From NCBI GenBank assembly GCA_964564105.1, contig CAZLZS010000011.1, positions 1 to 28,785 on the forward strand: 28,785 nt of DNA, read 5' to 3'. Of the stretch, positions 1 to 28,785 are shown in pieces. How positions within the stretch are numbered: the stretch's first letter is position 1; each line of letters opens with the position of its first letter. The stretch comes from an uncultured Candidatus Saccharibacteria bacterium (GTDB lineage: Bacteria > Patescibacteriota > Minisyncoccia > Phycocordibacterales > JACOZG01). The notes under the pieces are model-generated. The model had not been told where the DNA came from. It made no database searches and worked only from the letters and a program-made list of their open reading frames with translations. Made by a program: the position numbers and the translations under genes.

Positions 1-2
1 AT

Positions 3-191
3 ATTCTTAGCCTGACCGCGGTCTTTCGCGCGCCTAATCCGGGCTACCCGTTGGCGATCGCTTCTGTGAGTACACTGCTTGTGATTTTTGTTTCCCGTTT
101 TGTTTTTCATTCTTCGCTTGAACGGCGTTTGGTGCTCGCCACGATTATTATTATCGCCGGTGTCGCCCTTATTCGCTTCGGCAGTCTGTAA
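3..191 (+). CDS. 3' end of an upstream gene (5'-truncated by the window edge); hydrophobic C-terminus of a membrane protein
   Basis: Open frame from the window edge to TAA at 189-191. Translation (..LLVIFVSRFVFH..LVLATIIIIAGVALIRFGSL) is strongly hydrophobic, like the C-terminal TM segments of polyprenyl-P sugar/glycosyl transferases. No start codon in the window. Confidence 0.35.
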   Translation: MLSLTAVFRAPNPGYPLAIASVSTLLVIFVSRFVFHSSLERRLVLATIIIIAGVALIRFGSL

Positions 192-210
192 AAATACATT
201 TTGAGTAATT

Positions 211-1266
211 ATGAGAAAAACTTTAAAAATTGGTTCACGAATAATTGGTCCGGGACGACCCATCTTCATCATCGCGGAGCTTTCCGGCAATCACCATCAA
301 GACATCAATCAGGCCATGGCTTTGATTGATGTCGCCGCCGACGCCGGAGCGGATGCGATTAAGTCGCAAACTTACACTGCCGGTACAATCACACTTAATT
401 CCGACACTGAACCCTTTCAAATCAAAGTCAACGACGCCTGGAAAGGTCAGACGCTTTATGATTTATATAAGCAGACGTTTACGCCGTGGGAGTGGTTACC
501 GAAAATGAAAGAGCGGGCCGAGGCCAGGGGCCGTTTCTTTTTCACCAGTGTTTTTGATCCGACCGCGGTTGATTTTATGGAGCAGATCGGGGTTAAGTTT
601 TACAAAGTAGCTTCGTTCGAAGTGGTGGATATTCCTTTGCTTCAGAGAATCGGCCAGACCAAAAAGCCGGTGATTATGTCGGGCGGTATGGCGACTGATG
701 AAGAATTGGCGTTGGCCCTAAAGACCCTGCGCGAGTTCGGTTCACCGGCCGTGGCTTTGCTCCACTGCCTTAGTTCTTACCCGGCCCGGCCGGAAGAAAT
801 GAATCTCGCGACCATTCCGGAACTGGCGCGGAAATTCGAAGTGGTGGCTGGTCTGTCAAATCATTGTCTTGATAATCGGATTGATTCTTTAGCCGTAGCC
901 GCGGGCGCGGCGATTATTGAAAAACATTTGACCTTGCGGCGATCGGATGGTGGACCGGACGCGGCGTTCTCGCTTGAGCCGGAGGAGTTCAAAGATCTGG
1001 TCAAGAGGGTTCGCCAGACCGAAACAATCATGGGCCGGCCGCAATCTAGCGCTGGCGAGAAAGAAACCGAGAACATTGTTTTTCGTAAGTCGTTGTTTGT
1101 CGCTAAACCGATCAAGCGAGGCGAAAAATTTACCCGGGAGAATGTTCGGTCGGTGCGCCCGGGCCATGGCCTCGCGCCGAAATATCTCGACGAAATTGTC
1201 GGCCAAACCGCCAGCCGTGACATCAAAATGGGGACTCCGCTTTCATGGGCTTTGATCGAAAAATAA
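211..1266 (+). CDS. NeuB/PseI/LegI-family nonulosonic acid (sialic acid-type) synthase
   Basis: 351 aa. N-terminal IFIIAELSGNHHQD..AGADAIKSQTY is the hallmark NeuB TIM-barrel start. C-terminal SAF/antifreeze-like domain (ENIVFRKSLFVAKPIKRGEKFTRENVRSVRPG). Confidence 0.85.
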   Translation: MRKTLKIGSRIIGPGRPIFIIAELSGNHHQDINQAMALIDVAADAGADAIKSQTYTAGTITLNSDTEPFQIKVNDAWKGQTLYDLYKQTFTPWEWLPKMKERAEARGRFFFTSVFDPTAVDFMEQIGVKFYKVASFEVVDIPLLQRIGQTKKPVIMSGGMATDEELALALKTLREFGSPAVALLHCLSSYPARPEEMNLATIPELARKFEVVAGLSNHCLDNRIDSLAVAAGAAIIEKHLTLRRSDGGPDAAFSLEPEEFKDLVKRVRQTETIMGRPQSSAGEKETENIVFRKSLFVAKPIKRGEKFTRENVRSVRPGHGLAPKYLDEIVGQTASRDIKMGTPLSWALIEK

Positions 1267-2411
1267 TTTTACCCTTCGATATCGGGTTTTATGATCAACG
1301 ACATCCCGATTTGCCCGAGTTTCTGCCGTTTGAGCTAAGGGTTGATCGGCGGTCTGGTTTAATCTGTCAGAAAACCAACGCGTCAGTGAGGCGAGCGCTC
1401 AAGCTCTATTATACTCTTGGTGGTTACGCGTCCACGCCCTTAGGTGAAGGCGATTACGGTCAACGTCAGGGGGACGAAGTTTTCTCTCTTTTGGAGTCAG
1501 CCATTCTCGCGCGCGGCCGGAAAATTAGCGAAATGAGTTTTCTGGAAATCGGCGCCGGCTACGGCTATTTGCTTTATCGGTTGAAGCAGTCCGGTGCGAA
1601 ACTAACTCTCGGGCTGGAACCCGGCAACGAAGGAGTCGTCGGGGCCAGAAAATACCAGATTCGGATTCTTCAGGAATTTTTTCCCACCAATCAGCTTCAG
1701 GAAAAATTCGATTGCGTTTTTTCTTATGGTGTTTTAGAACATATTGAGAATCCACGATCGATTTTTAAGAAAATAACTGAAGTTTTAAACCAAGCCGGAA
1801 TAATTTTTATGGCGGTGCCGGATTGTGAGATGAAAATGGCCATCGGCGATCCATCCATCATCTCTCATCAGCATGTCAATTATTTTACTAAAGATTCTAT
1901 GACGGAATTGTTAGCCAGTGCCGGTTTTACCAAAATGAAGATCGAGAGTCATTCCGGTCGAACGATGCTTATCGCTTCAGCCATAAAAACCGCTAGCGGT
2001 CACGTCAGGTTGAGAAAGACATCAGACGATGCTAGACAGCTTACGATTGACTTCTGGAAAAATTTAAGGAATAATGTTAGGTCGATCCAAAAATTAATCG
2101 ACGAGTTGGAAAAAATTTCTAATAATCCAATCGGTTTTTACGGCGCTGGTTGCTCGGTCCTCAAGGGACTTTTAAAAATGAAAAGTGAACCGCGTCTTTT
2201 CGACAGCGACGAGGTAAAATGGGGGAAACATGTTGCTGATTTCCAACGACCAGTCGAATCTCCTCAAGCGCTCGTTCAGAACCCGCCAGCCGCAATTTTT
2301 ATCACCCCGATTGATTATGACAAGGAAATAAGAGATTATCTAAAGAGTTTAATTGGACTAAAATTAATTAGAGTAATTTCTCTTAAAGAAATTTATCAAT
2401 GGAAAAAGTAA
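1245..2411 (+). CDS. Class I SAM-dependent methyltransferase (sugar C/N/O-methyltransferase-like)
   Basis: 388 aa. Glycine-rich SAM motif I LEIGAGYGYLL and an acidic motif-II-like stretch. The C-terminal region resembles the C-terminal domain of NDP-sugar C-methyltransferases. Overlaps the upstream gene by 22 nt, suggesting operon coupling. Confidence 0.65.
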   Translation: MGFDRKIILPFDIGFYDQRHPDLPEFLPFELRVDRRSGLICQKTNASVRRALKLYYTLGGYASTPLGEGDYGQRQGDEVFSLLESAILARGRKISEMSFLEIGAGYGYLLYRLKQSGAKLTLGLEPGNEGVVGARKYQIRILQEFFPTNQLQEKFDCVFSYGVLEHIENPRSIFKKITEVLNQAGIIFMAVPDCEMKMAIGDPSIISHQHVNYFTKDSMTELLASAGFTKMKIESHSGRTMLIASAIKTASGHVRLRKTSDDARQLTIDFWKNLRNNVRSIQKLIDELEKISNNPIGFYGAGCSVLKGLLKMKSEPRLFDSDEVKWGKHVADFQRPVESPQALVQNPPAAIFITPIDYDKEIRDYLKSLIGLKLIRVISLKEIYQWKK

Positions 2412-3337
2412 AAAATCTCTTGTTTACTTGCGCTGGTGGAAATGCCGTGCAGTATCTGGCCAAACGTTTACTCGGCCGTTTTAATGTCTTTCTAGTTGAT
2501 GGCAGTGATCAAAGTTTCATCGCCGGAGAGATCGGGGCGCCCTTTGTCCGAGTGCCTTTCGGCAATGATCCGGCTTATGTTCCGGAAATCAAAAAGCTGG
2601 TCAGTAATTGGCAGATAGATTTCATTGTGCCAGGCGCCGATGAAGAACTTGTGCCCTTAGCGGAAGCTTACGAGGAAGCAGAGCTTCCGCCGCTCGTCAT
2701 GCCGTCCTTGGTTTTTACTCAGTCAGTTTTACACAAAAAGAATCTTATGAAGATTTTGGCGGATAAGAACATCTCTAAACTTTTGCCGTTCGAAAACATT
2801 GAAGAGATTAAGTATCCAGCCGTGGCCAAGCCGATTTACGGCCGTGGTTCGCGCGAGTTCCACATTATCAAGAATCCAACCGAGCTTGACGGCTATCTCA
2901 AACTCTACGGGAAACATTTTGGTGAGATTGTCGTTGAACCATATATCGCCGGTGACGAGTATACCGTTTCAGTGATTGTCAACAACAAAAATAAAATTAT
3001 AGGCATTGTGCCAAAGAAAGTTATTCTAAAACGGGGAATCACTCGGGTCGCTGTCTCTGAAAAAAACGAGGTGATAGATACAGTTTGTAGAAAAGTGATA
3101 GCGGAGTTAGATCCGCGCGGTCCCCTTAATGTTCAGCTGAAGTTTTTTGAGAATCAGGTTTATATTTTCGAAATCAATCCGCGTCTTTCCACCACTGCGG
3201 TTTTAACTGATCAATGTTTCGGTAATGAGGTTGAACTGTTTATAAAATATTTCGGCGATGAAAAGATAGATCACCCACCGATAATGAAAGAAAACGTTTT
3301 TCTTTATCGTTTTGATCAGAATTATTTTAGGTCATGA
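2399..3337 (+). CDS. ATP-grasp family ligase (carboxylate-amine ligase-like)
   Basis: 312 aa. The fold pattern (ATP-binding K..KP, EPYIAGDEYTVSV, FEINPRLS) is typical of ATP-grasp enzymes. Start overlaps the previous stop by 13 nt. Confidence 0.65.
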   Translation: MEKVKNLLFTCAGGNAVQYLAKRLLGRFNVFLVDGSDQSFIAGEIGAPFVRVPFGNDPAYVPEIKKLVSNWQIDFIVPGADEELVPLAEAYEEAELPPLVMPSLVFTQSVLHKKNLMKILADKNISKLLPFENIEEIKYPAVAKPIYGRGSREFHIIKNPTELDGYLKLYGKHFGEIVVEPYIAGDEYTVSVIVNNKNKIIGIVPKKVILKRGITRVAVSEKNEVIDTVCRKVIAELDPRGPLNVQLKFFENQVYIFEINPRLSTTAVLTDQCFGNEVELFIKYFGDEKIDHPPIMKENVFLYRFDQNYFRS

Positions 3338-4185
3338 AGATTTTAATCATCGGCGGTTCACGTTTTATGGGGCCGCGAATCGTAAATTTGCTTATGGCGC
3401 ACGGTCATAATCTGACGGTTTTTAACCGCGGAACAATTATTGAACCACCACCTGGCGCCAAATTTATTAAGGGTGATCGCGATCTAGGATTTAAAATCAC
3501 CGATCATTTCGATGCCGCCATTGATACTTGCGCTTATAATGGCCAGCAAGTCGCCGGCGTTTTCCGGGAACTTAAATTTGATTTCTACTTGCACATTGGT
3601 ACAGCGGCTTCGTACCGAAAACCGGAAAGGTTCCCCCTGGTTGAGGAGATGCCAATCGGCGATTGGCCGTTGTGGGGAGATTATAATAAAGGTAAGGTCG
3701 AAGCTGAGAGGACACTGGAAAAAATCGGCCGATCATATGTTGTTCTCCGCCCCGTTTACATTTTAGGGGTGGCCAATCATGTAGCTCGTGAGAGGTTTAT
3801 CTATTCTAAAATAAAACAAGGAGAGAAAATTATTTTACCTGGTGATGGTAAAGCTAAGGCCCAATTTGTTTTTGTCCAAGATGTTGCCGCCGCGGTCGTG
3901 CTTTTGGTGGAGAATAAGATCAGCGGAATTTTCAACTGTGCCGGCGACGAAATAATCACCTTGCATCAATTAGTGTCAGAGATGGCAAAAGTTGTTGGCC
4001 GGGAGGCGAGATTAGGTTTTAATCCCGCCACCACCGGGGTTAATTGGCGAAGTGAAGAATTCCCATTTGCCAACCAAGATTTCTATTGTTTGAACACTAA
4101 GATCAAAAGGCTCGGTCTTAGATTTACCCCACTCCTTGCTGGTCTGAAAGCTGATTATGAAAATTATTATCGAGGAATCGTTTGA
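3334..4185 (+). CDS. NAD-dependent epimerase/dehydratase (extended SDR)
   Basis: 283 aa. N-terminal Rossmann motif MKILIIGGSRFMGPRIVNLL. ATGA start/stop overlap with the upstream gene. Confidence 0.75.
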   Translation: MKILIIGGSRFMGPRIVNLLMAHGHNLTVFNRGTIIEPPPGAKFIKGDRDLGFKITDHFDAAIDTCAYNGQQVAGVFRELKFDFYLHIGTAASYRKPERFPLVEEMPIGDWPLWGDYNKGKVEAERTLEKIGRSYVVLRPVYILGVANHVARERFIYSKIKQGEKIILPGDGKAKAQFVFVQDVAAAVVLLVENKISGIFNCAGDEIITLHQLVSEMAKVVGREARLGFNPATTGVNWRSEEFPFANQDFYCLNTKIKRLGLRFTPLLAGLKADYENYYRGIV

Positions 4186-4188
4186 TCT

Positions 4189-4848
4189 ATGAAAACATTT
4201 ATTGTTAGTGATATCCACGCCAACTATCAAGCCCTGATTAATCTATTGTCTATTCTGCGGCCGACAACCGATGACCAGTTGTTATTTTTAGGCGATTACT
4301 TGGATAAAAATCCTTATGTCAGAGAGACGTTAGTTTTGCTAAAATCTCTTCAGGGAAAGTGCCGCTGCGTTTTCCTAAAAGGTAATCATGAATTTGTCTG
4401 GGTTAAATATTTAAAAGATAAGGAGATGGCCCGGCGTGAGTTTATTGAAAGTTACGGCGGTCTGGAAACCTTGCGTCAGTTTTCGGTTAGGCCAGAACTC
4501 ATGACCGCTTACTTAAAAATCATTGATCAGTCGGAGGATTATAAAATAGTCAGCCCGTACTTCGCGACCCACGCCGGCCTTTTGGCGGAACAACTAGACG
4601 ATCCTAAACCGCAGTTTACGGAACTAAATTATTTCGTTCGGCCGCGGCAGATGAATCTCGAGAAAAAATATCTCGGTCAGTATCGAATCGTCGCCGGGCA
4701 TACTTGTTTGGGGACGGAGCCGACTTTTGAAACTGGTTACATCAACATTGATCTCGGCGCTGGTTATCCCGGCGGTTTTATCGGTGCTCTAGATGTTTCG
4801 AGAAATGAAATTATTCGATCCGATGGCCGAAAATTTACGGTCAGATAG
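4189..4848 (+). CDS. Calcineurin-like metallophosphoesterase
   Basis: 219 aa. Metal-binding motifs VSDIHAN (D-x-H), GDYLD (GD), GNHEF (GNH[DE]). Confidence 0.75.
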   Translation: MKTFIVSDIHANYQALINLLSILRPTTDDQLLFLGDYLDKNPYVRETLVLLKSLQGKCRCVFLKGNHEFVWVKYLKDKEMARREFIESYGGLETLRQFSVRPELMTAYLKIIDQSEDYKIVSPYFATHAGLLAEQLDDPKPQFTELNYFVRPRQMNLEKKYLGQYRIVAGHTCLGTEPTFETGYINIDLGAGYPGGFIGALDVSRNEIIRSDGRKFTVR

Positions 4849-4882
4849 CCAAGGATTGATTTTTAAGTTATGATCTAATTTA

Positions 4883-5551
4883 ATGACCAACGATATCTTA
4901 GTGATTGCCGCTCACCCCGACGATGAAGTTCTTGGGGTTGGTGGCACCCTGCTTCGGCACCAGAAGGCCGGCGATAATATTTTTATCCTGATTCTGGCCA
5001 ATGGCGAAAGTTCTCGGGATACCGGCGTTGAAGTGGAAAAACGTTTGAGGCAAGCCACTCAGGTGACTAAATGTCTCGGCGCTAAACTCTTTTTGGAAGA
5101 TTTTCCGGATAATGCTTTTGACAGCGTGCCGCTTTTAAAAGTTGCCAAAGTGGTTGAAAAAGCGGTCGCGGCGGCGAAACCGACCATTGTTTACACTCAC
5201 CATCCTTACGATCTCAATCTTGACCATCGTTTGACTTTTCAGGCGGTTTTGACTGCCTGTCGTCCTCAACCTGGTTTTCCCGTTGAAAAGATCCTCGCTT
5301 TTGAAACTTTGTCTTCGACCGAGTGGCAGACTAAAGATGGGGGCAATGCTTTTTGTCCGCGGCAGTACATTGATATTTCAGATTTTATCGATCAGAAGCT
5401 GGAAATTTTAAAGATCTATCAGGACGAACTTCGAGTTTATCCCCACCCACGTTCAATTGAAGGCGTTAAAATACTGGCTGCTTATCGAGGTTTAGAAGTC
5501 GGATTGAGATTTGCTGAAGCCTTTGAAGTCATTAGAATTTTACAGAGATAG
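4883..5551 (+). CDS. PIG-L/LmbE-family N-acetyl-sugar deacetylase
   Basis: 222 aa. N-terminal ILVIAAHPDDEVLGVGGTL is the signature HPDDE zinc-binding motif of LmbE/MshB/PIG-L deacetylases. Confidence 0.8.
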   Translation: MTNDILVIAAHPDDEVLGVGGTLLRHQKAGDNIFILILANGESSRDTGVEVEKRLRQATQVTKCLGAKLFLEDFPDNAFDSVPLLKVAKVVEKAVAAAKPTIVYTHHPYDLNLDHRLTFQAVLTACRPQPGFPVEKILAFETLSSTEWQTKDGGNAFCPRQYIDISDFIDQKLEILKIYQDELRVYPHPRSIEGVKILAAYRGLEVGLRFAEAFEVIRILQR

Positions 5552-5591
5552 ATTAGGTGTGCTAACTTAGCTAAAGAAAGGAGATTAGATT

Positions 5592-6047
5592 ATGGAATTG
5601 CGACTAGCCACGATCGAGGATGCCTTAATCCTGTTTAATTGGCGGAATGACCCCGTTTCCCGGCAGAACTTTATTCATCAAGAATTGGTGAGTTGGGACG
5701 AGCATATCGCTTGGCTCAAGAATAGTTTAACCAATTTTCGTCGTCAGATTTTTATCGCTACAGTTAATGGTCGTCCGGTCGGGCAAATTCGCCTCGATGA
5801 GATTGATGAAGTTCGCACAGAATTATCATGGACGATCGCTCCTGAAGAGCGCGCTAAGGGTTATGGCAAGGAGATGGTGCGATTGGGGGCAAGTAAGGTT
5901 CCTAACGGACGAACATCAATTGCCAAGATCAAAAGCCACAACGAGGCCTCACGCCGCATTGTGAATAGACTCGGTTTCCAATTTAAAACTATATGTGATG
6001 GACTCGAGGAATGGACACTTTTTAAGAAAAAAGCCCAACGACACTGA
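5592..6047 (+). CDS. GNAT N-acetyltransferase, PseH-like (amino-sugar N-acetyltransferase)
   Basis: 151 aa. LFNWRNDPVSRQNF resembles the PseH (FKWRNHPDI) N-terminus. The acetyl-CoA-binding region R..G.G..L is present. An AGGAG Shine-Dalgarno lies 8 nt upstream. Confidence 0.7.
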   Translation: MELRLATIEDALILFNWRNDPVSRQNFIHQELVSWDEHIAWLKNSLTNFRRQIFIATVNGRPVGQIRLDEIDEVRTELSWTIAPEERAKGYGKEMVRLGASKVPNGRTSIAKIKSHNEASRRIVNRLGFQFKTICDGLEEWTLFKKKAQRH

Positions 6048-6079
6048 TTTTTCGTCGGGCTCAAGTGATCGGAGTTTTC

Positions 6080-6982
6080 TTAAACCCCGTAAAACTCTTT
6101 GAAGGTCTGGATCTGTCGTCTGGCTGTATCCGATCCCCAGCGTATTTCGAGGCAAACCGTATCCATCTCTTGAATTGCTTTACGCAAACAAGCTGGCGGT
6201 TTGACATCGATGTAGTCATGATTATCTATTAGGGTTGGCGGAATACCCGAGAAGTGGCAAATTGGCCAGTGAGGTAGATCCAAGTACTGCTGGATGGCGG
6301 TTTTCAGATCAAGCTTCGGTAGATACCTCGAGAATCTTGGGTTCTTGGCTTGATTGACCATCACGATCAGATGGGTGAAGTCAATTAAACAGCGATGGCC
6401 GCGATCCATCATGATCGCCATATCGTCTGGAGTACCGCCGAAGCCCCAGTAGTTGTAAGTCACCCCAGCTTCTGATTCTTCTAAGATGACGAGTGGCGGT
6501 ACGTTTTCCAGAGCTACTGTTCTAGGGTCAGGATATTCAGTCAAGAACTCCACGATTTTTCTTCTCGCCACAGTATCAGTAGAGCTTTGACCATAACCAA
6601 CGTGGGCCACACCCAGCGGATGATGAGAAGCGATATTTAACCGTTTAGCCACCTCGATACCCCATTCAATGGTTTCTCGGTTCCACTGGGCCCAGCTCAT
6701 CTCTCCTTTATGATCGGCATAGACTCCTTTTTCATCAAGTGTTTGGCCAAAGTCTACACCCCTATTCTCGGCGCCGTAATGGATCATGAATTGCAGATCA
6801 GTCGGCAGTCGGTCGAGAATTTTCCGTAGGTCGCGGCTGGTAAGTTCGGGAGTAAATGACGGGTGTGCGACTAATAATTGCAGTCCATCGATCAAACCTT
6901 CGTTGAACAGGGCCATTTGCAGATTGTAATACTCATCTTGTCTGACCAGGTTTTCTAACAGTAGACCACCGTAGACCATCAT
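6080..6982 (-). CDS. Hypothetical protein, probably a xylose-isomerase-like TIM-barrel (sugar phosphate isomerase/epimerase, AP-endonuclease-2 fold)
   Basis: Called as a 305-aa ORF from 6997. A GAGGAG SD points to the internal ATG at 6982 as the real start (300 aa). Motifs TVALENVPP, HHPLGVAHVGYG and conserved acidic/His residues are typical of the fold. Convergent with the sugar operon. Confidence 0.5.
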   Translation of the reverse strand: MMVYGGLLLENLVRQDEYYNLQMALFNEGLIDGLQLLVAHPSFTPELTSRDLRKILDRLPTDLQFMIHYGAENRGVDFGQTLDEKGVYADHKGEMSWAQWNRETIEWGIEVAKRLNIASHHPLGVAHVGYGQSSTDTVARRKIVEFLTEYPDPRTVALENVPPLVILEESEAGVTYNYWGFGGTPDDMAIMMDRGHRCLIDFTHLIVMVNQAKNPRFSRYLPKLDLKTAIQQYLDLPHWPICHFSGIPPTLIDNHDYIDVKPPACLRKAIQEMDTVCLEIRWGSDTARRQIQTFKEFYGV

Positions 6983-7164
6983 TATGATTCTCCTCATTCA
7001 CTGTATTCAAAGAACTTAATTTACTGGTGACGACAGTCGTCCCAGACCATCTAAATACATACACTATTAATGTTTAAAAGTCAATACTCCCAGAGGGAAC
7101 CGATTTTCGTACACTATAACCAGACGTAAGATAAAACATTACAAGCCTTGTTGCATTAAATTTT

Positions 7165-8319
7165 ATGATTCTTTACGAACACGAGGGCAAAACTTTGCTC
7201 CAATTCGCCGGTATCACTGTTCCTAAGTCGCAATTGTTAACTAAGGAAAACGAATCGGTAACGATGTTTCTACCCTGCGTTCTTAAAGCCCAAACTCTAT
7301 CCGGGAAGAGGGCTAAGGCGGGCTGGATCATTAAAGTTGGAGATAAAAAAGAAATTTTACCGGCCCTGCATCGTCTCTTTGGCCAATCAATCAATGGTGA
7401 ATTAATAAAAAATGTTTTGGTTGAAGAACAGATCCAATATGAGGAGGAATGGTATGTTTCTTTTTCTTATAATCCAGAAACTCGCTGTCCCGTGATCATT
7501 GTTTCTTCTGATGGTGGTTCGGGAGTTGAAGAGCAGGAAAAGATGAAAGAAATTTTCGAGACAGATATTAGAATATCTTCACTGCCGGCTATAGGCGGCT
7601 TACCAGCCATGTTGATGAGTACTTTATTTAAGCTTTTTTTAGACCAAGATTGCCTATTGCTCGAAATAAATCCATTAGTTAAGACGAGTGTCGGTTGGAT
7701 GGCGCTTGATGCTAAAATTAAGTTAGACGATAATGCCTCCAATCGGCATCCCGAGTGGGCTTATACTCCTCGCTTGACATCTGGACACCAGATCACTGAT
7801 AGGGAGATTGCCGCTAAGCAAATAGATCAAGATGACCATCGTGGGACGGCTGGTTCCAGTTATCTTGACCTTGATGGTGACATCGCTGTCCTTGCTTCCG
7901 GCGGCGGGGCGTCGCTGGTCGCTATGGACGCGTTGATTGCGGCTGGTGGTCGGCCAGCAAATTACACTGAATATTCTGGGAATCCACCGCGGGAGAAAGT
8001 GATTAAATTAACCAAGATTGTATTATCAAAGCCGGGTTTACATGGGCTATGGATTGTCGGTGCCTTAGCTAACTTTACCGATATTTATGAAACGCTCTCC
8101 GGAATTATTTCCGGCTTGCGGCAAGCAGAAAAATCTTTAGGTCGAAAATTTGATTTTCCAATTGTAATTCGCCGCGGTGGACCATATGACGAGAAGGCCT
8201 TTGCAATGTTAAAAGAAGTAAAAGATTTTGATCTTACAATTTATGGTCCTACGATTTCTATTGCTGAATCAGCCAAAGCGGTAGTTCAATTATCAAAAGA
8301 TTACGGCAGTCGAGTATGA
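7165..8319 (+). CDS. Succinyl-CoA synthetase beta-subunit-like ATP-grasp protein (AclB/CcsA-like candidate)
   Basis: 384 aa. MILYEHEGKTLLQFAGITVP resembles SucC MNLHEYQAKQLF. Also LLLEINPLV, and DGDIAVLASGGGASLVAMDALIAAGGRPANYTEYSGNPP matching the SucC C-terminal CoA-ligase domain. Confidence 0.8.
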   Translation: MILYEHEGKTLLQFAGITVPKSQLLTKENESVTMFLPCVLKAQTLSGKRAKAGWIIKVGDKKEILPALHRLFGQSINGELIKNVLVEEQIQYEEEWYVSFSYNPETRCPVIIVSSDGGSGVEEQEKMKEIFETDIRISSLPAIGGLPAMLMSTLFKLFLDQDCLLLEINPLVKTSVGWMALDAKIKLDDNASNRHPEWAYTPRLTSGHQITDREIAAKQIDQDDHRGTAGSSYLDLDGDIAVLASGGGASLVAMDALIAAGGRPANYTEYSGNPPREKVIKLTKIVLSKPGLHGLWIVGALANFTDIYETLSGIISGLRQAEKSLGRKFDFPIVIRRGGPYDEKAFAMLKEVKDFDLTIYGPTISIAESAKAVVQLSKDYGSRV

Positions 8320-9218
8320 ATTTACTTTTACCACCAGACAGTCGATTTATTGGTCAAGGTATCACTGGAGCGGAGGGTCGATCTTCTTTGCCGACCATGC
8401 TCCGTTATGGTACTCAATTAGTGGCTGGCGTCACACCCGGTAAGGGTGGTCAAGAGTTGGAAGGAGTACCCATTTTTAATACTGTCAAAGAAGCGATGGC
8501 GGTAGTGGGTCCGGTAAACAGTAGTGTTCAATTTGTTCCACCGCTTTTTACTTTAGCGGCAGTTCAAGAAGCGCTTCAGGCTGGCATAAAATTTATTCTT
8601 ATCGGTGCGGAAAAGGTACCAACTCGTGATACGGCTACCATTATCAGTTTAGCTAAAACTCATCAGGCAACGATTATTGGTCCGAGTTCAGTTGGTCTGA
8701 TTAATCCTAAGAGGAAATTGAAAATCGGAGCGATTGGCGGCAATAATCCAGACAGAGTTTATACCCCGGGTAACATATCGGTTATTTCTAAATCAGGCGG
8801 GATGACTTCGGAAATAAGCTTGCATCTTAAACAGAATGGTTTGGGGGTGAGTTGGGCGGTAGGTATCGGTGGTGATCGGATTATTGGTAGCGATTTTGTT
8901 GACTGGCTCAAAGCACTCGAAAGTGATTCCGAGACAGCCGCCTCAGTCATTTTTGGAGAATTGGGCGGTACTTATGAAGAGGCGGCCGCGGTTGCCGTCC
9001 AGTCTGGCGCAGTGAAGAAACCTGTAATTGCTTTTATCGCCGGAGAGTTTGCCTCGCGTCTTCCCTCGGAGGTGCAATTTGGCCATGCAGGTGCTTTGAT
9101 TGAAGGTGGCCGCGGTCGGCCCGAGCACAAGCGACAAGTGCTGTCCGCGGCCGGTATTCGAGTGGTGAAGCATTTCGACGAGGTCAGCCAGCTAGTTAAA
9201 GAAGCTCTGGGTAAGTAG
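8316..9218 (+). CDS. Succinyl-CoA synthetase alpha-subunit-like CoA-binding protein (AclA N-terminal / CcsB-like candidate)
   Basis: 300 aa. GITGAEGRSS..YGTQLVAGVTPGKGG, GPSSVGLINP, SKSGGMTSE and the phospho-His loop QFGHAGALIEGG align motif-for-motif with SucD. Four-nucleotide overlap with the upstream gene. Confidence 0.85.
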   Translation: MNLLLPPDSRFIGQGITGAEGRSSLPTMLRYGTQLVAGVTPGKGGQELEGVPIFNTVKEAMAVVGPVNSSVQFVPPLFTLAAVQEALQAGIKFILIGAEKVPTRDTATIISLAKTHQATIIGPSSVGLINPKRKLKIGAIGGNNPDRVYTPGNISVISKSGGMTSEISLHLKQNGLGVSWAVGIGGDRIIGSDFVDWLKALESDSETAASVIFGELGGTYEEAAAVAVQSGAVKKPVIAFIAGEFASRLPSEVQFGHAGALIEGGRGRPEHKRQVLSAAGIRVVKHFDEVSQLVKEALGK

Positions 9219-9227
9219 AATATAAAT

Positions 9228-9902
9228 ATGGCGTTGCTAGTCTCTCATCGAGATGAAGAATCATATTTTGGCGATGAACTACAGCTTGATGTCGGTCAAA
9301 AACTTCATTTCGCCGAGATGATTTTTTGGCTCTTGGCGGAACGCCGGCCCACCGCCGCCGAACTGGCAGTATTTGGACTAATTCTTAATCTCTCAATCGA
9401 TCACGGATCCGAGACGCCATCGGCCAAGGCGACTATCGCGGCGACCAAAGCCGGTCATCCGATAAGCGAGGCAGTCGCCTCCGGGATCAAAGAAATCGAT
9501 CATGTTCATGGTGGAGCGCAGGAAGCCTTGATGCCGATCTTGTATCAAATGGTAAAGGGAAATGTGTCCGCCGCGACTATTATTCGGGATTATCTTTTAC
9601 GAAAAGAACGGGTGCCTGGTTTTGGCCATCGACTTTATACTAAGGTAGATCCGCGGGCGGAATTAATCTTAACTACCCTGCAAGCTCACAGTTTAGGTGA
9701 AGAATATATCAAGGCCGGTTGCTCTCTTGGACAAACACTCAAGCAGGTCACTGGTAAAGACTTGCCGTTTAATATCGACGGTGCGATTGCGGTCGCACTC
9801 TGCGCCTTTGATTTCCCTTCAGCGCTCGGTGCTGCTGTGTTCATCGTCGCGCGTACGCCGGGTTTGTGTGCCCATTTTATAAGTAATCGCCCAGAGACTT
9901 AA
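9228..9902 (+). CDS. Citrate synthase-like catalytic (C-terminal) domain protein; citryl-CoA lyase-like
   Basis: 224 aa. HVHGGAQEA (His274-type), PGFGHRLYTKVDPRA (citrate synthase GFGHRVYK..DPRA, His320-type) and NIDGAIAV (Asp375-type) are the three catalytic signature regions of citrate synthase, ACL C-terminus and Ccl. Confidence 0.75.
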   Translation: MALLVSHRDEESYFGDELQLDVGQKLHFAEMIFWLLAERRPTAAELAVFGLILNLSIDHGSETPSAKATIAATKAGHPISEAVASGIKEIDHVHGGAQEALMPILYQMVKGNVSAATIIRDYLLRKERVPGFGHRLYTKVDPRAELILTTLQAHSLGEEYIKAGCSLGQTLKQVTGKDLPFNIDGAIAVALCAFDFPSALGAAVFIVARTPGLCAHFISNRPET

Positions 9903-9941
9903 AAGTTTTTTATTTTTGACCTATGTTATACTGAGGTAACG

Positions 9942-12074
9942 ATGTCATTAAATTCTATTTTGAAATGGGCAATTACGGTCGGGCTCATCGTGCTGACAGC
10001 CGTGCCGCTCTTAGTGTCTGAATCACTCTTTTTCCCCTTCATCACTGGTAAGGGGTTCTTTTTTCGGATTATTATCGAAGTGATTTTTAGCTTGTGGTTG
10101 ATTTTGGCTTTACGCGATCCGGGCTATCGGCCGCGATCGTCCTGGATTTTTAAGGCCGCGGCCGGGTTCATTATTGTGTTGATTCTGGCCACAGTGTTCA
10201 GTGTAAACTCCTACCGCAGTTTCTGGTCAAATTACGAGCGGATGGAGGGTCTGGTGAGTTATCTGCATCTTTTCGCTTTTTTTCTGATTTTGGTTTCGGT
10301 GATGAAAACCGAACGACTCTGGGGCTGGTTTTTGCACAGCTCGCTGGTCGTTAACGCGGTGATCGGCGTCTATTCGCTTTTGCAGCTTGCCGGCAAACTG
10401 GAAATTCATCAAGGCGGCGCGCGCGTGGACGCCACGCTCGGCAACGCCACTTATCTGGCGGTCTATGTATTATTCCATATTTTCCTGTTGAGTTTTTTAC
10501 TTTCCCGTTTGCTTAATGCCGGCCGCTGGCGGAAAGAATTAAGCCAACGTTTGGCCGGCGCTGGTTATTTACTATTATTGATTCTTGATCTGCTCGTGCT
10601 TTTTCAGACTCAAACTCGCGGCGCAATTTTGGGTTTGGTCGGCGGCGTTCTGATCGCCGCCGTCTGGCTGTTTTTATTTTCGCCGCGCGCGACTCGCGCG
10701 CGGCGCTTGGCTTCCGGCTTGATGATTGCGGTTTTAGTTTTGATCAGCGGATTTTTAACGGTCAAAGACACAACTCTGGTACAAAATAGCGCCACCCTCA
10801 AACGTCTAGCGGACATTTCACTGACCGAGCAGACTACTCGCTCGCGCTTCATGGTTTGGAACATGAGTTGGCAGGGATTCAAGGCGCGGCCGGTTTTAGG
10901 TTGGGGGCCGGAGAATTTCATTGTGGTTTTCAACAAATATTACAATCCGTTGATGTATGATCAAGAGCAATGGTTTGACCGCGCCCATAACGTTTTTTTC
11001 GACTGGTTGATCGCCGCCGGTATTTTAGGCCTATTGTCTTACTTGATGCTTTTCGTTGTCGTGATCTACTATCTTTTCAAACTTAGGGGTGGGGGAGGGT
11101 TCAGGGTTAGTGAGCAGGCGATAATTGTCGGCCTGCTCGCTGCTTACTTTCTTCACAACTTTTTTGTCTTTGACCAACTCGTGAGTCTCTTACTATTTTT
11201 TGGTCTTTTGGCCTACCTGCATACGAGATTTGCGATTGATTGGTCAGAACGGGTCAAGCAGTATTTTATGGCGTCAACGTCGCGTTGGCTGGCGACTGCT
11301 GGCGTGATCGCCGCGGTCATTGGTCTGGTGATAGTTTTTTACTTTGTCAATTTGAAACCGGCGTTGGCCTCACGGACTTTGCTTAGTGCTTTAAGTTTGC
11401 AACGTGCTCCAACAGAAAGTCTCAAACGTTTCGAGCGCGTTTTCGCCTACAACACTTTCGGTTCGGCCGAGGCGACCGAGCAATTGATGCCATTATCTTT
11501 GTCGCTTGCCCGGAATCAAGATGTACCGATTGCTCTAAAACAAAAATTTATCAATCTCGCGGCTGAACGTTTAGAGGCCGAGATCAAACGCGCGCCGTGG
11601 AATGCTCGTTACTATCTATTTGCCGGTTCATTTTATCTTCGGATCGGACAAGTTGATTTAGCGCTCGAACGTTTGGAAAAAGCGCGTGAATTGTCGCCGA
11701 CCAAGCAGGCCATTCTTTTTGAACTTGGGCAGGCGTATTTGACTAAGGGTGATAAAACCGCCGCCCTGGAGATTTTCCGTGAGGCCTATGAGTTGGCGCC
11801 CGGTTTTGATCAGGCCAGGGATTACTTAATAAATATGTATGTGGAGATAAAACAGTTCGATAAATTAATAGCTTTATGGCAAGAAAAAGTGGCTCTGGCG
11901 CCGACTAACGCCGATTACCGCGGTTCGCTTGGCCTATCATATTTTTACGCGGGCCAACGCGAGCAGGCAGTGGTTGAATTTCAGAAGGTGGGTGAATTAA
12001 ACCCTGCTTATCAGCCAGAGGTTGAACGGGTAATTCGCGAAATCCGCGCCGGCCGGAATCCTTTGCCTCAATAA
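9942..12074 (+). CDS. Polytopic membrane protein with Wzy_C/O-antigen-ligase-like domain and C-terminal TPR repeats
   Basis: 710 aa with more than 10 predicted TM helices. Wzy_C-type motif FDRAHNVFFDWLIAAGILGLLSYL. The C-terminal ~250 aa are soluble TPR-like repeats (LGQAYLTKGDKTAALEIFREAYELAP...). An extended -10 TGTTATACT (9924-9932) lies 10 nt upstream of the ATG, so the mRNA looks leaderless. Confidence 0.75.
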   Translation: MSLNSILKWAITVGLIVLTAVPLLVSESLFFPFITGKGFFFRIIIEVIFSLWLILALRDPGYRPRSSWIFKAAAGFIIVLILATVFSVNSYRSFWSNYERMEGLVSYLHLFAFFLILVSVMKTERLWGWFLHSSLVVNAVIGVYSLLQLAGKLEIHQGGARVDATLGNATYLAVYVLFHIFLLSFLLSRLLNAGRWRKELSQRLAGAGYLLLLILDLLVLFQTQTRGAILGLVGGVLIAAVWLFLFSPRATRARRLASGLMIAVLVLISGFLTVKDTTLVQNSATLKRLADISLTEQTTRSRFMVWNMSWQGFKARPVLGWGPENFIVVFNKYYNPLMYDQEQWFDRAHNVFFDWLIAAGILGLLSYLMLFVVVIYYLFKLRGGGGFRVSEQAIIVGLLAAYFLHNFFVFDQLVSLLLFFGLLAYLHTRFAIDWSERVKQYFMASTSRWLATAGVIAAVIGLVIVFYFVNLKPALASRTLLSALSLQRAPTESLKRFERVFAYNTFGSAEATEQLMPLSLSLARNQDVPIALKQKFINLAAERLEAEIKRAPWNARYYLFAGSFYLRIGQVDLALERLEKARELSPTKQAILFELGQAYLTKGDKTAALEIFREAYELAPGFDQARDYLINMYVEIKQFDKLIALWQEKVALAPTNADYRGSLGLSYFYAGQREQAVVEFQKVGELNPAYQPEVERVIREIRAGRNPLPQ

Positions 12075-12094
12075 ACGCGTTAGACAGATTTTAG

Positions 12095-12103
12095 TTATCC
12101 ACA
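12095..12103 (+). promoter_or_regulatory. Perfect DnaA-box consensus TTATCCACA
   Basis: Exact 9-mer. One of four identical same-strand copies, all intergenic. This one sits just upstream of the C10 tract and the TATAAT of the 12205 gene. Confidence 0.35.
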
Positions 12104-12113
12104 CTGGCAGTTC

Positions 12114-12123
12114 ACCCCCCCCC
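12114..12123 (+). repeat. Homopolymeric C10 tract in the promoter spacer, followed by a perfect -10 TATAAT (12136-12141)
   Basis: Ten consecutive C at 12114-12123. TATAAT begins 12 nt downstream. The tract occupies the -35/spacer position of the promoter for the secreted-protein gene at 12205. Confidence 0.8.
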
Positions 12124-12204
12124 TTCTTTAGAGAGTATAATTTGCTAAACAGCTTTTATCTAAGCTGGTCGAATTGGTGAATTAAAAATCAAACTAGAAA
12201 TTAA

Positions 12205-12909
12205 ATGATCAAAAATATTCTTAAGGGTTTCCCACGTCTGTTATTTTCGTCTTTACTTTGTCTTTTGGTCTTTGCCTTCTTTACCTATGCCGCGAGTACT
12301 ATTAGTACCAATATCTCAACTGATGGCACTTTAACCGTCAACGGCAATTCGACTTTTGGCGATGCGGCAACGGATGTTAATTTATTCACCGGGACGCTGC
12401 AGGCTTCAACCACTGCCTTGTTTACAAGCGGATTTACGACTTTTGGCGCTTCAGTTTTTAACGAAAACAGCGGGGCGCTTGACTTCCGGGTGGAAAGTGA
12501 CGGTCAAGCCAACATGCTGTACGTTGATGGAACCAATGATAGGGTTGGCATTGCCAGTAGTACGCCATATGTGGCTTTAGGGGTAGTTGGAACGACTACT
12601 TCAAGTCTCGGCATGAGAATTGGGGCCACCGGATCAGGTATTACTCAACTGTATTTTGGTACTTGTTCTGTCAATTTGCCCAATATTACAGCTAGCAGTA
12701 CGGCCTCAGCTGACTGCACAGCGACCGGAGTTAATCTGGGTGACAAAGTTTTTGTTACTCCGGCCAGTTTAGAGAATCACGTTGTTTTCACTAGCGCTTC
12801 CACGACAGCGGCTGATACGATTCAGGTAAGTGCTTATAATTACGGCGGTGGTCAAGGCACCGCGGTTAATCCGGCCGCGGCGACTTGGTCCTGGATGGCA
12901 GTACGGTAA
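12205..12909 (+). CDS. Secreted Thr/Ser/Gly-rich beta-rich protein (surface protein/adhesin-like), hypothetical
   Basis: 234 aa. N-terminal signal peptide MIKNILKGFPRLLFSSLLCLLVFAFFTYAAS. Low-complexity T/S/G-rich mature region. Confidence 0.6.
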   Translation: MIKNILKGFPRLLFSSLLCLLVFAFFTYAASTISTNISTDGTLTVNGNSTFGDAATDVNLFTGTLQASTTALFTSGFTTFGASVFNENSGALDFRVESDGQANMLYVDGTNDRVGIASSTPYVALGVVGTTTSSLGMRIGATGSGITQLYFGTCSVNLPNITASSTASADCTATGVNLGDKVFVTPASLENHVVFTSASTTAADTIQVSAYNYGGGQGTAVNPAAATWSWMAVR

Positions 12910-12931
12910 TTTCTTTCGCCCTATAATCTTC

Positions 12932-13891
12932 ATGAAAAATGCCTATCTAATCATCTTTTTGTGTCTGACTTTATTTTCTTTGCCGTTAGCCGGTTTTGCC
13001 GCTTACAATGATGTTACTTTAACCACAGACGCGAAAATTACCGCTGGCGGAGCCACTCTCGATGTCACGACCTCGAGTGCGGTGTTAGAGTCTATAATTG
13101 TCAATGCTAGCAATTTTGTAGTGACTCTAGTTTCTTCTGGCACCGGATTGTCGTCAATTCGAGTGTCGTCACCCAATAGATACAAGCTTAATCATTCTGT
13201 TAGCCCAACCTCGGCTTATGTTGTGGCTGATGAATGCAATACTGGTGCTTCAGTAGTTGAGTTTAAGGCGCTTTCCGGTATCAACATAAATGTTACCGTG
13301 ACTCCTGATACAACCCTTACTTGTTCCGGGTCCGGGAGTGGCAGTGGTAGTACCGGCGGCGGTGGCGGTGGTGGTTCAACACCGCCGCCAGCGACTCCGT
13401 CAGCGGTTCCTCCAGTCCCGCCAGTCGTGGTACCGCCAGTGATTCCGCCGCCGTTTGTGGCCCAACCGTCAGCCGTGGCCTTGGCGGTTTCGCCGGTCTT
13501 TAATCGGACCTTGCAGTTTGGTATGGTTGGCGAGGATGTTAAACGTTTGCAGGAGTTGCTAAATTCTGATCCGGAAACCTTAGTGGCGGTTTCTGACGCT
13601 GGCTCGCCGGGCAATGAGACAGACTTTTTCGGTAATTTGTCTCGCCGGGCAGTGGGCAAGTTCCAGCTTAAATATTCCGTGATCGCGAGTGAAGAAGATA
13701 ACGGTTATGGCATTGTTGGTCCCAGAACCCGCGCCAAACTGGCTGAAGTGTTTGGCGGCCAAATCGGGCCGGCGCCGATTCCTGAATTTCAGACTGCCGC
13801 CGTGGCCATCCTGCAAGCCGAACTTCGGCAACTATTGGAGCAGTTAGCGATTTTGTTGCAAGCTCAATTGCGATCTCTAACCGGGCAGTAA
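12932..13891 (+). CDS. Secreted protein with Gly/Ser/Pro-rich linker and C-terminal PG_binding_1 (peptidoglycan-binding) domain
   Basis: The ORF track starts at 12830, but that overlaps the upstream gene. The signal peptide MKNAYLIIFLCLTLFSLPLAGFA begins at ATG 12932. A GSGSGS-G8-PPP linker follows. The C-terminal LQFGMVGEDVKRLQELLN..DGIVGPRTRAKL fits PG_binding_1. Confidence 0.65.
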   Translation: MKNAYLIIFLCLTLFSLPLAGFAAYNDVTLTTDAKITAGGATLDVTTSSAVLESIIVNASNFVVTLVSSGTGLSSIRVSSPNRYKLNHSVSPTSAYVVADECNTGASVVEFKALSGININVTVTPDTTLTCSGSGSGSGSTGGGGGGGSTPPPATPSAVPPVPPVVVPPVIPPPFVAQPSAVALAVSPVFNRTLQFGMVGEDVKRLQELLNSDPETLVAVSDAGSPGNETDFFGNLSRRAVGKFQLKYSVIASEEDNGYGIVGPRTRAKLAEVFGGQIGPAPIPEFQTAAVAILQAELRQLLEQLAILLQAQLRSLTGQ

Positions 13892-13904
13892 TCCCCAATC
13901 GAGA

Positions 13905-13932
13905 TTGACATAAACTCGGCCGTAAGTATAAT
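13905..13932 (+). promoter_or_regulatory. Consensus sigma70 promoter (TTGACA-N16-TATAAT)
   Basis: TTGACA at 13905-13910, a 16-nt spacer, TATAAT at 13927-13932. Predicted transcription start near 13939. Confidence 0.55.
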
Positions 13933-13938
13933 GGCTAA

Positions 13939-14169
13939 CGTGGGTGCTTTTGAGCGGCGCAAGCTGTTCAGAGCTCCAAGAATATAGATGTCTTGCGTAA
14001 GTCCCGCCTTTCGGCGGGATTTGCGTCTATGGACGCCGAAGAGCTATAATACAGGCGATCGTGCCGAGTTGCCGCCGGCGGTCGCACTCACATTAAGACA
14101 TTTAGCTTTTGGAGCTCGCACCCGCCGGCGACATCTGGGCAGGCATGCCGATTTAATCAATTCTAAATT
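13939..14169 (+). ncRNA. Candidate structured leader RNA (riboswitch-like or cis-regulatory sRNA), ~230 nt, class unknown
   Basis: Starts at the predicted TSS of the consensus promoter. Concentric long-range helices: GGGTGC (13943-48) with GCACCC (14114-19); GAGCTCCAA (13970-78) with TTGGAGCTC (14105-13); GATGTCTT (13989-96) with AAGACATT (14089-96). They enclose local hairpins CCCGCC-TTTC-GGCGGG, GCGTC-TATG-GACGC and GCCGCCGGCGG. No ORF of 60 aa or more. Confidence 0.3.
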
Positions 14170-14325
14170 ATGCGTTACACTTGGACCTCGGTCGCCATTC
14201 TCTTTATCTGGATTTCCGCTTCGATTTTGATGGTCTCTAATCGTCTGCCGGATCCGGAGCTGTTTTTCGTCTTTTTGATGGCGATTACTGTGATTCTGGC
14301 TCTGATCGGTTTTCGTTCTAAATAG
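14170..14325 (+). CDS. Small two-TM membrane peptide (51 aa), paralog of the 17730..17897 peptide
   Basis: ATG 14170; the TAG stop abuts the ATG of the next gene (TAGATG). MRYTWTSVAILFIWISASILMVSNRLPDPELFFVFLMAITVILALIGFRSK. Shares a ..IWI.. core and the C-terminal LIGFRS with the second copy, including a 16-nt identical DNA stretch GATCGGTTTTCGTTCT. Absent from the ORF track because it is shorter than 60 aa. Confidence 0.5.
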   Translation: MRYTWTSVAILFIWISASILMVSNRLPDPELFFVFLMAITVILALIGFRSK

Positions 14326-15888
14326 ATGTGGCTTAGTCGGACGCTTCGTTTTTTTCAGCGGCTGATTAAAATCAAGCTGATAATTTTGCGGCTGGCGTTT
14401 GATTGGCGGACCTCTCGGCCGGTACGTTTTCGGATGTTTTTCGAGCGCGCCGGCGGCGCGTTTTTGAAATTTGGTCAGATCCTTTCGCTCCGGCACGATT
14501 TCATCCCGCCGGCTTACGCCAACGAGCTGCTCAATCTCCTGTCGCGCGTGGAGCCGCAGCCGTGGTCGGCCTTGCGCGAGGTCTTTATCGCCGAGATTGG
14601 CGCGCCGCCGGAAAAAGTGTTTCAGCAATTTGATAACCAGCCGATCGCTTCGGCCTCGATCTCGCAAGTTTATCGCGCCGTCTTGCCGGGAGGAGAAACA
14701 GTCGCCGTTAAGATTCAGCGCCCGGGGATCCGCGAAGTGTTTGAAACTGATTTTATTCTGGCCTCATTTCTCGGCGGTCTCTTGTCGATTTTTCGTTTTT
14801 TCGATTCCTTTCAGATTCAAGATATTGTCAGCGAATTTATTTCCGCCACGCGGCGCGAGCTTGATTTCCGAGAAGAATCGAAAAATTCGTTGGCTCTCTT
14901 AGCTCACTCGAGCGAGCATCCCCAAACCATTATCCCCAAATGTTACTCGGAGCTCTCGACCGAGCGGGTGCTGGTGAGCGAATACATGTCCGAGATTTTG
15001 TCAGTGGAAACAGTGCTCGAGCGGCTCGCAGTCAATCTCGGTTATGCCGCCGAGCTTAAAGAGCATCAGCGGATTGATCTTGAAGCCCTGGCCTATTATT
15101 TCGTTTTTGACATTATGCGGCAGTATTTCATCGACGGCTTTTTTCACGCTGATCCGCATCCGGCTAATCTCTTTCTTGCGCCGGACAATCGTTTGGGTTA
15201 TTTTGATTTTGGCATTATCGGGCGGGCAGGCAAGAATCGCCTCGACCTACTCCGAATCATCTACGGTATCGCTAAACGCGATCTCAATTTTTCGAGCCGA
15301 CATTTCCTCCGTTTCGCCAAGAGTGCGATTGCCAAAGAAATGGAGCTCTTCAAGCAGAAAGATCGGACCACTTACGATCGTTACGCCAAAGTGCTCGAGA
15401 AACTGGAAGAAATTATGACCGACAATCTGCACGCCGATCTCGAAAAGATTCTCGCGCCCTGGTACCAAGATCAATCTTCTCGCGATTATCATCATTTGAC
15501 CTCTTCTATCGTTATTTCCAAAATGATCCTCCGAGCTCGGGACTACAGTATCTATTTGCCGCGTGAGATCATTATGTTTTTCCGTACTTTGATTATTTCC
15601 GATATGGTTGCTCTGCGCCTGGCGCCAAATTTTAACATTATGAAAGCACTCAATCGCTTTTTTGATCGTTATCCGCTCGGTGTGGCCGAGGAGTTGATCA
15701 CGGCGCGGGTCCACGAAGCTAAACTCGAAGAAACAGTGGACGCGGCCGCGCACCTGAGTTTTGAAGAACTGTTGGCGCAGAAGGAAGCCGAGCAAGAAGA
15801 ATTGAGTCTGGCCAAGGAGCGCCTAATCAATCTGATTGCCGCTTACGCCGAGGATTATCAGGAGGTTCGCCAGTTGCTGAAGACTTAG
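14326..15888 (+). CDS. UbiB/ABC1/AarF-family atypical protein kinase
   Basis: 520 aa. FLKFGQILSLRHDFIPPAYANEL, IASASISQVYRAVLPGGETVAVKIQRPGI and HADPHPANLF are the ABC1/UbiB kinase-like signature motifs. Confidence 0.85.
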   Translation: MWLSRTLRFFQRLIKIKLIILRLAFDWRTSRPVRFRMFFERAGGAFLKFGQILSLRHDFIPPAYANELLNLLSRVEPQPWSALREVFIAEIGAPPEKVFQQFDNQPIASASISQVYRAVLPGGETVAVKIQRPGIREVFETDFILASFLGGLLSIFRFFDSFQIQDIVSEFISATRRELDFREESKNSLALLAHSSEHPQTIIPKCYSELSTERVLVSEYMSEILSVETVLERLAVNLGYAAELKEHQRIDLEALAYYFVFDIMRQYFIDGFFHADPHPANLFLAPDNRLGYFDFGIIGRAGKNRLDLLRIIYGIAKRDLNFSSRHFLRFAKSAIAKEMELFKQKDRTTYDRYAKVLEKLEEIMTDNLHADLEKILAPWYQDQSSRDYHHLTSSIVISKMILRARDYSIYLPREIIMFFRTLIISDMVALRLAPNFNIMKALNRFFDRYPLGVAEELITARVHEAKLEETVDAAAHLSFEELLAQKEAEQEELSLAKERLINLIAAYAEDYQEVRQLLKT

Positions 15889-15896
15889 ATAATTTG

Positions 15897-15905
15897 TGTT
15901 ATAAT
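15897..15905 (+). promoter_or_regulatory. Extended -10 element TGTTATAAT
   Basis: Identical 9-mer to the one at 21490. It ends 8 nt before ATG 15913, so the mRNA looks leaderless. Confidence 0.4.
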
Positions 15906-15912
15906 CAAGGTT

Positions 15913-16041
15913 ATGAACAATCGTGATTATGATAAAATAGATGAAGCAGTCGTCTATGAGTACATTCAAAAAGCCCCTGACATTTTCCGGCAATTCGCCA
16001 AGTATTTCGTCGAGTTTTTAGATAAGGACAAAGATAAATAA
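15913..16041 (+). CDS. Small hydrophilic ORF (42 aa), possibly leaderless-translated
   Basis: MNNRDYDKIDEAVVYEYIQKAPDIFRQFAKYFVEFLDKDKDK. The ATG lies directly at the predicted TSS of the extended -10 promoter. No homology recognised. Confidence 0.25.
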   Translation: MNNRDYDKIDEAVVYEYIQKAPDIFRQFAKYFVEFLDKDKDK

Positions 16042-16047
16042 AATAAT

Positions 16048-16896
16048 ATGAACGAACAAACATCCCAGCCGCAAGAATCATTGTCAGCACCGAGCCTGTC
16101 CGCCGACGAGGCTGGTGTTGCGTCGGAATCAGGAAATCTGATTTCCGGTGGAAATCAGATTTCCTCCAAGAGTCGCGGGCTTCTCATCGCGCTCTTGTTT
16201 ATCCTCGCGCTCGGCTTGGGCGGCTGGCTCGTCTGGCGCTGGTGGCCGGCGGGTGTCGTCCCGCCACCGAGCGATGTTCCACCGCCAGTCGTAGTCGAAG
16301 ATACAAACATCGAACCGCCCGCTTCCGCCGCTATCATATATGATAGTGAAACCGGGGTTGATACTTCCAATTGGCAAACTTACCGCAATGAGGAGTATGG
16401 GTTTGAGTTTCGATATCCGGACGAATGGAAGATTATTGCTTGTGCACAAGGTGATAGCAAATATTGCTCGCTTATTCTTGAATTTCCTTTTGTTATTGAA
16501 TTTCCTAGTGAACTTAAAGGTCAAATTGGTACCGGTAAAGTATCTGTGTCTGTACGTGACACAACGAGTTCTTATAGCAGAGAGTCCGAAAATGACCGAA
16601 TTCAAGAAATAGTGGAGGCAAACTACATAACACCGCCCGGAACCTTTGGTGTTGAGACTGATTATCATCGGGAATCAGATCGGTACTCTCTTGCAAGTTT
16701 CGTAAATCAAAACAAGGTATCGGTGTTTTATTCTAAATATGTTGGTAAATATGGAGATACAGATGCCACATATTACTTTGACACTAACAAAGAAAAGACA
16801 GTTAGTTTTATCGGTAGTTCGATAGATGTAAATTTTATAGAACTTAATAAAACTTTATCAAAAATAGTAGGTTCAGTCGGTTTATTAAATGAGTGA
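16048..16896 (+). CDS. Membrane-anchored hypothetical protein (N-in, single TM, Pro-rich stalk, extracytoplasmic domain)
   Basis: 282 aa. Low-complexity N-terminus, TM helix LLIALLFILALGLGGWLVW, then PPPSDVPPPVVV, then a globular domain with WQTYRNEEYGFEFRYPDEW. Confidence 0.6.
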   Translation: MNEQTSQPQESLSAPSLSADEAGVASESGNLISGGNQISSKSRGLLIALLFILALGLGGWLVWRWWPAGVVPPPSDVPPPVVVEDTNIEPPASAAIIYDSETGVDTSNWQTYRNEEYGFEFRYPDEWKIIACAQGDSKYCSLILEFPFVIEFPSELKGQIGTGKVSVSVRDTTSSYSRESENDRIQEIVEANYITPPGTFGVETDYHRESDRYSLASFVNQNKVSVFYSKYVGKYGDTDATYYFDTNKEKTVSFIGSSIDVNFIELNKTLSKIVGSVGLLNE

Positions 16897-16899
16897 ATT

Positions 16900-17733
16900 A
16901 TGAACAAGGAAATTTTGGAGAAGCTAAAAACATATTTTGAAAACCGCGACGAGGTCGTAATGGCGTTTCTTTTCGGCTCACGGGCCGAGGGGCGGGCACG
17001 GAACGATTCTGACTGGGATATCGGTGTGTACTTTAGACCGAAGACCAAGGGAGAATTGGAAACAAAAGAACGGTATACAGGCGAGAGTGAAATTTCTGGC
17101 GAGGTGGCGCGGCTTCTCGGCGCGGAAACTGATGTCGTCGTTCTTAATCGCGCCCGCCCGTCGCTCGTATTTGACGTGCTCAATTCGGGGAAAATCCTCG
17201 CCAACAAGGATGAAACATTGTACCTGGAACTGCTCTCAAAAACTCACTACGAAGCCGTTGACTACTGGAATTTCGTGAAAGAATTTTGGGATATCAGACA
17301 ACAAGCCGCGTCGCTGACCCCTAAAGCCAGGGCATTTCTTGCGGAGCATTTAACGTTTCTTGAAAACGAGTTTGCCGATTTTCCAAAATTTCAGAACCTC
17401 TCGTGGAAGGAGTACCAAGAAAACCGAAGCCAGCGGCGAGAGATTGAGCGCTGGGTAGAAAATGTTGTAATGAGCTTAATTGATATTGCAAAGGTCATTC
17501 TTGCCTCCGAGAAAAAAGATGTGCCGCAGACCTATAACGAGACAATCAAACGATTTGCGATTTCTTTTACCGATGAGAAGGCAGCTGAAAAATTGGCGGA
17601 GTTTGCCGAATTGAGAAATTTAGTAGTGCATGAATACCTTGATTTAAGATTCGCGCGCATTAAAAGGTTTATTGAAGAAGCGGAGACGCAATTGCCTCCG
17701 ATTATTGAGAAGATTAAAGAAATTATAAAATGA
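16900..17733 (+). CDS. Fused minimal nucleotidyltransferase (MNT) + HEPN domain protein (MntA-HepT-like single-chain module)
   Basis: 277 aa. N-terminal MNT motif LFGSRAEGRARNDSDWDIGVYF (GS-x9-10-D-x-D). C-terminal HEPN R-x4-H-x-Y motif AELRNLVVHEY. Confidence 0.75.
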   Translation: MNKEILEKLKTYFENRDEVVMAFLFGSRAEGRARNDSDWDIGVYFRPKTKGELETKERYTGESEISGEVARLLGAETDVVVLNRARPSLVFDVLNSGKILANKDETLYLELLSKTHYEAVDYWNFVKEFWDIRQQAASLTPKARAFLAEHLTFLENEFADFPKFQNLSWKEYQENRSQRREIERWVENVVMSLIDIAKVILASEKKDVPQTYNETIKRFAISFTDEKAAEKLAEFAELRNLVVHEYLDLRFARIKRFIEEAETQLPPIIEKIKEIIK

Positions 17734-17897
17734 AATACCCCTGGACCGCGCTGTCGCTTATTATCATCTGGATTGCCACGACTTATATTGTGATCAAAAC
17801 AGTGAATCTGAATGTTAATTATATTTTGTTGGTTACCCTGGCGGGTACGGTGATTATCTCCTTGATCGGTTTTCGTTCTCCGACTCTGCGGAAGTAG
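17730..17897 (+). CDS. Small two-TM membrane peptide (55 aa), paralog of the 14170..14325 peptide
   Basis: The ATG overlaps the TGA of the MNT-HEPN gene (ATGA). MKYPWTALSLIIIWIATTYIVIKTVNLNVNYILLVTLAGTVIISLIGFRSPTLRK. Confidence 0.5.
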   Translation: MKYPWTALSLIIIWIATTYIVIKTVNLNVNYILLVTLAGTVIISLIGFRSPTLRK

Positions 17898-17902
17898 AAA
17901 AG

Positions 17903-17911
17903 TTATCCACA
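17903..17911 (+). promoter_or_regulatory. Perfect DnaA-box consensus TTATCCACA
   Basis: Exact 9-mer 6 nt after the small peptide stop. Followed by TTGGTG-N17-TAATTT, a -35/-10-like arrangement. Confidence 0.35.
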
Positions 17912-18029
17912 TTTGGTGTAAAAAAACATTGTGGGTAATTTTTTTTCGCGCGATAATTAAGTCGTCGGTAAAACTTAAATCTGGTCGATTGATATTACTA
18001 GAATTTTTCTCCCCTAAAATAATTTCATC

Positions 18030-18107
18030 ATGGCTAAGAAAAGAAAAGCGGCGAAGAAGTCGAAAAAGACTTCGAAACGTCGGAAGGGCGGCAAGAAACG
18101 CCGCTAG
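18030..18107 (+). CDS. Tiny, extremely basic ORF (25 aa: MAKKRKAAKKSKKTSKRRKGGKKRR), speculative
   Basis: ATG..TAG open frame immediately upstream of a strong intrinsic terminator. 60% Lys/Arg. No SD. Could be a real micro-protein or a chance ORF. Confidence 0.2.
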   Translation: MAKKRKAAKKSKKTSKRRKGGKKRR

Positions 18108-18127
18108 CCCCATTCTTTATCAGTTTA

Positions 18128-18159
18128 CAGAATCCCCTCGTAGGGGATTCTGTTTTTAT
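18128..18159 (+). terminator. Rho-independent terminator
   Basis: CAGAATCCCC-TCGTA-GGGGATTCTG, a perfect 10-bp stem, followed by TTTTTAT. Confidence 0.7.
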
Positions 18160-18178
18160 GTGCTAGACTGTCAAAATT

Positions 18179-20572
18179 ATGTCTATTTTATCAAGGTTTT
18201 TTGGCGACGATGGTTTGCGCTACTTAAAAAATATCGCGCCGCGAGCCGCGCAAATTAACGTTCTAGAACCACAGTTGATGGCTTTGCCGGATCAGACCCT
18301 CAAAGAGAAAACTGTTGGTTTGAAAGCGCGTCTCGCCGCTGGGGCCACACTCAATGATCTTCTCCCCGAGGCCTTTGCTCTGGTCCGCGAGGCCGCCAGA
18401 CGAACTCTCGGCGAGCGCCATTTCGATGTCCAGTTGCTTGGTGGCATTATTCTTCACGACGGCCGGATCGCCGAAATGAAGACCGGCGAAGGCAAGACTC
18501 TGGTCGCGACACTAGCCGTTTATTTGAATGCTTTGGGCGGTGAGGGGATGCATATCGTTACCGTTAATGATTATTTAGCTCGGCGCGACGCTGTCTGGAT
18601 GGGACAGATTTACAATTTACTGGGGTTGTCGGTTGGCGTGATCAATAATCAGGCGTCGTATTGTTACGATGCCGTTCCCGCCGCGGCAGCGGATGCCAAT
18701 CGCGATACTCTTGGTTCTTTCCAAATCGTTTACGATTTTTTAAGACCATGTTCACGCCGGGAGGCGTACGCCGCCGATATCACTTACGGTTCAAACAATG
18801 AGTTTGGTTTTGATTATCTCCGCGATCATTTGGCTTACCGGCCGGAGGACATGGTCCAAAGGAAGCACCATTTCGCGATCATTGACGAGGTGGACTCGGT
18901 GTTGATTGATGAGGCGCGGACGCCCCTGATCATTTCCGCACCAGTGGCGCCGTCCGGCAGTTTGTATAAAAGTTTTGCGCGCTTGGCCGAGACGTTCAAG
19001 CCCGAAGCGGATTACACCGTGGATGAAAAACATAAGGCCGCGGTTATTACCGAAAGCGGCATTGCCAGAGCTGAACAGAAGTTGGGTTTGAGCAACATTT
19101 ACACCGACCTCGGCATTAAATACGTTCACCATTTGGAAACGGCCGTTCGGGCCAAGGCGCTTTTTCTCCGCGACCGCGACTACGTGGTGCGGGGCGGAGA
19201 GGTTGTAATTGTGGATGAATTTACCGGCCGGCTCCAGCCGGGCCGACGTTGGTCTGATGGTTTGCATCAGGCGATCGAAGCCAAAGAGGGGGTGGCGGTG
19301 AAGGAGGAATCACGAACTTATGCCAGTATCACGCTTCAAAATTACTTTAAACTCTATCAGAAGTTGGCGGGGATGACGGGCACCGCCGCCACTTCAGCCG
19401 AGGAATTCCGCAAGGTTTACAGTTTGGAAGTGGTGGCCGTGCCCACCCATAAGCCGAGCGCCCGCACCGACCTGACGGATTTGATTTTTCAAACCGAGGC
19501 CGGCAAACACCGCGCGGTCGTGGCGAAGATCAAAGAACTCCAGGCGCGCGGTCAACCGGTGCTCGTCGGTACCATCTCAATAGAGAAGAACGAGGCGCTC
19601 TCAATTTATCTGCGGCAGGCCGGCGTACCGCACTGTCTTTTGAACGCCAAAAATCACGAGGAGGAGGCCGCGATTATTGCTGAGGCCGGTAAGGCCGGGA
19701 GCGTGGTCATTGCCACGAACATGGCTGGTCGTGGCGTAGACATTAAGTTGGGCGGCGCCGCGGCGCCACTGGCCGAATACGAGATGGTTAAGCAGCTCGG
19801 CGGGCTCTTTGTTCTTGGCACCGAGCGGCACGAGGCGCGCCGGATTGACAATCAACTCCGCGGCCGGGCCGGCCGCCAAGGTGATCCCGGGACGACCCAA
19901 TTTTTCCTGTCCTTTGAAGATACCCTGACTCGAGTTTTCGTTTCCGGGACGGTCAAAAATATGATTACACGGCTCGGTTTGCCTGAGGTCGAACCGATTG
20001 AGCATCGTTTGGTGGCCAGGGCCATCGAGAGCGCGCAAAAAAAGATCGAAGGTCTGAATTTTGATTTGCGGCGACACCTTTTGGAATACGACAATGTTTT
20101 GAATCACCAGCGGGCGCTGGTTTATGGCCGCCGGGAGCAAATTCTTTTAGGCGATCGTCAGACTCTCAGCGAACTGCTTAAAGATTATGACCCACCGCCG
20201 TCGGTGACCGTTGAGGATTTGCGGCGGATAATGTTGGGCGCTCTGGACGCACTATGGGTGGAGCATTTGGAGGCGATGGAATATTTAAAACAGGGAGTGA
20301 ACCTGCGCGCTTACGGCCAGCGCGATCCCTTTGTCGAATACAAGCGCGAGGGCTTGCGGCTTTTTAAGACCATGGAAGCGACAATGATTGAGACGATTGC
20401 CGCCGCCGTCAGACAGATGGTCGAAGGTGCACTACCTCAAGGTTCGACCTCGCGTAAGATTGAGATAGTTAAAACTTCAGCGGGTAAAAAAGTTGGCCGA
20501 AACGACCCCTGCCCGTGTGGGAGCGGCAAAAAATACAAAAAGTGCCACGGCGCGGCGGCTCCACAATCTTGA
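18179..20572 (+). CDS. secA: Preprotein translocase ATPase SecA
   Basis: 797 aa. MKTGEGKTLVATLAVYLNAL (Walker A/DEAD motor), DEVDSVLIDEARTPLIIS, C-terminal zinc finger CPCGSGKKYKKCHG. The -10-like TAGACT is 9 nt upstream of the ATG and there is no SD. Confidence 0.95.
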   Translation: MSILSRFFGDDGLRYLKNIAPRAAQINVLEPQLMALPDQTLKEKTVGLKARLAAGATLNDLLPEAFALVREAARRTLGERHFDVQLLGGIILHDGRIAEMKTGEGKTLVATLAVYLNALGGEGMHIVTVNDYLARRDAVWMGQIYNLLGLSVGVINNQASYCYDAVPAAAADANRDTLGSFQIVYDFLRPCSRREAYAADITYGSNNEFGFDYLRDHLAYRPEDMVQRKHHFAIIDEVDSVLIDEARTPLIISAPVAPSGSLYKSFARLAETFKPEADYTVDEKHKAAVITESGIARAEQKLGLSNIYTDLGIKYVHHLETAVRAKALFLRDRDYVVRGGEVVIVDEFTGRLQPGRRWSDGLHQAIEAKEGVAVKEESRTYASITLQNYFKLYQKLAGMTGTAATSAEEFRKVYSLEVVAVPTHKPSARTDLTDLIFQTEAGKHRAVVAKIKELQARGQPVLVGTISIEKNEALSIYLRQAGVPHCLLNAKNHEEEAAIIAEAGKAGSVVIATNMAGRGVDIKLGGAAAPLAEYEMVKQLGGLFVLGTERHEARRIDNQLRGRAGRQGDPGTTQFFLSFEDTLTRVFVSGTVKNMITRLGLPEVEPIEHRLVARAIESAQKKIEGLNFDLRRHLLEYDNVLNHQRALVYGRREQILLGDRQTLSELLKDYDPPPSVTVEDLRRIMLGALDALWVEHLEAMEYLKQGVNLRAYGQRDPFVEYKREGLRLFKTMEATMIETIAAAVRQMVEGALPQGSTSRKIEIVKTSAGKKVGRNDPCPCGSGKKYKKCHGAAAPQS

Positions 20573-20575
20573 AAT

Positions 20576-21082
20576 TTATTCTCTGATGACTATGATTTTG
20601 CCGTTTTTGATGGCGATCAGTCTGGATGATTTTTTGTTGATTCGGCCGCCAGTCAGATAAAAATCGGCTTGAGCGCCGAAATACTTTTTGGCTTGAGCGA
20701 TCGTGGTCGCTGGCGGCCGACCTTCGGGGTTAGCTGAAGGCGCCGCCAGAGGTCCAGTCTTTTTTAATAACTGACGCAGCCGGTACGAGGCCGGCAGACG
20801 GCAGGCCACTCTTTTAGTGAAGATGATACTTGTCGGTCCTGGCCAGAACCGATTGATGATTTTTAACACTGAGCGAGTGGGCTTAATTTTGAACTTTTTT
20901 AATTCGGCTAGGTCGCTGATCAAAATAATAAAGGGTTTATCCGGCCGTCGCTGTTTCAGCCGATAAATCCGGGCGACCGTTTCCGGTTTTTGCGCCTGGC
21001 CCACCAGCCCGTAAATGGTGTCAGTCAGCAGAACGCCGACCCCGCCACGCCGCAAAATTTTGATTGCTTGATTGATCGTCAT
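20576..21082 (-). CDS. tsaC: L-threonylcarbamoyladenylate synthase, TsaC/YrdC family
   Basis: 168 aa. YrdC-domain motifs LLTDTIYGLVGQA, ARIYRLKQRRPDKPFIILI, GPLAAPSANPEGRPPATT. Convergent with secA (3-nt gap). Confidence 0.8.
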   Translation of the reverse strand: MTINQAIKILRRGGVGVLLTDTIYGLVGQAQKPETVARIYRLKQRRPDKPFIILISDLAELKKFKIKPTRSVLKIINRFWPGPTSIIFTKRVACRLPASYRLRQLLKKTGPLAAPSANPEGRPPATTIAQAKKYFGAQADFYLTGGRINKKSSRLIAIKNGKIIVIRE

Positions 21083-21095
21083 AAATAATACAAAC

Positions 21096-21124
21096 GCCCG
21101 GCAAGTAGAGGATACTCGCCGGGC
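21096..21124 (-). terminator. GC-rich hairpin (GCCCGGC-N15-GCCGGGC) followed on the minus strand by GTTTGTATTATTT; possible terminator of an upstream minus-strand RNA or a structured element
   Basis: 7-bp GC stem. The minus-strand T-rich tail runs into the tsaC ATG. Confidence 0.3.
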
Positions 21125-21489
21125 AAAGCACTGGGGTCATGCTGGATGGGTAACATTCCTGGGCCGGCCGCAACGGCGGTAGACTGACCATCCGCTCTGT
21201 TTCGAGTCAACGATTTGGTCGGGGGGTATATACCTTTTACTTTCAATATCCCCCCTTAGTCGACACTCTTGATCATGATCAAGCTCCGCCGCAAACAACA
21301 TTTCTCTGAGCACCTGCCTGACTGAAATGATATGACCCGCCATCTGACGACCCTTTCCCGTTGGGACCTATCCTAGCCGCGTCCTAGATCCATCTAAGTC
21401 AGTCCGGCCAGTCTGTTATTATTCTACTGAAAAGACGGCTGGCGTCAATATGAGATGTCCACAGCCGCCTTTTATCACTCGGCTATTCA

Positions 21490-21498
21490 ATGTTATAA
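21490..21498 (+). promoter_or_regulatory. Extended -10 element TGTTATAAT (promoter of the DUF378 gene)
   Basis: TGTTATAAT with TTATCA 17 nt upstream as -35. About 60-nt leader to ATG 21559. Confidence 0.45.
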
Positions 21499-21558
21499 TC
21501 TACTCGGCCGGTCCGCCGCCTCTTGGCGGAACAGATTTATTAGCTAATTATTATTAAT

Positions 21559-21798
21559 GTGAAAAATATGAAAGGTTTACATACTATTTCGTTCATCCTT
21601 TTAGTCATCGGTGGTCTTAACTGGTTAATTTTCGGTATCTGGGGGACCGATGTTGGGACCTGGCTTGGCGGAACGATGGATAGCGGCATCGCGCAAATCA
21701 TCTATGTTTTGGTTGGTTTGGCCGCGATCTCTGAGGTGCTGACGCACAAAAAGAATTGCAGAATGTGCGGTAGCGGCGCTAACCAGATGAGTTCGTAA
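21559..21798 (+). CDS. DUF378-family small membrane protein
   Basis: 79 aa, two TM helices. The GGLNWLIFGIWG motif is characteristic of DUF378 (YuiB-like). Confidence 0.7.
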   Translation: MKNMKGLHTISFILLVIGGLNWLIFGIWGTDVGTWLGGTMDSGIAQIIYVLVGLAAISEVLTHKKNCRMCGSGANQMSS

Positions 21799-21835
21799 AC
21801 AGTCCAGCTGAAAAATTAGTTAAGTGGAGACGAGA

Positions 21836-21868
21836 TAAGCCCAGAACCCTAGGTGGTTCTGGGCTTAA
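21836..21868. terminator. Perfect 13-bp inverted repeat hairpin between convergent genes (putative bidirectional terminator or protein-binding palindrome)
   Basis: TAAGCCCAGAACC-CTAGGT-GGTTCTGGGCTTA. There is no strong U-tract on either side. Confidence 0.45.
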
Positions 21869-21886
21869 TCTTGAGCGATGAAGGGA

Positions 21887-22114
21887 TTAACCGTTACCAT
21901 ACCCGCGCCTCCCTCTCTGATTGGCCAGTTTCTTTTGCACTCGCTTCCACAATTGTTCTCTCGCGGCCGTTCGCACTGCCGGCAGTTCCACCGGCGAGCT
22001 TCGGCCGTTTTGCCGGACACAGCAAGCCAGTTCCAGCATCACCCGCTCTTCCGGTGTCAGCCGAGGCAAAAGATCTCGGTACTGATTCTCAAACTCTTTT
22101 CGCTCCAGCGCCAT
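21887..22114 (-). CDS. Small protein (75 aa) with possible sigma-70 region-4/LuxR-like HTH
   Basis: Canonical SD AAGGAGGTGA lies 7 nt upstream of the ATG on the minus strand. LTPEERVMLEL..VELPAVRTAAREQL weakly resembles a region-4 HTH. Flanked by a hairpin downstream and a terminator plus TTGACA upstream. Confidence 0.55.
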   Translation of the reverse strand: MALERKEFENQYRDLLPRLTPEERVMLELACCVRQNGRSSPVELPAVRTAAREQLWKRVQKKLANQRGRRGYGNG

Positions 22115-22191
22115 GGTTCATCACCTCCTTTCTCGCGAAGAGCCAAATCTATATTAAATGGTAGTCCAATCAGCCCACTTGTCAAATTAAG

Positions 22192-22221
22192 AAAAAAGCG
22201 CCGGACCAGAAGGTCTGGCGC
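22192..22221 (-). terminator. Rho-independent terminator (minus strand)
   Basis: On the minus strand: GCGCCAGACC-TTCT-GGTCCGGCGC, a 10-bp stem with one G-U pair, followed by TTTTTT. Confidence 0.6.
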
Positions 22222-22224
22222 CTT

Positions 22225-22249
22225 ACTGTCAACACTTAGTGTTGACAGT
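22225..22249. promoter_or_regulatory. 25-bp palindrome ACTGTCAACAC-TTA-GTGTTGACAGT
   Basis: Perfect 11-bp arms, each containing TTGACA. Lies between the stop of the 22260..22802 gene and its terminator. Either a second RNA hairpin or a dimeric-regulator operator. Confidence 0.4.
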
Positions 22250-22259
22250 GCTCGACTTA

Positions 22260-22802
22260 TCAGAATCCAGTAGGCATTCCGAGTCCGTGGTATGGATAGT
22301 ATAAACCGGGTTCGGGTTTCGCTGAAAGCCCACTTGCTTCAATGACACCATCCTTGATCACAGCTCTCTCGGCAAAAAGTAGAGCGCGGTAGCGATAGCC
22401 GGGACCCACTTGGTGGTGTGGTCCCCAGATGGGATATTGTCCTTCAACAAATTTGAAGGAGATGCCGCTATCACCAAGCGGAACCGGCATTTTCCCAACC
22501 GAGACCAATCGCATGACCTCGATCTTAAGTCGTTCCAGTTCATCTGTGTTGAGAAAACCCCCGGAAGATGCGTCCACTCGTAGAATTACACGTTGGCTTT
22601 TGGGATTATAGATCAGCTCGAGAGGTTTACCGTCCGGTCCGTTGTAACCGACGACCAGTTCAGGAACCATTTGCTGAAATGGTTTAGAAACAGAAACGCT
22701 CGAATTTGTCAGCGTCACCCCTTCCTTCTCAGGAGATAAGAATGGCACCCATATGGCAGATGCAGCCAACATACCCAAAATAAAACTGACCAAAGTTTTC
22801 AT
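22260..22802 (-). CDS. Secreted hypothetical protein (180 aa)
   Basis: The ORF track begins at 22880. GGAGAA SD and the signal peptide MKTLVSFILGMLAASAIWVPFLS favour ATG 22802. No recognised domain. Confidence 0.55.
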   Translation of the reverse strand: MKTLVSFILGMLAASAIWVPFLSPEKEGVTLTNSSVSVSKPFQQMVPELVVGYNGPDGKPLELIYNPKSQRVILRVDASSGGFLNTDELERLKIEVMRLVSVGKMPVPLGDSGISFKFVEGQYPIWGPHHQVGPGYRYRALLFAERAVIKDGVIEASGLSAKPEPGLYYPYHGLGMPTGF

Positions 22803-22922
22803 CTCGAGTTCTCCATGGCAAAGACCTAAGGTCCATTTCCTGTTTCGATCCTTTTGGATCTCATCAGCCCGAGCACACACTCGAGGACAGGCGGAAGGTT
22901 TTATAGAGATCCTCCCGAACTC

Positions 22923-23150
22923 TTAAGAAGGAGATCGGCCATATCGTTCGCTGAATGTCTTGATAGCGGTTATCAATCTTTGACGAAAGTAATCGACTTG
23001 TGTTCGATCGCAATTCCGTAAATTGTATACAGCCGACAACACTCTTTTTCCGTCTTCACTCAAACCGGGTTTCCTACTGGTCAACGCCTTAACGATCTTT
23101 ACAACTTCACCGAGTTCCGCTTCTTCCAAAATCGGTAAGCAGGCTAGCAT
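22923..23150 (-). CDS. Hypothetical small protein (75 aa)
   Basis: ATG at 23150 (the track used an upstream TTG). GGAG 8 nt upstream. No homology recognised. Confidence 0.3.
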   Translation of the reverse strand: MLACLPILEEAELGEVVKIVKALTSRKPGLSEDGKRVLSAVYNLRNCDRTQVDYFRQRLITAIKTFSERYGRSPS

Positions 23151-23337
23151 CAATCTTCTCCACCTTCATCATTATATTAAGGTTCAGCCAGAAATCACGC
23201 GATTCTGACTTATCCCATTTTCCACTCATAATGATACACGGAGGAGGAAAAAAGTCAAGGTCTAAAGTTTTTTGTTAGCGTCAAAAATACCGTCGCTAAC
23301 GTCACGGCGTTAGGGCGAATCAGTCACCGCGCCCCAG

Positions 23338-23538
23338 TTATTTTTTCTGCGCGTGTTTGAAACCGGCGATGGCGAGCACGGCCGTAATAAACAAAGCCAA
23401 CCAGCTGGTCGTGAGCGGGATGAAAACCCCGCCGATCTCGGACGGCCAGCCATAGGTCAGTCGGATGAAATGCAGAATGGCGATAATCGAAAAGAAGGTC
23501 GCCGCCAGCCAAAAATAATTTTTCGACTCAATATGCAT
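23338..23538 (-). CDS. Small two-TM membrane protein (66 aa), hypothetical
   Basis: FWLAATFFSIIAILHFI and IPLTTSWLALFITAVLAIAGF hydrophobic helices. A hairpin plus T-run follows downstream on the minus strand. Confidence 0.4.
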   Translation of the reverse strand: MHIESKNYFWLAATFFSIIAILHFIRLTYGWPSEIGGVFIPLTTSWLALFITAVLAIAGFKHAQKK

Positions 23539-23588
23539 AATTTAATTATAGCATAGGTCGCGTTTAGTCAAAGATCGTGACTAGATAC

Positions 23589-23597
23589 TTATCCACA
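23589..23597 (+). promoter_or_regulatory. Perfect DnaA-box consensus TTATCCACA
   Basis: Exact 9-mer in the intergenic region upstream of tRNA-Asn/MVP. Confidence 0.35.
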
Positions 23598-23643
23598 TCT
23601 CGCTGAATCAAATCGTAAAAATAGACCTGATCGCTTATGAAGC

Positions 23644-23937
23644 TTAGCCGCCAGAGCCAATGTTTATACTAGCGATTTCATTAGAATTGACATTGAGAGT
23701 GACGGTGTGCGCGTTTATCAGCACCGTATCGCCGGCCAGATTGGATTGCCATTCAGAAATTTTCGGCTGGACTTCGATTGTGGTCGAAGCGAGGTCGCCT
23801 CGAATCCGGATCATCTCCACGGTGAGTAAATCATAGTAATAATAGACGCCGTAGGCTAAAACCGTCAAAGCGACAAAAAGAATTATTTCCAGAACTATAA
23901 TATATTGAATGACAAATTTAGGCGGATGTTTGTTCAC
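23644..23937 (-). CDS. Possible small membrane-anchored protein (97 aa, GTG start), doubtful
   Basis: The track ORF 23644..24048 runs antisense through tRNA-Asn, so its N-terminus is spurious. Only a GTG at 23937 could start a tRNA-free version (TM helix FVIQYIIVLEIILFVALTVLAYGV + 60-aa tail). No SD. Confidence 0.2.
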   Translation of the reverse strand: MNKHPPKFVIQYIIVLEIILFVALTVLAYGVYYYYDLLTVEMIRIRGDLASTTIEVQPKISEWQSNLAGDTVLINAHTVTLNVNSNEIASINIGSGG

Positions 23938-23967
23938 AAAAATGATTCTAGCATATAGAATAGATAT

Positions 23968-24039
23968 ATTCCGGTGTAGCTCAATGGTAGAGCGGCTCCC
24001 TGTTAAGGAGATGGTTGTAGGTTCGAGTCCTACCACCGG
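23968..24039 (+). tRNA. tRNA-Asn (anticodon GTT)
   Basis: TCCGGTG-TA-GCTC-AATGGTA-GAGC-G-GCTCC-CTGTTAA-GGAGA-TGGTT-GTAGG-TTCGAGT-CCTAC-CACCGGA-G. Perfect 7-bp acceptor stem, D and T arms, U33, GTT anticodon, A37. No encoded CCA. TAGAAT -10 lies about 8 nt upstream. Confidence 0.9.
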
Positions 24040-24194
24040 AGTTGACAAATAAAAAGATAAGATGTAGTTATTATAGTTGGATTAGATAGAGCCTAAATGG
24101 CTTCGTTTTATGGTCTTTGATAACTGAGAAAATCTGGGTCTGTAACGGTTATAGACTCTTGATTTAGGCAAACTTCTGAAAGGAGAAGTCAGCT

Positions 24195-28785: not shown

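What the first reader, a model, noticed from the sequence alone, without database searches (positions are those of the whole stretch)
3..6047. Nonulosonic-acid (pseudaminic/legionaminic/sialic-type) sugar operon with an unusual tailoring set
NeuB-family synthase plus PseH-like GNAT establishes a nonulosonic acid pathway. The co-operonic SAM-methyltransferase, ATP-grasp ligase, LmbE-type deacetylase, metallophosphoesterase and SDR epimerase suggest a deacetylate-then-reacylate (possibly amino-acid or non-acetyl acyl) and methylate decoration not found in the canonical Pse/Leg pathways. Together with the Wzy_C-TPR protein and the secreted proteins downstream, this probably builds a decorated surface glycan or glycoprotein.
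Basis: partly seen in the sequence, partly recalled or inferred. Interest (0 to 1): 0.5.

Follow-up and report, generated by a model that had tools for sequence, protein, structure and literature searches.

The report
Pseudaminic acid operon with tailoring cassette
This is the tail end of a gene cluster that makes the bacterial sialic-acid-like sugar pseudaminic acid in an uncultured Candidatus Vogelbacteria bacterium; it carries a five-gene sugar-tailoring cassette that occurs in many phyla but, as far as I could find, has never been studied.

Summary
Window 211-6047 carries seven tightly packed, same-strand genes:
- PseI (above NCBI's equivalog cut-off)
- a TylC3/TcaB9-like methyltransferase
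- an ATP-grasp ligase
- an extended SDR
- a metallophosphoesterase
- a PIG-L deacetylase
- a PseH-type GNAT

The window is a whole contig of a Candidatus Vogelbacteria MAG, so the upstream PseB/C/F steps cannot be seen. Two related Patescibacteria genomes show them in the same cluster.

The "unusual" genes are not peculiar to this contig. In 32 evaluable loci from many phyla, the ATP-grasp gene lies next to:
- a NeuB-family synthase in 31
- PIG-L in 31
- a phosphohydrolase in 28 (Metallophos or NUDIX; an IMPase-type protein in the other 4)
- an SDR in 26

Elsewhere the ATP-grasp is fused to an SDR, methyltransferase, GNAT or formyltransferase.

Best reading, by inference only: the cassette works on the nucleotide sugar. 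It deacetylates, then re-acylates with ATP, methylates, and releases the sugar from UDP. No Patescibacteria-type locus has a detectable PseG.

The cluster continues past 6047 with a citryl-CoA synthetase/lyase trio and a Wzy_C-TPR protein. I found no paper describing the cassette. Verdict: new variant of a known kind, moderate interest.

The parts
3..191 (+). C-terminal 62 residues of an EamA-like membrane protein, cut by the contig end. It ends 19 bp before pseI. Whether it belongs to the cluster is not shown.
   Evidence: Translation. Pfam EamA E 6.8e-4, below cut-off. No homolog in related loci.
211..1266 (+). pseI, pseudaminic acid synthase (NeuB + SAF domains).
   Evidence: TIGR03586 scores 424.6 bits against a cut-off of 340.25. 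Pfam NeuB 1e-78, SAF 1.6e-15.
1245..2411 (+). SAM methyltransferase related to NDP-4-keto-sugar 3-C-methyltransferases. It has the methyltransferase domain and the C-terminal domain but lacks the N-terminal zinc-ribbon domain.
   Evidence: Methyltransf_23 6e-17. The family profile hits 4rv9 at 1.2e-24, TcaB9 at 2.5e-18 and 5t64 at 9e-16, over profile positions 77-361. H166 and H210 are invariant. Relatives lie between pseB and pseC. An ATP-grasp-methyltransferase fusion exists, P0276.
2399..3337 (+). ATP-grasp carboxylate-amine ligase, the anchor gene of the cassette.
   Evidence: Pfam and NCBIfam. AlphaFold pLDDT 93. Nearest folds are 2pn1, PylC, PurT and L-amino-acid ligases. ATP-grasp residues are invariant. 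Synteny in 32 loci. Fusions.
3334..4185 (+). Extended SDR (NAD-dependent epimerase/reductase type) with a YNKGK motif at residue 117.
   Evidence: Epimerase 6.5e-17. Nearest solved relatives are NDP-sugar 4-epimerases and decarboxylases. An SDR occupies this slot in 26 of 32 loci. ATP-grasp-SDR fusions P0267 and P0280. SDR-NUDIX fusion in L006.
4189..4848 (+). Calcineurin-like metallophosphoesterase (ApaH/PrpE-like) with all catalytic motifs intact.
   Evidence: Metallophos 1.4e-14. ApaH/PrpE are the top NCBIfam hits. Motifs. The slot holds Metallophos in 25 loci, NUDIX in 3 and an IMPase-type protein in 4.
4883..5551 (+). PIG-L/LmbE-family N-deacetylase.
   Evidence: PIG-L 7.7e-25. BshB1 60 bits, below cut-off. 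AHPDD motif. Present next to the ATP-grasp in 31 of 32 loci.
5592..6047 (+). PseH-type GNAT N-acetyltransferase.
   Evidence: TIGR03585 48.6 bits, below the cut-off of 93.1. 35% identity, E 1e-19, to the PseH domain of the L005 PseG-PseH fusion. Unrelated to the second GNAT of relatives. RAKGYG acyl-CoA motif.
6080..6997 (-). 305-residue ORF on the opposite strand with no family match. It sits between the two halves of the cluster. Role unknown.
   Evidence: No Pfam or NCBIfam hit. No homolog in fetched loci.
7165..9902 (+). Three genes: citryl-CoA synthetase large subunit-like (7165-8319), small subunit-like (8316-9218) and citryl-CoA lyase-like (9228-9902).
   Evidence: 6hxq_B 3e-57 and 6hxp 2e-31. 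Pfam. The same trio follows the GNAT in L014 and lies between pseI and the GNAT in L087.
9942..12074 (+). Wzy_C (O-antigen ligase / O-oligosaccharyltransferase type) membrane protein with C-terminal TPR repeats. Candidate glycan ligase for the cluster's product.
   Evidence: Wzy_C 1.2e-21 plus TPR. Homologs end nonulosonic acid clusters in L008, L011, L012, L087 and L115.

Best explanation
Window 211-6047 is the distal part of a pseudaminic acid (Pse) cluster in a Candidatus Vogelbacteria (Patescibacteria) genome. The cluster continues to 12074.

Two genes do core steps:
- The PseH-type GNAT acetylates the 4-amino group of the UDP sugar.
- PseI condenses the freed hexose with phosphoenolpyruvate.

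Between them sits a portable five-gene cassette that, by inference, acts on the UDP-linked amino-sugar intermediates:
1. The TylC3/TcaB9-like methyltransferase methylates the UDP-4-keto-6-deoxy product of PseB, most likely on carbon.
2. The SDR reduces or epimerises a nucleotide-sugar keto or hydroxyl group.
3. The PIG-L enzyme removes an N-acetyl group, most likely the GlcNAc-derived 2-N-acetyl that becomes N5 of Pse.
4. The ATP-grasp ligase joins a different carboxylic acid to the freed amine, using ATP. The acid's identity is unknown.
5. The metallophosphoesterase cleaves the phosphate linkage. In this lineage, where no PseG is detectable, that most likely means releasing the remodelled sugar from UDP so that PseI can use it.

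The predicted product is a non-canonical Pse with a non-acetyl N-acyl group and possibly a methyl branch. It would be CMP-activated by genes off the contig. The Wzy_C-TPR protein is the candidate for attaching the glycan to a surface acceptor.

Shown: gene identities, synteny and fusions. Inferred: every substrate, the order of steps and the product.
For: Pse pathway. PseI is above the equivalog cut-off. Relatives L002 and L003 encode PseB, PseC and a PseF-position cytidylyltransferase in the same cluster; L002's PseB, PseC and WbuX score above cut-off.

Cassette unity. In 32 evaluable loci the ATP-grasp lies beside:
- NeuB/PseI in 31
- PIG-L in 31
- Metallophos or NUDIX in 28
- an SDR in 26
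- the methyltransferase in 7

These loci span Patescibacteria, Bacteroidota, Campylobacterota, Desulfobacterota, Planctomycetota, Nitrospirota, Bacillota and an archaeon.

Fusions link the ATP-grasp to SDR, methyltransferase, GNAT and formyltransferase (P0140; P0197). An SDR-NUDIX fusion exists in L006.

Nucleotide-sugar level. The SDRs are closest to NDP-sugar epimerases and 4-ketoreductases. The methyltransferase is closest to NDP-4-keto-sugar C-methyltransferases, and both pocket histidines are conserved. In L002, L003 and L015 the methyltransferase lies between pseB and pseC.

Ligase fold. PylC, PurT and L-amino-acid ligases are the nearest characterised folds.

Hydrolase role. A PseG model finds PseG in all 26 loci of other lineages but in none of the 12 Patescibacteria-type loci, including the complete-looking L002 and L003. 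NUDIX replaces Metallophos in three Patescibacteria-type loci.

Established knowledge. All characterised PIG-L enzymes deacetylate the 2-acetamido group of GlcNAc glycosides. The Metallophos enzymes LpxH and UshA hydrolyse UDP-sugars. The mycothiol pathway uses the same logic: phosphatase, PIG-L deacetylase, ATP-dependent ligase, then GNAT.

Literature. A deacetylase plus formyltransferase acting at the nucleotide-sugar level has been proposed for a legionaminic acid cluster (bioRxiv 10.64898/2026.04.20.719630). N-acetyl-alanyl and glyceroyl nonulosonic acids exist, and for the glyceroyl groups the genes are reported as unidentified (PMC7371886; PMC5378307).
Against: - No biochemical data exist for any cassette member.
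- The upstream half of this cluster is not on the contig, so PseB/C/F and the absence of PseG are unverified for this organism.
- Outside Patescibacteria the cassette coexists with PseG, so the phosphohydrolase cannot simply be a PseG substitute there.
- Four loci carry a CysQ/HisN-like IMPase, a phosphomonoesterase, in the same slot. That enzyme would not cleave a UDP-sugar diphosphate.
- Homologous Metallophos, ATP-grasp, SDR and methyltransferase sets occur in amino-sugar clusters with no NeuB or PseG within 8 kb. Nucleotide removal would be counter-productive there.
- The methyltransferase lacks the zinc-ribbon domain of the characterised C-methyltransferases, and E224 of TcaB9 is Q here.
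- The GNAT is below the PseH cut-off.
Confidence: 0.5

Rival explanations
1. The ATP-grasp attaches a phosphorylated acid, for example 3-phosphoglycerate or O-phosphoserine, to the sugar amine. The phosphohydrolase then removes that phosphate. The result is an N-glyceroyl-type or N-aminoacyl-type Pse, which the methyltransferase and SDR trim further. In this reading the phosphoesterase is a decoration enzyme, not a UDP-sugar hydrolase.
For: - Documented precedent: the ATP-grasp domain of C. jejuni Cj1438 ligates serinol phosphate or ethanolamine phosphate, and the phosphatase Cj1435 then removes the phosphate (PMC11800379).
- The ATP-grasp and a phosphohydrolase are near-constant neighbours: 28 of 32 loci, plus 4 with an IMPase-type protein.
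- The IMPase variant scores as CysQ/HisN-like, a phosphomonoesterase.
- The window enzyme is of the PPP (Ser/Thr phosphatase, ApaH/PrpE) type.
- Homologous Metallophos/ATP-grasp/SDR/methyltransferase sets sit in clusters without NeuB or PseG, where the sugar must stay nucleotide-linked.
- PseG coexists with the cassette outside Patescibacteria.
- The genes for N-glyceroyl Pse are reported as unknown (PMC5378307).
Against: - NUDIX enzymes, which fill the slot in three loci and are fused to the SDR in one, cleave diphosphate linkages and not phosphomonoesters.
- The SDR and methyltransferase resemble nucleotide-sugar enzymes, not small-acid enzymes.
- This reading leaves the PseG step unassigned in the Patescibacteria clusters.
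Confidence: 0.2
2. The cassette makes a second, separate sugar and does not decorate Pse. The methyltransferase and SDR would act like the TylC3 and 4-ketoreductase pair to build a C-methyl-branched 6-deoxy-amino-hexose from the shared UDP-4-keto intermediate. The ATP-grasp would N-acylate it. That sugar would sit in the same glycan as Pse.
For: - The methyltransferase family is homologous to mycarose, tetronitrose and kijanose 3-C-methyltransferases over two domains.
- The SDRs are closest to NDP-sugar 4-epimerases and ketoreductases.
- The homologous four-gene set occurs with a 4,6-dehydratase, an aminotransferase and an ABC exporter but no NeuB.
- Bacteroidota loci carry a distinct NeuB paralog next to the cassette that is neither PseI (286 bits, below 340) nor NeuB (349, below 399), alongside true PseI. 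This hints at two products.
Against: - The ATP-grasp gene is immediately next to a NeuB-family synthase in 31 of 32 loci.
- Only 7 of 32 loci have the methyltransferase.
- In the Patescibacteria loci the only NeuB homolog is a true PseI type, and the only in-cluster candidate for nucleotide removal is in the cassette.
- A free-standing NDP-sugar pathway would not need a phosphohydrolase or a deacetylase.
Confidence: 0.12
3. The cassette adds nothing new. It is an alternative set of enzymes for the ordinary late steps, or a salvage or editing route that re-processes mis-acylated intermediates. The end product would be ordinary Pse5Ac7Ac.
For: - PseG is missing from all 12 Patescibacteria-type loci.
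- ATP-grasp enzymes such as PurT use very small acids like formate, and PurT is among the nearest folds.
- GNAT and formyltransferase fusions to the ATP-grasp could reflect redundant ways of N-acylating the same amine.
Against: - A deacetylase followed by an ATP-consuming re-acetylation would be a futile cycle.
- The cassette coexists with complete PseB/C/H/G/I sets in 26 loci.
- A dedicated methyltransferase and an SDR have no role in making Pse5Ac7Ac.
Confidence: 0.08

Closest known systems
Canonical CMP-pseudaminic acid pathway (PseB, PseC, PseH, PseG, PseI, PseF of Helicobacter pylori and Campylobacter jejuni)
   Same: PseI is an equivalog-level match. The GNAT is PseH-type. Related Patescibacteria clusters carry PseB and PseC above cut-off plus a PseF-position cytidylyltransferase.
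   Different: - No PseG is detectable in any Patescibacteria-type locus.
- Five extra genes lie between pseI and pseH.
- The early genes are not on this contig.
Mycothiol biosynthesis (MshA2 phosphatase, MshB PIG-L deacetylase, MshC ATP-dependent ligase, MshD GNAT) and bacillithiol biosynthesis (BshB, BshC)
   Same: The enzyme logic is the same and acts on a GlcNAc-derived amide: phosphate removal, PIG-L deacetylation, ATP-dependent ligation of an acid to the sugar amine, then GNAT acylation. The window PIG-L's best named match is BshB1 (60 bits).
   Different: - The ligase here is an ATP-grasp, not a tRNA-synthetase-like enzyme.
- Scores are far below the BshB and MshB cut-offs.
- The scaffold is a nucleotide-linked 6-deoxy-amino sugar feeding a nonulosonic acid, not an inositol or malate glycoside.
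Cj1438 ATP-grasp amidoligase plus Cj1435 phosphatase of the C. jejuni HS:2 capsule (PMC11800379)
   Same: An ATP-grasp ligase forms a sugar amide in a glycan cluster and is paired with a phosphatase that removes a phosphate after ligation.
   Different: - There the sugar supplies the carboxylate and the small molecule supplies the amine.
- Cj1438C is a TupA-like ATP-grasp and Cj1435 is a HAD phosphatase, so both belong to different families.
- No sequence relationship was tested here.
NDP-hexose 3-C-methyltransferases TylC3-type (4rv9), TcaB9 and the 5t64 sugar 3-C-methyltransferase
   Same: The profile match covers the methyltransferase and C-terminal domains at 1e-24 to 9e-16. The two pocket histidines are invariant. 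In relatives the gene sits right after the 4,6-dehydratase gene.
   Different: - The N-terminal zinc-ribbon domain is absent.
- The Glu of the Glu-His pair is Gln.
- The substrate would be a UDP-2-acetamido sugar.
- To my knowledge no C-methyl nonulosonic acid has been described.
Deacetylase plus formyltransferase in the legionaminic acid cluster of Ca. Kuenenia stuttgartiensis (bioRxiv 10.64898/2026.04.20.719630)
   Same: It proposes N-deacetylation and re-acylation of a nonulosonic acid precursor at the nucleotide-sugar stage. A small formyltransferase often sits next to the cassette, and fusions of it to the ATP-grasp exist.
   Different: - That cluster is legionaminic acid type and, as described, has no ATP-grasp, SDR or phosphoesterase.
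- This window has no formyltransferase.
Citryl-CoA synthetase and citryl-CoA lyase of Hydrogenobacter thermophilus (6hxq, 6hxp)
   Same: The trio at 7165-9902 matches these best (3e-57 and 2e-31), far better than it matches succinyl-CoA synthetase or citrate synthase. The GHAGA phosphohistidine loop and the lyase His/Asp motifs can be read in the translations.
   Different: It is found in a genome-reduced Patescibacteria member, inside or beside nonulosonic acid clusters, not in a reductive TCA cycle setting. Its substrate and role here are unknown.

Membership tests
Pseudaminic acid synthase PseI (TIGR03586) | Whole-protein score above the curated equivalog cut-off, and higher than for the NeuB model | tested here: met
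   424.6 bits against a cut-off of 340.25. The NeuB_NnaB model gives 292.7 against 399.65.
Pseudaminic acid synthase PseI (TIGR03586) | NeuB catalytic domain followed by a SAF domain | tested here: met
   PF03102 at residues 38-276 (1e-78) and PF08666 at residues 293-350 (1.6e-15).
Pseudaminic acid synthase PseI (TIGR03586) | Condenses 2,4-diacetamido-2,4,6-trideoxy-L-altrose with phosphoenolpyruvate | not testable with these tools
   Needs an enzyme assay.
Complete CMP-Pse cluster (PseB, C, H, G, I, F) | PseB, PseC, PseF and PseG encoded with PseI and PseH | tested here: inconclusive
   None of the four is among the annotated ORFs of the window. However, the window is the whole contig and starts 210 bp before pseI. 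Relatives L002 and L003 have PseB, PseC and a PseF-position cytidylyltransferase but no PseG.
PseH N-acetyltransferase (TIGR03585) | Score above the equivalog cut-off | tested here: not met
   48.6 bits against 93.1. The model is narrow: the GNAT domain of a genuine PseG-PseH fusion scores only 31.
PseH N-acetyltransferase (TIGR03585) | Specific homology to a PseH domain in a verified Pse context, plus an acyl-CoA binding motif | tested here: met
   35% identity over 101 residues, E 1e-19, to the PseH domain of L005 PseG-PseH. No similarity to the other GNAT type. RAKGYG motif.
PIG-L / LmbE deacetylase superfamily | Pfam PF02585 above gathering score, and the AHPDD metal-binding motif | tested here: met
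   88.3 bits against 28.2. AHPDD at residue 10.
PIG-L / LmbE deacetylase superfamily | Membership of a characterised subfamily (BshB1, BshB2 or MshB) | tested here: not met
   60.3 against 182.5, 38.9 against 195, and 19.5 against 224.
ATP-grasp carboxylate-amine ligases | ATP-grasp fold with conserved ATP- and Mg-binding residues | tested here: met
   Pfam. K113, K144, E187, E258, N260 and R262 are invariant. Model pLDDT 93. TM 0.72-0.79 to 2pn1, PylC and PurT.
ATP-grasp carboxylate-amine ligases | Identity of the acid and amine substrates | not testable with these tools
   The closest solved relative, 2pn1, is itself uncharacterised.
NDP-4-keto-sugar C-methyltransferases (TylC3, TcaB9, KijD1 type) | Homology across the methyltransferase domain and the C-terminal domain (PF08484) | tested here: met
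   The family profile hits 4rv9 at 1.2e-24 and TcaB9 at 2.5e-18 over positions 77-361. PF08484 is precomputed in 13 of 31 close relatives but not detected in the window protein itself.
NDP-4-keto-sugar C-methyltransferases (TylC3, TcaB9, KijD1 type) | N-terminal zinc-binding domain (PF08421) | tested here: not met
   No PF08421 hit. The profile match starts at position 77, and I saw no Cys4 cluster in the N-terminal 90 residues of the translation.
NDP-4-keto-sugar C-methyltransferases (TylC3, TcaB9, KijD1 type) | Active-site histidines (TcaB9 H181 and H225) and the Glu-His pair | tested here: inconclusive
   H166 and H210 align to these histidines and are invariant in 28 sequences. The Glu is replaced by Gln (SHQH).
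Calcineurin-like metallophosphoesterases | The five signature motifs: DxH, GDxxD, GNHE, H, GH | tested here: met
   DIH8, GDYLD35, GNHE65, HAG128, GH170. PF00149 55.4 bits against 21.5.
Citryl-CoA synthetase / citryl-CoA lyase (two-enzyme ATP-citrate cleavage) | Best matches to CCS and CCL and not to succinyl-CoA synthetase or citrate synthase, with three separate subunits | tested here: met
   6hxq_B at 3e-57 against succinyl-CoA synthetase beta at 2e-30. 6hxp at 2e-31 against citrate synthases at 1e-13. Succinyl-CoA synthetase equivalog cut-offs are not reached.

The most novel reading that the evidence does not exclude
The ATP-grasp / SDR / phosphohydrolase / PIG-L cassette, with or without the TylC3-like methyltransferase, may be the general and so far unassigned machinery that installs non-acetyl N-acyl groups on pseudaminic acid and related 4-amino-6-deoxy sugars across many phyla. 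Candidate groups are glyceroyl, aminoacyl and similar. In the methyltransferase-bearing versions it may also yield a C-methyl-branched nonulosonic acid, a sugar type not yet described. In Patescibacteria it may additionally replace PseG. The citryl-CoA synthetase/lyase trio embedded in the cluster may supply the acyl-CoA for the PseH-type GNAT.
Probability: 0.25. Interest if true: 0.7.

Novelty: new variant of a known kind. Interest (0 to 1): 0.5.

Why it matters
Nonulosonic acids such as pseudaminic acid coat flagella, pili, S-layers and capsules. Their N-acyl decorations change charge, hydrophobicity, immune recognition and phage susceptibility. Yet the genes for most decorations are unknown. 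A 2017 study of Tannerella forsythia states this explicitly for the glyceroyl and acetimidoyl groups (PMC5378307).

This window is one instance of a cassette found in hundreds of protein clusters and many phyla. It offers concrete candidate enzymes, and cultivable carriers such as Neolewinella aquimaris DSM 105137 and Aquirufa sp. in which to test them.

For Patescibacteria, which live attached to host cells and have tiny genomes, it also points to three things:
- a substantial investment in a decorated surface glycan
- a possible non-PseG route to the PseI substrate
- an unexpected link between a citrate-cleaving enzyme set and glycan synthesis

Tried and rejected
- **Extending the contig.** The exact-protein look-up for PseI found only a 1.2 kb contig, and the window is the full 28,785-bp record. 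The upstream genes of this organism could not be inspected.
- **Promoter and terminator scan.** Counts were near those of shuffled controls, so it was uninformative. The operon call rests on spacing alone.
- **Literature.** Searches paired pseudaminic or nonulosonic with ATP-grasp, LmbE/PIG-L or metallophosphoesterase. No paper describes this gene set. The ATP-grasp mentions were a reference-list entry and a C. difficile type B flagellin gene.
- **Tannerella forsythia.** I considered that its Pse5Am7Gra locus might carry the cassette. The papers list only the six core genes and leave six ORFs undescribed.
- **Actinomycete ATP-grasp hits (L040-L086, mostly Nocardiopsis).** Nearly all of these loci (mostly Nocardiopsis and relatives) have unrelated neighbourhoods, so I excluded them from the synteny counts. 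Several do keep a nearby PIG-L gene; the few Pse-type loci in that id range were kept in the counts.
- **Fold search of the ATP-grasp model.** It returned only generic ATP-grasp ligases and gave no clue to the substrate.
- **Homolog search with the metallophosphoesterase.** It found no fusion proteins.
- **ORF 6080-6997 (minus strand).** I tested whether it is the AP_endonuc_2 protein that follows the cassette in L002 and L014. There is no similarity.
- **A KDO/KDN-type or sialic-acid-type NeuB.** Rejected on model scores.
- **The trio at 7165-9902 as an ordinary succinyl-CoA synthetase.** Rejected.

Full report
**What is in the window.** The window is a complete 28,785-bp contig. The methyltransferase's exact match in the protein collection has a longest contig of 28,785 bp. 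An exact look-up of PseI found only one other contig, 1.2 kb long. SecA and a vault-like protein on the contig carry NCBI names from a MAG of Candidatus Vogelbacteria, a member of the Patescibacteria.

Seven same-strand ORFs fill 211-6047, separated by -22, -13, -4, 3, 34 and 40 bp. A promoter/terminator scan added nothing. Bases 3-191 are the last 62 residues of a weakly EamA-like membrane protein. It ends 19 bp before the first gene and has no counterpart in related loci.

**Gene identities.**
- 211-1266 is PseI. It scores TIGR03586 424.6 bits against a cut-off of 340.25, and falls below the cut-off for NeuB.
- 1245-2411 is a class I SAM methyltransferase.
- 2399-3337 is an ATP-grasp enzyme of the 'carbamoyl-phosphate-synthase-like' PRK12767 type.
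- 3334-4185 is an extended SDR.
- 4189-4848 is a calcineurin-like metallophosphoesterase. Its best named relatives are ApaH and PrpE, and all five catalytic motifs are intact.
- 4883-5551 is a PIG-L/LmbE deacetylase with the AHPDD motif.
- 5592-6047 is a GNAT.

The GNAT scores under the PseH equivalog cut-off (48.6 against 93.1). That model is narrow, however: the GNAT domain of a genuine PseG-PseH fusion scores only 31. The window GNAT aligns to that domain with 35% identity over 101 residues (E 1e-19). It shows no similarity to the second GNAT type seen in relatives. I therefore treat it as the PseH-type enzyme.

**Upstream steps, seen in relatives.** Homologs of the methyltransferase and the ATP-grasp are common in Patescibacteria. 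Two long Patescibacteria contigs (L002, 1.36 Mb; L003, 784 kb) show what the truncated window cannot. Their single large cluster runs in this order:
- a cytidylyltransferase, a GFO oxidoreductase, an aminotransferase and a GNAT
- PseB
- the methyltransferase
- PseC and PseF
- HisH and HisF, a small methyltransferase, and a WbuX amidotransferase
- PseI
- the ATP-grasp, Metallophos, PIG-L and the PseH-type GNAT

PseB (450 bits against 407), PseC (500 against 423) and WbuX (374 against 203) are equivalog or subfamily level matches. The NeuB homolog therefore belongs to a real Pse pathway, not to a KDO/KDN or sialic acid pathway.

**The tailoring genes form a widespread cassette.** I scanned one genome per species with an ATP-grasp alignment. 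I then labelled ORFs by BLAST and by HMMs built from the hits. Of the loci with a Pse-type ATP-grasp, 32 had enough flanking sequence to evaluate. The neighbours were:
- a NeuB-family synthase in 31
- PIG-L in 31
- Metallophos in 25 and NUDIX in 3
- an SDR in 26
- the TylC3-like methyltransferase in 7

The loci come from Patescibacteria, Bacteroidota (including the cultured Neolewinella aquimaris and Aquirufa), Sulfurovum, Desulfospira, Planctomycetia, Nitrospiraceae, Limnochordia, Clostridiaceae, Bacillaceae, Syntrophomonas and a Methanomicrobiales archaeon. Short SAR116 and Pelagibacteraceae contigs carry the same ATP-grasp but were too short to evaluate. A full HMMER scan of 1.84 billion representatives found 550 clusters at E<=1e-30.

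The four loci lacking Metallophos and NUDIX carry an inositol-monophosphatase-family protein in the same position. It scores PF00459 7.7e-39 and is CysQ/HisN-like. Three unrelated phosphohydrolase families thus displace one another in that slot. Two SDR subtypes do the same. A roughly 210-residue formyltransferase often sits beside PseI and the ATP-grasp.

**Fusions tie the parts together.**
- ATP-grasp with SDR: P0267, P0280.
- ATP-grasp with methyltransferase: P0276.
- GNAT with ATP-grasp: P0140, P0247, P0285, P0346.
- Formyltransferase with ATP-grasp: P0197, P0372, P0367.
- SDR with NUDIX: L006.

A more distant version of the same four genes occurs in amino-sugar clusters with a 4,6-dehydratase, an aminotransferase, an asparagine-synthase-like protein, a formyltransferase, WbqC and an ABC exporter. 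No NeuB or PseG lies within 8 kb. In those clusters the methyltransferase is 31% identical to the window's, the ATP-grasp 25% and the Metallophos 31%. So the cassette is portable. It travels with systems that make a 4-keto and then 4-amino 6-deoxy sugar.

**What the individual enzymes resemble.**
- *Methyltransferase.* The family profile matches solved NDP-sugar 3-C-methyltransferases across both the methyltransferase and C-terminal domains: 4rv9 at 1.2e-24, TcaB9 at 2.5e-18, 5t64 at 9e-16. The histidines that align with TcaB9 H181 and H225 are invariant in 28 family members. The zinc-ribbon N-domain is missing, and the Glu of the Glu-His pair is Gln.
- *ATP-grasp.* The model is confident (pLDDT 93). 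Its nearest folds are an uncharacterised Exiguobacterium protein (2pn1), PylC, PurT, biotin carboxylases and L-amino-acid ligases. This is the carboxylate-amine ligase fold, but it gives no clue to the substrate.
- *SDRs.* They are nearest to NDP-sugar 4-epimerases and 4-ketoreductases.

**Mechanism (inference).** The enzyme set follows the logic of mycothiol synthesis, which is established knowledge: a phosphatase, a PIG-L deacetylase, an ATP-dependent ligase and a GNAT. All characterised PIG-L enzymes remove the 2-N-acetyl group of a GlcNAc glycoside. In Pse that acetyl group ends up on N5.

I therefore propose the following. PIG-L frees that amine on a UDP-linked intermediate. The ATP-grasp re-acylates it with another acid. 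The methyltransferase, which in three relatives sits between pseB and pseC, methylates the UDP-4-keto sugar. The SDR adjusts a keto or hydroxyl group.

For the phosphohydrolase, the most telling result comes from a PseG model built from 25 PseG domains. It detects PseG in all 26 loci of other lineages that it hit. It detects none in the 12 Patescibacteria-type loci, including the complete-looking L002 and L003. In this lineage the Metallophos or NUDIX enzyme is thus the only in-cluster candidate for freeing the hexose from UDP. Metallophos enzymes such as LpxH and UshA are known UDP-sugar hydrolases.

Several facts count against making this general:
- The cassette coexists with PseG elsewhere.
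- The IMPase variant is a monoesterase.
- The cassette occurs in clusters without NeuB.

These facts favour the main rival. In it the ATP-grasp attaches a phosphorylated acid and the phosphatase then removes the phosphate. This is documented for Cj1438 and Cj1435 in the C. jejuni capsule (PMC11800379). I put the overall scheme at about 0.5. Within it, I favour the UDP-release role over the phospho-acyl role only slightly.

**The cluster extends beyond the reported end.** After a reverse-strand ORF with no family match (6080-6997) come three genes. Their best solved relatives are the citryl-CoA synthetase large subunit (6hxq_B, 3e-57) and citryl-CoA lyase (6hxp, 2e-31) of Hydrogenobacter. They match these far better than succinyl-CoA synthetase or citrate synthase. 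A Wzy_C-TPR membrane protein follows.
- In L014, which is the L003 genome, the same trio directly follows the PseH-type GNAT.
- A metagenome scan found L087. There the order is PseB, PseC, three further genes, PseF, PseI, the trio, DUF218, the PseH-type GNAT and Wzy_C-TPR.
- L115 has the trio followed by Wzy_C-TPR.
- L147 has the trio beside a NeuC-containing nonulosonic acid cluster.
- About 10 of 18 trio-bearing loci have amino-sugar genes nearby. Two have tryptophan genes instead.

The link is recurrent but not universal. A role in supplying acetyl-CoA or another acyl-CoA to the GNAT is a guess. Wzy_C-TPR homologs also end the clusters in L008, L011 and L012. The two downstream ORFs (12205-13891) have hydrophobic N-termini, and one has a weak peptidoglycan-binding hit. 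Nothing ties them to the cluster.

**Comparison with the literature.** No paper in the searchable library mentions pseudaminic acid together with metallophosphoesterase. No paper there describes an ATP-grasp/PIG-L set in a nonulosonic acid cluster.
- Aeromonas flagellin glycosylation islands list unnamed 'deacetylases' among pse genes (PMC7874193).
- A 2026 preprint proposes a deacetylase plus formyltransferase acting at the nucleotide-sugar level in a legionaminic acid cluster.
- The Tannerella forsythia work states that the genes for the N-glyceroyl and N-acetimidoyl groups of its Pse are unknown (PMC5378307).
- A legionaminic acid carrying N-acetyl-alanine is known from Vibrio vulnificus (PMC7371886).

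Non-acetyl N-acyl nonulosonic acids are thus well known as structures, while the genetics is largely open.

**Verdict.** The pathway identity and the sugar-tailoring nature of the extra genes hold. The exact chemistry is untested. The set is common, not peculiar to this contig, and one 'tailoring' gene may in fact fill a core step. I class it as a new variant of a known kind, of moderate interest (0.5).

Noticed in passing
window 7165-9902 (+); also L014 12748-15255, L087, L115, L147: A three-gene citryl-CoA synthetase / citryl-CoA lyase set (best PDB matches 6hxq_B at 3e-57 and 6hxp at 2e-31) sits in a Patescibacteria genome. It recurs inside or beside nonulosonic acid clusters: about 10 of 18 trio-bearing metagenome loci have amino-sugar genes nearby, and two have tryptophan genes instead. 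Its role is unknown. Acyl-CoA supply for the GNAT is a guess.
   Followed up: partly
window 24195-26750 (+): An 851-residue protein has Vault_3, MVP_shoulder and Band_7 domains. It aligns to rat major vault protein residues 459-789 (E 3e-18) and is almost the same length as the rat protein. NCBI names it hypothetical (MBI2100952.1). Bacterial MVP homologs have been described before (bioRxiv 10.1101/872010).
   Followed up: partly
L021-L036, e.g. L025 8962-9993 and L026 5433-6464: In Bacteroidota and some other loci, the NeuB-family gene directly upstream of the ATP-grasp is a distinct 343-residue paralog. It reaches neither the PseI cut-off (286 against 340) nor the NeuB cut-off (349 against 399). 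A true PseI (509 bits) can lie in the same locus. This suggests a second synthase dedicated to the cassette's product.
   Followed up: partly
L002 4439-8009, L003, L018, L037: A separate four-gene sub-module (CTP_transf_3 cytidylyltransferase, GFO/IDH/MocA oxidoreductase, a roughly 440-residue DegT aminotransferase and a 180-residue RimL-like GNAT) accompanies the Pse genes in several relatives. It resembles the group III Aeromonas flagellin glycosylation islands (PMC7874193). It may add a further amino group at the CMP-sugar level.
   Followed up: no
L040, L046, L047, L062, L069, L076, L079 (Nocardiopsis and relatives): Actinomycete homologs of the ATP-grasp lie in unrelated neighbourhoods. 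Several still have a PIG-L-family gene within 5 kb (HMM scores 140-185). The deacetylase-ligase pairing may therefore be older than its use in Pse clusters.
   Followed up: no
window 6080-6997 (-): A 305-residue ORF on the opposite strand lies between the Pse genes and the citryl-CoA trio. It has no Pfam or NCBIfam match and no homolog in any fetched locus.
   Followed up: partly
window 16900-17733 (+): A single 277-residue protein fuses a Polbeta-type nucleotidyltransferase (7e-21) to a HepT-like RNase domain (1e-12). This is a fused MNT-HEPN toxin-antitoxin-like architecture.
   Followed up: no
window 12205-13891 (+): Two overlapping ORFs (234 and 353 residues) have hydrophobic N-termini. 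The second has a Gly/Pro-rich linker and a weak peptidoglycan-binding domain hit (E 1.8e-3). No link to the glycan cluster was found.
   Followed up: no
window 27001-28785: GC content drops to 0.38 over 27-28 kb, against about 0.48 elsewhere. The region encodes a NYN-domain protein with a weak HAD-like tail (27180-28112) and a weakly ZIP-like membrane protein.
   Followed up: no
L167-L169 (metagenome contigs): A conserved amino-sugar cluster carries a 4,6-dehydratase, DegT, an asparagine-synthase-like protein, Metallophos_2, an ATP-grasp, an SDR, a 366-residue methyltransferase, an unknown 458-residue protein (weak NodB-deacetylase hit), a formyltransferase with or without a GNAT, WbqC and an ABC exporter. 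It holds a distant version of the window's four-gene set without any NeuB.
   Followed up: partly

Follow-up and report, generated by a model that had tools for sequence, protein, structure and literature searches.

Judged by similarity to characterised enzymes, three neighbouring genes in a patescibacterial DNA stretch of 28,785 nucleotides (the window) very probably specify an ATP-citrate lyase (ACL) in its unfused form, made up of citryl-CoA synthetase and citryl-CoA lyase. With less confidence, we propose as the most likely role of this CCS/CCL system that it splits scavenged citrate and yields acetyl-CoA for N-acetylation. A place in a reductive TCA cycle (rTCA) is very unlikely. The three genes are:

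7165 to 8319, plus strand: ccsA-like gene, 384 aa; predicted citryl-CoA synthetase large (SucC/AclB-like) subunit with ATP-grasp and citrate-binding domains

8316 to 9218, plus strand: ccsB-like gene, 300 aa; predicted citryl-CoA synthetase small (SucD-like) subunit with CoA-binding and phosphohistidine domains

9228 to 9902, plus strand: ccl-like gene, 224 aa; predicted citryl-CoA lyase, a short protein of the citrate-synthase fold

The list of open reading frames gives exactly the three adjacent same-strand genes of 384, 300 and 224 aa that the original prediction described. It had also called them translationally coupled, which holds for ccsA and ccsB, where the ccsB start overlaps the ccsA stop by 4 nt (ATGA), but not in the same way for ccsB and ccl, which lie near each other and, being separated by a stop codon and 9 nt, do not overlap. 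The ccl gene is an open reading frame of its own that is not fused to the SucD-like gene, and the same is true in 60 homologous loci. The reading frames are not chance ones, since homologues were found in thousands (721 and 6319 matches in the searches) and the order ccsA-ccsB-ccl recurs in 60 of the 80 GTDB species-representative loci; almost all of these belong to Patescibacteria, joined by the DPANN archaeal loci L060 and L061. The view that an arrangement in three pieces is unusual had to be given up: the CCS/CCL of Hydrogenobacter thermophilus reportedly has three subunits as its canonical composition (Aoshima et al. 2004).

The large subunit was compared with the known families. It matched Pfam ATP-grasp_2 and Citrate_bind (PF16114, E 1e-25), and its best PDB match was CcsA (6hxq_B, 3e-57), ahead of SucC (2e-30). 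The single sequence scored 197 bits with CcsA, 145 with AclB and 109 with SucC, and the family profile gave the same ranking (253, 204 and 165 bits). The NCBIfam equivalog cut-off for SucC was not reached (164.5 against 370 bits). A fold search with the CcsA model did not tell CcsA and SucC apart. Three motifs were then located in the substrate site:

7969 to 7986, plus strand: EYSGNP motif, CcsA residues 269-274; Gly272 aligns with Gly309 in the citrate site of human ACLY (alignment to 3mwd_A)

8068 to 8079, plus strand: ANFT motif, CcsA residues 302-305; aligns with Asn346-Phe347-Thr348 in the citrate-binding loop of human ACLY

8167 to 8184, plus strand: IRRGGP motif, CcsA residues 335-340; Arg337 aligns with Arg379 of human ACLY, a ligand of the citrate carboxylate

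Among 32 homologues, E269, Y270, G272, N273 and P274 of the first motif, A302, N303 and T305 of the second and R336, R337, G339 and P340 of the third are invariant, and F304 is kept in at least 90%; with 57 homologues the ANFT motif is more than 90% conserved. The large subunit has the equivalents of the ACLY citrate ligands G309, N346-T348 and R379, and across the family these vary little or not at all. Judged by its motifs, the substrate site of the large subunit is of the ACLY type and not of the SCS type. Also invariant in the family are K41, E167, N169, D182 and neighbouring residues, which, by comparison with SucC, are taken to be the ATP- and Mg-binding residues of the ATP-grasp domain.

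The small subunit matched Pfam CoA_binding, Ligase_CoA and Succ_CoA_lig. Its best PDB match was SCS-alpha (2yv2, 2e-68), followed by CcsB (6hxq_A, 1e-57); with 234 bits for true SucD and 199 bits for the CcsB of H. thermophilus, it is slightly nearer to the former. The score with the NCBIfam SucD equivalog was 277.6 bits, below the cut-off of 336. The predicted phosphohistidine loop was found at its expected place:

9081 to 9095, plus strand: GHAGA phosphohistidine loop, CcsB residues 256-260; conserved in 56 homologues

The third protein had been described as the catalytic C-terminal half of citrate synthase only, and its Pfam match indeed covers only the C-terminal part of the Citrate_synt model (positions 142-347 of 357). 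It clearly resembled citryl-CoA lyase more than citrate synthase, both in the PDB search (6hxp_A, 2e-31 and 112 bits, against 1e-13 and 54 bits) and in the profile scores (173 against 90 bits). The AlphaFold model (pLDDT 93.8) had 6hxp as its best Foldseek match (TMq 0.91) and superposes on CCL. The best NCBIfam families were all citryl-CoA lyases, yet the scores stayed below the cut-off (NF004869, 128.7 against 212 bits). The match to NF004869 stops at model position 226 of 263, and Ccl is without approximately 37-45 C-terminal residues that both the characterised CCL and the CCL models of NCBIfam possess. By these comparisons, Ccl is a divergent and C-terminally shorter subfamily of CCL. The active-site residues were assigned by alignment:

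9393 to 9863, plus strand: predicted Ccl active-site residues H59 (SIDHG), H94 (HGGA), H134 and R135 (GFGHRLY), R143 (DPRA), D184 (NIDGA) and R209 (ARTPG)

HGGA occupies residues 94-97, GFGHRLY residues 131-137, DPRA residues 141-144 and NIDGA, with the catalytic Asp184, residues 182-186; these motifs and the GHAGA loop had all been named in the original prediction and lie in Ccl and CcsB as claimed. In an alignment of the Ccl family, which comprises 33 sequences with a column identity of 60% on average, H59, H94, H134, R135, D184 and R209 never vary, whilst R143 is retained in at least 90%. We take H59, H94, H134, R143, D184 and R209 to correspond to H238, H274, H320, R329, D375 and R401 of pig citrate synthase. 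In the alignments to citrate synthase, Ccl retains the His/His/Asp triad and the oxaloacetate-binding Arg and His residues.

These data were weighed against an ordinary SucCD lying beside a truncated and possibly non-functional citrate synthase fragment. Such a reading would agree with SCS-alpha as the best PDB match of the small subunit, with the top NCBIfam names, which are succinate-CoA ligase, with some JGI entries of homologues named succinyl-CoA synthetase beta, and with the fold search that fails to separate SucC from CcsA. However, the large subunit is far under the SucC cut-off (164 against 370) and carries PF16114 together with the ACLY-type EYSG, ANFT and RRGGP motifs, and the 224-aa protein belongs to a conserved family of this full length with invariant catalytic residues and a confident CCL-like model. 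At the positions of the three motifs, the E. coli SucC sequence differs. We regard the SucCD reading as very improbable. Since the scores lean towards CcsA, the motifs are of the ACLY type and Ccl keeps its catalytic triad, neither a firm clustering with SCS nor a loss of the triad, the two findings named beforehand as speaking against a split ACL or a Ccs/Ccl system, was observed. These comparisons, in which CcsA outranks AclB and SucC and the CCL score greatly exceeds that of citrate synthase, all favour this assignment.

None of the three proteins attains a curated NCBIfam cut-off. The names given to homologues by JGI and NCBI include citryl-CoA synthetase large subunit and ATP citrate lyase citrate-binding domain protein, and a 2022 preprint notes CCS/CCL sequences in CPR that are misannotated as SCS and CS (bioRxiv 10.1101/2022.10.25.513756). 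The enzyme system itself is already known.

The reaction steps were deduced from the homologous H. thermophilus enzymes of solved structure and from ATP-citrate lyase. ATP bound in the ATP-grasp domain would phosphorylate the histidine of the GHAGA loop, and the phosphoryl group would be passed to citrate held by the EYSG, ANFT and RRGGP site, forming citryl phosphate. An attack by CoA would then give citryl-CoA, which the separate Ccl would cleave to acetyl-CoA and oxaloacetate with its His/His/Asp triad. Citrate is most likely the substrate, and cleavage would be the likely direction. Reactions of the ACL type are reversible and near equilibrium, and the sequence therefore gives no direction.

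The surroundings of the triplet were annotated with Pfam and NCBIfam. Upstream and downstream lie genes of a pseudaminic-acid (Pse) and sugar-tailoring context:

211 to 1266, plus strand: PseI, pseudaminic acid synthase of the NeuB family; Pfam NeuB and SAF, NCBIfam PseI equivalog passed (424.6 against 340.25)

1245 to 2411, plus strand: methyltransferase (Pfam/NCBIfam), sugar-tailoring context

2399 to 3337, plus strand: ATP-grasp protein (Pfam/NCBIfam), sugar-tailoring context

3334 to 4185, plus strand: epimerase-family protein (Pfam/NCBIfam), sugar-tailoring context

4189 to 4848, plus strand: metallophosphoesterase (Pfam/NCBIfam), sugar-tailoring context

4883 to 5551, plus strand: PIG-L deacetylase (Pfam/NCBIfam), sugar-tailoring context

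5592 to 6047, plus strand: PseH-like GNAT N-acetyltransferase, the presumed consumer of acetyl-CoA; Pfam Acetyltransf_3, NCBIfam PseH at 9e-13, below the cut-off

6080 to 6997, minus strand: 305-aa protein between the GNAT and ccsA, with no Pfam or NCBIfam match; a homologue occurs in the Pse-linked locus L094

9942 to 12074, plus strand: membrane protein of 710 aa with Wzy_C (O-antigen-ligase-like) and TPR domains (Pfam), 39 nt downstream of ccl

The same context was found in other genomes. In at least 12 distinct loci, the window included, the triplet is part of pseudaminic-acid glycan clusters with PseI, a PseH-like GNAT, DUF218 and Wzy_C-TPR. It lies between Pse genes in L046, L076 and L094 and also in L005, L089, L090, L091, L093, L095 and L156, where homologues of the GNAT adjoin it; homologues of the Wzy_C and TPR protein close the latter seven Pse/CCS loci with the exception of L091. 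In L073, the Pse genes are upstream only and on the opposite strand. The order PseI-ccsA-ccsB-ccl-DUF218-GNAT-Wzy_C/TPR is common to L005 and L156, and the Ccl of L156 is only 32% identical to that of the window. In L090, 10 nt separate the GNAT gene from ccsA, and the PseI of L091 scores 402.1 (equivalog cut-off 340.25). The GNATs are PseH-like yet below the cut-off; L090 and L091 also contain WbuX and genes resembling PseB, PseC and PseF. Of the 34 GTDB loci that have over 5 kb of sequence to each side, 7 showed the linkage to Pse genes, where about one was expected by chance according to our estimate. The linkage is confined to a minority, and most genomes have unrelated housekeeping genes directly beside the triplet. 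A literature search for nonulosonic or pseudaminic acid with CPR found no report, and no earlier report of the triplet inside Pse clusters was found.

The original prediction had offered, as an alternative, a supply of an unusual acyl-CoA to the adjacent GNAT and sugar operon. The link to this operon proved real and conserved, but the compound supplied is in all likelihood plain acetyl-CoA. In a variant of that idea, the CCS/CCL-like pair acts on a citrate analogue or hands a non-acetyl acyl-CoA, for example citryl-CoA, to the GNAT, which would lead to an unusual N-acyl pseudaminic acid. Pse and Leg sugars carry diverse N-acyl groups, and this diversity would fit, as would the tight connection between the triplet and PseH-like GNATs and PseI that recurs among the loci, down to the 10 nt in L090, and the shortened proteins that score under the curated CCL and SCS cut-offs. 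Against it stand the citrate contacts, which are those of ACLY, the oxaloacetate-binding residues, which are those of citrate synthase, and the equally conserved triplet in the housekeeping contexts of most genomes. Were citryl-CoA donated to the GNAT, a lyase that breaks it down would defeat the purpose, and yet the lyase is never missing. We consider this variant quite unlikely.

Acetyl-CoA supply from scavenged citrate, with oxaloacetate as the co-product, may be the role of the system, a proposal for which we see about even chances. In the Pse clusters, the PseH-like GNAT and other N-acetylations would draw on this acetyl-CoA. The step that turns pyruvate into acetyl-CoA (K00174) was reported in only 14% of the Patescibacteria MAGs from the Hainich groundwater (PMC8672522). 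No citrate transporter or oxaloacetate-using enzyme was seen beside the operon in any locus. More tentatively, the CCS/CCL operon might be, in a subset of Patescibacteria, a dedicated module that supplies a co-substrate to the pseudaminic-acid surface-glycan pathway: citrate from the host or the environment would be split beside the pathway enzymes into acetyl-CoA for the PseH-type N-acetyltransferases, and the oxaloacetate might possibly also yield PEP used by PseI. More broadly, many TCA-less symbionts among CPR and DPANN might obtain their acetyl-CoA mainly by cleaving citrate.

In the reverse direction, Ccl would condense acetyl-CoA and oxaloacetate, and CcsAB would make citrate and ATP by substrate-level phosphorylation. 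Desulfobacter postgatei is reported to use ATP-citrate lyase in this way (Moller, Schauder, Fuchs and Thauer 1987). The chemistry is reversible and near equilibrium, with approximately -5.9 kJ/mol for citryl-CoA synthesis according to the preprint (bioRxiv 10.1101/2022.10.25.513756), all catalytic residues fit both directions, and CPR are fermenters that depend on substrate-level phosphorylation (PMC7143001). However, acetyl-CoA would be consumed in an operon whose PseH-like GNATs need it, a steady supply of oxaloacetate would be required and no gene for this was seen near the operon, and ATP can be gained more simply from acetyl-CoA by acetyl-CoA synthetase, as described for CPR (PMC7143001). 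ATP synthesis by the triplet is unlikely.

The involvement in a CO2-fixing reductive TCA cycle, as the citrate-cleavage step known from Aquificae and Leptospirillum, was also considered. CCS/CCL marks the form of rTCA found in H. thermophilus, and the enzymes of this organism are the best solved relatives. The host, however, belongs to the ultra-small Patescibacteria, with Candidatus Vogelbacteria as its assignment here, and the CPR genomes studied so far are reported to be without TCA genes, respiration and autotrophic pathways (PMC7143001; PMC8672522); for this reason the system is very probably not part of such a cycle. The absence of the TCA cycle and of another acetyl-CoA source in the host is here assumed from the literature on the phylum. 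As the original prediction had noted, the Pfam and NCBIfam annotation revealed no TCA gene (2-oxoglutarate:ferredoxin oxidoreductase, fumarate reductase, aconitase or isocitrate dehydrogenase) in the 28.8 kb of the window, and in the homologous loci inspected none turned up among the Pfam-annotated genes, the scanned immediate neighbours or the neighbour families that recur. In the available part of a survey of 52,515 MAGs, CPR are not among the rTCA2 taxa. A function in rTCA is hardly credible, and citrate cleavage for acetyl-CoA supply is preferred.

The triplet was finally compared with the known systems. The CCS/CCL of Nanohaloarchaea and other DPANN and CPR organisms comprises the same gene set in ultra-small TCA-less symbionts (PMC4766312; bioRxiv 10.1101/2022.10.25.513756), and for Nanohaloarchaea the same role, an ATP-dependent formation of acetyl-CoA and oxaloacetate, has been proposed (PMC4766312); the available parts of these reports do not describe the conservation of the operon across Patescibacteria or its embedding in Pse clusters. 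SucCD has the same two-subunit architecture and fold, and the small subunit is about equally similar to SucD and CcsB. In contrast to SucCD, the large subunit has a C-terminal domain and motifs of the citrate-binding type, both subunits score under the SucC and SucD cut-offs, and the synthetase genes are followed by a CCL gene, an order kept in 60 of the 80 species loci.

ATP-citrate lyase (AclB/AclA of Chlorobium limicola, 6hxj; human ACLY, 3mwd/6hxh) agrees with the triplet in its overall chemistry and in the residues of the citrate site (EYSG, ANFT and RRGGP), and its CCL module has the fold of Ccl (TMq 0.85-0.89). In ACL this module is fused to the SucD-like subunit, whereas it is encoded here by its own gene 9 nt downstream, and the large subunit scores lower with AclB than with CcsA.

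The CcsA/CcsB (6hxq) and Ccl (6hxp) of H. thermophilus, the best solved relatives of the large subunit and the lyase, likewise consist of three unfused chains, contain the same domains and share the phosphohistidine loop, the citrate-binding domain and the His/His/Asp triad with the triplet. The identity is only about 31-33%. CcsA is about 45 residues shorter here (384 against 429 aa), Ccl has 224 against 268 aa and lacks about 45 residues at the C-terminus, and in the citrate loop the ANFT sequence agrees with ACL, whereas ANNT stands there in H. thermophilus CcsA. Unlike H. thermophilus, the host is a CPR bacterium, presumably non-autotrophic and TCA-less; its three genes are joined in one operon, which in some lineages sits inside a pseudaminic-acid cluster.

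The three genes of the triplet were found in the ORF list exactly where the original prediction had placed them on one strand of the window:

7165-8319, + strand, ccsA-like gene (protein 1, 384 aa), homologue of the large subunit of citryl-CoA synthetase (CCS)
8316-9218, + strand, ccsB-like gene (protein 2, 300 aa), homologue of the small subunit of CCS
9228-9902, + strand, ccl-like gene (protein 3, 224 aa), homologue of citryl-CoA lyase (CCL)

The motifs that had been claimed for the proteins (GHAGA, HGGA, GFGHRLY..DPRA and the Asp in NIDGA) were all present. The ccsA stop and the ccsB start share an ATGA overlap, the ccsB stop is followed after a 9 nt gap by the start of ccl, and a Wzy_C-TPR gene begins 39 nt 3' of ccl. 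A 167-nt spacer separates ccsA from a divergently oriented ORF of 305 aa (6080-6997, - strand), which lies between a GNAT gene and ccsA and had no Pfam or NCBIfam match; a 39%-identical fragment was observed in the metagenome locus L094 (14380-14706), whose triplet is also near pseudaminic acid (Pse) genes. When the region 5500-12300 was scanned for promoter and terminator consensus sites, the counts were not above those in shuffled sequence and no transcription or operon boundaries were therefore drawn. Rfam and tRNA scans of the whole window showed no riboswitch or leader near the triplet, and the sole match was a tRNA-Asn at 23969-24042.

Elsewhere in the window, a protein of 851 aa (24195-26750, + strand) has a size like the eukaryotic major vault protein (MVP) and matched MVP_shoulder (4.5e-27), Vault_3 and Band_7 in Pfam. 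Its residues 467-794 aligned to 459-789 of rat MVP (4hl8_A, E 3e-18). The protein is listed as hypothetical in NCBI (MBI2100952.1), and a vault-protein homologue is unusual in a bacterium of the Patescibacteria (CPR). In a single ORF of 277 aa (16900-17733, + strand), a domain of the Pol-beta-type nucleotidyltransferases (MNT-like antitoxin) is joined to one of the HepT-like RNases (toxin), with weak matches to the PADLOC candidate system PDC-S09. A protein of 310 aa (27180-28112, + strand) carries an NYN nuclease domain at its N-terminus and a weakly HAD-like region at its C-terminus, and matched PADLOC HEC-09 (5e-17).

The identity of the triplet proteins was assessed by ranking PDB bit scores for single sequences and for family profiles, which stands in for a reference-rooted phylogeny. 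For protein 1, the nearest solved structure was the CCS large subunit of H. thermophilus (6hxq_B, 3e-57, 197 bits), compared to 145 bits for Chlorobium AclB and 109 bits for SucC. The same order was obtained with the large-subunit family profile (CcsA 253, AclB 204 and SucC 165 bits). In Pfam, protein 1 matched ATP-grasp_2 and the 'ATP citrate lyase citrate-binding' domain (PF16114, E 1e-25). The AlphaFold model (pLDDT 88.9) matched SucC, CcsA and ATP-citrate lyase (ACLY) about equally in a fold search (TM 0.65-0.75), so that sequence profiles and motifs were used for this subunit.

The citrate site was compared with human ACLY by alignment to 3mwd_A. Counted along the alignment, EYSG(272)NP of the window corresponds to EYSG(309)AP of ACLY, ANFT(302-305) to ANFT(345-348), and IRRGGP with R337 to VRRGGP with R379. 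In the ACLY-citrate structure of Sun et al. from 2010, the citrate ligands are reportedly Gly309, Asn346-Thr348 and Arg379. Across 32 homologues from the database, and likewise across 57 from the fetched loci, these positions of protein 1 were either invariant or conserved to at least 90%. SucC differs in sequence at the positions of the EYSG, ANFT and RRGGP motifs.

Protein 2 has the CoA_binding and CoA-ligase domains (Pfam) of SucD-like subunits and as a single sequence was about equally near in the PDB to the alpha subunit of succinyl-CoA synthetase (SCS, 234 bits) and to CcsB (199 bits). Such a near-tie is expected, since the alpha-type subunit holds the CoA site and the phosphohistidine and not the acid specificity. 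The triplet could be read as a plain SucCD pair with a citrate synthase fragment, to which the PDB scores of protein 2 and the fold search with protein 1 are open, but the citrate site of protein 1 and the conserved, CCL-like protein 3 make this highly improbable.

Protein 3 covers only the positions 142-347 of the 357-position citrate synthase model in Pfam. Its nearest solved structure was the citryl-CoA lyase of H. thermophilus (6hxp, 2e-31, 112 bits), with about 54 bits to citrate synthases and about 46 bits to ACL lyase modules for the single sequence, and 173 bits for CCL versus 90 and 87 bits, respectively, for the lyase family profile. The AlphaFold model (pLDDT 93.8) superposed best on 6hxp (TMq 0.91), ACL lyase modules ranked second and citrate synthases were lower (TMq ~0.7). 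Among 33 homologues H59, H94, H134, R135, D184 and R209 were invariant and R143 was at least 90% conserved. In the alignments to citrate synthase, H59, H94, H134/R135, R143, D184 and R209 correspond to H238, H274, H320, R329, D375 and R401 (numbering of the pig enzyme).

The triplet thus very probably encodes a citryl-CoA synthetase and a citryl-CoA lyase, judged from sequence. This was the main reading of the original prediction, and it is borne out by the score ranking, the citrate-site residues and the active-site residues of Ccl. Firm clustering with succinyl-CoA synthetases and loss of the catalytic triad had been named as arguing against it; neither was observed, the substrate-site and Ccl catalytic residues being conserved. 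By homology, the His of the GHAGA loop would be phosphorylated by ATP, the phosphoryl group would move onto citrate and be displaced by CoA to give citryl-CoA, and Ccl would split this into acetyl-CoA and oxaloacetate.

The distribution of the genes was followed by scanning a single genome for each GTDB species, which gave 152 Ccl relatives. Of these, 80 were fetched and 60 of the 80 loci had ccsA-ccsB-ccl in the same order. The carriers in the Patescibacteria include Daviesbacteria, Woesebacteria, Woykebacteria, Microgenomates, Giovannonibacteria, Lloydbacteria, Magasanikbacteria, Uhrbacteria and others; beyond them the triplet was found in two DPANN archaea (L060, L061), one Bacillota MAG and one Gemmatimonadota MAG. 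Many 'binchicken' MAGs (L010, L012, L018-L022 and others) are titled 'uncultured Gammaproteobacteria' or 'uncultured Candidatus Saccharibacteria', and their operons are 45-55% identical to CCS/CCL of Daviesbacteria and Microgenomates and cluster with CPR in the NJ tree. These titles are probably placeholders or wrong taxonomy. A lone Ccl-like gene of the short citrate-synthase fold (30-37% identity) was seen in Acidobacteriota, Zixibacteria and some other MAGs, with no CcsA or CcsB adjoining (L065-L068, L071, L075, L078-L081, L084, L086-L088). SecA and a further protein encoded on the window contig are deposited under Candidatus Vogelbacteria bacterium (Patescibacteria/Parcubacteria group). 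The window contig is present in the Logan assemblies of SRR12113430 and neighbouring runs. One of these runs also holds a contig of an 'NC_groundwater' Microgenomates MAG, and the sample was therefore probably groundwater.

In the window, the triplet lies within a sugar cluster. A NeuB-family gene upstream scored above the equivalog cut-off of the Pse synthase PseI (424.6 > 340.25) and is followed by genes for a methyltransferase, an ATP-grasp enzyme, an epimerase-family protein, a metallophosphoesterase, a PIG-L deacetylase and a GNAT resembling the Pse N-acetyltransferase PseH, and the Wzy_C-TPR gene comes next after ccl. The Pse association recurred with differing gene orders in other loci.

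Homologous loci with the triplet near Pse genes (Pse-linked)
L005 (= L009, L092): PseI-ccsA-ccsB-ccl-DUF218-GNAT-Wzy_C/TPR
L089 (= L015): CTP_transf_3 ... ccsAB-ccl-x-DUF218-PseI-GNAT-UDPG dehydrogenase-Wzy_C/TPR
L090 (= L030): GNAT-PseI-DUF218-GNAT-ccsA-ccsB-ccl; WbuX/HisH/HisF-type acetamidino genes upstream
L091 (= L050): CTP_transf_3-ccsA-ccsB-ccl-DUF218-PseI-GNAT; PseB- and PseC-like genes nearby
L046, L076: Pse-linked
L073: Pse-linked; Pse genes upstream only, on the opposite strand
L093, L094, L095, L156: Pse-linked metagenome contigs

Of the 34 GTDB loci whose flanks exceed 5 kb on each side, 7 were Pse-linked; about 1 in 34 would be expected by chance, an estimate that takes one randomly placed PseI per genome of ~0.7-1 Mb and ignores shared ancestry. 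To view their spread, the concatenated triplet was placed in an unrooted NJ tree, where the Pse-linked loci appeared in three separate places: among the early branches of the main clade, at one point nested within this clade, and at one point in a separate clade. L156 has the gene order of L005, yet its Ccl is only 32% identical to that of the window. In most loci the triplet lies amid unrelated housekeeping genes (pseudouridine synthase, sortase, sigma-70, NUDIX, TrpRS, FtsH). No partner common to all loci, no citrate transporter and no oxaloacetate-using enzyme emerged when the flanking ORFs were clustered and 114 immediate neighbours were scanned with Pfam. GlmS and other cell-wall genes recurred near the triplet and were not counted as independent evidence because they are confined to a few related lineages.

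The Pse-linked loci share further genes. A membrane protein of ~710-740 aa with a Wzy_C domain (O-antigen ligase/O-oligosaccharyltransferase-like) and C-terminal TPR recurrently closes them (window 9942-12074, + strand; L005 11897-14113; L089 14543-16756; L156 12643-14826), and a possible function is the attachment of the Pse-containing glycan to a protein or lipid at the surface. Nearly all Pse-linked loci have a DUF218 gene (PF02698) adjacent to ccl or PseI (L005 10760-11392, L091 12725-13354, L090 8851-9474, L156 10648-11298); the window has none. Since no canonical PseG hydrolase was seen in the Pse-linked clusters, DUF218 might replace it, which is pure speculation. L095 has the PseI nearest to the window NeuB (74% identity); here ccsA and ccsB are split into several short ORFs (6092-7640) and ccl is intact, so that either the assembly contains frameshifts or the synthetase genes are decaying.

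For the physiological role, we favour a supply of acetyl-CoA (and oxaloacetate) from scavenged citrate, to which we give about an even chance. CPR bacteria are also not known to synthesise fatty acids, so their acetyl-CoA demand would be mostly for the N-acetylation of amino sugars. One Pse5Ac7Ac costs two acetyl groups and one PEP, and such a demand would explain the repeated recruitment of the triplet beside PseH-type GNATs and PseI. The GNAT neighbours would also suit a citrate analogue as substrate or a non-acetyl acyl donor, which is unlikely with the conserved citrate site; the same enzymes running in the reverse, ATP-yielding direction are also unlikely, if slightly less so. CPR genomes are described as without TCA cycle, respiration and autotrophic pathways (PMC7143001; PMC8672522), and the pyruvate-to-acetyl-CoA gene K00174 was found in only 14% of Hainich groundwater Patescibacteria MAGs (PMC8672522). 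A cycle role is therefore very unlikely, and a genuine step of the reductive TCA (rTCA) cycle, for which these enzymes are otherwise markers, has hardly any probability.

CPR bacteria are a large, mainly uncultured share of bacterial diversity with minimal metabolism. If functional, the conserved citrate-cleaving operon would provide them with a defined point at which a metabolite from the host can enter, and with a source of acetyl groups for cell-wall and surface-glycan synthesis. Its repeated placement in Pse clusters offers a testable tie between central-carbon scavenging and surface glycosylation in episymbionts. Our literature search found no paper tying nonulosonic or pseudaminic acid to CPR, and neither citrate nor acetyl-CoA comes up in a paper on gene exchange among Patescibacteria from Hainich. 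Worth following up are the operon structure conserved across Patescibacteria and its embedding in Pse glycan clusters; the new element is this Pse context and not the enzyme system itself.

Annotation pipelines already recognise CCS/CCL, and there are brief mentions of them in the literature on CPR and DPANN. Homologues are named 'citryl-CoA synthetase large subunit' (JGI) or 'ATP citrate lyase citrate-binding domain-containing protein' (NCBI), and further ones are labelled succinyl-CoA synthetase or acetate-CoA ligase. A 2016 study notes CCS/CCL in Nanohaloarchaea (PMC4766312), and a 2022 preprint describes CPR/DPANN sequences annotated as SCS and citrate synthase as monophyletic with CCS/CCL (10.1101/2022.10.25.513756). 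For the evolution of the TCA cycle, a large and deep clade of unfused CCS/CCL enzymes is added outside the autotrophs, and ccsA, ccsB and ccl are unsafe markers when metagenomes are searched for carbon fixation by the rTCA cycle. Compared to characterised CCLs, Ccl lacks the C-terminal 37-45 residues. The three proteins stayed under the curated NCBIfam cut-offs (protein 1, SucC, 164 < 370; protein 2, SucD, 278 < 336; protein 3, CCL, 129 < 212), which together with the shortened Ccl argues for a divergent clade and not a textbook orthologue. In conclusion, the triplet is a divergent and shortened member of the known CCS/CCL enzyme kind.

Follow-up and report, generated by a model that had tools for sequence, protein, structure and literature searches.

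A nine-cytosine tract in the predicted promoter of a Patescibacteria-specific surface-type protein gene: a candidate slippage-tunable element beside a DnaA-box-like motif

A run of nine cytosines (C9, positions 12115-12123 on the + strand of the 28,785-nt stretch of DNA analysed here, hereafter the window) is a real, non-random feature of the promoter of a gene for a Patescibacteria-specific 234-aa protein with the marks of a secreted or surface product. The DNA comes from an uncultured, Candidatus Vogelbacteria-like groundwater member of the candidate phyla radiation. By analogy with known bacterial switches the tract may be a slippage-tunable promoter element of the phase-variation or 'rheostat' kind, a reading to which we give a probability of about 40%. 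For that reading we infer that a conserved box upstream of the tract binds an activator, that the length of the tract varies, and that this length affects expression.

The original prediction had named ten cytosines at 12114-12123; direct reading of the sequence gives nine, at 12115-12123, since position 12114 is an A. Its placement of the tract between a DnaA-box-like motif and a perfect TATAAT is borne out, both motifs being exact matches: the TTATCCACA box (12095-12103, +), identical to the DnaA-box consensus, ends 11 nt ahead of the tract, and the tract ends 12 nt ahead of the -10 hexamer TATAAT (12136-12141, +), which thus lies 32 nt past the end of the box. The elements follow one another as TTTTAG TTATCCACA CTGGCAGTTCA CCCCCCCCC TTCTTTAGAGAG TATAAT, 64 nt 5' of the 234-aa open reading frame (ORF), whose ATG begins at 12205. 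When TATAAT is set at -12 to -7, with a predicted transcription start at about 12148, the box, a conserved upstream promoter element, falls at about -53 to -45, and C9 spans about -33 to -25; the tract thus takes the canonical -35 position and the upstream half of the spacer, just as had been proposed. At this promoter our scan called no sigma-70-type -35/-10 pair 16-18 nt apart. A putative weak -35, TTCACC (12111-12116, +; four of six matches, 19 nt to the -10), overlaps the first two cytosines of the tract. Elsewhere in the window the longest run of C or G is six, and a second-order Markov model of the window yields an expectation of ~0.011 such runs of at least nine; we therefore regard C9 as real and not as a product of chance. 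In its length and over-representation, and in lying between a putative activator site and the -10 of a predicted promoter, the tract corresponds to the repeats of contingency loci.

No intrinsic terminator and no stable structure was found between the upstream stop codon and C9. The 5' leader past the -10 is predicted, as the minimum-free-energy structure, to fold into a hairpin (CAGCUU-UUAUCU-AAGCUG) followed by GGTCGA (12150-12172, +). The hairpin element CAGCTTTTA..AGCTGGTCGAA recurs in the upstream regions of three related loci (L021, L022 and L026), and GGTCGA-like words also occur in the leaders of several genes of the 234-aa family and 5' of secA (window ~18000).

We call the C9 region a promoter because the box and the -10 are conserved across related loci. 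These loci, orthologous or paralogous to the 234-aa gene, came from exact-protein look-ups (L001-L003), species-representative genomes (L004-L012) and metagenomes (L013-L055), and the de-duplicated set together with the window amounts to 249 kb. Perfect copies of TTATCCACA number 40 in this DNA versus ~1.9 expected, about one per 6 kb; 35 of the 40 are intergenic, though intergenic sequence makes up only 12% of the DNA, and the majority are oriented toward the downstream gene. At ~35 of the 48 real family loci a gene-oriented box with zero or one mismatch precedes a -10-like hexamer. Measured for all perfect boxes of the set, a strong -10 match lies 25-33 nt past the end of the box in 17 of 33 cases (P ~1e-5 versus a uniform distribution), with a second cluster among related promoters at 40-43 nt; the 32 nt of the C9 promoter is the family mode. 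A ~10-nt periodicity in these distances is marginal (P ~0.03-0.05, uncorrected) and is given no weight here. The window itself has four copies of the box, all intergenic and all on the + strand, the three others standing at 17903 (5' of secA), 23589 and 27070 (5' of an NYN-domain gene). Some relatives have textbook promoters just past the box (TTGACA-17-TAAACT in L011, TTGACT-18-TATAAT in L035, TTGTGT-16-TAAAAT in L012 and TTGCTA-16-TAGAAT in L036), and many other family promoters, like that of the window, have no recognisable -35. From this pattern of conservation C9 would belong to a genuine promoter that has no good -35 and is probably activator-dependent.

The box is the 9-mer known as the high-affinity DnaA box of Escherichia coli and agrees with the consensus TTATNCACA. 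The clustering of boxes typical of a replication origin or a dnaA promoter is not seen here: the boxes are single and 5-6 kb apart, at unrelated genes. Because the window holds neither dnaA nor dnaN, and because its cumulative GC skew is monotonic, without reversal, we do not take them for origin boxes. DnaA-regulated promoters use the same 9-mer, but here single boxes precede many unrelated genes without an origin context. A highly conserved protein presumably binds the motif, with DnaA the obvious candidate, and the distribution of TTATCCACA suggests a promoter-proximal signal of general use in the candidate phyla radiation; our literature search found no paper linking the motif to Patescibacteria promoters. 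We also considered that it might be a DNA-uptake sequence, and set this aside in view of its fixed distance to the -10 and its conservation across very distant lineages.

Long G/C tracts recur in the promoters of related genes. A G9 adjoins TACAAT in L003, L004 and L013, another lies within the TTGTGT-16-TAAAAT spacer of L012, and another adjoins ACAAT in L031; L036 and L040 have a G8 directly past the box, L017 a G7 ahead of TTACAAT, and L025 a G6, where the window has C9. Tracts of G7-G9 or C9 are thus found in six independent orthologous promoters, at varying positions and on either strand. Since orthologues from the tract-bearing lineages share only 33-57% amino-acid identity, and since strand and position differ, we conclude that the tracts arose independently; and since the sequence, strand and position of the recurring tract are unfixed, its role would lie in length or mutability and not in a recognition sequence. 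The enrichment is local. In the 249 kb there are 14 runs of G or C of at least 7, six of which fall within 120 nt 5' of a gene of the 234-aa family. Runs of length 6, 7, 8 and 9 number 34, 6, 2 and 5, an excess at length nine, where extrapolation gives ~0.35 against the five observed. Runs of at least 7 are found in 10% of the 45-nt intervals that follow a box and in 0.8% of control intergenic windows, a ~12-fold difference that holds although the post-box intervals are the more AT-rich (36% GC versus 42% in the controls).

Long tracts were also seen inside coding sequence. At L005 (7045-9931) a large surface-repeat protein is in two frames, a signal-peptide ORF (7045-7488) and an 890-aa body from 7259, and the frame break sits at a C15/C8/C7 poly-C region coding for a Pro-rich linker; the split may mark a pseudogene or an assembly error at the homopolymer, or else a phase-variation switch that acts in translation and is OFF here. 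At L011 a G9 (9537-9545) encodes Gly-Gly-Gly inside a sugar-transferase gene (9069-10094, minus strand) beside a Wzy_C/TPR gene, a classic placement for slippage-controlled glycosyltransferases.

The gene behind the C9 promoter (12205-12909, +) encodes a 234-aa protein with 221 homologues, which belong to Patescibacteria wherever they are named (e.g., Pacebacteria, Taylorbacteria, Kaiserbacteria). In its AlphaFold2 model a hydrophobic N-terminal helix spans residues 2-35 and a beta-sandwich covers ~140-234 at pLDDT above 90. Across an alignment of 22 homologues the N-terminus is variable and hydrophobic, the mature part starts with a conserved 'ATTISTNISTDGTLTV', and Thr/Ser-rich repeats lead into a conserved C-terminal domain with two invariant cysteines and a terminal W-x-WMAIR. 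The description of the cargo as a signal-peptide-bearing, Thr/Ser-rich protein is matched by this hydrophobic N-terminal helix and by a Ser+Thr content of 25%, from which, with the model, a surface location would follow. No family in Pfam or NCBIfam matches the protein, and in a fold search of the PDB only the HK620 tailspike matched, weakly and in its C-terminal domain, from which nothing about function follows. The product may reasonably be taken as a secreted or surface protein, an assignment that we keep provisional because the sole structural match is weak and neither Pfam nor NCBIfam holds a family for it. The cargo is then of the surface type expected at a contingency locus, by its signal/anchor helix, its Ser+Thr content, its two-Cys beta-sandwich and its Wzy_C-like and peptidoglycan-binding-like neighbours. 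A type IV pilin, likewise built of a long N-terminal helix and a disulfide-bonded beta domain, was considered and rejected, since a G/FxxxE prepilin motif is not conserved in the family.

Upstream, a Wzy_C (O-antigen-ligase-like) membrane protein with C-terminal TPR repeats (9942-12074, +; Pfam) ends with its stop codon 20 nt 5' of the box, and the same neighbour is found in L001, L002 and L011. Downstream lies a gene (12932-13891, +) whose product combines a signal peptide, a Pro-rich linker and a peptidoglycan-binding-like domain (weak Pfam match to PG_binding_1); this gene has syntenic counterparts in L003, L005 and L057 and is probably in the same transcription unit as the 234-aa gene. Farther out are an ABC1 kinase (14326-15888, +) and, on the other side, three ATP-citrate-lyase-like genes (7165-9902, +) encoding an ATP-grasp and citrate-binding protein, a CoA-ligase alpha-like protein and a citrate-synthase C-terminal domain, a set that resembles a split ATP-citrate lyase or citryl-CoA system. 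The only match in an Rfam scan was a tRNA-Asn. Two further genes of the window drew our attention: an 851-aa protein (24195-26750) combines a major-vault-protein Shoulder domain, Vault_3 repeats and a Band_7/SPFH domain, unusual for a bacterium with a very small genome, and a single 277-aa ORF (16900-17733) joins a nucleotidyltransferase (Polbeta/MNT-like) to a HepT-like RNase domain and looks like a toxin-antitoxin pair in one polypeptide.

Other copies of the C9 locus itself were sought in several ways. Exact-protein look-ups gave no match for the 234-aa protein, the upstream Wzy-like protein or the downstream peptidoglycan-binding protein; a pattern of the exact flanks with a variable gap found no match to the locus in the metagenome collection; and a cluster look-up with the Wzy-like protein returned unrelated short fragments only. 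Looking up the citrate-synthase-like neighbour led to four short Logan contigs of the same organism (SRR12113384, SRR12113420, SRR12113422 and SRR12113430), none of which reaches C9. The collections searched thus gave no second copy of C9. A contig from a Candidatus Vogelbacteria MAG (L057; JACOZH010000019.1, assembly GCA_016181435.1) is 99.78% identical to window 12270-15909, and it starts inside the 234-aa gene, at window 12270, ~147 nt 3' of C9; strain heterogeneity in the promoter or 5' region may have caused the contig to break there.

Near-identical copies of the orthologous promoters do not differ in tract length. L003, L013 and L004 are 100% identical contigs with G9 in all three assemblies, and L036 and L040, 99.5% identical, both have G8; in either comparison these are consensus assemblies in which minority alleles are invisible. 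L020 (309-431) and L025 are 99.87% identical, and their one difference in 768 nt falls inside the G tract beside the TACAAT -10 (GGGGTG versus GGGGGG), a substitution and not an indel; a T-to-G change within a G run is a known type of Illumina error. Between species, tracts of 6, 7, 8 and 9 are found and some are interrupted or replaced, as in L037, which has GGAGGGGTG at the site of the G8 of L036. The closest relative of the window, the co-occurring L056 (Logan SRR12113383), is 96% identical in coding sequence from window 12232 onward, and its promoter reads GTTATCCACT-tccaCTTCTTCTTCTTCTggtt-TATAAT, with a (CTT)4-5 repeat where the window has C9. Comparison with related genomes had been suggested as a check: G/C tracts do recur in orthologous promoters, and the closest relative carries a trinucleotide repeat instead. 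The upstream gene of L056 is only 77% identical to its window counterpart. Since both the promoter and the upstream gene diverge, the segment spanning promoter and signal peptide stands out as a hot spot of divergence among strains. Alignment of L056 1075-1205 with window 12075-12232 indicates that a recombination boundary lies close to where the gene starts.

If the tract is slippage-tunable, the promoter would work in three parts: the conserved TTATCCACA box at about -50, presumably bound by a highly conserved protein; the homopolymer, standing in for the -35 and the upstream spacer; and the perfect -10, driving the Patescibacteria-specific secreted or surface protein. Slipped-strand mispairing at C9 during replication would add or remove cytosines, each change would move the box and the weak TTCACC -35 nearer to or farther from the -10 and alter their helical phase relative to it, and with this geometry the surface-protein operon would be transcribed more or less strongly, a change both heritable and reversible. 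The turnover resembles that of simple repeats, with (CTT)4-5 in L056 at the place of C9 and a similar contrast between L037 and L036, and long tracts occur in other surface-related genes (the C15/C8 of L005, the G9 of L011); both points favour slippage, whereas for slippage at high frequency a tract of nine is rather short. Phase variation, the core of the original prediction, thus gains from the promoter anatomy, the recurrence of tracts and their ~12-fold enrichment, and loses from near-identical orthologous copies that show no differences in length.

Support for a slippage-tunable promoter also comes from the resemblance of the box/homopolymer/-10 architecture to the fim promoters of Bordetella. 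There a 'fim box' is joined to a 'C-stretch' in which one base more or less alters transcription, and transcript abundance differs 3.8-fold between the C7 and C8 alleles of fimX (PMC1891110; PMC10172299). Like the BvgA-dependent fim2, fim3 and fimX of Bordetella pertussis, the promoter studied here has an upstream box, a poly-C run in the -35/spacer region, a -10 and a surface-type cargo, and its geometry is of the fim type, with the box-to-(-10) distance of 32 nt at the family mode and no -35/-10 pair of 16-18 nt. The fim3 tracts are longer (C13-C18) and their length polymorphism is demonstrated, whereas the window has C9, and near-identical copies of orthologous tracts showed no polymorphism in length. 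The two boxes are unrelated in sequence, the fim box being bound by a response regulator, BvgA, that contacts RNA polymerase; the resemblance is an analogy of mechanism and not homology.

The comparison originally made, with Neisseria and Haemophilus, is a reasonable one, although the fim promoters, with their activator box, C-stretch and -10, come closer. At porA, opc and fetA of Neisseria meningitidis and hif of Haemophilus influenzae, homopolymer or dinucleotide repeats in the -35/-10 spacer alter its length and with it promoter strength for surface proteins. Those promoters have a recognisable -35 and tracts of 10-14 or more units, whereas here there is no clear -35, the place of which the box may take. 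In Mycoplasma, the vlp genes of M. hyorhinis have poly-A in the promoter spacer and the vlhA genes of M. gallisepticum have GAA repeats 5' of the promoter. These surface-lipoprotein switches share with our case a setting in reduced-genome, host-dependent bacteria with simple repeats near the promoters of surface proteins, and the (CTT)n of L056 at the C9 site, read as (AAG)n, adds to the likeness. They differ in the type and length of the repeat, and their variation is proven experimentally.

Among the other explanations weighed, a static role for the tract is possible but doubtful in our judgement. The run would then be a fixed, non-switching G/C part of box-dependent promoters, either a stiff GC stretch or a G-rich element adjacent to the -10, with a role in promoter strength or in helping the box-binding protein or the sigma factor; it would differ in length among species and be stable within populations. 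The equal tract lengths of replicate assemblies agree with this, as does the frequency of GGG or GGGG just 5' of the -10 (e.g., in L037, L015, L027, L044 and at window 17903), and G/C runs are enriched past the box generally, beyond the 234-aa family, as shown by a C6 at L004 10306. The tract is, however, sometimes C and sometimes G on the coding strand and occupies three places (directly past the box, mid-spacer and adjoining the -10), and this variability of strand and position disfavours a sequence-specific element; the tract is moreover missing in L056 and in many orthologues whose promoters are otherwise similar. Since the box-to-(-10) distance with C9 in place already equals the family mode, the tract may also be mere filler. 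That it is a neutral by-product of slippage in poorly constrained intergenic DNA, in a small genome with limited repair and with no regulatory effect, seems to us unlikely. Such an origin would explain why the C9 is not kept in L056, why the position of the tract differs among orthologues and why many family promoters work without one; our search of the literature on mismatch repair in Patescibacteria found nothing usable. It fits poorly with an enrichment of ~12-fold that is specific to the interval between box and -10, as compared with other intergenic DNA and in spite of lower GC, with the bump in run lengths at nine, and with the fact that six of at most nine intergenic runs of at least 7 fall in the promoter class of the 234-aa family.

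We regard as very improbable that C9 acts in RNA as a Rho-utilisation site, a C-rich unstructured stretch past the Wzy_C/TPR stop codon that would end the upstream transcript. The region 12040-12135 is indeed less structured than all 200 of its shuffles (z = +2.2), cytosines outnumber guanines by 19 to 11 in 12075-12135, and our scan found no intrinsic terminator; but the orthologous tracts are G and not C on the transcribed strand, C9 is flanked by a conserved box and a perfect -10, and nine cytosines are far below the typical length of a rut region. Scarcely credible, finally, is an assembly or sequencing artefact at the homopolymer: unique sequence lies on both flanks of C9, and equivalent tracts are repeated exactly in independent assemblies, lineages and projects. 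These outweigh two observations on the other side, namely that the L057 contig, 99.78% identical to the window, begins ~147 nt 3' of C9, and that the L020/L025 difference in a G run is of the Illumina error type.

In Neisseria, Haemophilus, Bordetella and Mycoplasma the use of promoter homopolymers for contingency switching is well known; our literature search found no report of such a switch in the candidate phyla radiation. For bacteria of this radiation a life attached to host cells is assumed, and to our knowledge almost nothing is known of how their surfaces are regulated or varied. We think it quite unlikely, though worth stating, that the arrangement is a lineage-wide architecture of Patescibacteria in which a universal activator, perhaps DnaA in the role of a global transcription factor of these small genomes, is recruited by TTATCCACA placed ~30 nt or one helical turn more 5' of the -10, and hypermutable G/C tracts between box and -10 serve as switches of surface proteins; were it so, this episymbiotic radiation would gain its first example of phase variation. 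The more unusual by-product of the analysis is TTATCCACA itself as a putative radiation-wide promoter-proximal motif, which may aid promoter annotation and raises the question of DnaA as a global regulator. If C9 is a slippage-tunable promoter element, environmental symbionts would share the contingency-locus strategy of mucosal pathogens and mycoplasmas, and homopolymer-tuned promoters of this widespread, uncharacterised family of secreted proteins would point to candidate host-interaction proteins.

Follow-up and report, generated by a model that had tools for sequence, protein, structure and literature searches.

What kind of RNA is encoded ahead of a small peptide-ubiB operon in an uncultured Candidatus Saccharibacteria bacterium? 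In the window (the whole stretch of 28,785 nucleotides that was analyzed), positions 13892 to 14169 form a gap between annotatable open reading frames (ORFs), and this gap was originally predicted to carry one structured leader of the downstream genes. Members of the Candidate Phyla Radiation are uncultivated and have tiny genomes, and to our knowledge almost nothing is known of RNA-based regulation or non-coding RNAs in this group. Judged by sequence, the gap holds two RNA modules, here named RNA-A and RNA-B, with their predicted promoters, a long closing helix (P5), a terminator-like hairpin (hairpin b), and three stretches of complementarity between the modules (P1, P2, and P3).

Promoter, fold, and downstream genes of the locus

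The region opens with a promoter on the + strand (13905 to 13932), whose -35 hexamer TTGACA (13905 to 13910) and -10 hexamer TATAAT (13927 to 13932) match the consensus at 12 of 12 positions across a 16-nt spacer, just as originally read. This sequence feature is conserved: an equivalent promoter is found in homologues, its end 6 to 8 nt 5' of the first conserved RNA base, and in about 75 homologous loci TTGAC(A/T)-N17-(TGC)TAnnAT lies 6 to 8 nt 5' of GUGAGUG. Folding of the + strand from 13938 to 14172 yielded -103.6 kcal/mol (z = -6.0), a value equalled by none of 200 shuffles, and the - strand reached z = -3.4; the non-coding stretch from 13940 to 14145 also folds much better than shuffles (z = -6). 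Together with its position between ORFs and its conservation with covariation, this bears out the view that a structured non-coding RNA is encoded here.

In this window the leader runs into the peptide-ubiB genes, as had been proposed. The first ORF of the downstream transcript, pep1 (14170 to 14325, + strand), encodes a 51-amino-acid peptide with two transmembrane segments and has homologues in 17 clusters. Its stop at 14325 directly adjoins the ATG at 14326 of a gene for an ABC1/UbiB-family kinase (14326 to 15888, + strand; Pfam PF03109, E = 1.4e-57), again in agreement with the original prediction. pep1 is always translationally coupled to ubiB, and a pep1 paralogue, pep2, is located 3' of ubiB.

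Two modules in one intergenic region

The 5' module, the sRNA-like RNA-A, covers positions 13940 to 14036 of the + strand, with a 3' end that we infer to lie at or after hairpin b. Following the 5'-terminal seed P1s (GUGGGUGC, 13940 to 13947) are hairpin a (GAGCGGC-GCAA-GCUGUUC, 13952 to 13969), which differs in sequence and length among lineages, the segments P2s (GAGCUCCAAGA, 13971 to 13981) and P3s (AGAUGUCUU, 13986 to 13994), and hairpin b (13995 to 14026), a GC-rich hairpin of 14 bp that is rich in A on its 5' arm and in U on its 3' arm and gives RNA-A a terminator-like end. RNA-A is present in 103 loci; in the window, its profile matches at 13939 to 14033 (nhmmer, E = 2e-13), and the module folded alone reaches -48.5 kcal/mol (z = -6.3). 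In the homologue alignment, 91.6% of the hairpin b cells are paired and 10 of its 14 pairs show compensatory changes, while the 12 nt 3' of its inner GC stem contain a median of 7 to 8 U residues (6 in the window). All sub-threshold Rfam matches at hairpin b were to terminator-bearing sRNAs or leaders. RNA-A has no conserved ORF, and its own promoter and intrinsic-terminator-like end are, at the level of sequence, those of a short non-coding transcript.

The 3' module, RNA-B (14057 to 14145, + strand), is a 5'-terminal long stem-loop made up of P5 and a conserved loop, and in the window it is continuous with the peptide-ubiB transcript. Upstream of it we read a promoter-like element (14021 to 14050, + strand) that had previously been missed, with TTGCGT (14021 to 14026) located within hairpin b and TATAAT (14045 to 14050) following after an 18-nt spacer. 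In 72% of loci, as opposed to 46% of shuffles, a -10-like TAnnnT is found 3 to 14 nt 5' of the P5 base, often with TGn 5' of it. At loci where RNA-A is unlinked (see below), a promoter for RNA-B is also logically required.

P5 had likewise escaped the earlier reading. It is a conserved helix of about 20 bp that closes a conserved loop of about 40 nt, its 5' strand (14060 to 14081) pairing with a 3' strand (14122 to 14143) whose G-rich base, CUGGGCAGG, aligns with the Shine-Dalgarno (SD)/AUG-region segment of loci in which murB follows. Compensatory changes occur in 23 of 23 consensus pairs (112 sequences). P5 cells are paired at 88.4%, compared to 31 to 49% in slid controls, and none of 500 shuffles reached this level; the energy of flank pairing is -38.6 kcal/mol for cognate and -20.6 kcal/mol for non-cognate strands. 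RNA-B, present in 122 loci, forms P5 when folded alone (-40.4 kcal/mol, z = -3.3), and its profile matches the window at 14074 to 14142 (nhmmer, E = 1.8e-16). Covariation in homologues, on which the original prediction had staked its helices, is hence seen in P5 and hairpin b. Of the three GC-rich local hairpins it had named, the one at 13995 to 14026 was retained as hairpin b; the one at about 14055 to 14085, which belongs to the minimum-energy fold, is not conserved.

Within the P5 loop lie P1t (GCACUCAC, 14084 to 14091), P3t (AAGACAUUU, 14095 to 14103), and P2t (UUUUGGAGCUC, 14107 to 14117). P2t includes a GGAG (14111 to 14114) that is retained in all protein-ascertained homologues.

Complementarity between RNA-A and the loop of RNA-B

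These three loop segments, adjacent to each other, are complementary to three segments of RNA-A: P1t to the RNA-A 5' end P1s, P3t to P3s, and P2t to P2s. The order is permuted, being P1, P2, P3 along RNA-A and P1, P3, P2 along RNA-B. The complementarity was found in 77 distinct loci, including unlinked ones, so that RNA-A has the conserved complementarity to another transcript expected of a trans-acting sRNA. Two of the three long-range helices of the original prediction, 13971 to 13981 with 14107 to 14117 and 13986 to 13994 with 14095 to 14103, correspond to P2 and P3 and were kept. The outermost one, in which 13940 to 13947 would pair with GCACCCGC (14119 to 14126), is absent in L009, L010, L012, and L016 and was given up; the conserved partner of the RNA-A 5' end is P1t, which calls for either a pseudoknot or intermolecular pairing.

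For P1 (duplex energy -11.5 kcal/mol), 98.8% of cells are paired (41 RNAs), and its first pair is G:C in 56, G:U in 15, A:U in 6, and A:C in none of the 77 loci (Fisher p = 2e-4). For P3, 95.7% of cells are paired, and an extension pair is A:U (57), G:U (11), or U:A (6), with 3 mismatches. RNA-A was left out of the search pattern, which was built on the loop core; because the core is thereby forced to be constant among the metagenome loci, P1 and P3 rest on few compensatory events. P2 occurs in complementary versions specific to lineages, and its duplex energy is -16.0 kcal/mol in the window; cognate pairs average -12.0 kcal/mol versus -9.7 kcal/mol for non-cognate ones. An ungapped covariation test gave a weak signal for P2 (7.3 versus 6.7 of 10 pairs), and this helix is statistically the weakest, with modest covariation.

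Given that G:U occurs but A:C does not, the pattern indicates that P1 and P3 would pair at the RNA level, on the + strand of the window. An inverted repeat acting at the DNA level or an invertible promoter was ruled out by the permuted segment order, the G:U tolerance, and the zero count of A:C.

Distribution and linkage of the modules

More than 120 metagenome contigs carry homologues, as do 4 metagenome-assembled genomes (MAGs) of Patescibacteria. The 4 MAG loci were recovered via UbiB, further loci via the peptide, and at least 120 metagenome loci via the loop core. Pattern matches in L018, L087, L101, L069, L104, L048, L057, L126, and L118 were discarded as unrelated, as were three on viral contigs that are identical to L104.

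Each locus has one copy per module. Of 102 loci, 92 have both in tandem on the same strand, separated by a median of 67 nt. RNA-A lies 0.8 to 6.3 kb upstream in seven loci (L056, L114, L085, L036, L060, L025, and L113) and on the opposite strand in three (L112, L105, and L120), and all 10 unlinked copies have their own equivalent of the RNA-A promoter and hairpin b. As RNA-A can be encoded far away or on the other strand, pairing in trans is implied, and the sequences suggest that RNA-A is able to act in this way; in the window, pairing in cis after read-through is possible as well. The idea of one multi-stem aptamer of about 230 nt is not supported by these observations, the 5' part having its own promoter and terminator-like hairpin and being unlinked in 10 loci.

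Genes surrounding the RNA

A tblastn-based classification of the genes downstream of 111 distinct RNA-B copies assigned 56 to murB, 23 to the peptide (with ubiB), and 27 to neither. In addition, peptide-ubiB operons exist without the RNA (L005, L006-8, L013, and L014-15). The link to UbiB that had been proposed is thus not a general one, and a UbiB-specific leader was dropped as a candidate after the metagenome scan. L005 (Vogelbacteria), a close relative, has the same gene order and lacks the RNA, which must accordingly be dispensable at least at this position. The most constant neighbor is secA, found downstream in 22 of 31 murB loci, 16 of 19 peptide loci, and 20 of 22 loci with neither gene. 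Upstream genes vary by locus and include Wzy_C-TPR, TsaE, and RT. A bAvd gene and RT flank the RNA in L012, and bAvd is also found in L005; a link to diversity-generating retroelements was dismissed as coincidental, since bAvd/RT were not called in the other loci with listed genes.

For most loci with murB or pep1, the start of that gene was estimated to fall between about -20 and +40 nt from the P5 end. About 60% of loci have their next start codon directly beside P5 or within it, which leaves no space for a further promoter. In murB loci, the start codon is located at or within the P5 base, and the P5 3' strand carries a G-rich, SD-like sequence just 5' of the murB AUG. In the window, 24 nt separate the SD-like part of P5 from the peptide AUG, which is embedded in AU-rich sequence; translation of the peptide may therefore be independent of P5 here. 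The loop bound by RNA-A would be about 20 bp from the P5 base, and a route from there to opening or closing a ribosome-binding site is not evident.

Many of the 27 RNA-B copies with neither gene end in a clear intrinsic terminator, and free-standing copies also retain the P5 base (UUGY..CC with GG..RYAA). In L116, L103, L030, and their relatives, RNA-B is separated from murB by a terminator and by a promoter-like motif that is conserved, and it is therefore not a simple cis leader in those genomes. An attenuator platform in this lineage was considered and is weakened by the motif itself, a TGn plus -10-like element (UAUGCUUUAAUAU) after the terminator and directly 5' of the murB AUG.

Comparison with known RNA classes

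No Rfam 15 family was reached by RNA-A or RNA-B in the window and 26 other loci. At the gathering threshold, the sole match among 14 homologous loci was a tmRNA elsewhere in L037, and the sole match in the window was tRNA-Asn at 23970. In E-value mode, the window region and 12 loci gave chance-level sub-threshold matches, mostly to terminator-type sRNAs or leaders. The Rfam scan thus upholds the original statement that no recognized riboswitch class is involved. ARAGORN detected no tmRNA in the window, and an informal comparison by eye showed no resemblance to the consensus features of RNase P, SRP, 6S, or tmRNA. Our search of the literature on CPR RNAs found no description of an RNA of this two-module kind.

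In overall character, there is a likeness to raiA RNA (RF03072), a single RNA whose own 5' and 3' ends pair (P1, with GU and GGU bulges) and which contains P3a/b, P4, PK1, PK2, and 51 highly conserved nucleotides (PMC12968392, PMC10861870). It has been reported only from Bacillota and Actinomycetota (PMC10861870, PMC12968392), and a Bacillota neighborhood reads comFC-raiA RNA-hpf-secA (PMC10861870). Shared with raiA are the character of an abundant-looking, independently promoted, structured non-coding RNA without a described function in what may be a similar hpf/secA neighborhood, a predicted compact core (that of raiA is called triangular) from which variable arms extend, a long and conserved stem that closes it, and a conserved ...AGAC(G/A)U... 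stretch. In contrast, the elements come in an order that has no counterpart in raiA, and the closing helix P5 lies wholly within the 3' module, with the 5' module separate. The raiA model gave no match in the window region (E up to 10) or in 12 loci (E up to 5), and membership in this class was ruled out by covariance-model score and architecture. We nevertheless entertain, with more doubt than conviction, the idea that RNA-A and RNA-B are an undescribed, widespread two-piece RNA of Patescibacteria that may be a functional counterpart of raiA RNA.

As in two-piece tmRNA, the fold would be built of two RNA chains joined by conserved intermolecular helices. Two-piece tmRNA is processed from one permuted precursor and consists of a tRNA-like and a tag-coding part, whereas the RNA pair has two predicted promoters and neither of these parts; in L037, it coexists with a normal tmRNA.

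Proposed action of RNA-A and alternative explanations

Our leading interpretation, held with equal measures of confidence and doubt, is that RNA-A is an sRNA that clamps the loop of the 5'-terminal stem-loop RNA-B and probably controls the downstream transcript. RNA-A would be made as an sRNA of about 90 to 100 nt from the promoter at 13905 to 13932 and end at the GC-rich hairpin and U-rich tail, and RNA-B would start about 7 nt past the internal -10 (14045 to 14050) and head the pep1-ubiB(-pep2) transcript. By clamping the whole loop, RNA-A is predicted to create a closed three-helix ring, in which its CUCC would cover the loop GGAG, and binding may then alter the fate of the RNA-B-led transcript. 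Because RNA-A would cover the GGAG and the murB start codon lies at or in the P5 base, the likeliest effect appears to be post-transcriptional: a ribosome standby or entry site could be blocked and/or a duplex of about 20 bp could be presented to RNase III.

Loop-targeting antisense RNA may serve as a working analogue of RNA-A action. CopA/CopT of plasmid R1 is a system of this kind, and IstR-1/tisB exemplifies an sRNA directed at a 5' untranslated region (UTR) and its standby site. Common to these and the present pair are a small, strongly promoted, terminator-ended RNA directed against a loop or upstream single-stranded region of a structured leader, a buried ribosome-binding site in that leader, a multi-helix junction or long duplex suited to RNase III, and a regulator encoded beside its target. 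Unlike in those systems, the pairing of RNA-A is trans-encoded, with no cis-antisense overlap, and uses three permuted segments that encircle one loop; the RNA-B stem-loop also exists free-standing, neither a toxin gene nor a replication gene takes part, and the lineage is Patescibacteria.

A different reading, possible but rather doubtful, is that of an autonomous two-piece non-coding RNA or ribonucleoprotein, in which RNA-A and RNA-B are halves joined by P1, P2, and P3 into a compact core, the three-helix ring, with P5, hairpin a, and hairpin b as arms. Its function would then be independent of the downstream gene, adjacency reflecting compact genomes and secA synteny, and P5 might in addition serve as a stalk for processing. 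Free-standing RNA-B in many diverse lineages, with its own -10, P5, and a strong terminator, speaks for such an RNA, as do the conserved P5 base of these copies, the single copy of each module per locus, and the varying downstream gene next to a constant secA. An hpf/raiA-like ORF 3' of RNA-B in L062 also echoes the Bacillota order comFC-raiA RNA-hpf-secA (PMC10861870). However, pairing between the modules and their helices explain nearly all conserved positions and leave few unpaired ones that could bind a protein or ligand or form an active site, the start codons that abut or enter P5 in about 60% of loci suggest coupling to that gene, and L005 keeps the gene order without the RNA.

More remote is a single cis leader of the riboswitch type, about 200 to 230 nt in length, with a pseudoknotted aptamer (P1, P2, P3, and P5) and ligand-responsive control of the operon, which we consider improbable. 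Tandem placement on one strand in most loci, with a short median gap, would permit a single read-through transcript, and as with riboswitches a strong promoter directly precedes a conserved, covarying, pseudoknotted structure; P5 has its base over the SD/AUG in murB loci and is followed by a terminator elsewhere, superficially like alternative expression platforms. Yet this aptamer would be split across two transcription units whose linkage is not obligatory, as the 5' module ends like a terminator, the 3' module has a promoter-like element in front of it, and 10 loci have the modules kilobases apart or on opposite strands. We found neither a whole sensor in one 5' UTR nor a coherent downstream gene set for one ligand, the associations being heterogeneous down to no adjacent gene; conserved nucleotides that stay unpaired and could form a binding pocket are few, and no Rfam riboswitch matched. 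Gene distribution and split architecture thus argue against a metabolite riboswitch dedicated to the pep1-ubiB operon. A type I toxin-antitoxin system, with pep1 as membrane toxin and RNA-A as antisense antitoxin on the leader of the toxin mRNA, is hardly credible to us: a small two-transmembrane peptide does lie directly downstream and an sRNA pairs with a highly structured 5' UTR, as in tisB/istR-1, but the peptide follows only 23 of 111 RNA-B copies, most of which precede murB, it is always coupled to ubiB, with the paralogue pep2 after ubiB, and the peptide-ubiB pair is found without the RNA.

A clamp of RNA-A on RNA-B, wrapping three helices round the loop of a long hairpin, would be an unusual mode of recognition. 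The pair occurs in more than 100 contigs, is strongly promoted, lies outside Rfam, and precedes either murB, an essential peptidoglycan gene, or an operon for a membrane kinase, mostly with secA nearby. Should the pair prove regulatory, Patescibacteria would gain their first family-wide sRNA-target pair, and with it a handle on the control of envelope synthesis; should it prove autonomous, a class of structured RNA on a par with raiA would be added to those known. Under both readings, defined sequences are at hand for studies of probing, binding, and structure.

One homologous locus, L002, has about 100 N over the 5' module, which resembles an assembly gap. L124 encodes the same peptide sequence as L002 and carries the RNA intact, with about 257 nt between the same flanks.

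Two RNA modules upstream of pep1 and ubiB

The window carries a sigma-70 promoter, TTGACA-16-TATAAT, at 13905-13932 (+), matching the consensus at 12/12 positions. It lies in the gap (13892-14169) between a 353-amino-acid (aa) open reading frame (ORF) without Pfam domains (12830-13891) and the ORF of a 51-aa two-transmembrane (two-TM) peptide (pep1; 14170-14325, +), whose stop codon adjoins the ATG of an ABC1/UbiB kinase gene (ubiB; 14326-15888, +), as had been described. The plus strand of 13938-14172 folds with -103.6 kcal/mol (z = -6.0; minus strand, z = -3.4). Based on the promoter match, this fold, and the location between ORFs, we regard the previously noted structured leader as real. 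The original prediction had recognized no known riboswitch class and suggested an Rfam scan; that scan of the leader region revealed no match at gathering thresholds or at E values up to 10.

Comparison with homologues divides the region into RNA-A, an sRNA-like 5' module (~13940-14036), and RNA-B, a long 3' stem-loop (~14057-14145), both on the plus strand. RNA-A comprises strand P1s (GUGGGUGC, 13940-47), hairpin a (13952-69), which differs between lineages, P2s (13971-81), P3s (AGAUGUCUU, 13986-94), and hairpin b (13995-14026), whose inner stem is GC rich and whose arms are rich in A (5') and U (3'). In RNA-B, helix P5 (14060-81 with 14122-43) closes a loop harboring P1t (conserved GCACUCAC, 14084-91), P3t (14095-103), and P2t (14107-17, including GGAG at 14111-14). 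The minimum-energy fold reproduced the three nested long-range helices first proposed, but the partner of the 5' end had to be revised: in homologues, GUG(A/G)GUG is complementary to GCACUCAC at 14084-91, not to 14119-26, where the earlier candidate GCACCC is absent from L009, L010, L012, and L016. P5, not listed originally, surrounds the 3' strands of all three helices. In the window, P1 is 8 bp long (duplex energy, -11.5 kcal/mol), P3 is 9 bp (-7.7 kcal/mol), and P2 is 11 bp (-16.0 kcal/mol). Since the segments are ordered P1-P2-P3 in RNA-A and P1-P3-P2 in RNA-B, a complex of the two would close into a three-helix ring from which P5 and the two hairpins, a and b, extend as arms.

Distribution of the modules and their downstream genes

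UbiB relatives in GTDB genomes led to four loci, one in Ca. Vogelbacteria (96% identity) and three in other Patescibacteria metagenome-assembled genomes (down to 52%); the peptide is present in all four, as is the RNA wherever sequence is available. The peptide family is small (17 clusters). Among contigs found through the peptide, the RNA is present in L009, L010-12, and L016-17, and peptide-ubiB operons lacking it (L005, L006-8, L013, L014-15) have intergenic gaps of just 36 to 103 nt. Genes of diversity-generating retroelements adjoin the RNA/peptide locus in two relatives (L012, 1302-2737; L005, 4913-5266; bAvd and RVT_1 reverse transcriptase), an association we judged coincidental.

A metagenome scan with the loop core GCACTCAYAT-N0-3-AAGACAT-N1-12-GGAG matched at least 120 stretches, and among the matches listed only about one-quarter had the peptide downstream. 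L104 and the IMG/VR loci L138-L140 were discarded as chance matches (GCACTCACATAAGACATGGGATGTCTATGGAG) in unrelated sequence outside the RNA family; this sequence recurs without change in one metagenome contig and three viral ones. Classification by tblastn of 111 distinct RNA-B copies among the listed matches placed murB directly next in 56, the peptide plus ubiB in 23, and neither in 27 ("none" loci); five were too short for a call.

The gene secA (window 18179-20572, +) is the constant downstream neighbor of the RNA pair in the window and most related loci, being found on the same strand in 22/31 murB, 16/19 peptide, and 20/22 "none" loci with enough sequence. Between the pair and secA lie murB, the peptide and ubiB, an hpf-like ORF (L062), or, in several "none" loci, small, extremely Lys/Ala-rich ORFs (e.g., MAKKKLAKKKPAAKKKPAAKKK...) located 100 to 400 nt 3' of RNA-B (L033, L059, L083, L085).

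RNA-A and RNA-B as predicted separate transcription units

Profile searches yielded 103 loci with RNA-A and 122 with RNA-B, and no locus had more than one of either. Of the 102 loci with both modules, 99 have them on the same strand; the median gap is 67 nt. RNA-A is situated 0.8 to 6.3 kb upstream of RNA-B in seven loci (L056, L114, L085, L036, L060, L025, L113) and on the opposite strand in three (L112, L105, L120), and all 10 unlinked copies carry a promoter and a hairpin b of their own. RNA-A must therefore be able to pair in trans. A single-chain, riboswitch-type aptamer, one of the readings in the original prediction, is disfavored: a 5' module kilobases away or inverted cannot belong to an obligate single chain, and the downstream genes are heterogeneous. 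We consider this explanation improbable.

TTGAC(A/T)-N17-(TGC)TAnnAT precedes every RNA-A (about 75 loci), ending 6 to 8 nt 5' of GUGAGUG, and a median of 7 to 8 U residues falls within 12 nt 3' of the hairpin b inner stem. The only Rfam similarities there, all weak, were to terminator-bearing sRNAs and leaders. A TATAAT-like element also occurs in the middle of the "leader" (TTGCGT-18-TATAAT, 14021-50, +), between the modules. Across loci, a -10-like hexamer lies 3 to 14 nt 5' of the P5 base in 72%, compared to 46% of shuffles; in examples read by eye, 7 to 11 nt separate its end from the conserved UUGU at the P5 base. The promoters, ends, and functions of both RNAs remain predictions from sequence.

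Covariation of the helices

P5 covaries strikingly (e.g., CGCCGGCGG, GGCCAGCG, GGCUGACGG, GGCUAGCG), with compensatory changes at 23/23 pairs in 112 sequences. Its cells were paired in 88.4%, versus 31 to 49% with the partner slid by 1 to 3 columns (0/500 shuffles as high), and flank pairing reached -38.6 kcal/mol for cognate versus -20.6 kcal/mol for noncognate strands. In 41 full-length RNAs, hairpin b was 91.6% paired (10/14 pairs compensatory), P1 98.8%, and P3 95.7%. P1 and P3 vary little, yet such changes as exist are compensatory. At the first P1 pair, G:C occurs 56 times, G:U 15, A:U 6, and A:C 0 (Fisher P = 2e-4), and the P3 extension pair is A:U in 57, G:U in 11, and U:A in 6, with 3 mismatches. 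Because the search pattern fixed P1t, P3t, and GGAG, these are invariant among the metagenome loci by construction; for P1, P3, and GGAG, only RNA-A and the loci ascertained through proteins provide unbiased measures of conservation. P2, poorly aligned by MAFFT, scored 55% paired. Per-locus duplexes revealed complementary, lineage-specific P2 versions (mean energy, -12.0 kcal/mol for cognate versus -9.7 kcal/mol for noncognate), and an ungapped covariation test gave a weak signal.

RNA-B as a predicted mRNA leader or free-standing RNA

In most of the 56 murB copies, the estimated start codon lies about -17 to +30 nt from the P5 end. Most murB start codons sit at the P5 base or just past it, leaving no room for a further promoter. 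RNA-B is thus the predicted mRNA 5' end in these loci. Their only Shine-Dalgarno-like sequence is the G-rich 3' strand of the P5 base (UGGGGG, UGGAGG, UGGGCG), so that P5 would bury the site of initiation. The G-rich segment that aligns with this strand in the window, CUGGGCAGG (14136-44), is about 25 nt 5' of the peptide AUG, itself in an AU-rich stretch, which makes an effect of P5 on initiation less obvious there.

Free-standing RNA-B copies, with a textbook terminator directly 3' of P5, occur in many of the 27 "none" loci (e.g., L047, L052, L046, L039, L060). In the L116/L103/L030 lineage, the stretch from RNA-B to the murB AUG contains a terminator followed by a conserved motif, UAUGCUUUAAUAU, made up of TGn and a -10-like hexamer; the P5 base sequence is kept there too.

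Across all peptide loci, the peptide ORF begins with 17 nt (ATGCGTTACACTTGGAC, 14170-14186) that are identical at synonymous sites, even where UbiB is only 52 to 58% identical. This hints at RNA-level constraint on the ORF start.

Proposed function and alternatives

Our leading interpretation, which we judge about as likely as not, is that RNA-A is a small RNA dedicated to pairing with the loop of RNA-B, a 5'-terminal stem-loop that stands free or is fused to the following mRNA. In the window, RNA-A would act posttranscriptionally on the pep1-ubiB transcript, possibly by masking the exposed GGAG/U-rich loop or by creating an RNase III substrate upon pairing. The main alternative, an autonomous two-piece RNA made of RNA-A and RNA-B, is in keeping with the free-standing copies and the constant secA neighborhood; we regard it as possible, though clearly the weaker candidate. 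That the pair serves a type I toxin-antitoxin module is very hard to reconcile with the gene distribution, as the peptide is next in just 23/111 RNA-B copies.

The secA neighborhood and the hpf-like ORF in L062 recall the raiA-RNA/hpf/secA region of Bacillota; the raiA motif RNA is known from Bacillota and Actinomycetota, with the hpf/secA neighborhood in the former (PMC10861870). However, RNA-A/RNA-B cannot be fitted to the raiA architecture, and E-value scans of the window region (E up to 10) and 12 homologous loci (E up to 5) gave no raiA match. Rfam left the pair unmatched in a total of 26 homologous loci, and no description was found among the Rfam families and literature searched. sRNAs that base pair with a structured RNA are a kind already known; the predicted three-helix loop clamp, the fused-or-free partner, and the lineage are new.

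Neighboring genes in the window

A second small two-TM protein, pep2 (MKYPWTALSLIIIWIATTYIVIKTVNLNVNYILLVTLAGTVIISLIGFRSPTLRK, 17730-17897, +), is a paralogue of pep1 (34% identity) and lies ~280 nt upstream of secA. A copy directly follows ubiB in 17/23 peptide-type loci, so that UbiB is flanked by two related mini-membrane proteins; murB and "none" loci lack pep2. The pep2 start is overlapped by the stop of a single ORF (16900-17733, +) in which a Polbeta-type nucleotidyltransferase (MNT) is joined to a HepT/HEPN RNase domain; the two are usually separate halves of a toxin-antitoxin pair.

A sugar-modification cluster (211-5551, +; NeuB/SAF, methyltransferase, ATP-grasp, epimerase, metallophosphoesterase, PIG-L deacetylase) and, downstream, a Wzy_C-TPR O-antigen-ligase-like gene (9942-12074) place the RNA pair in a cell surface polysaccharide setting in the window. 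Three consecutive genes at 7165-9902 (+), encoding ATP-grasp_2 plus Citrate_bind, CoA_binding plus Ligase_CoA, and a Citrate_synt C-terminal domain, resemble a split ATP-citrate-lyase or citryl-CoA system, which is probably unusual in a Patescibacteria genome. An 851-aa protein (24195-26750, +) combines major-vault-protein shoulder and repeat domains with an SPFH/Band_7 domain.
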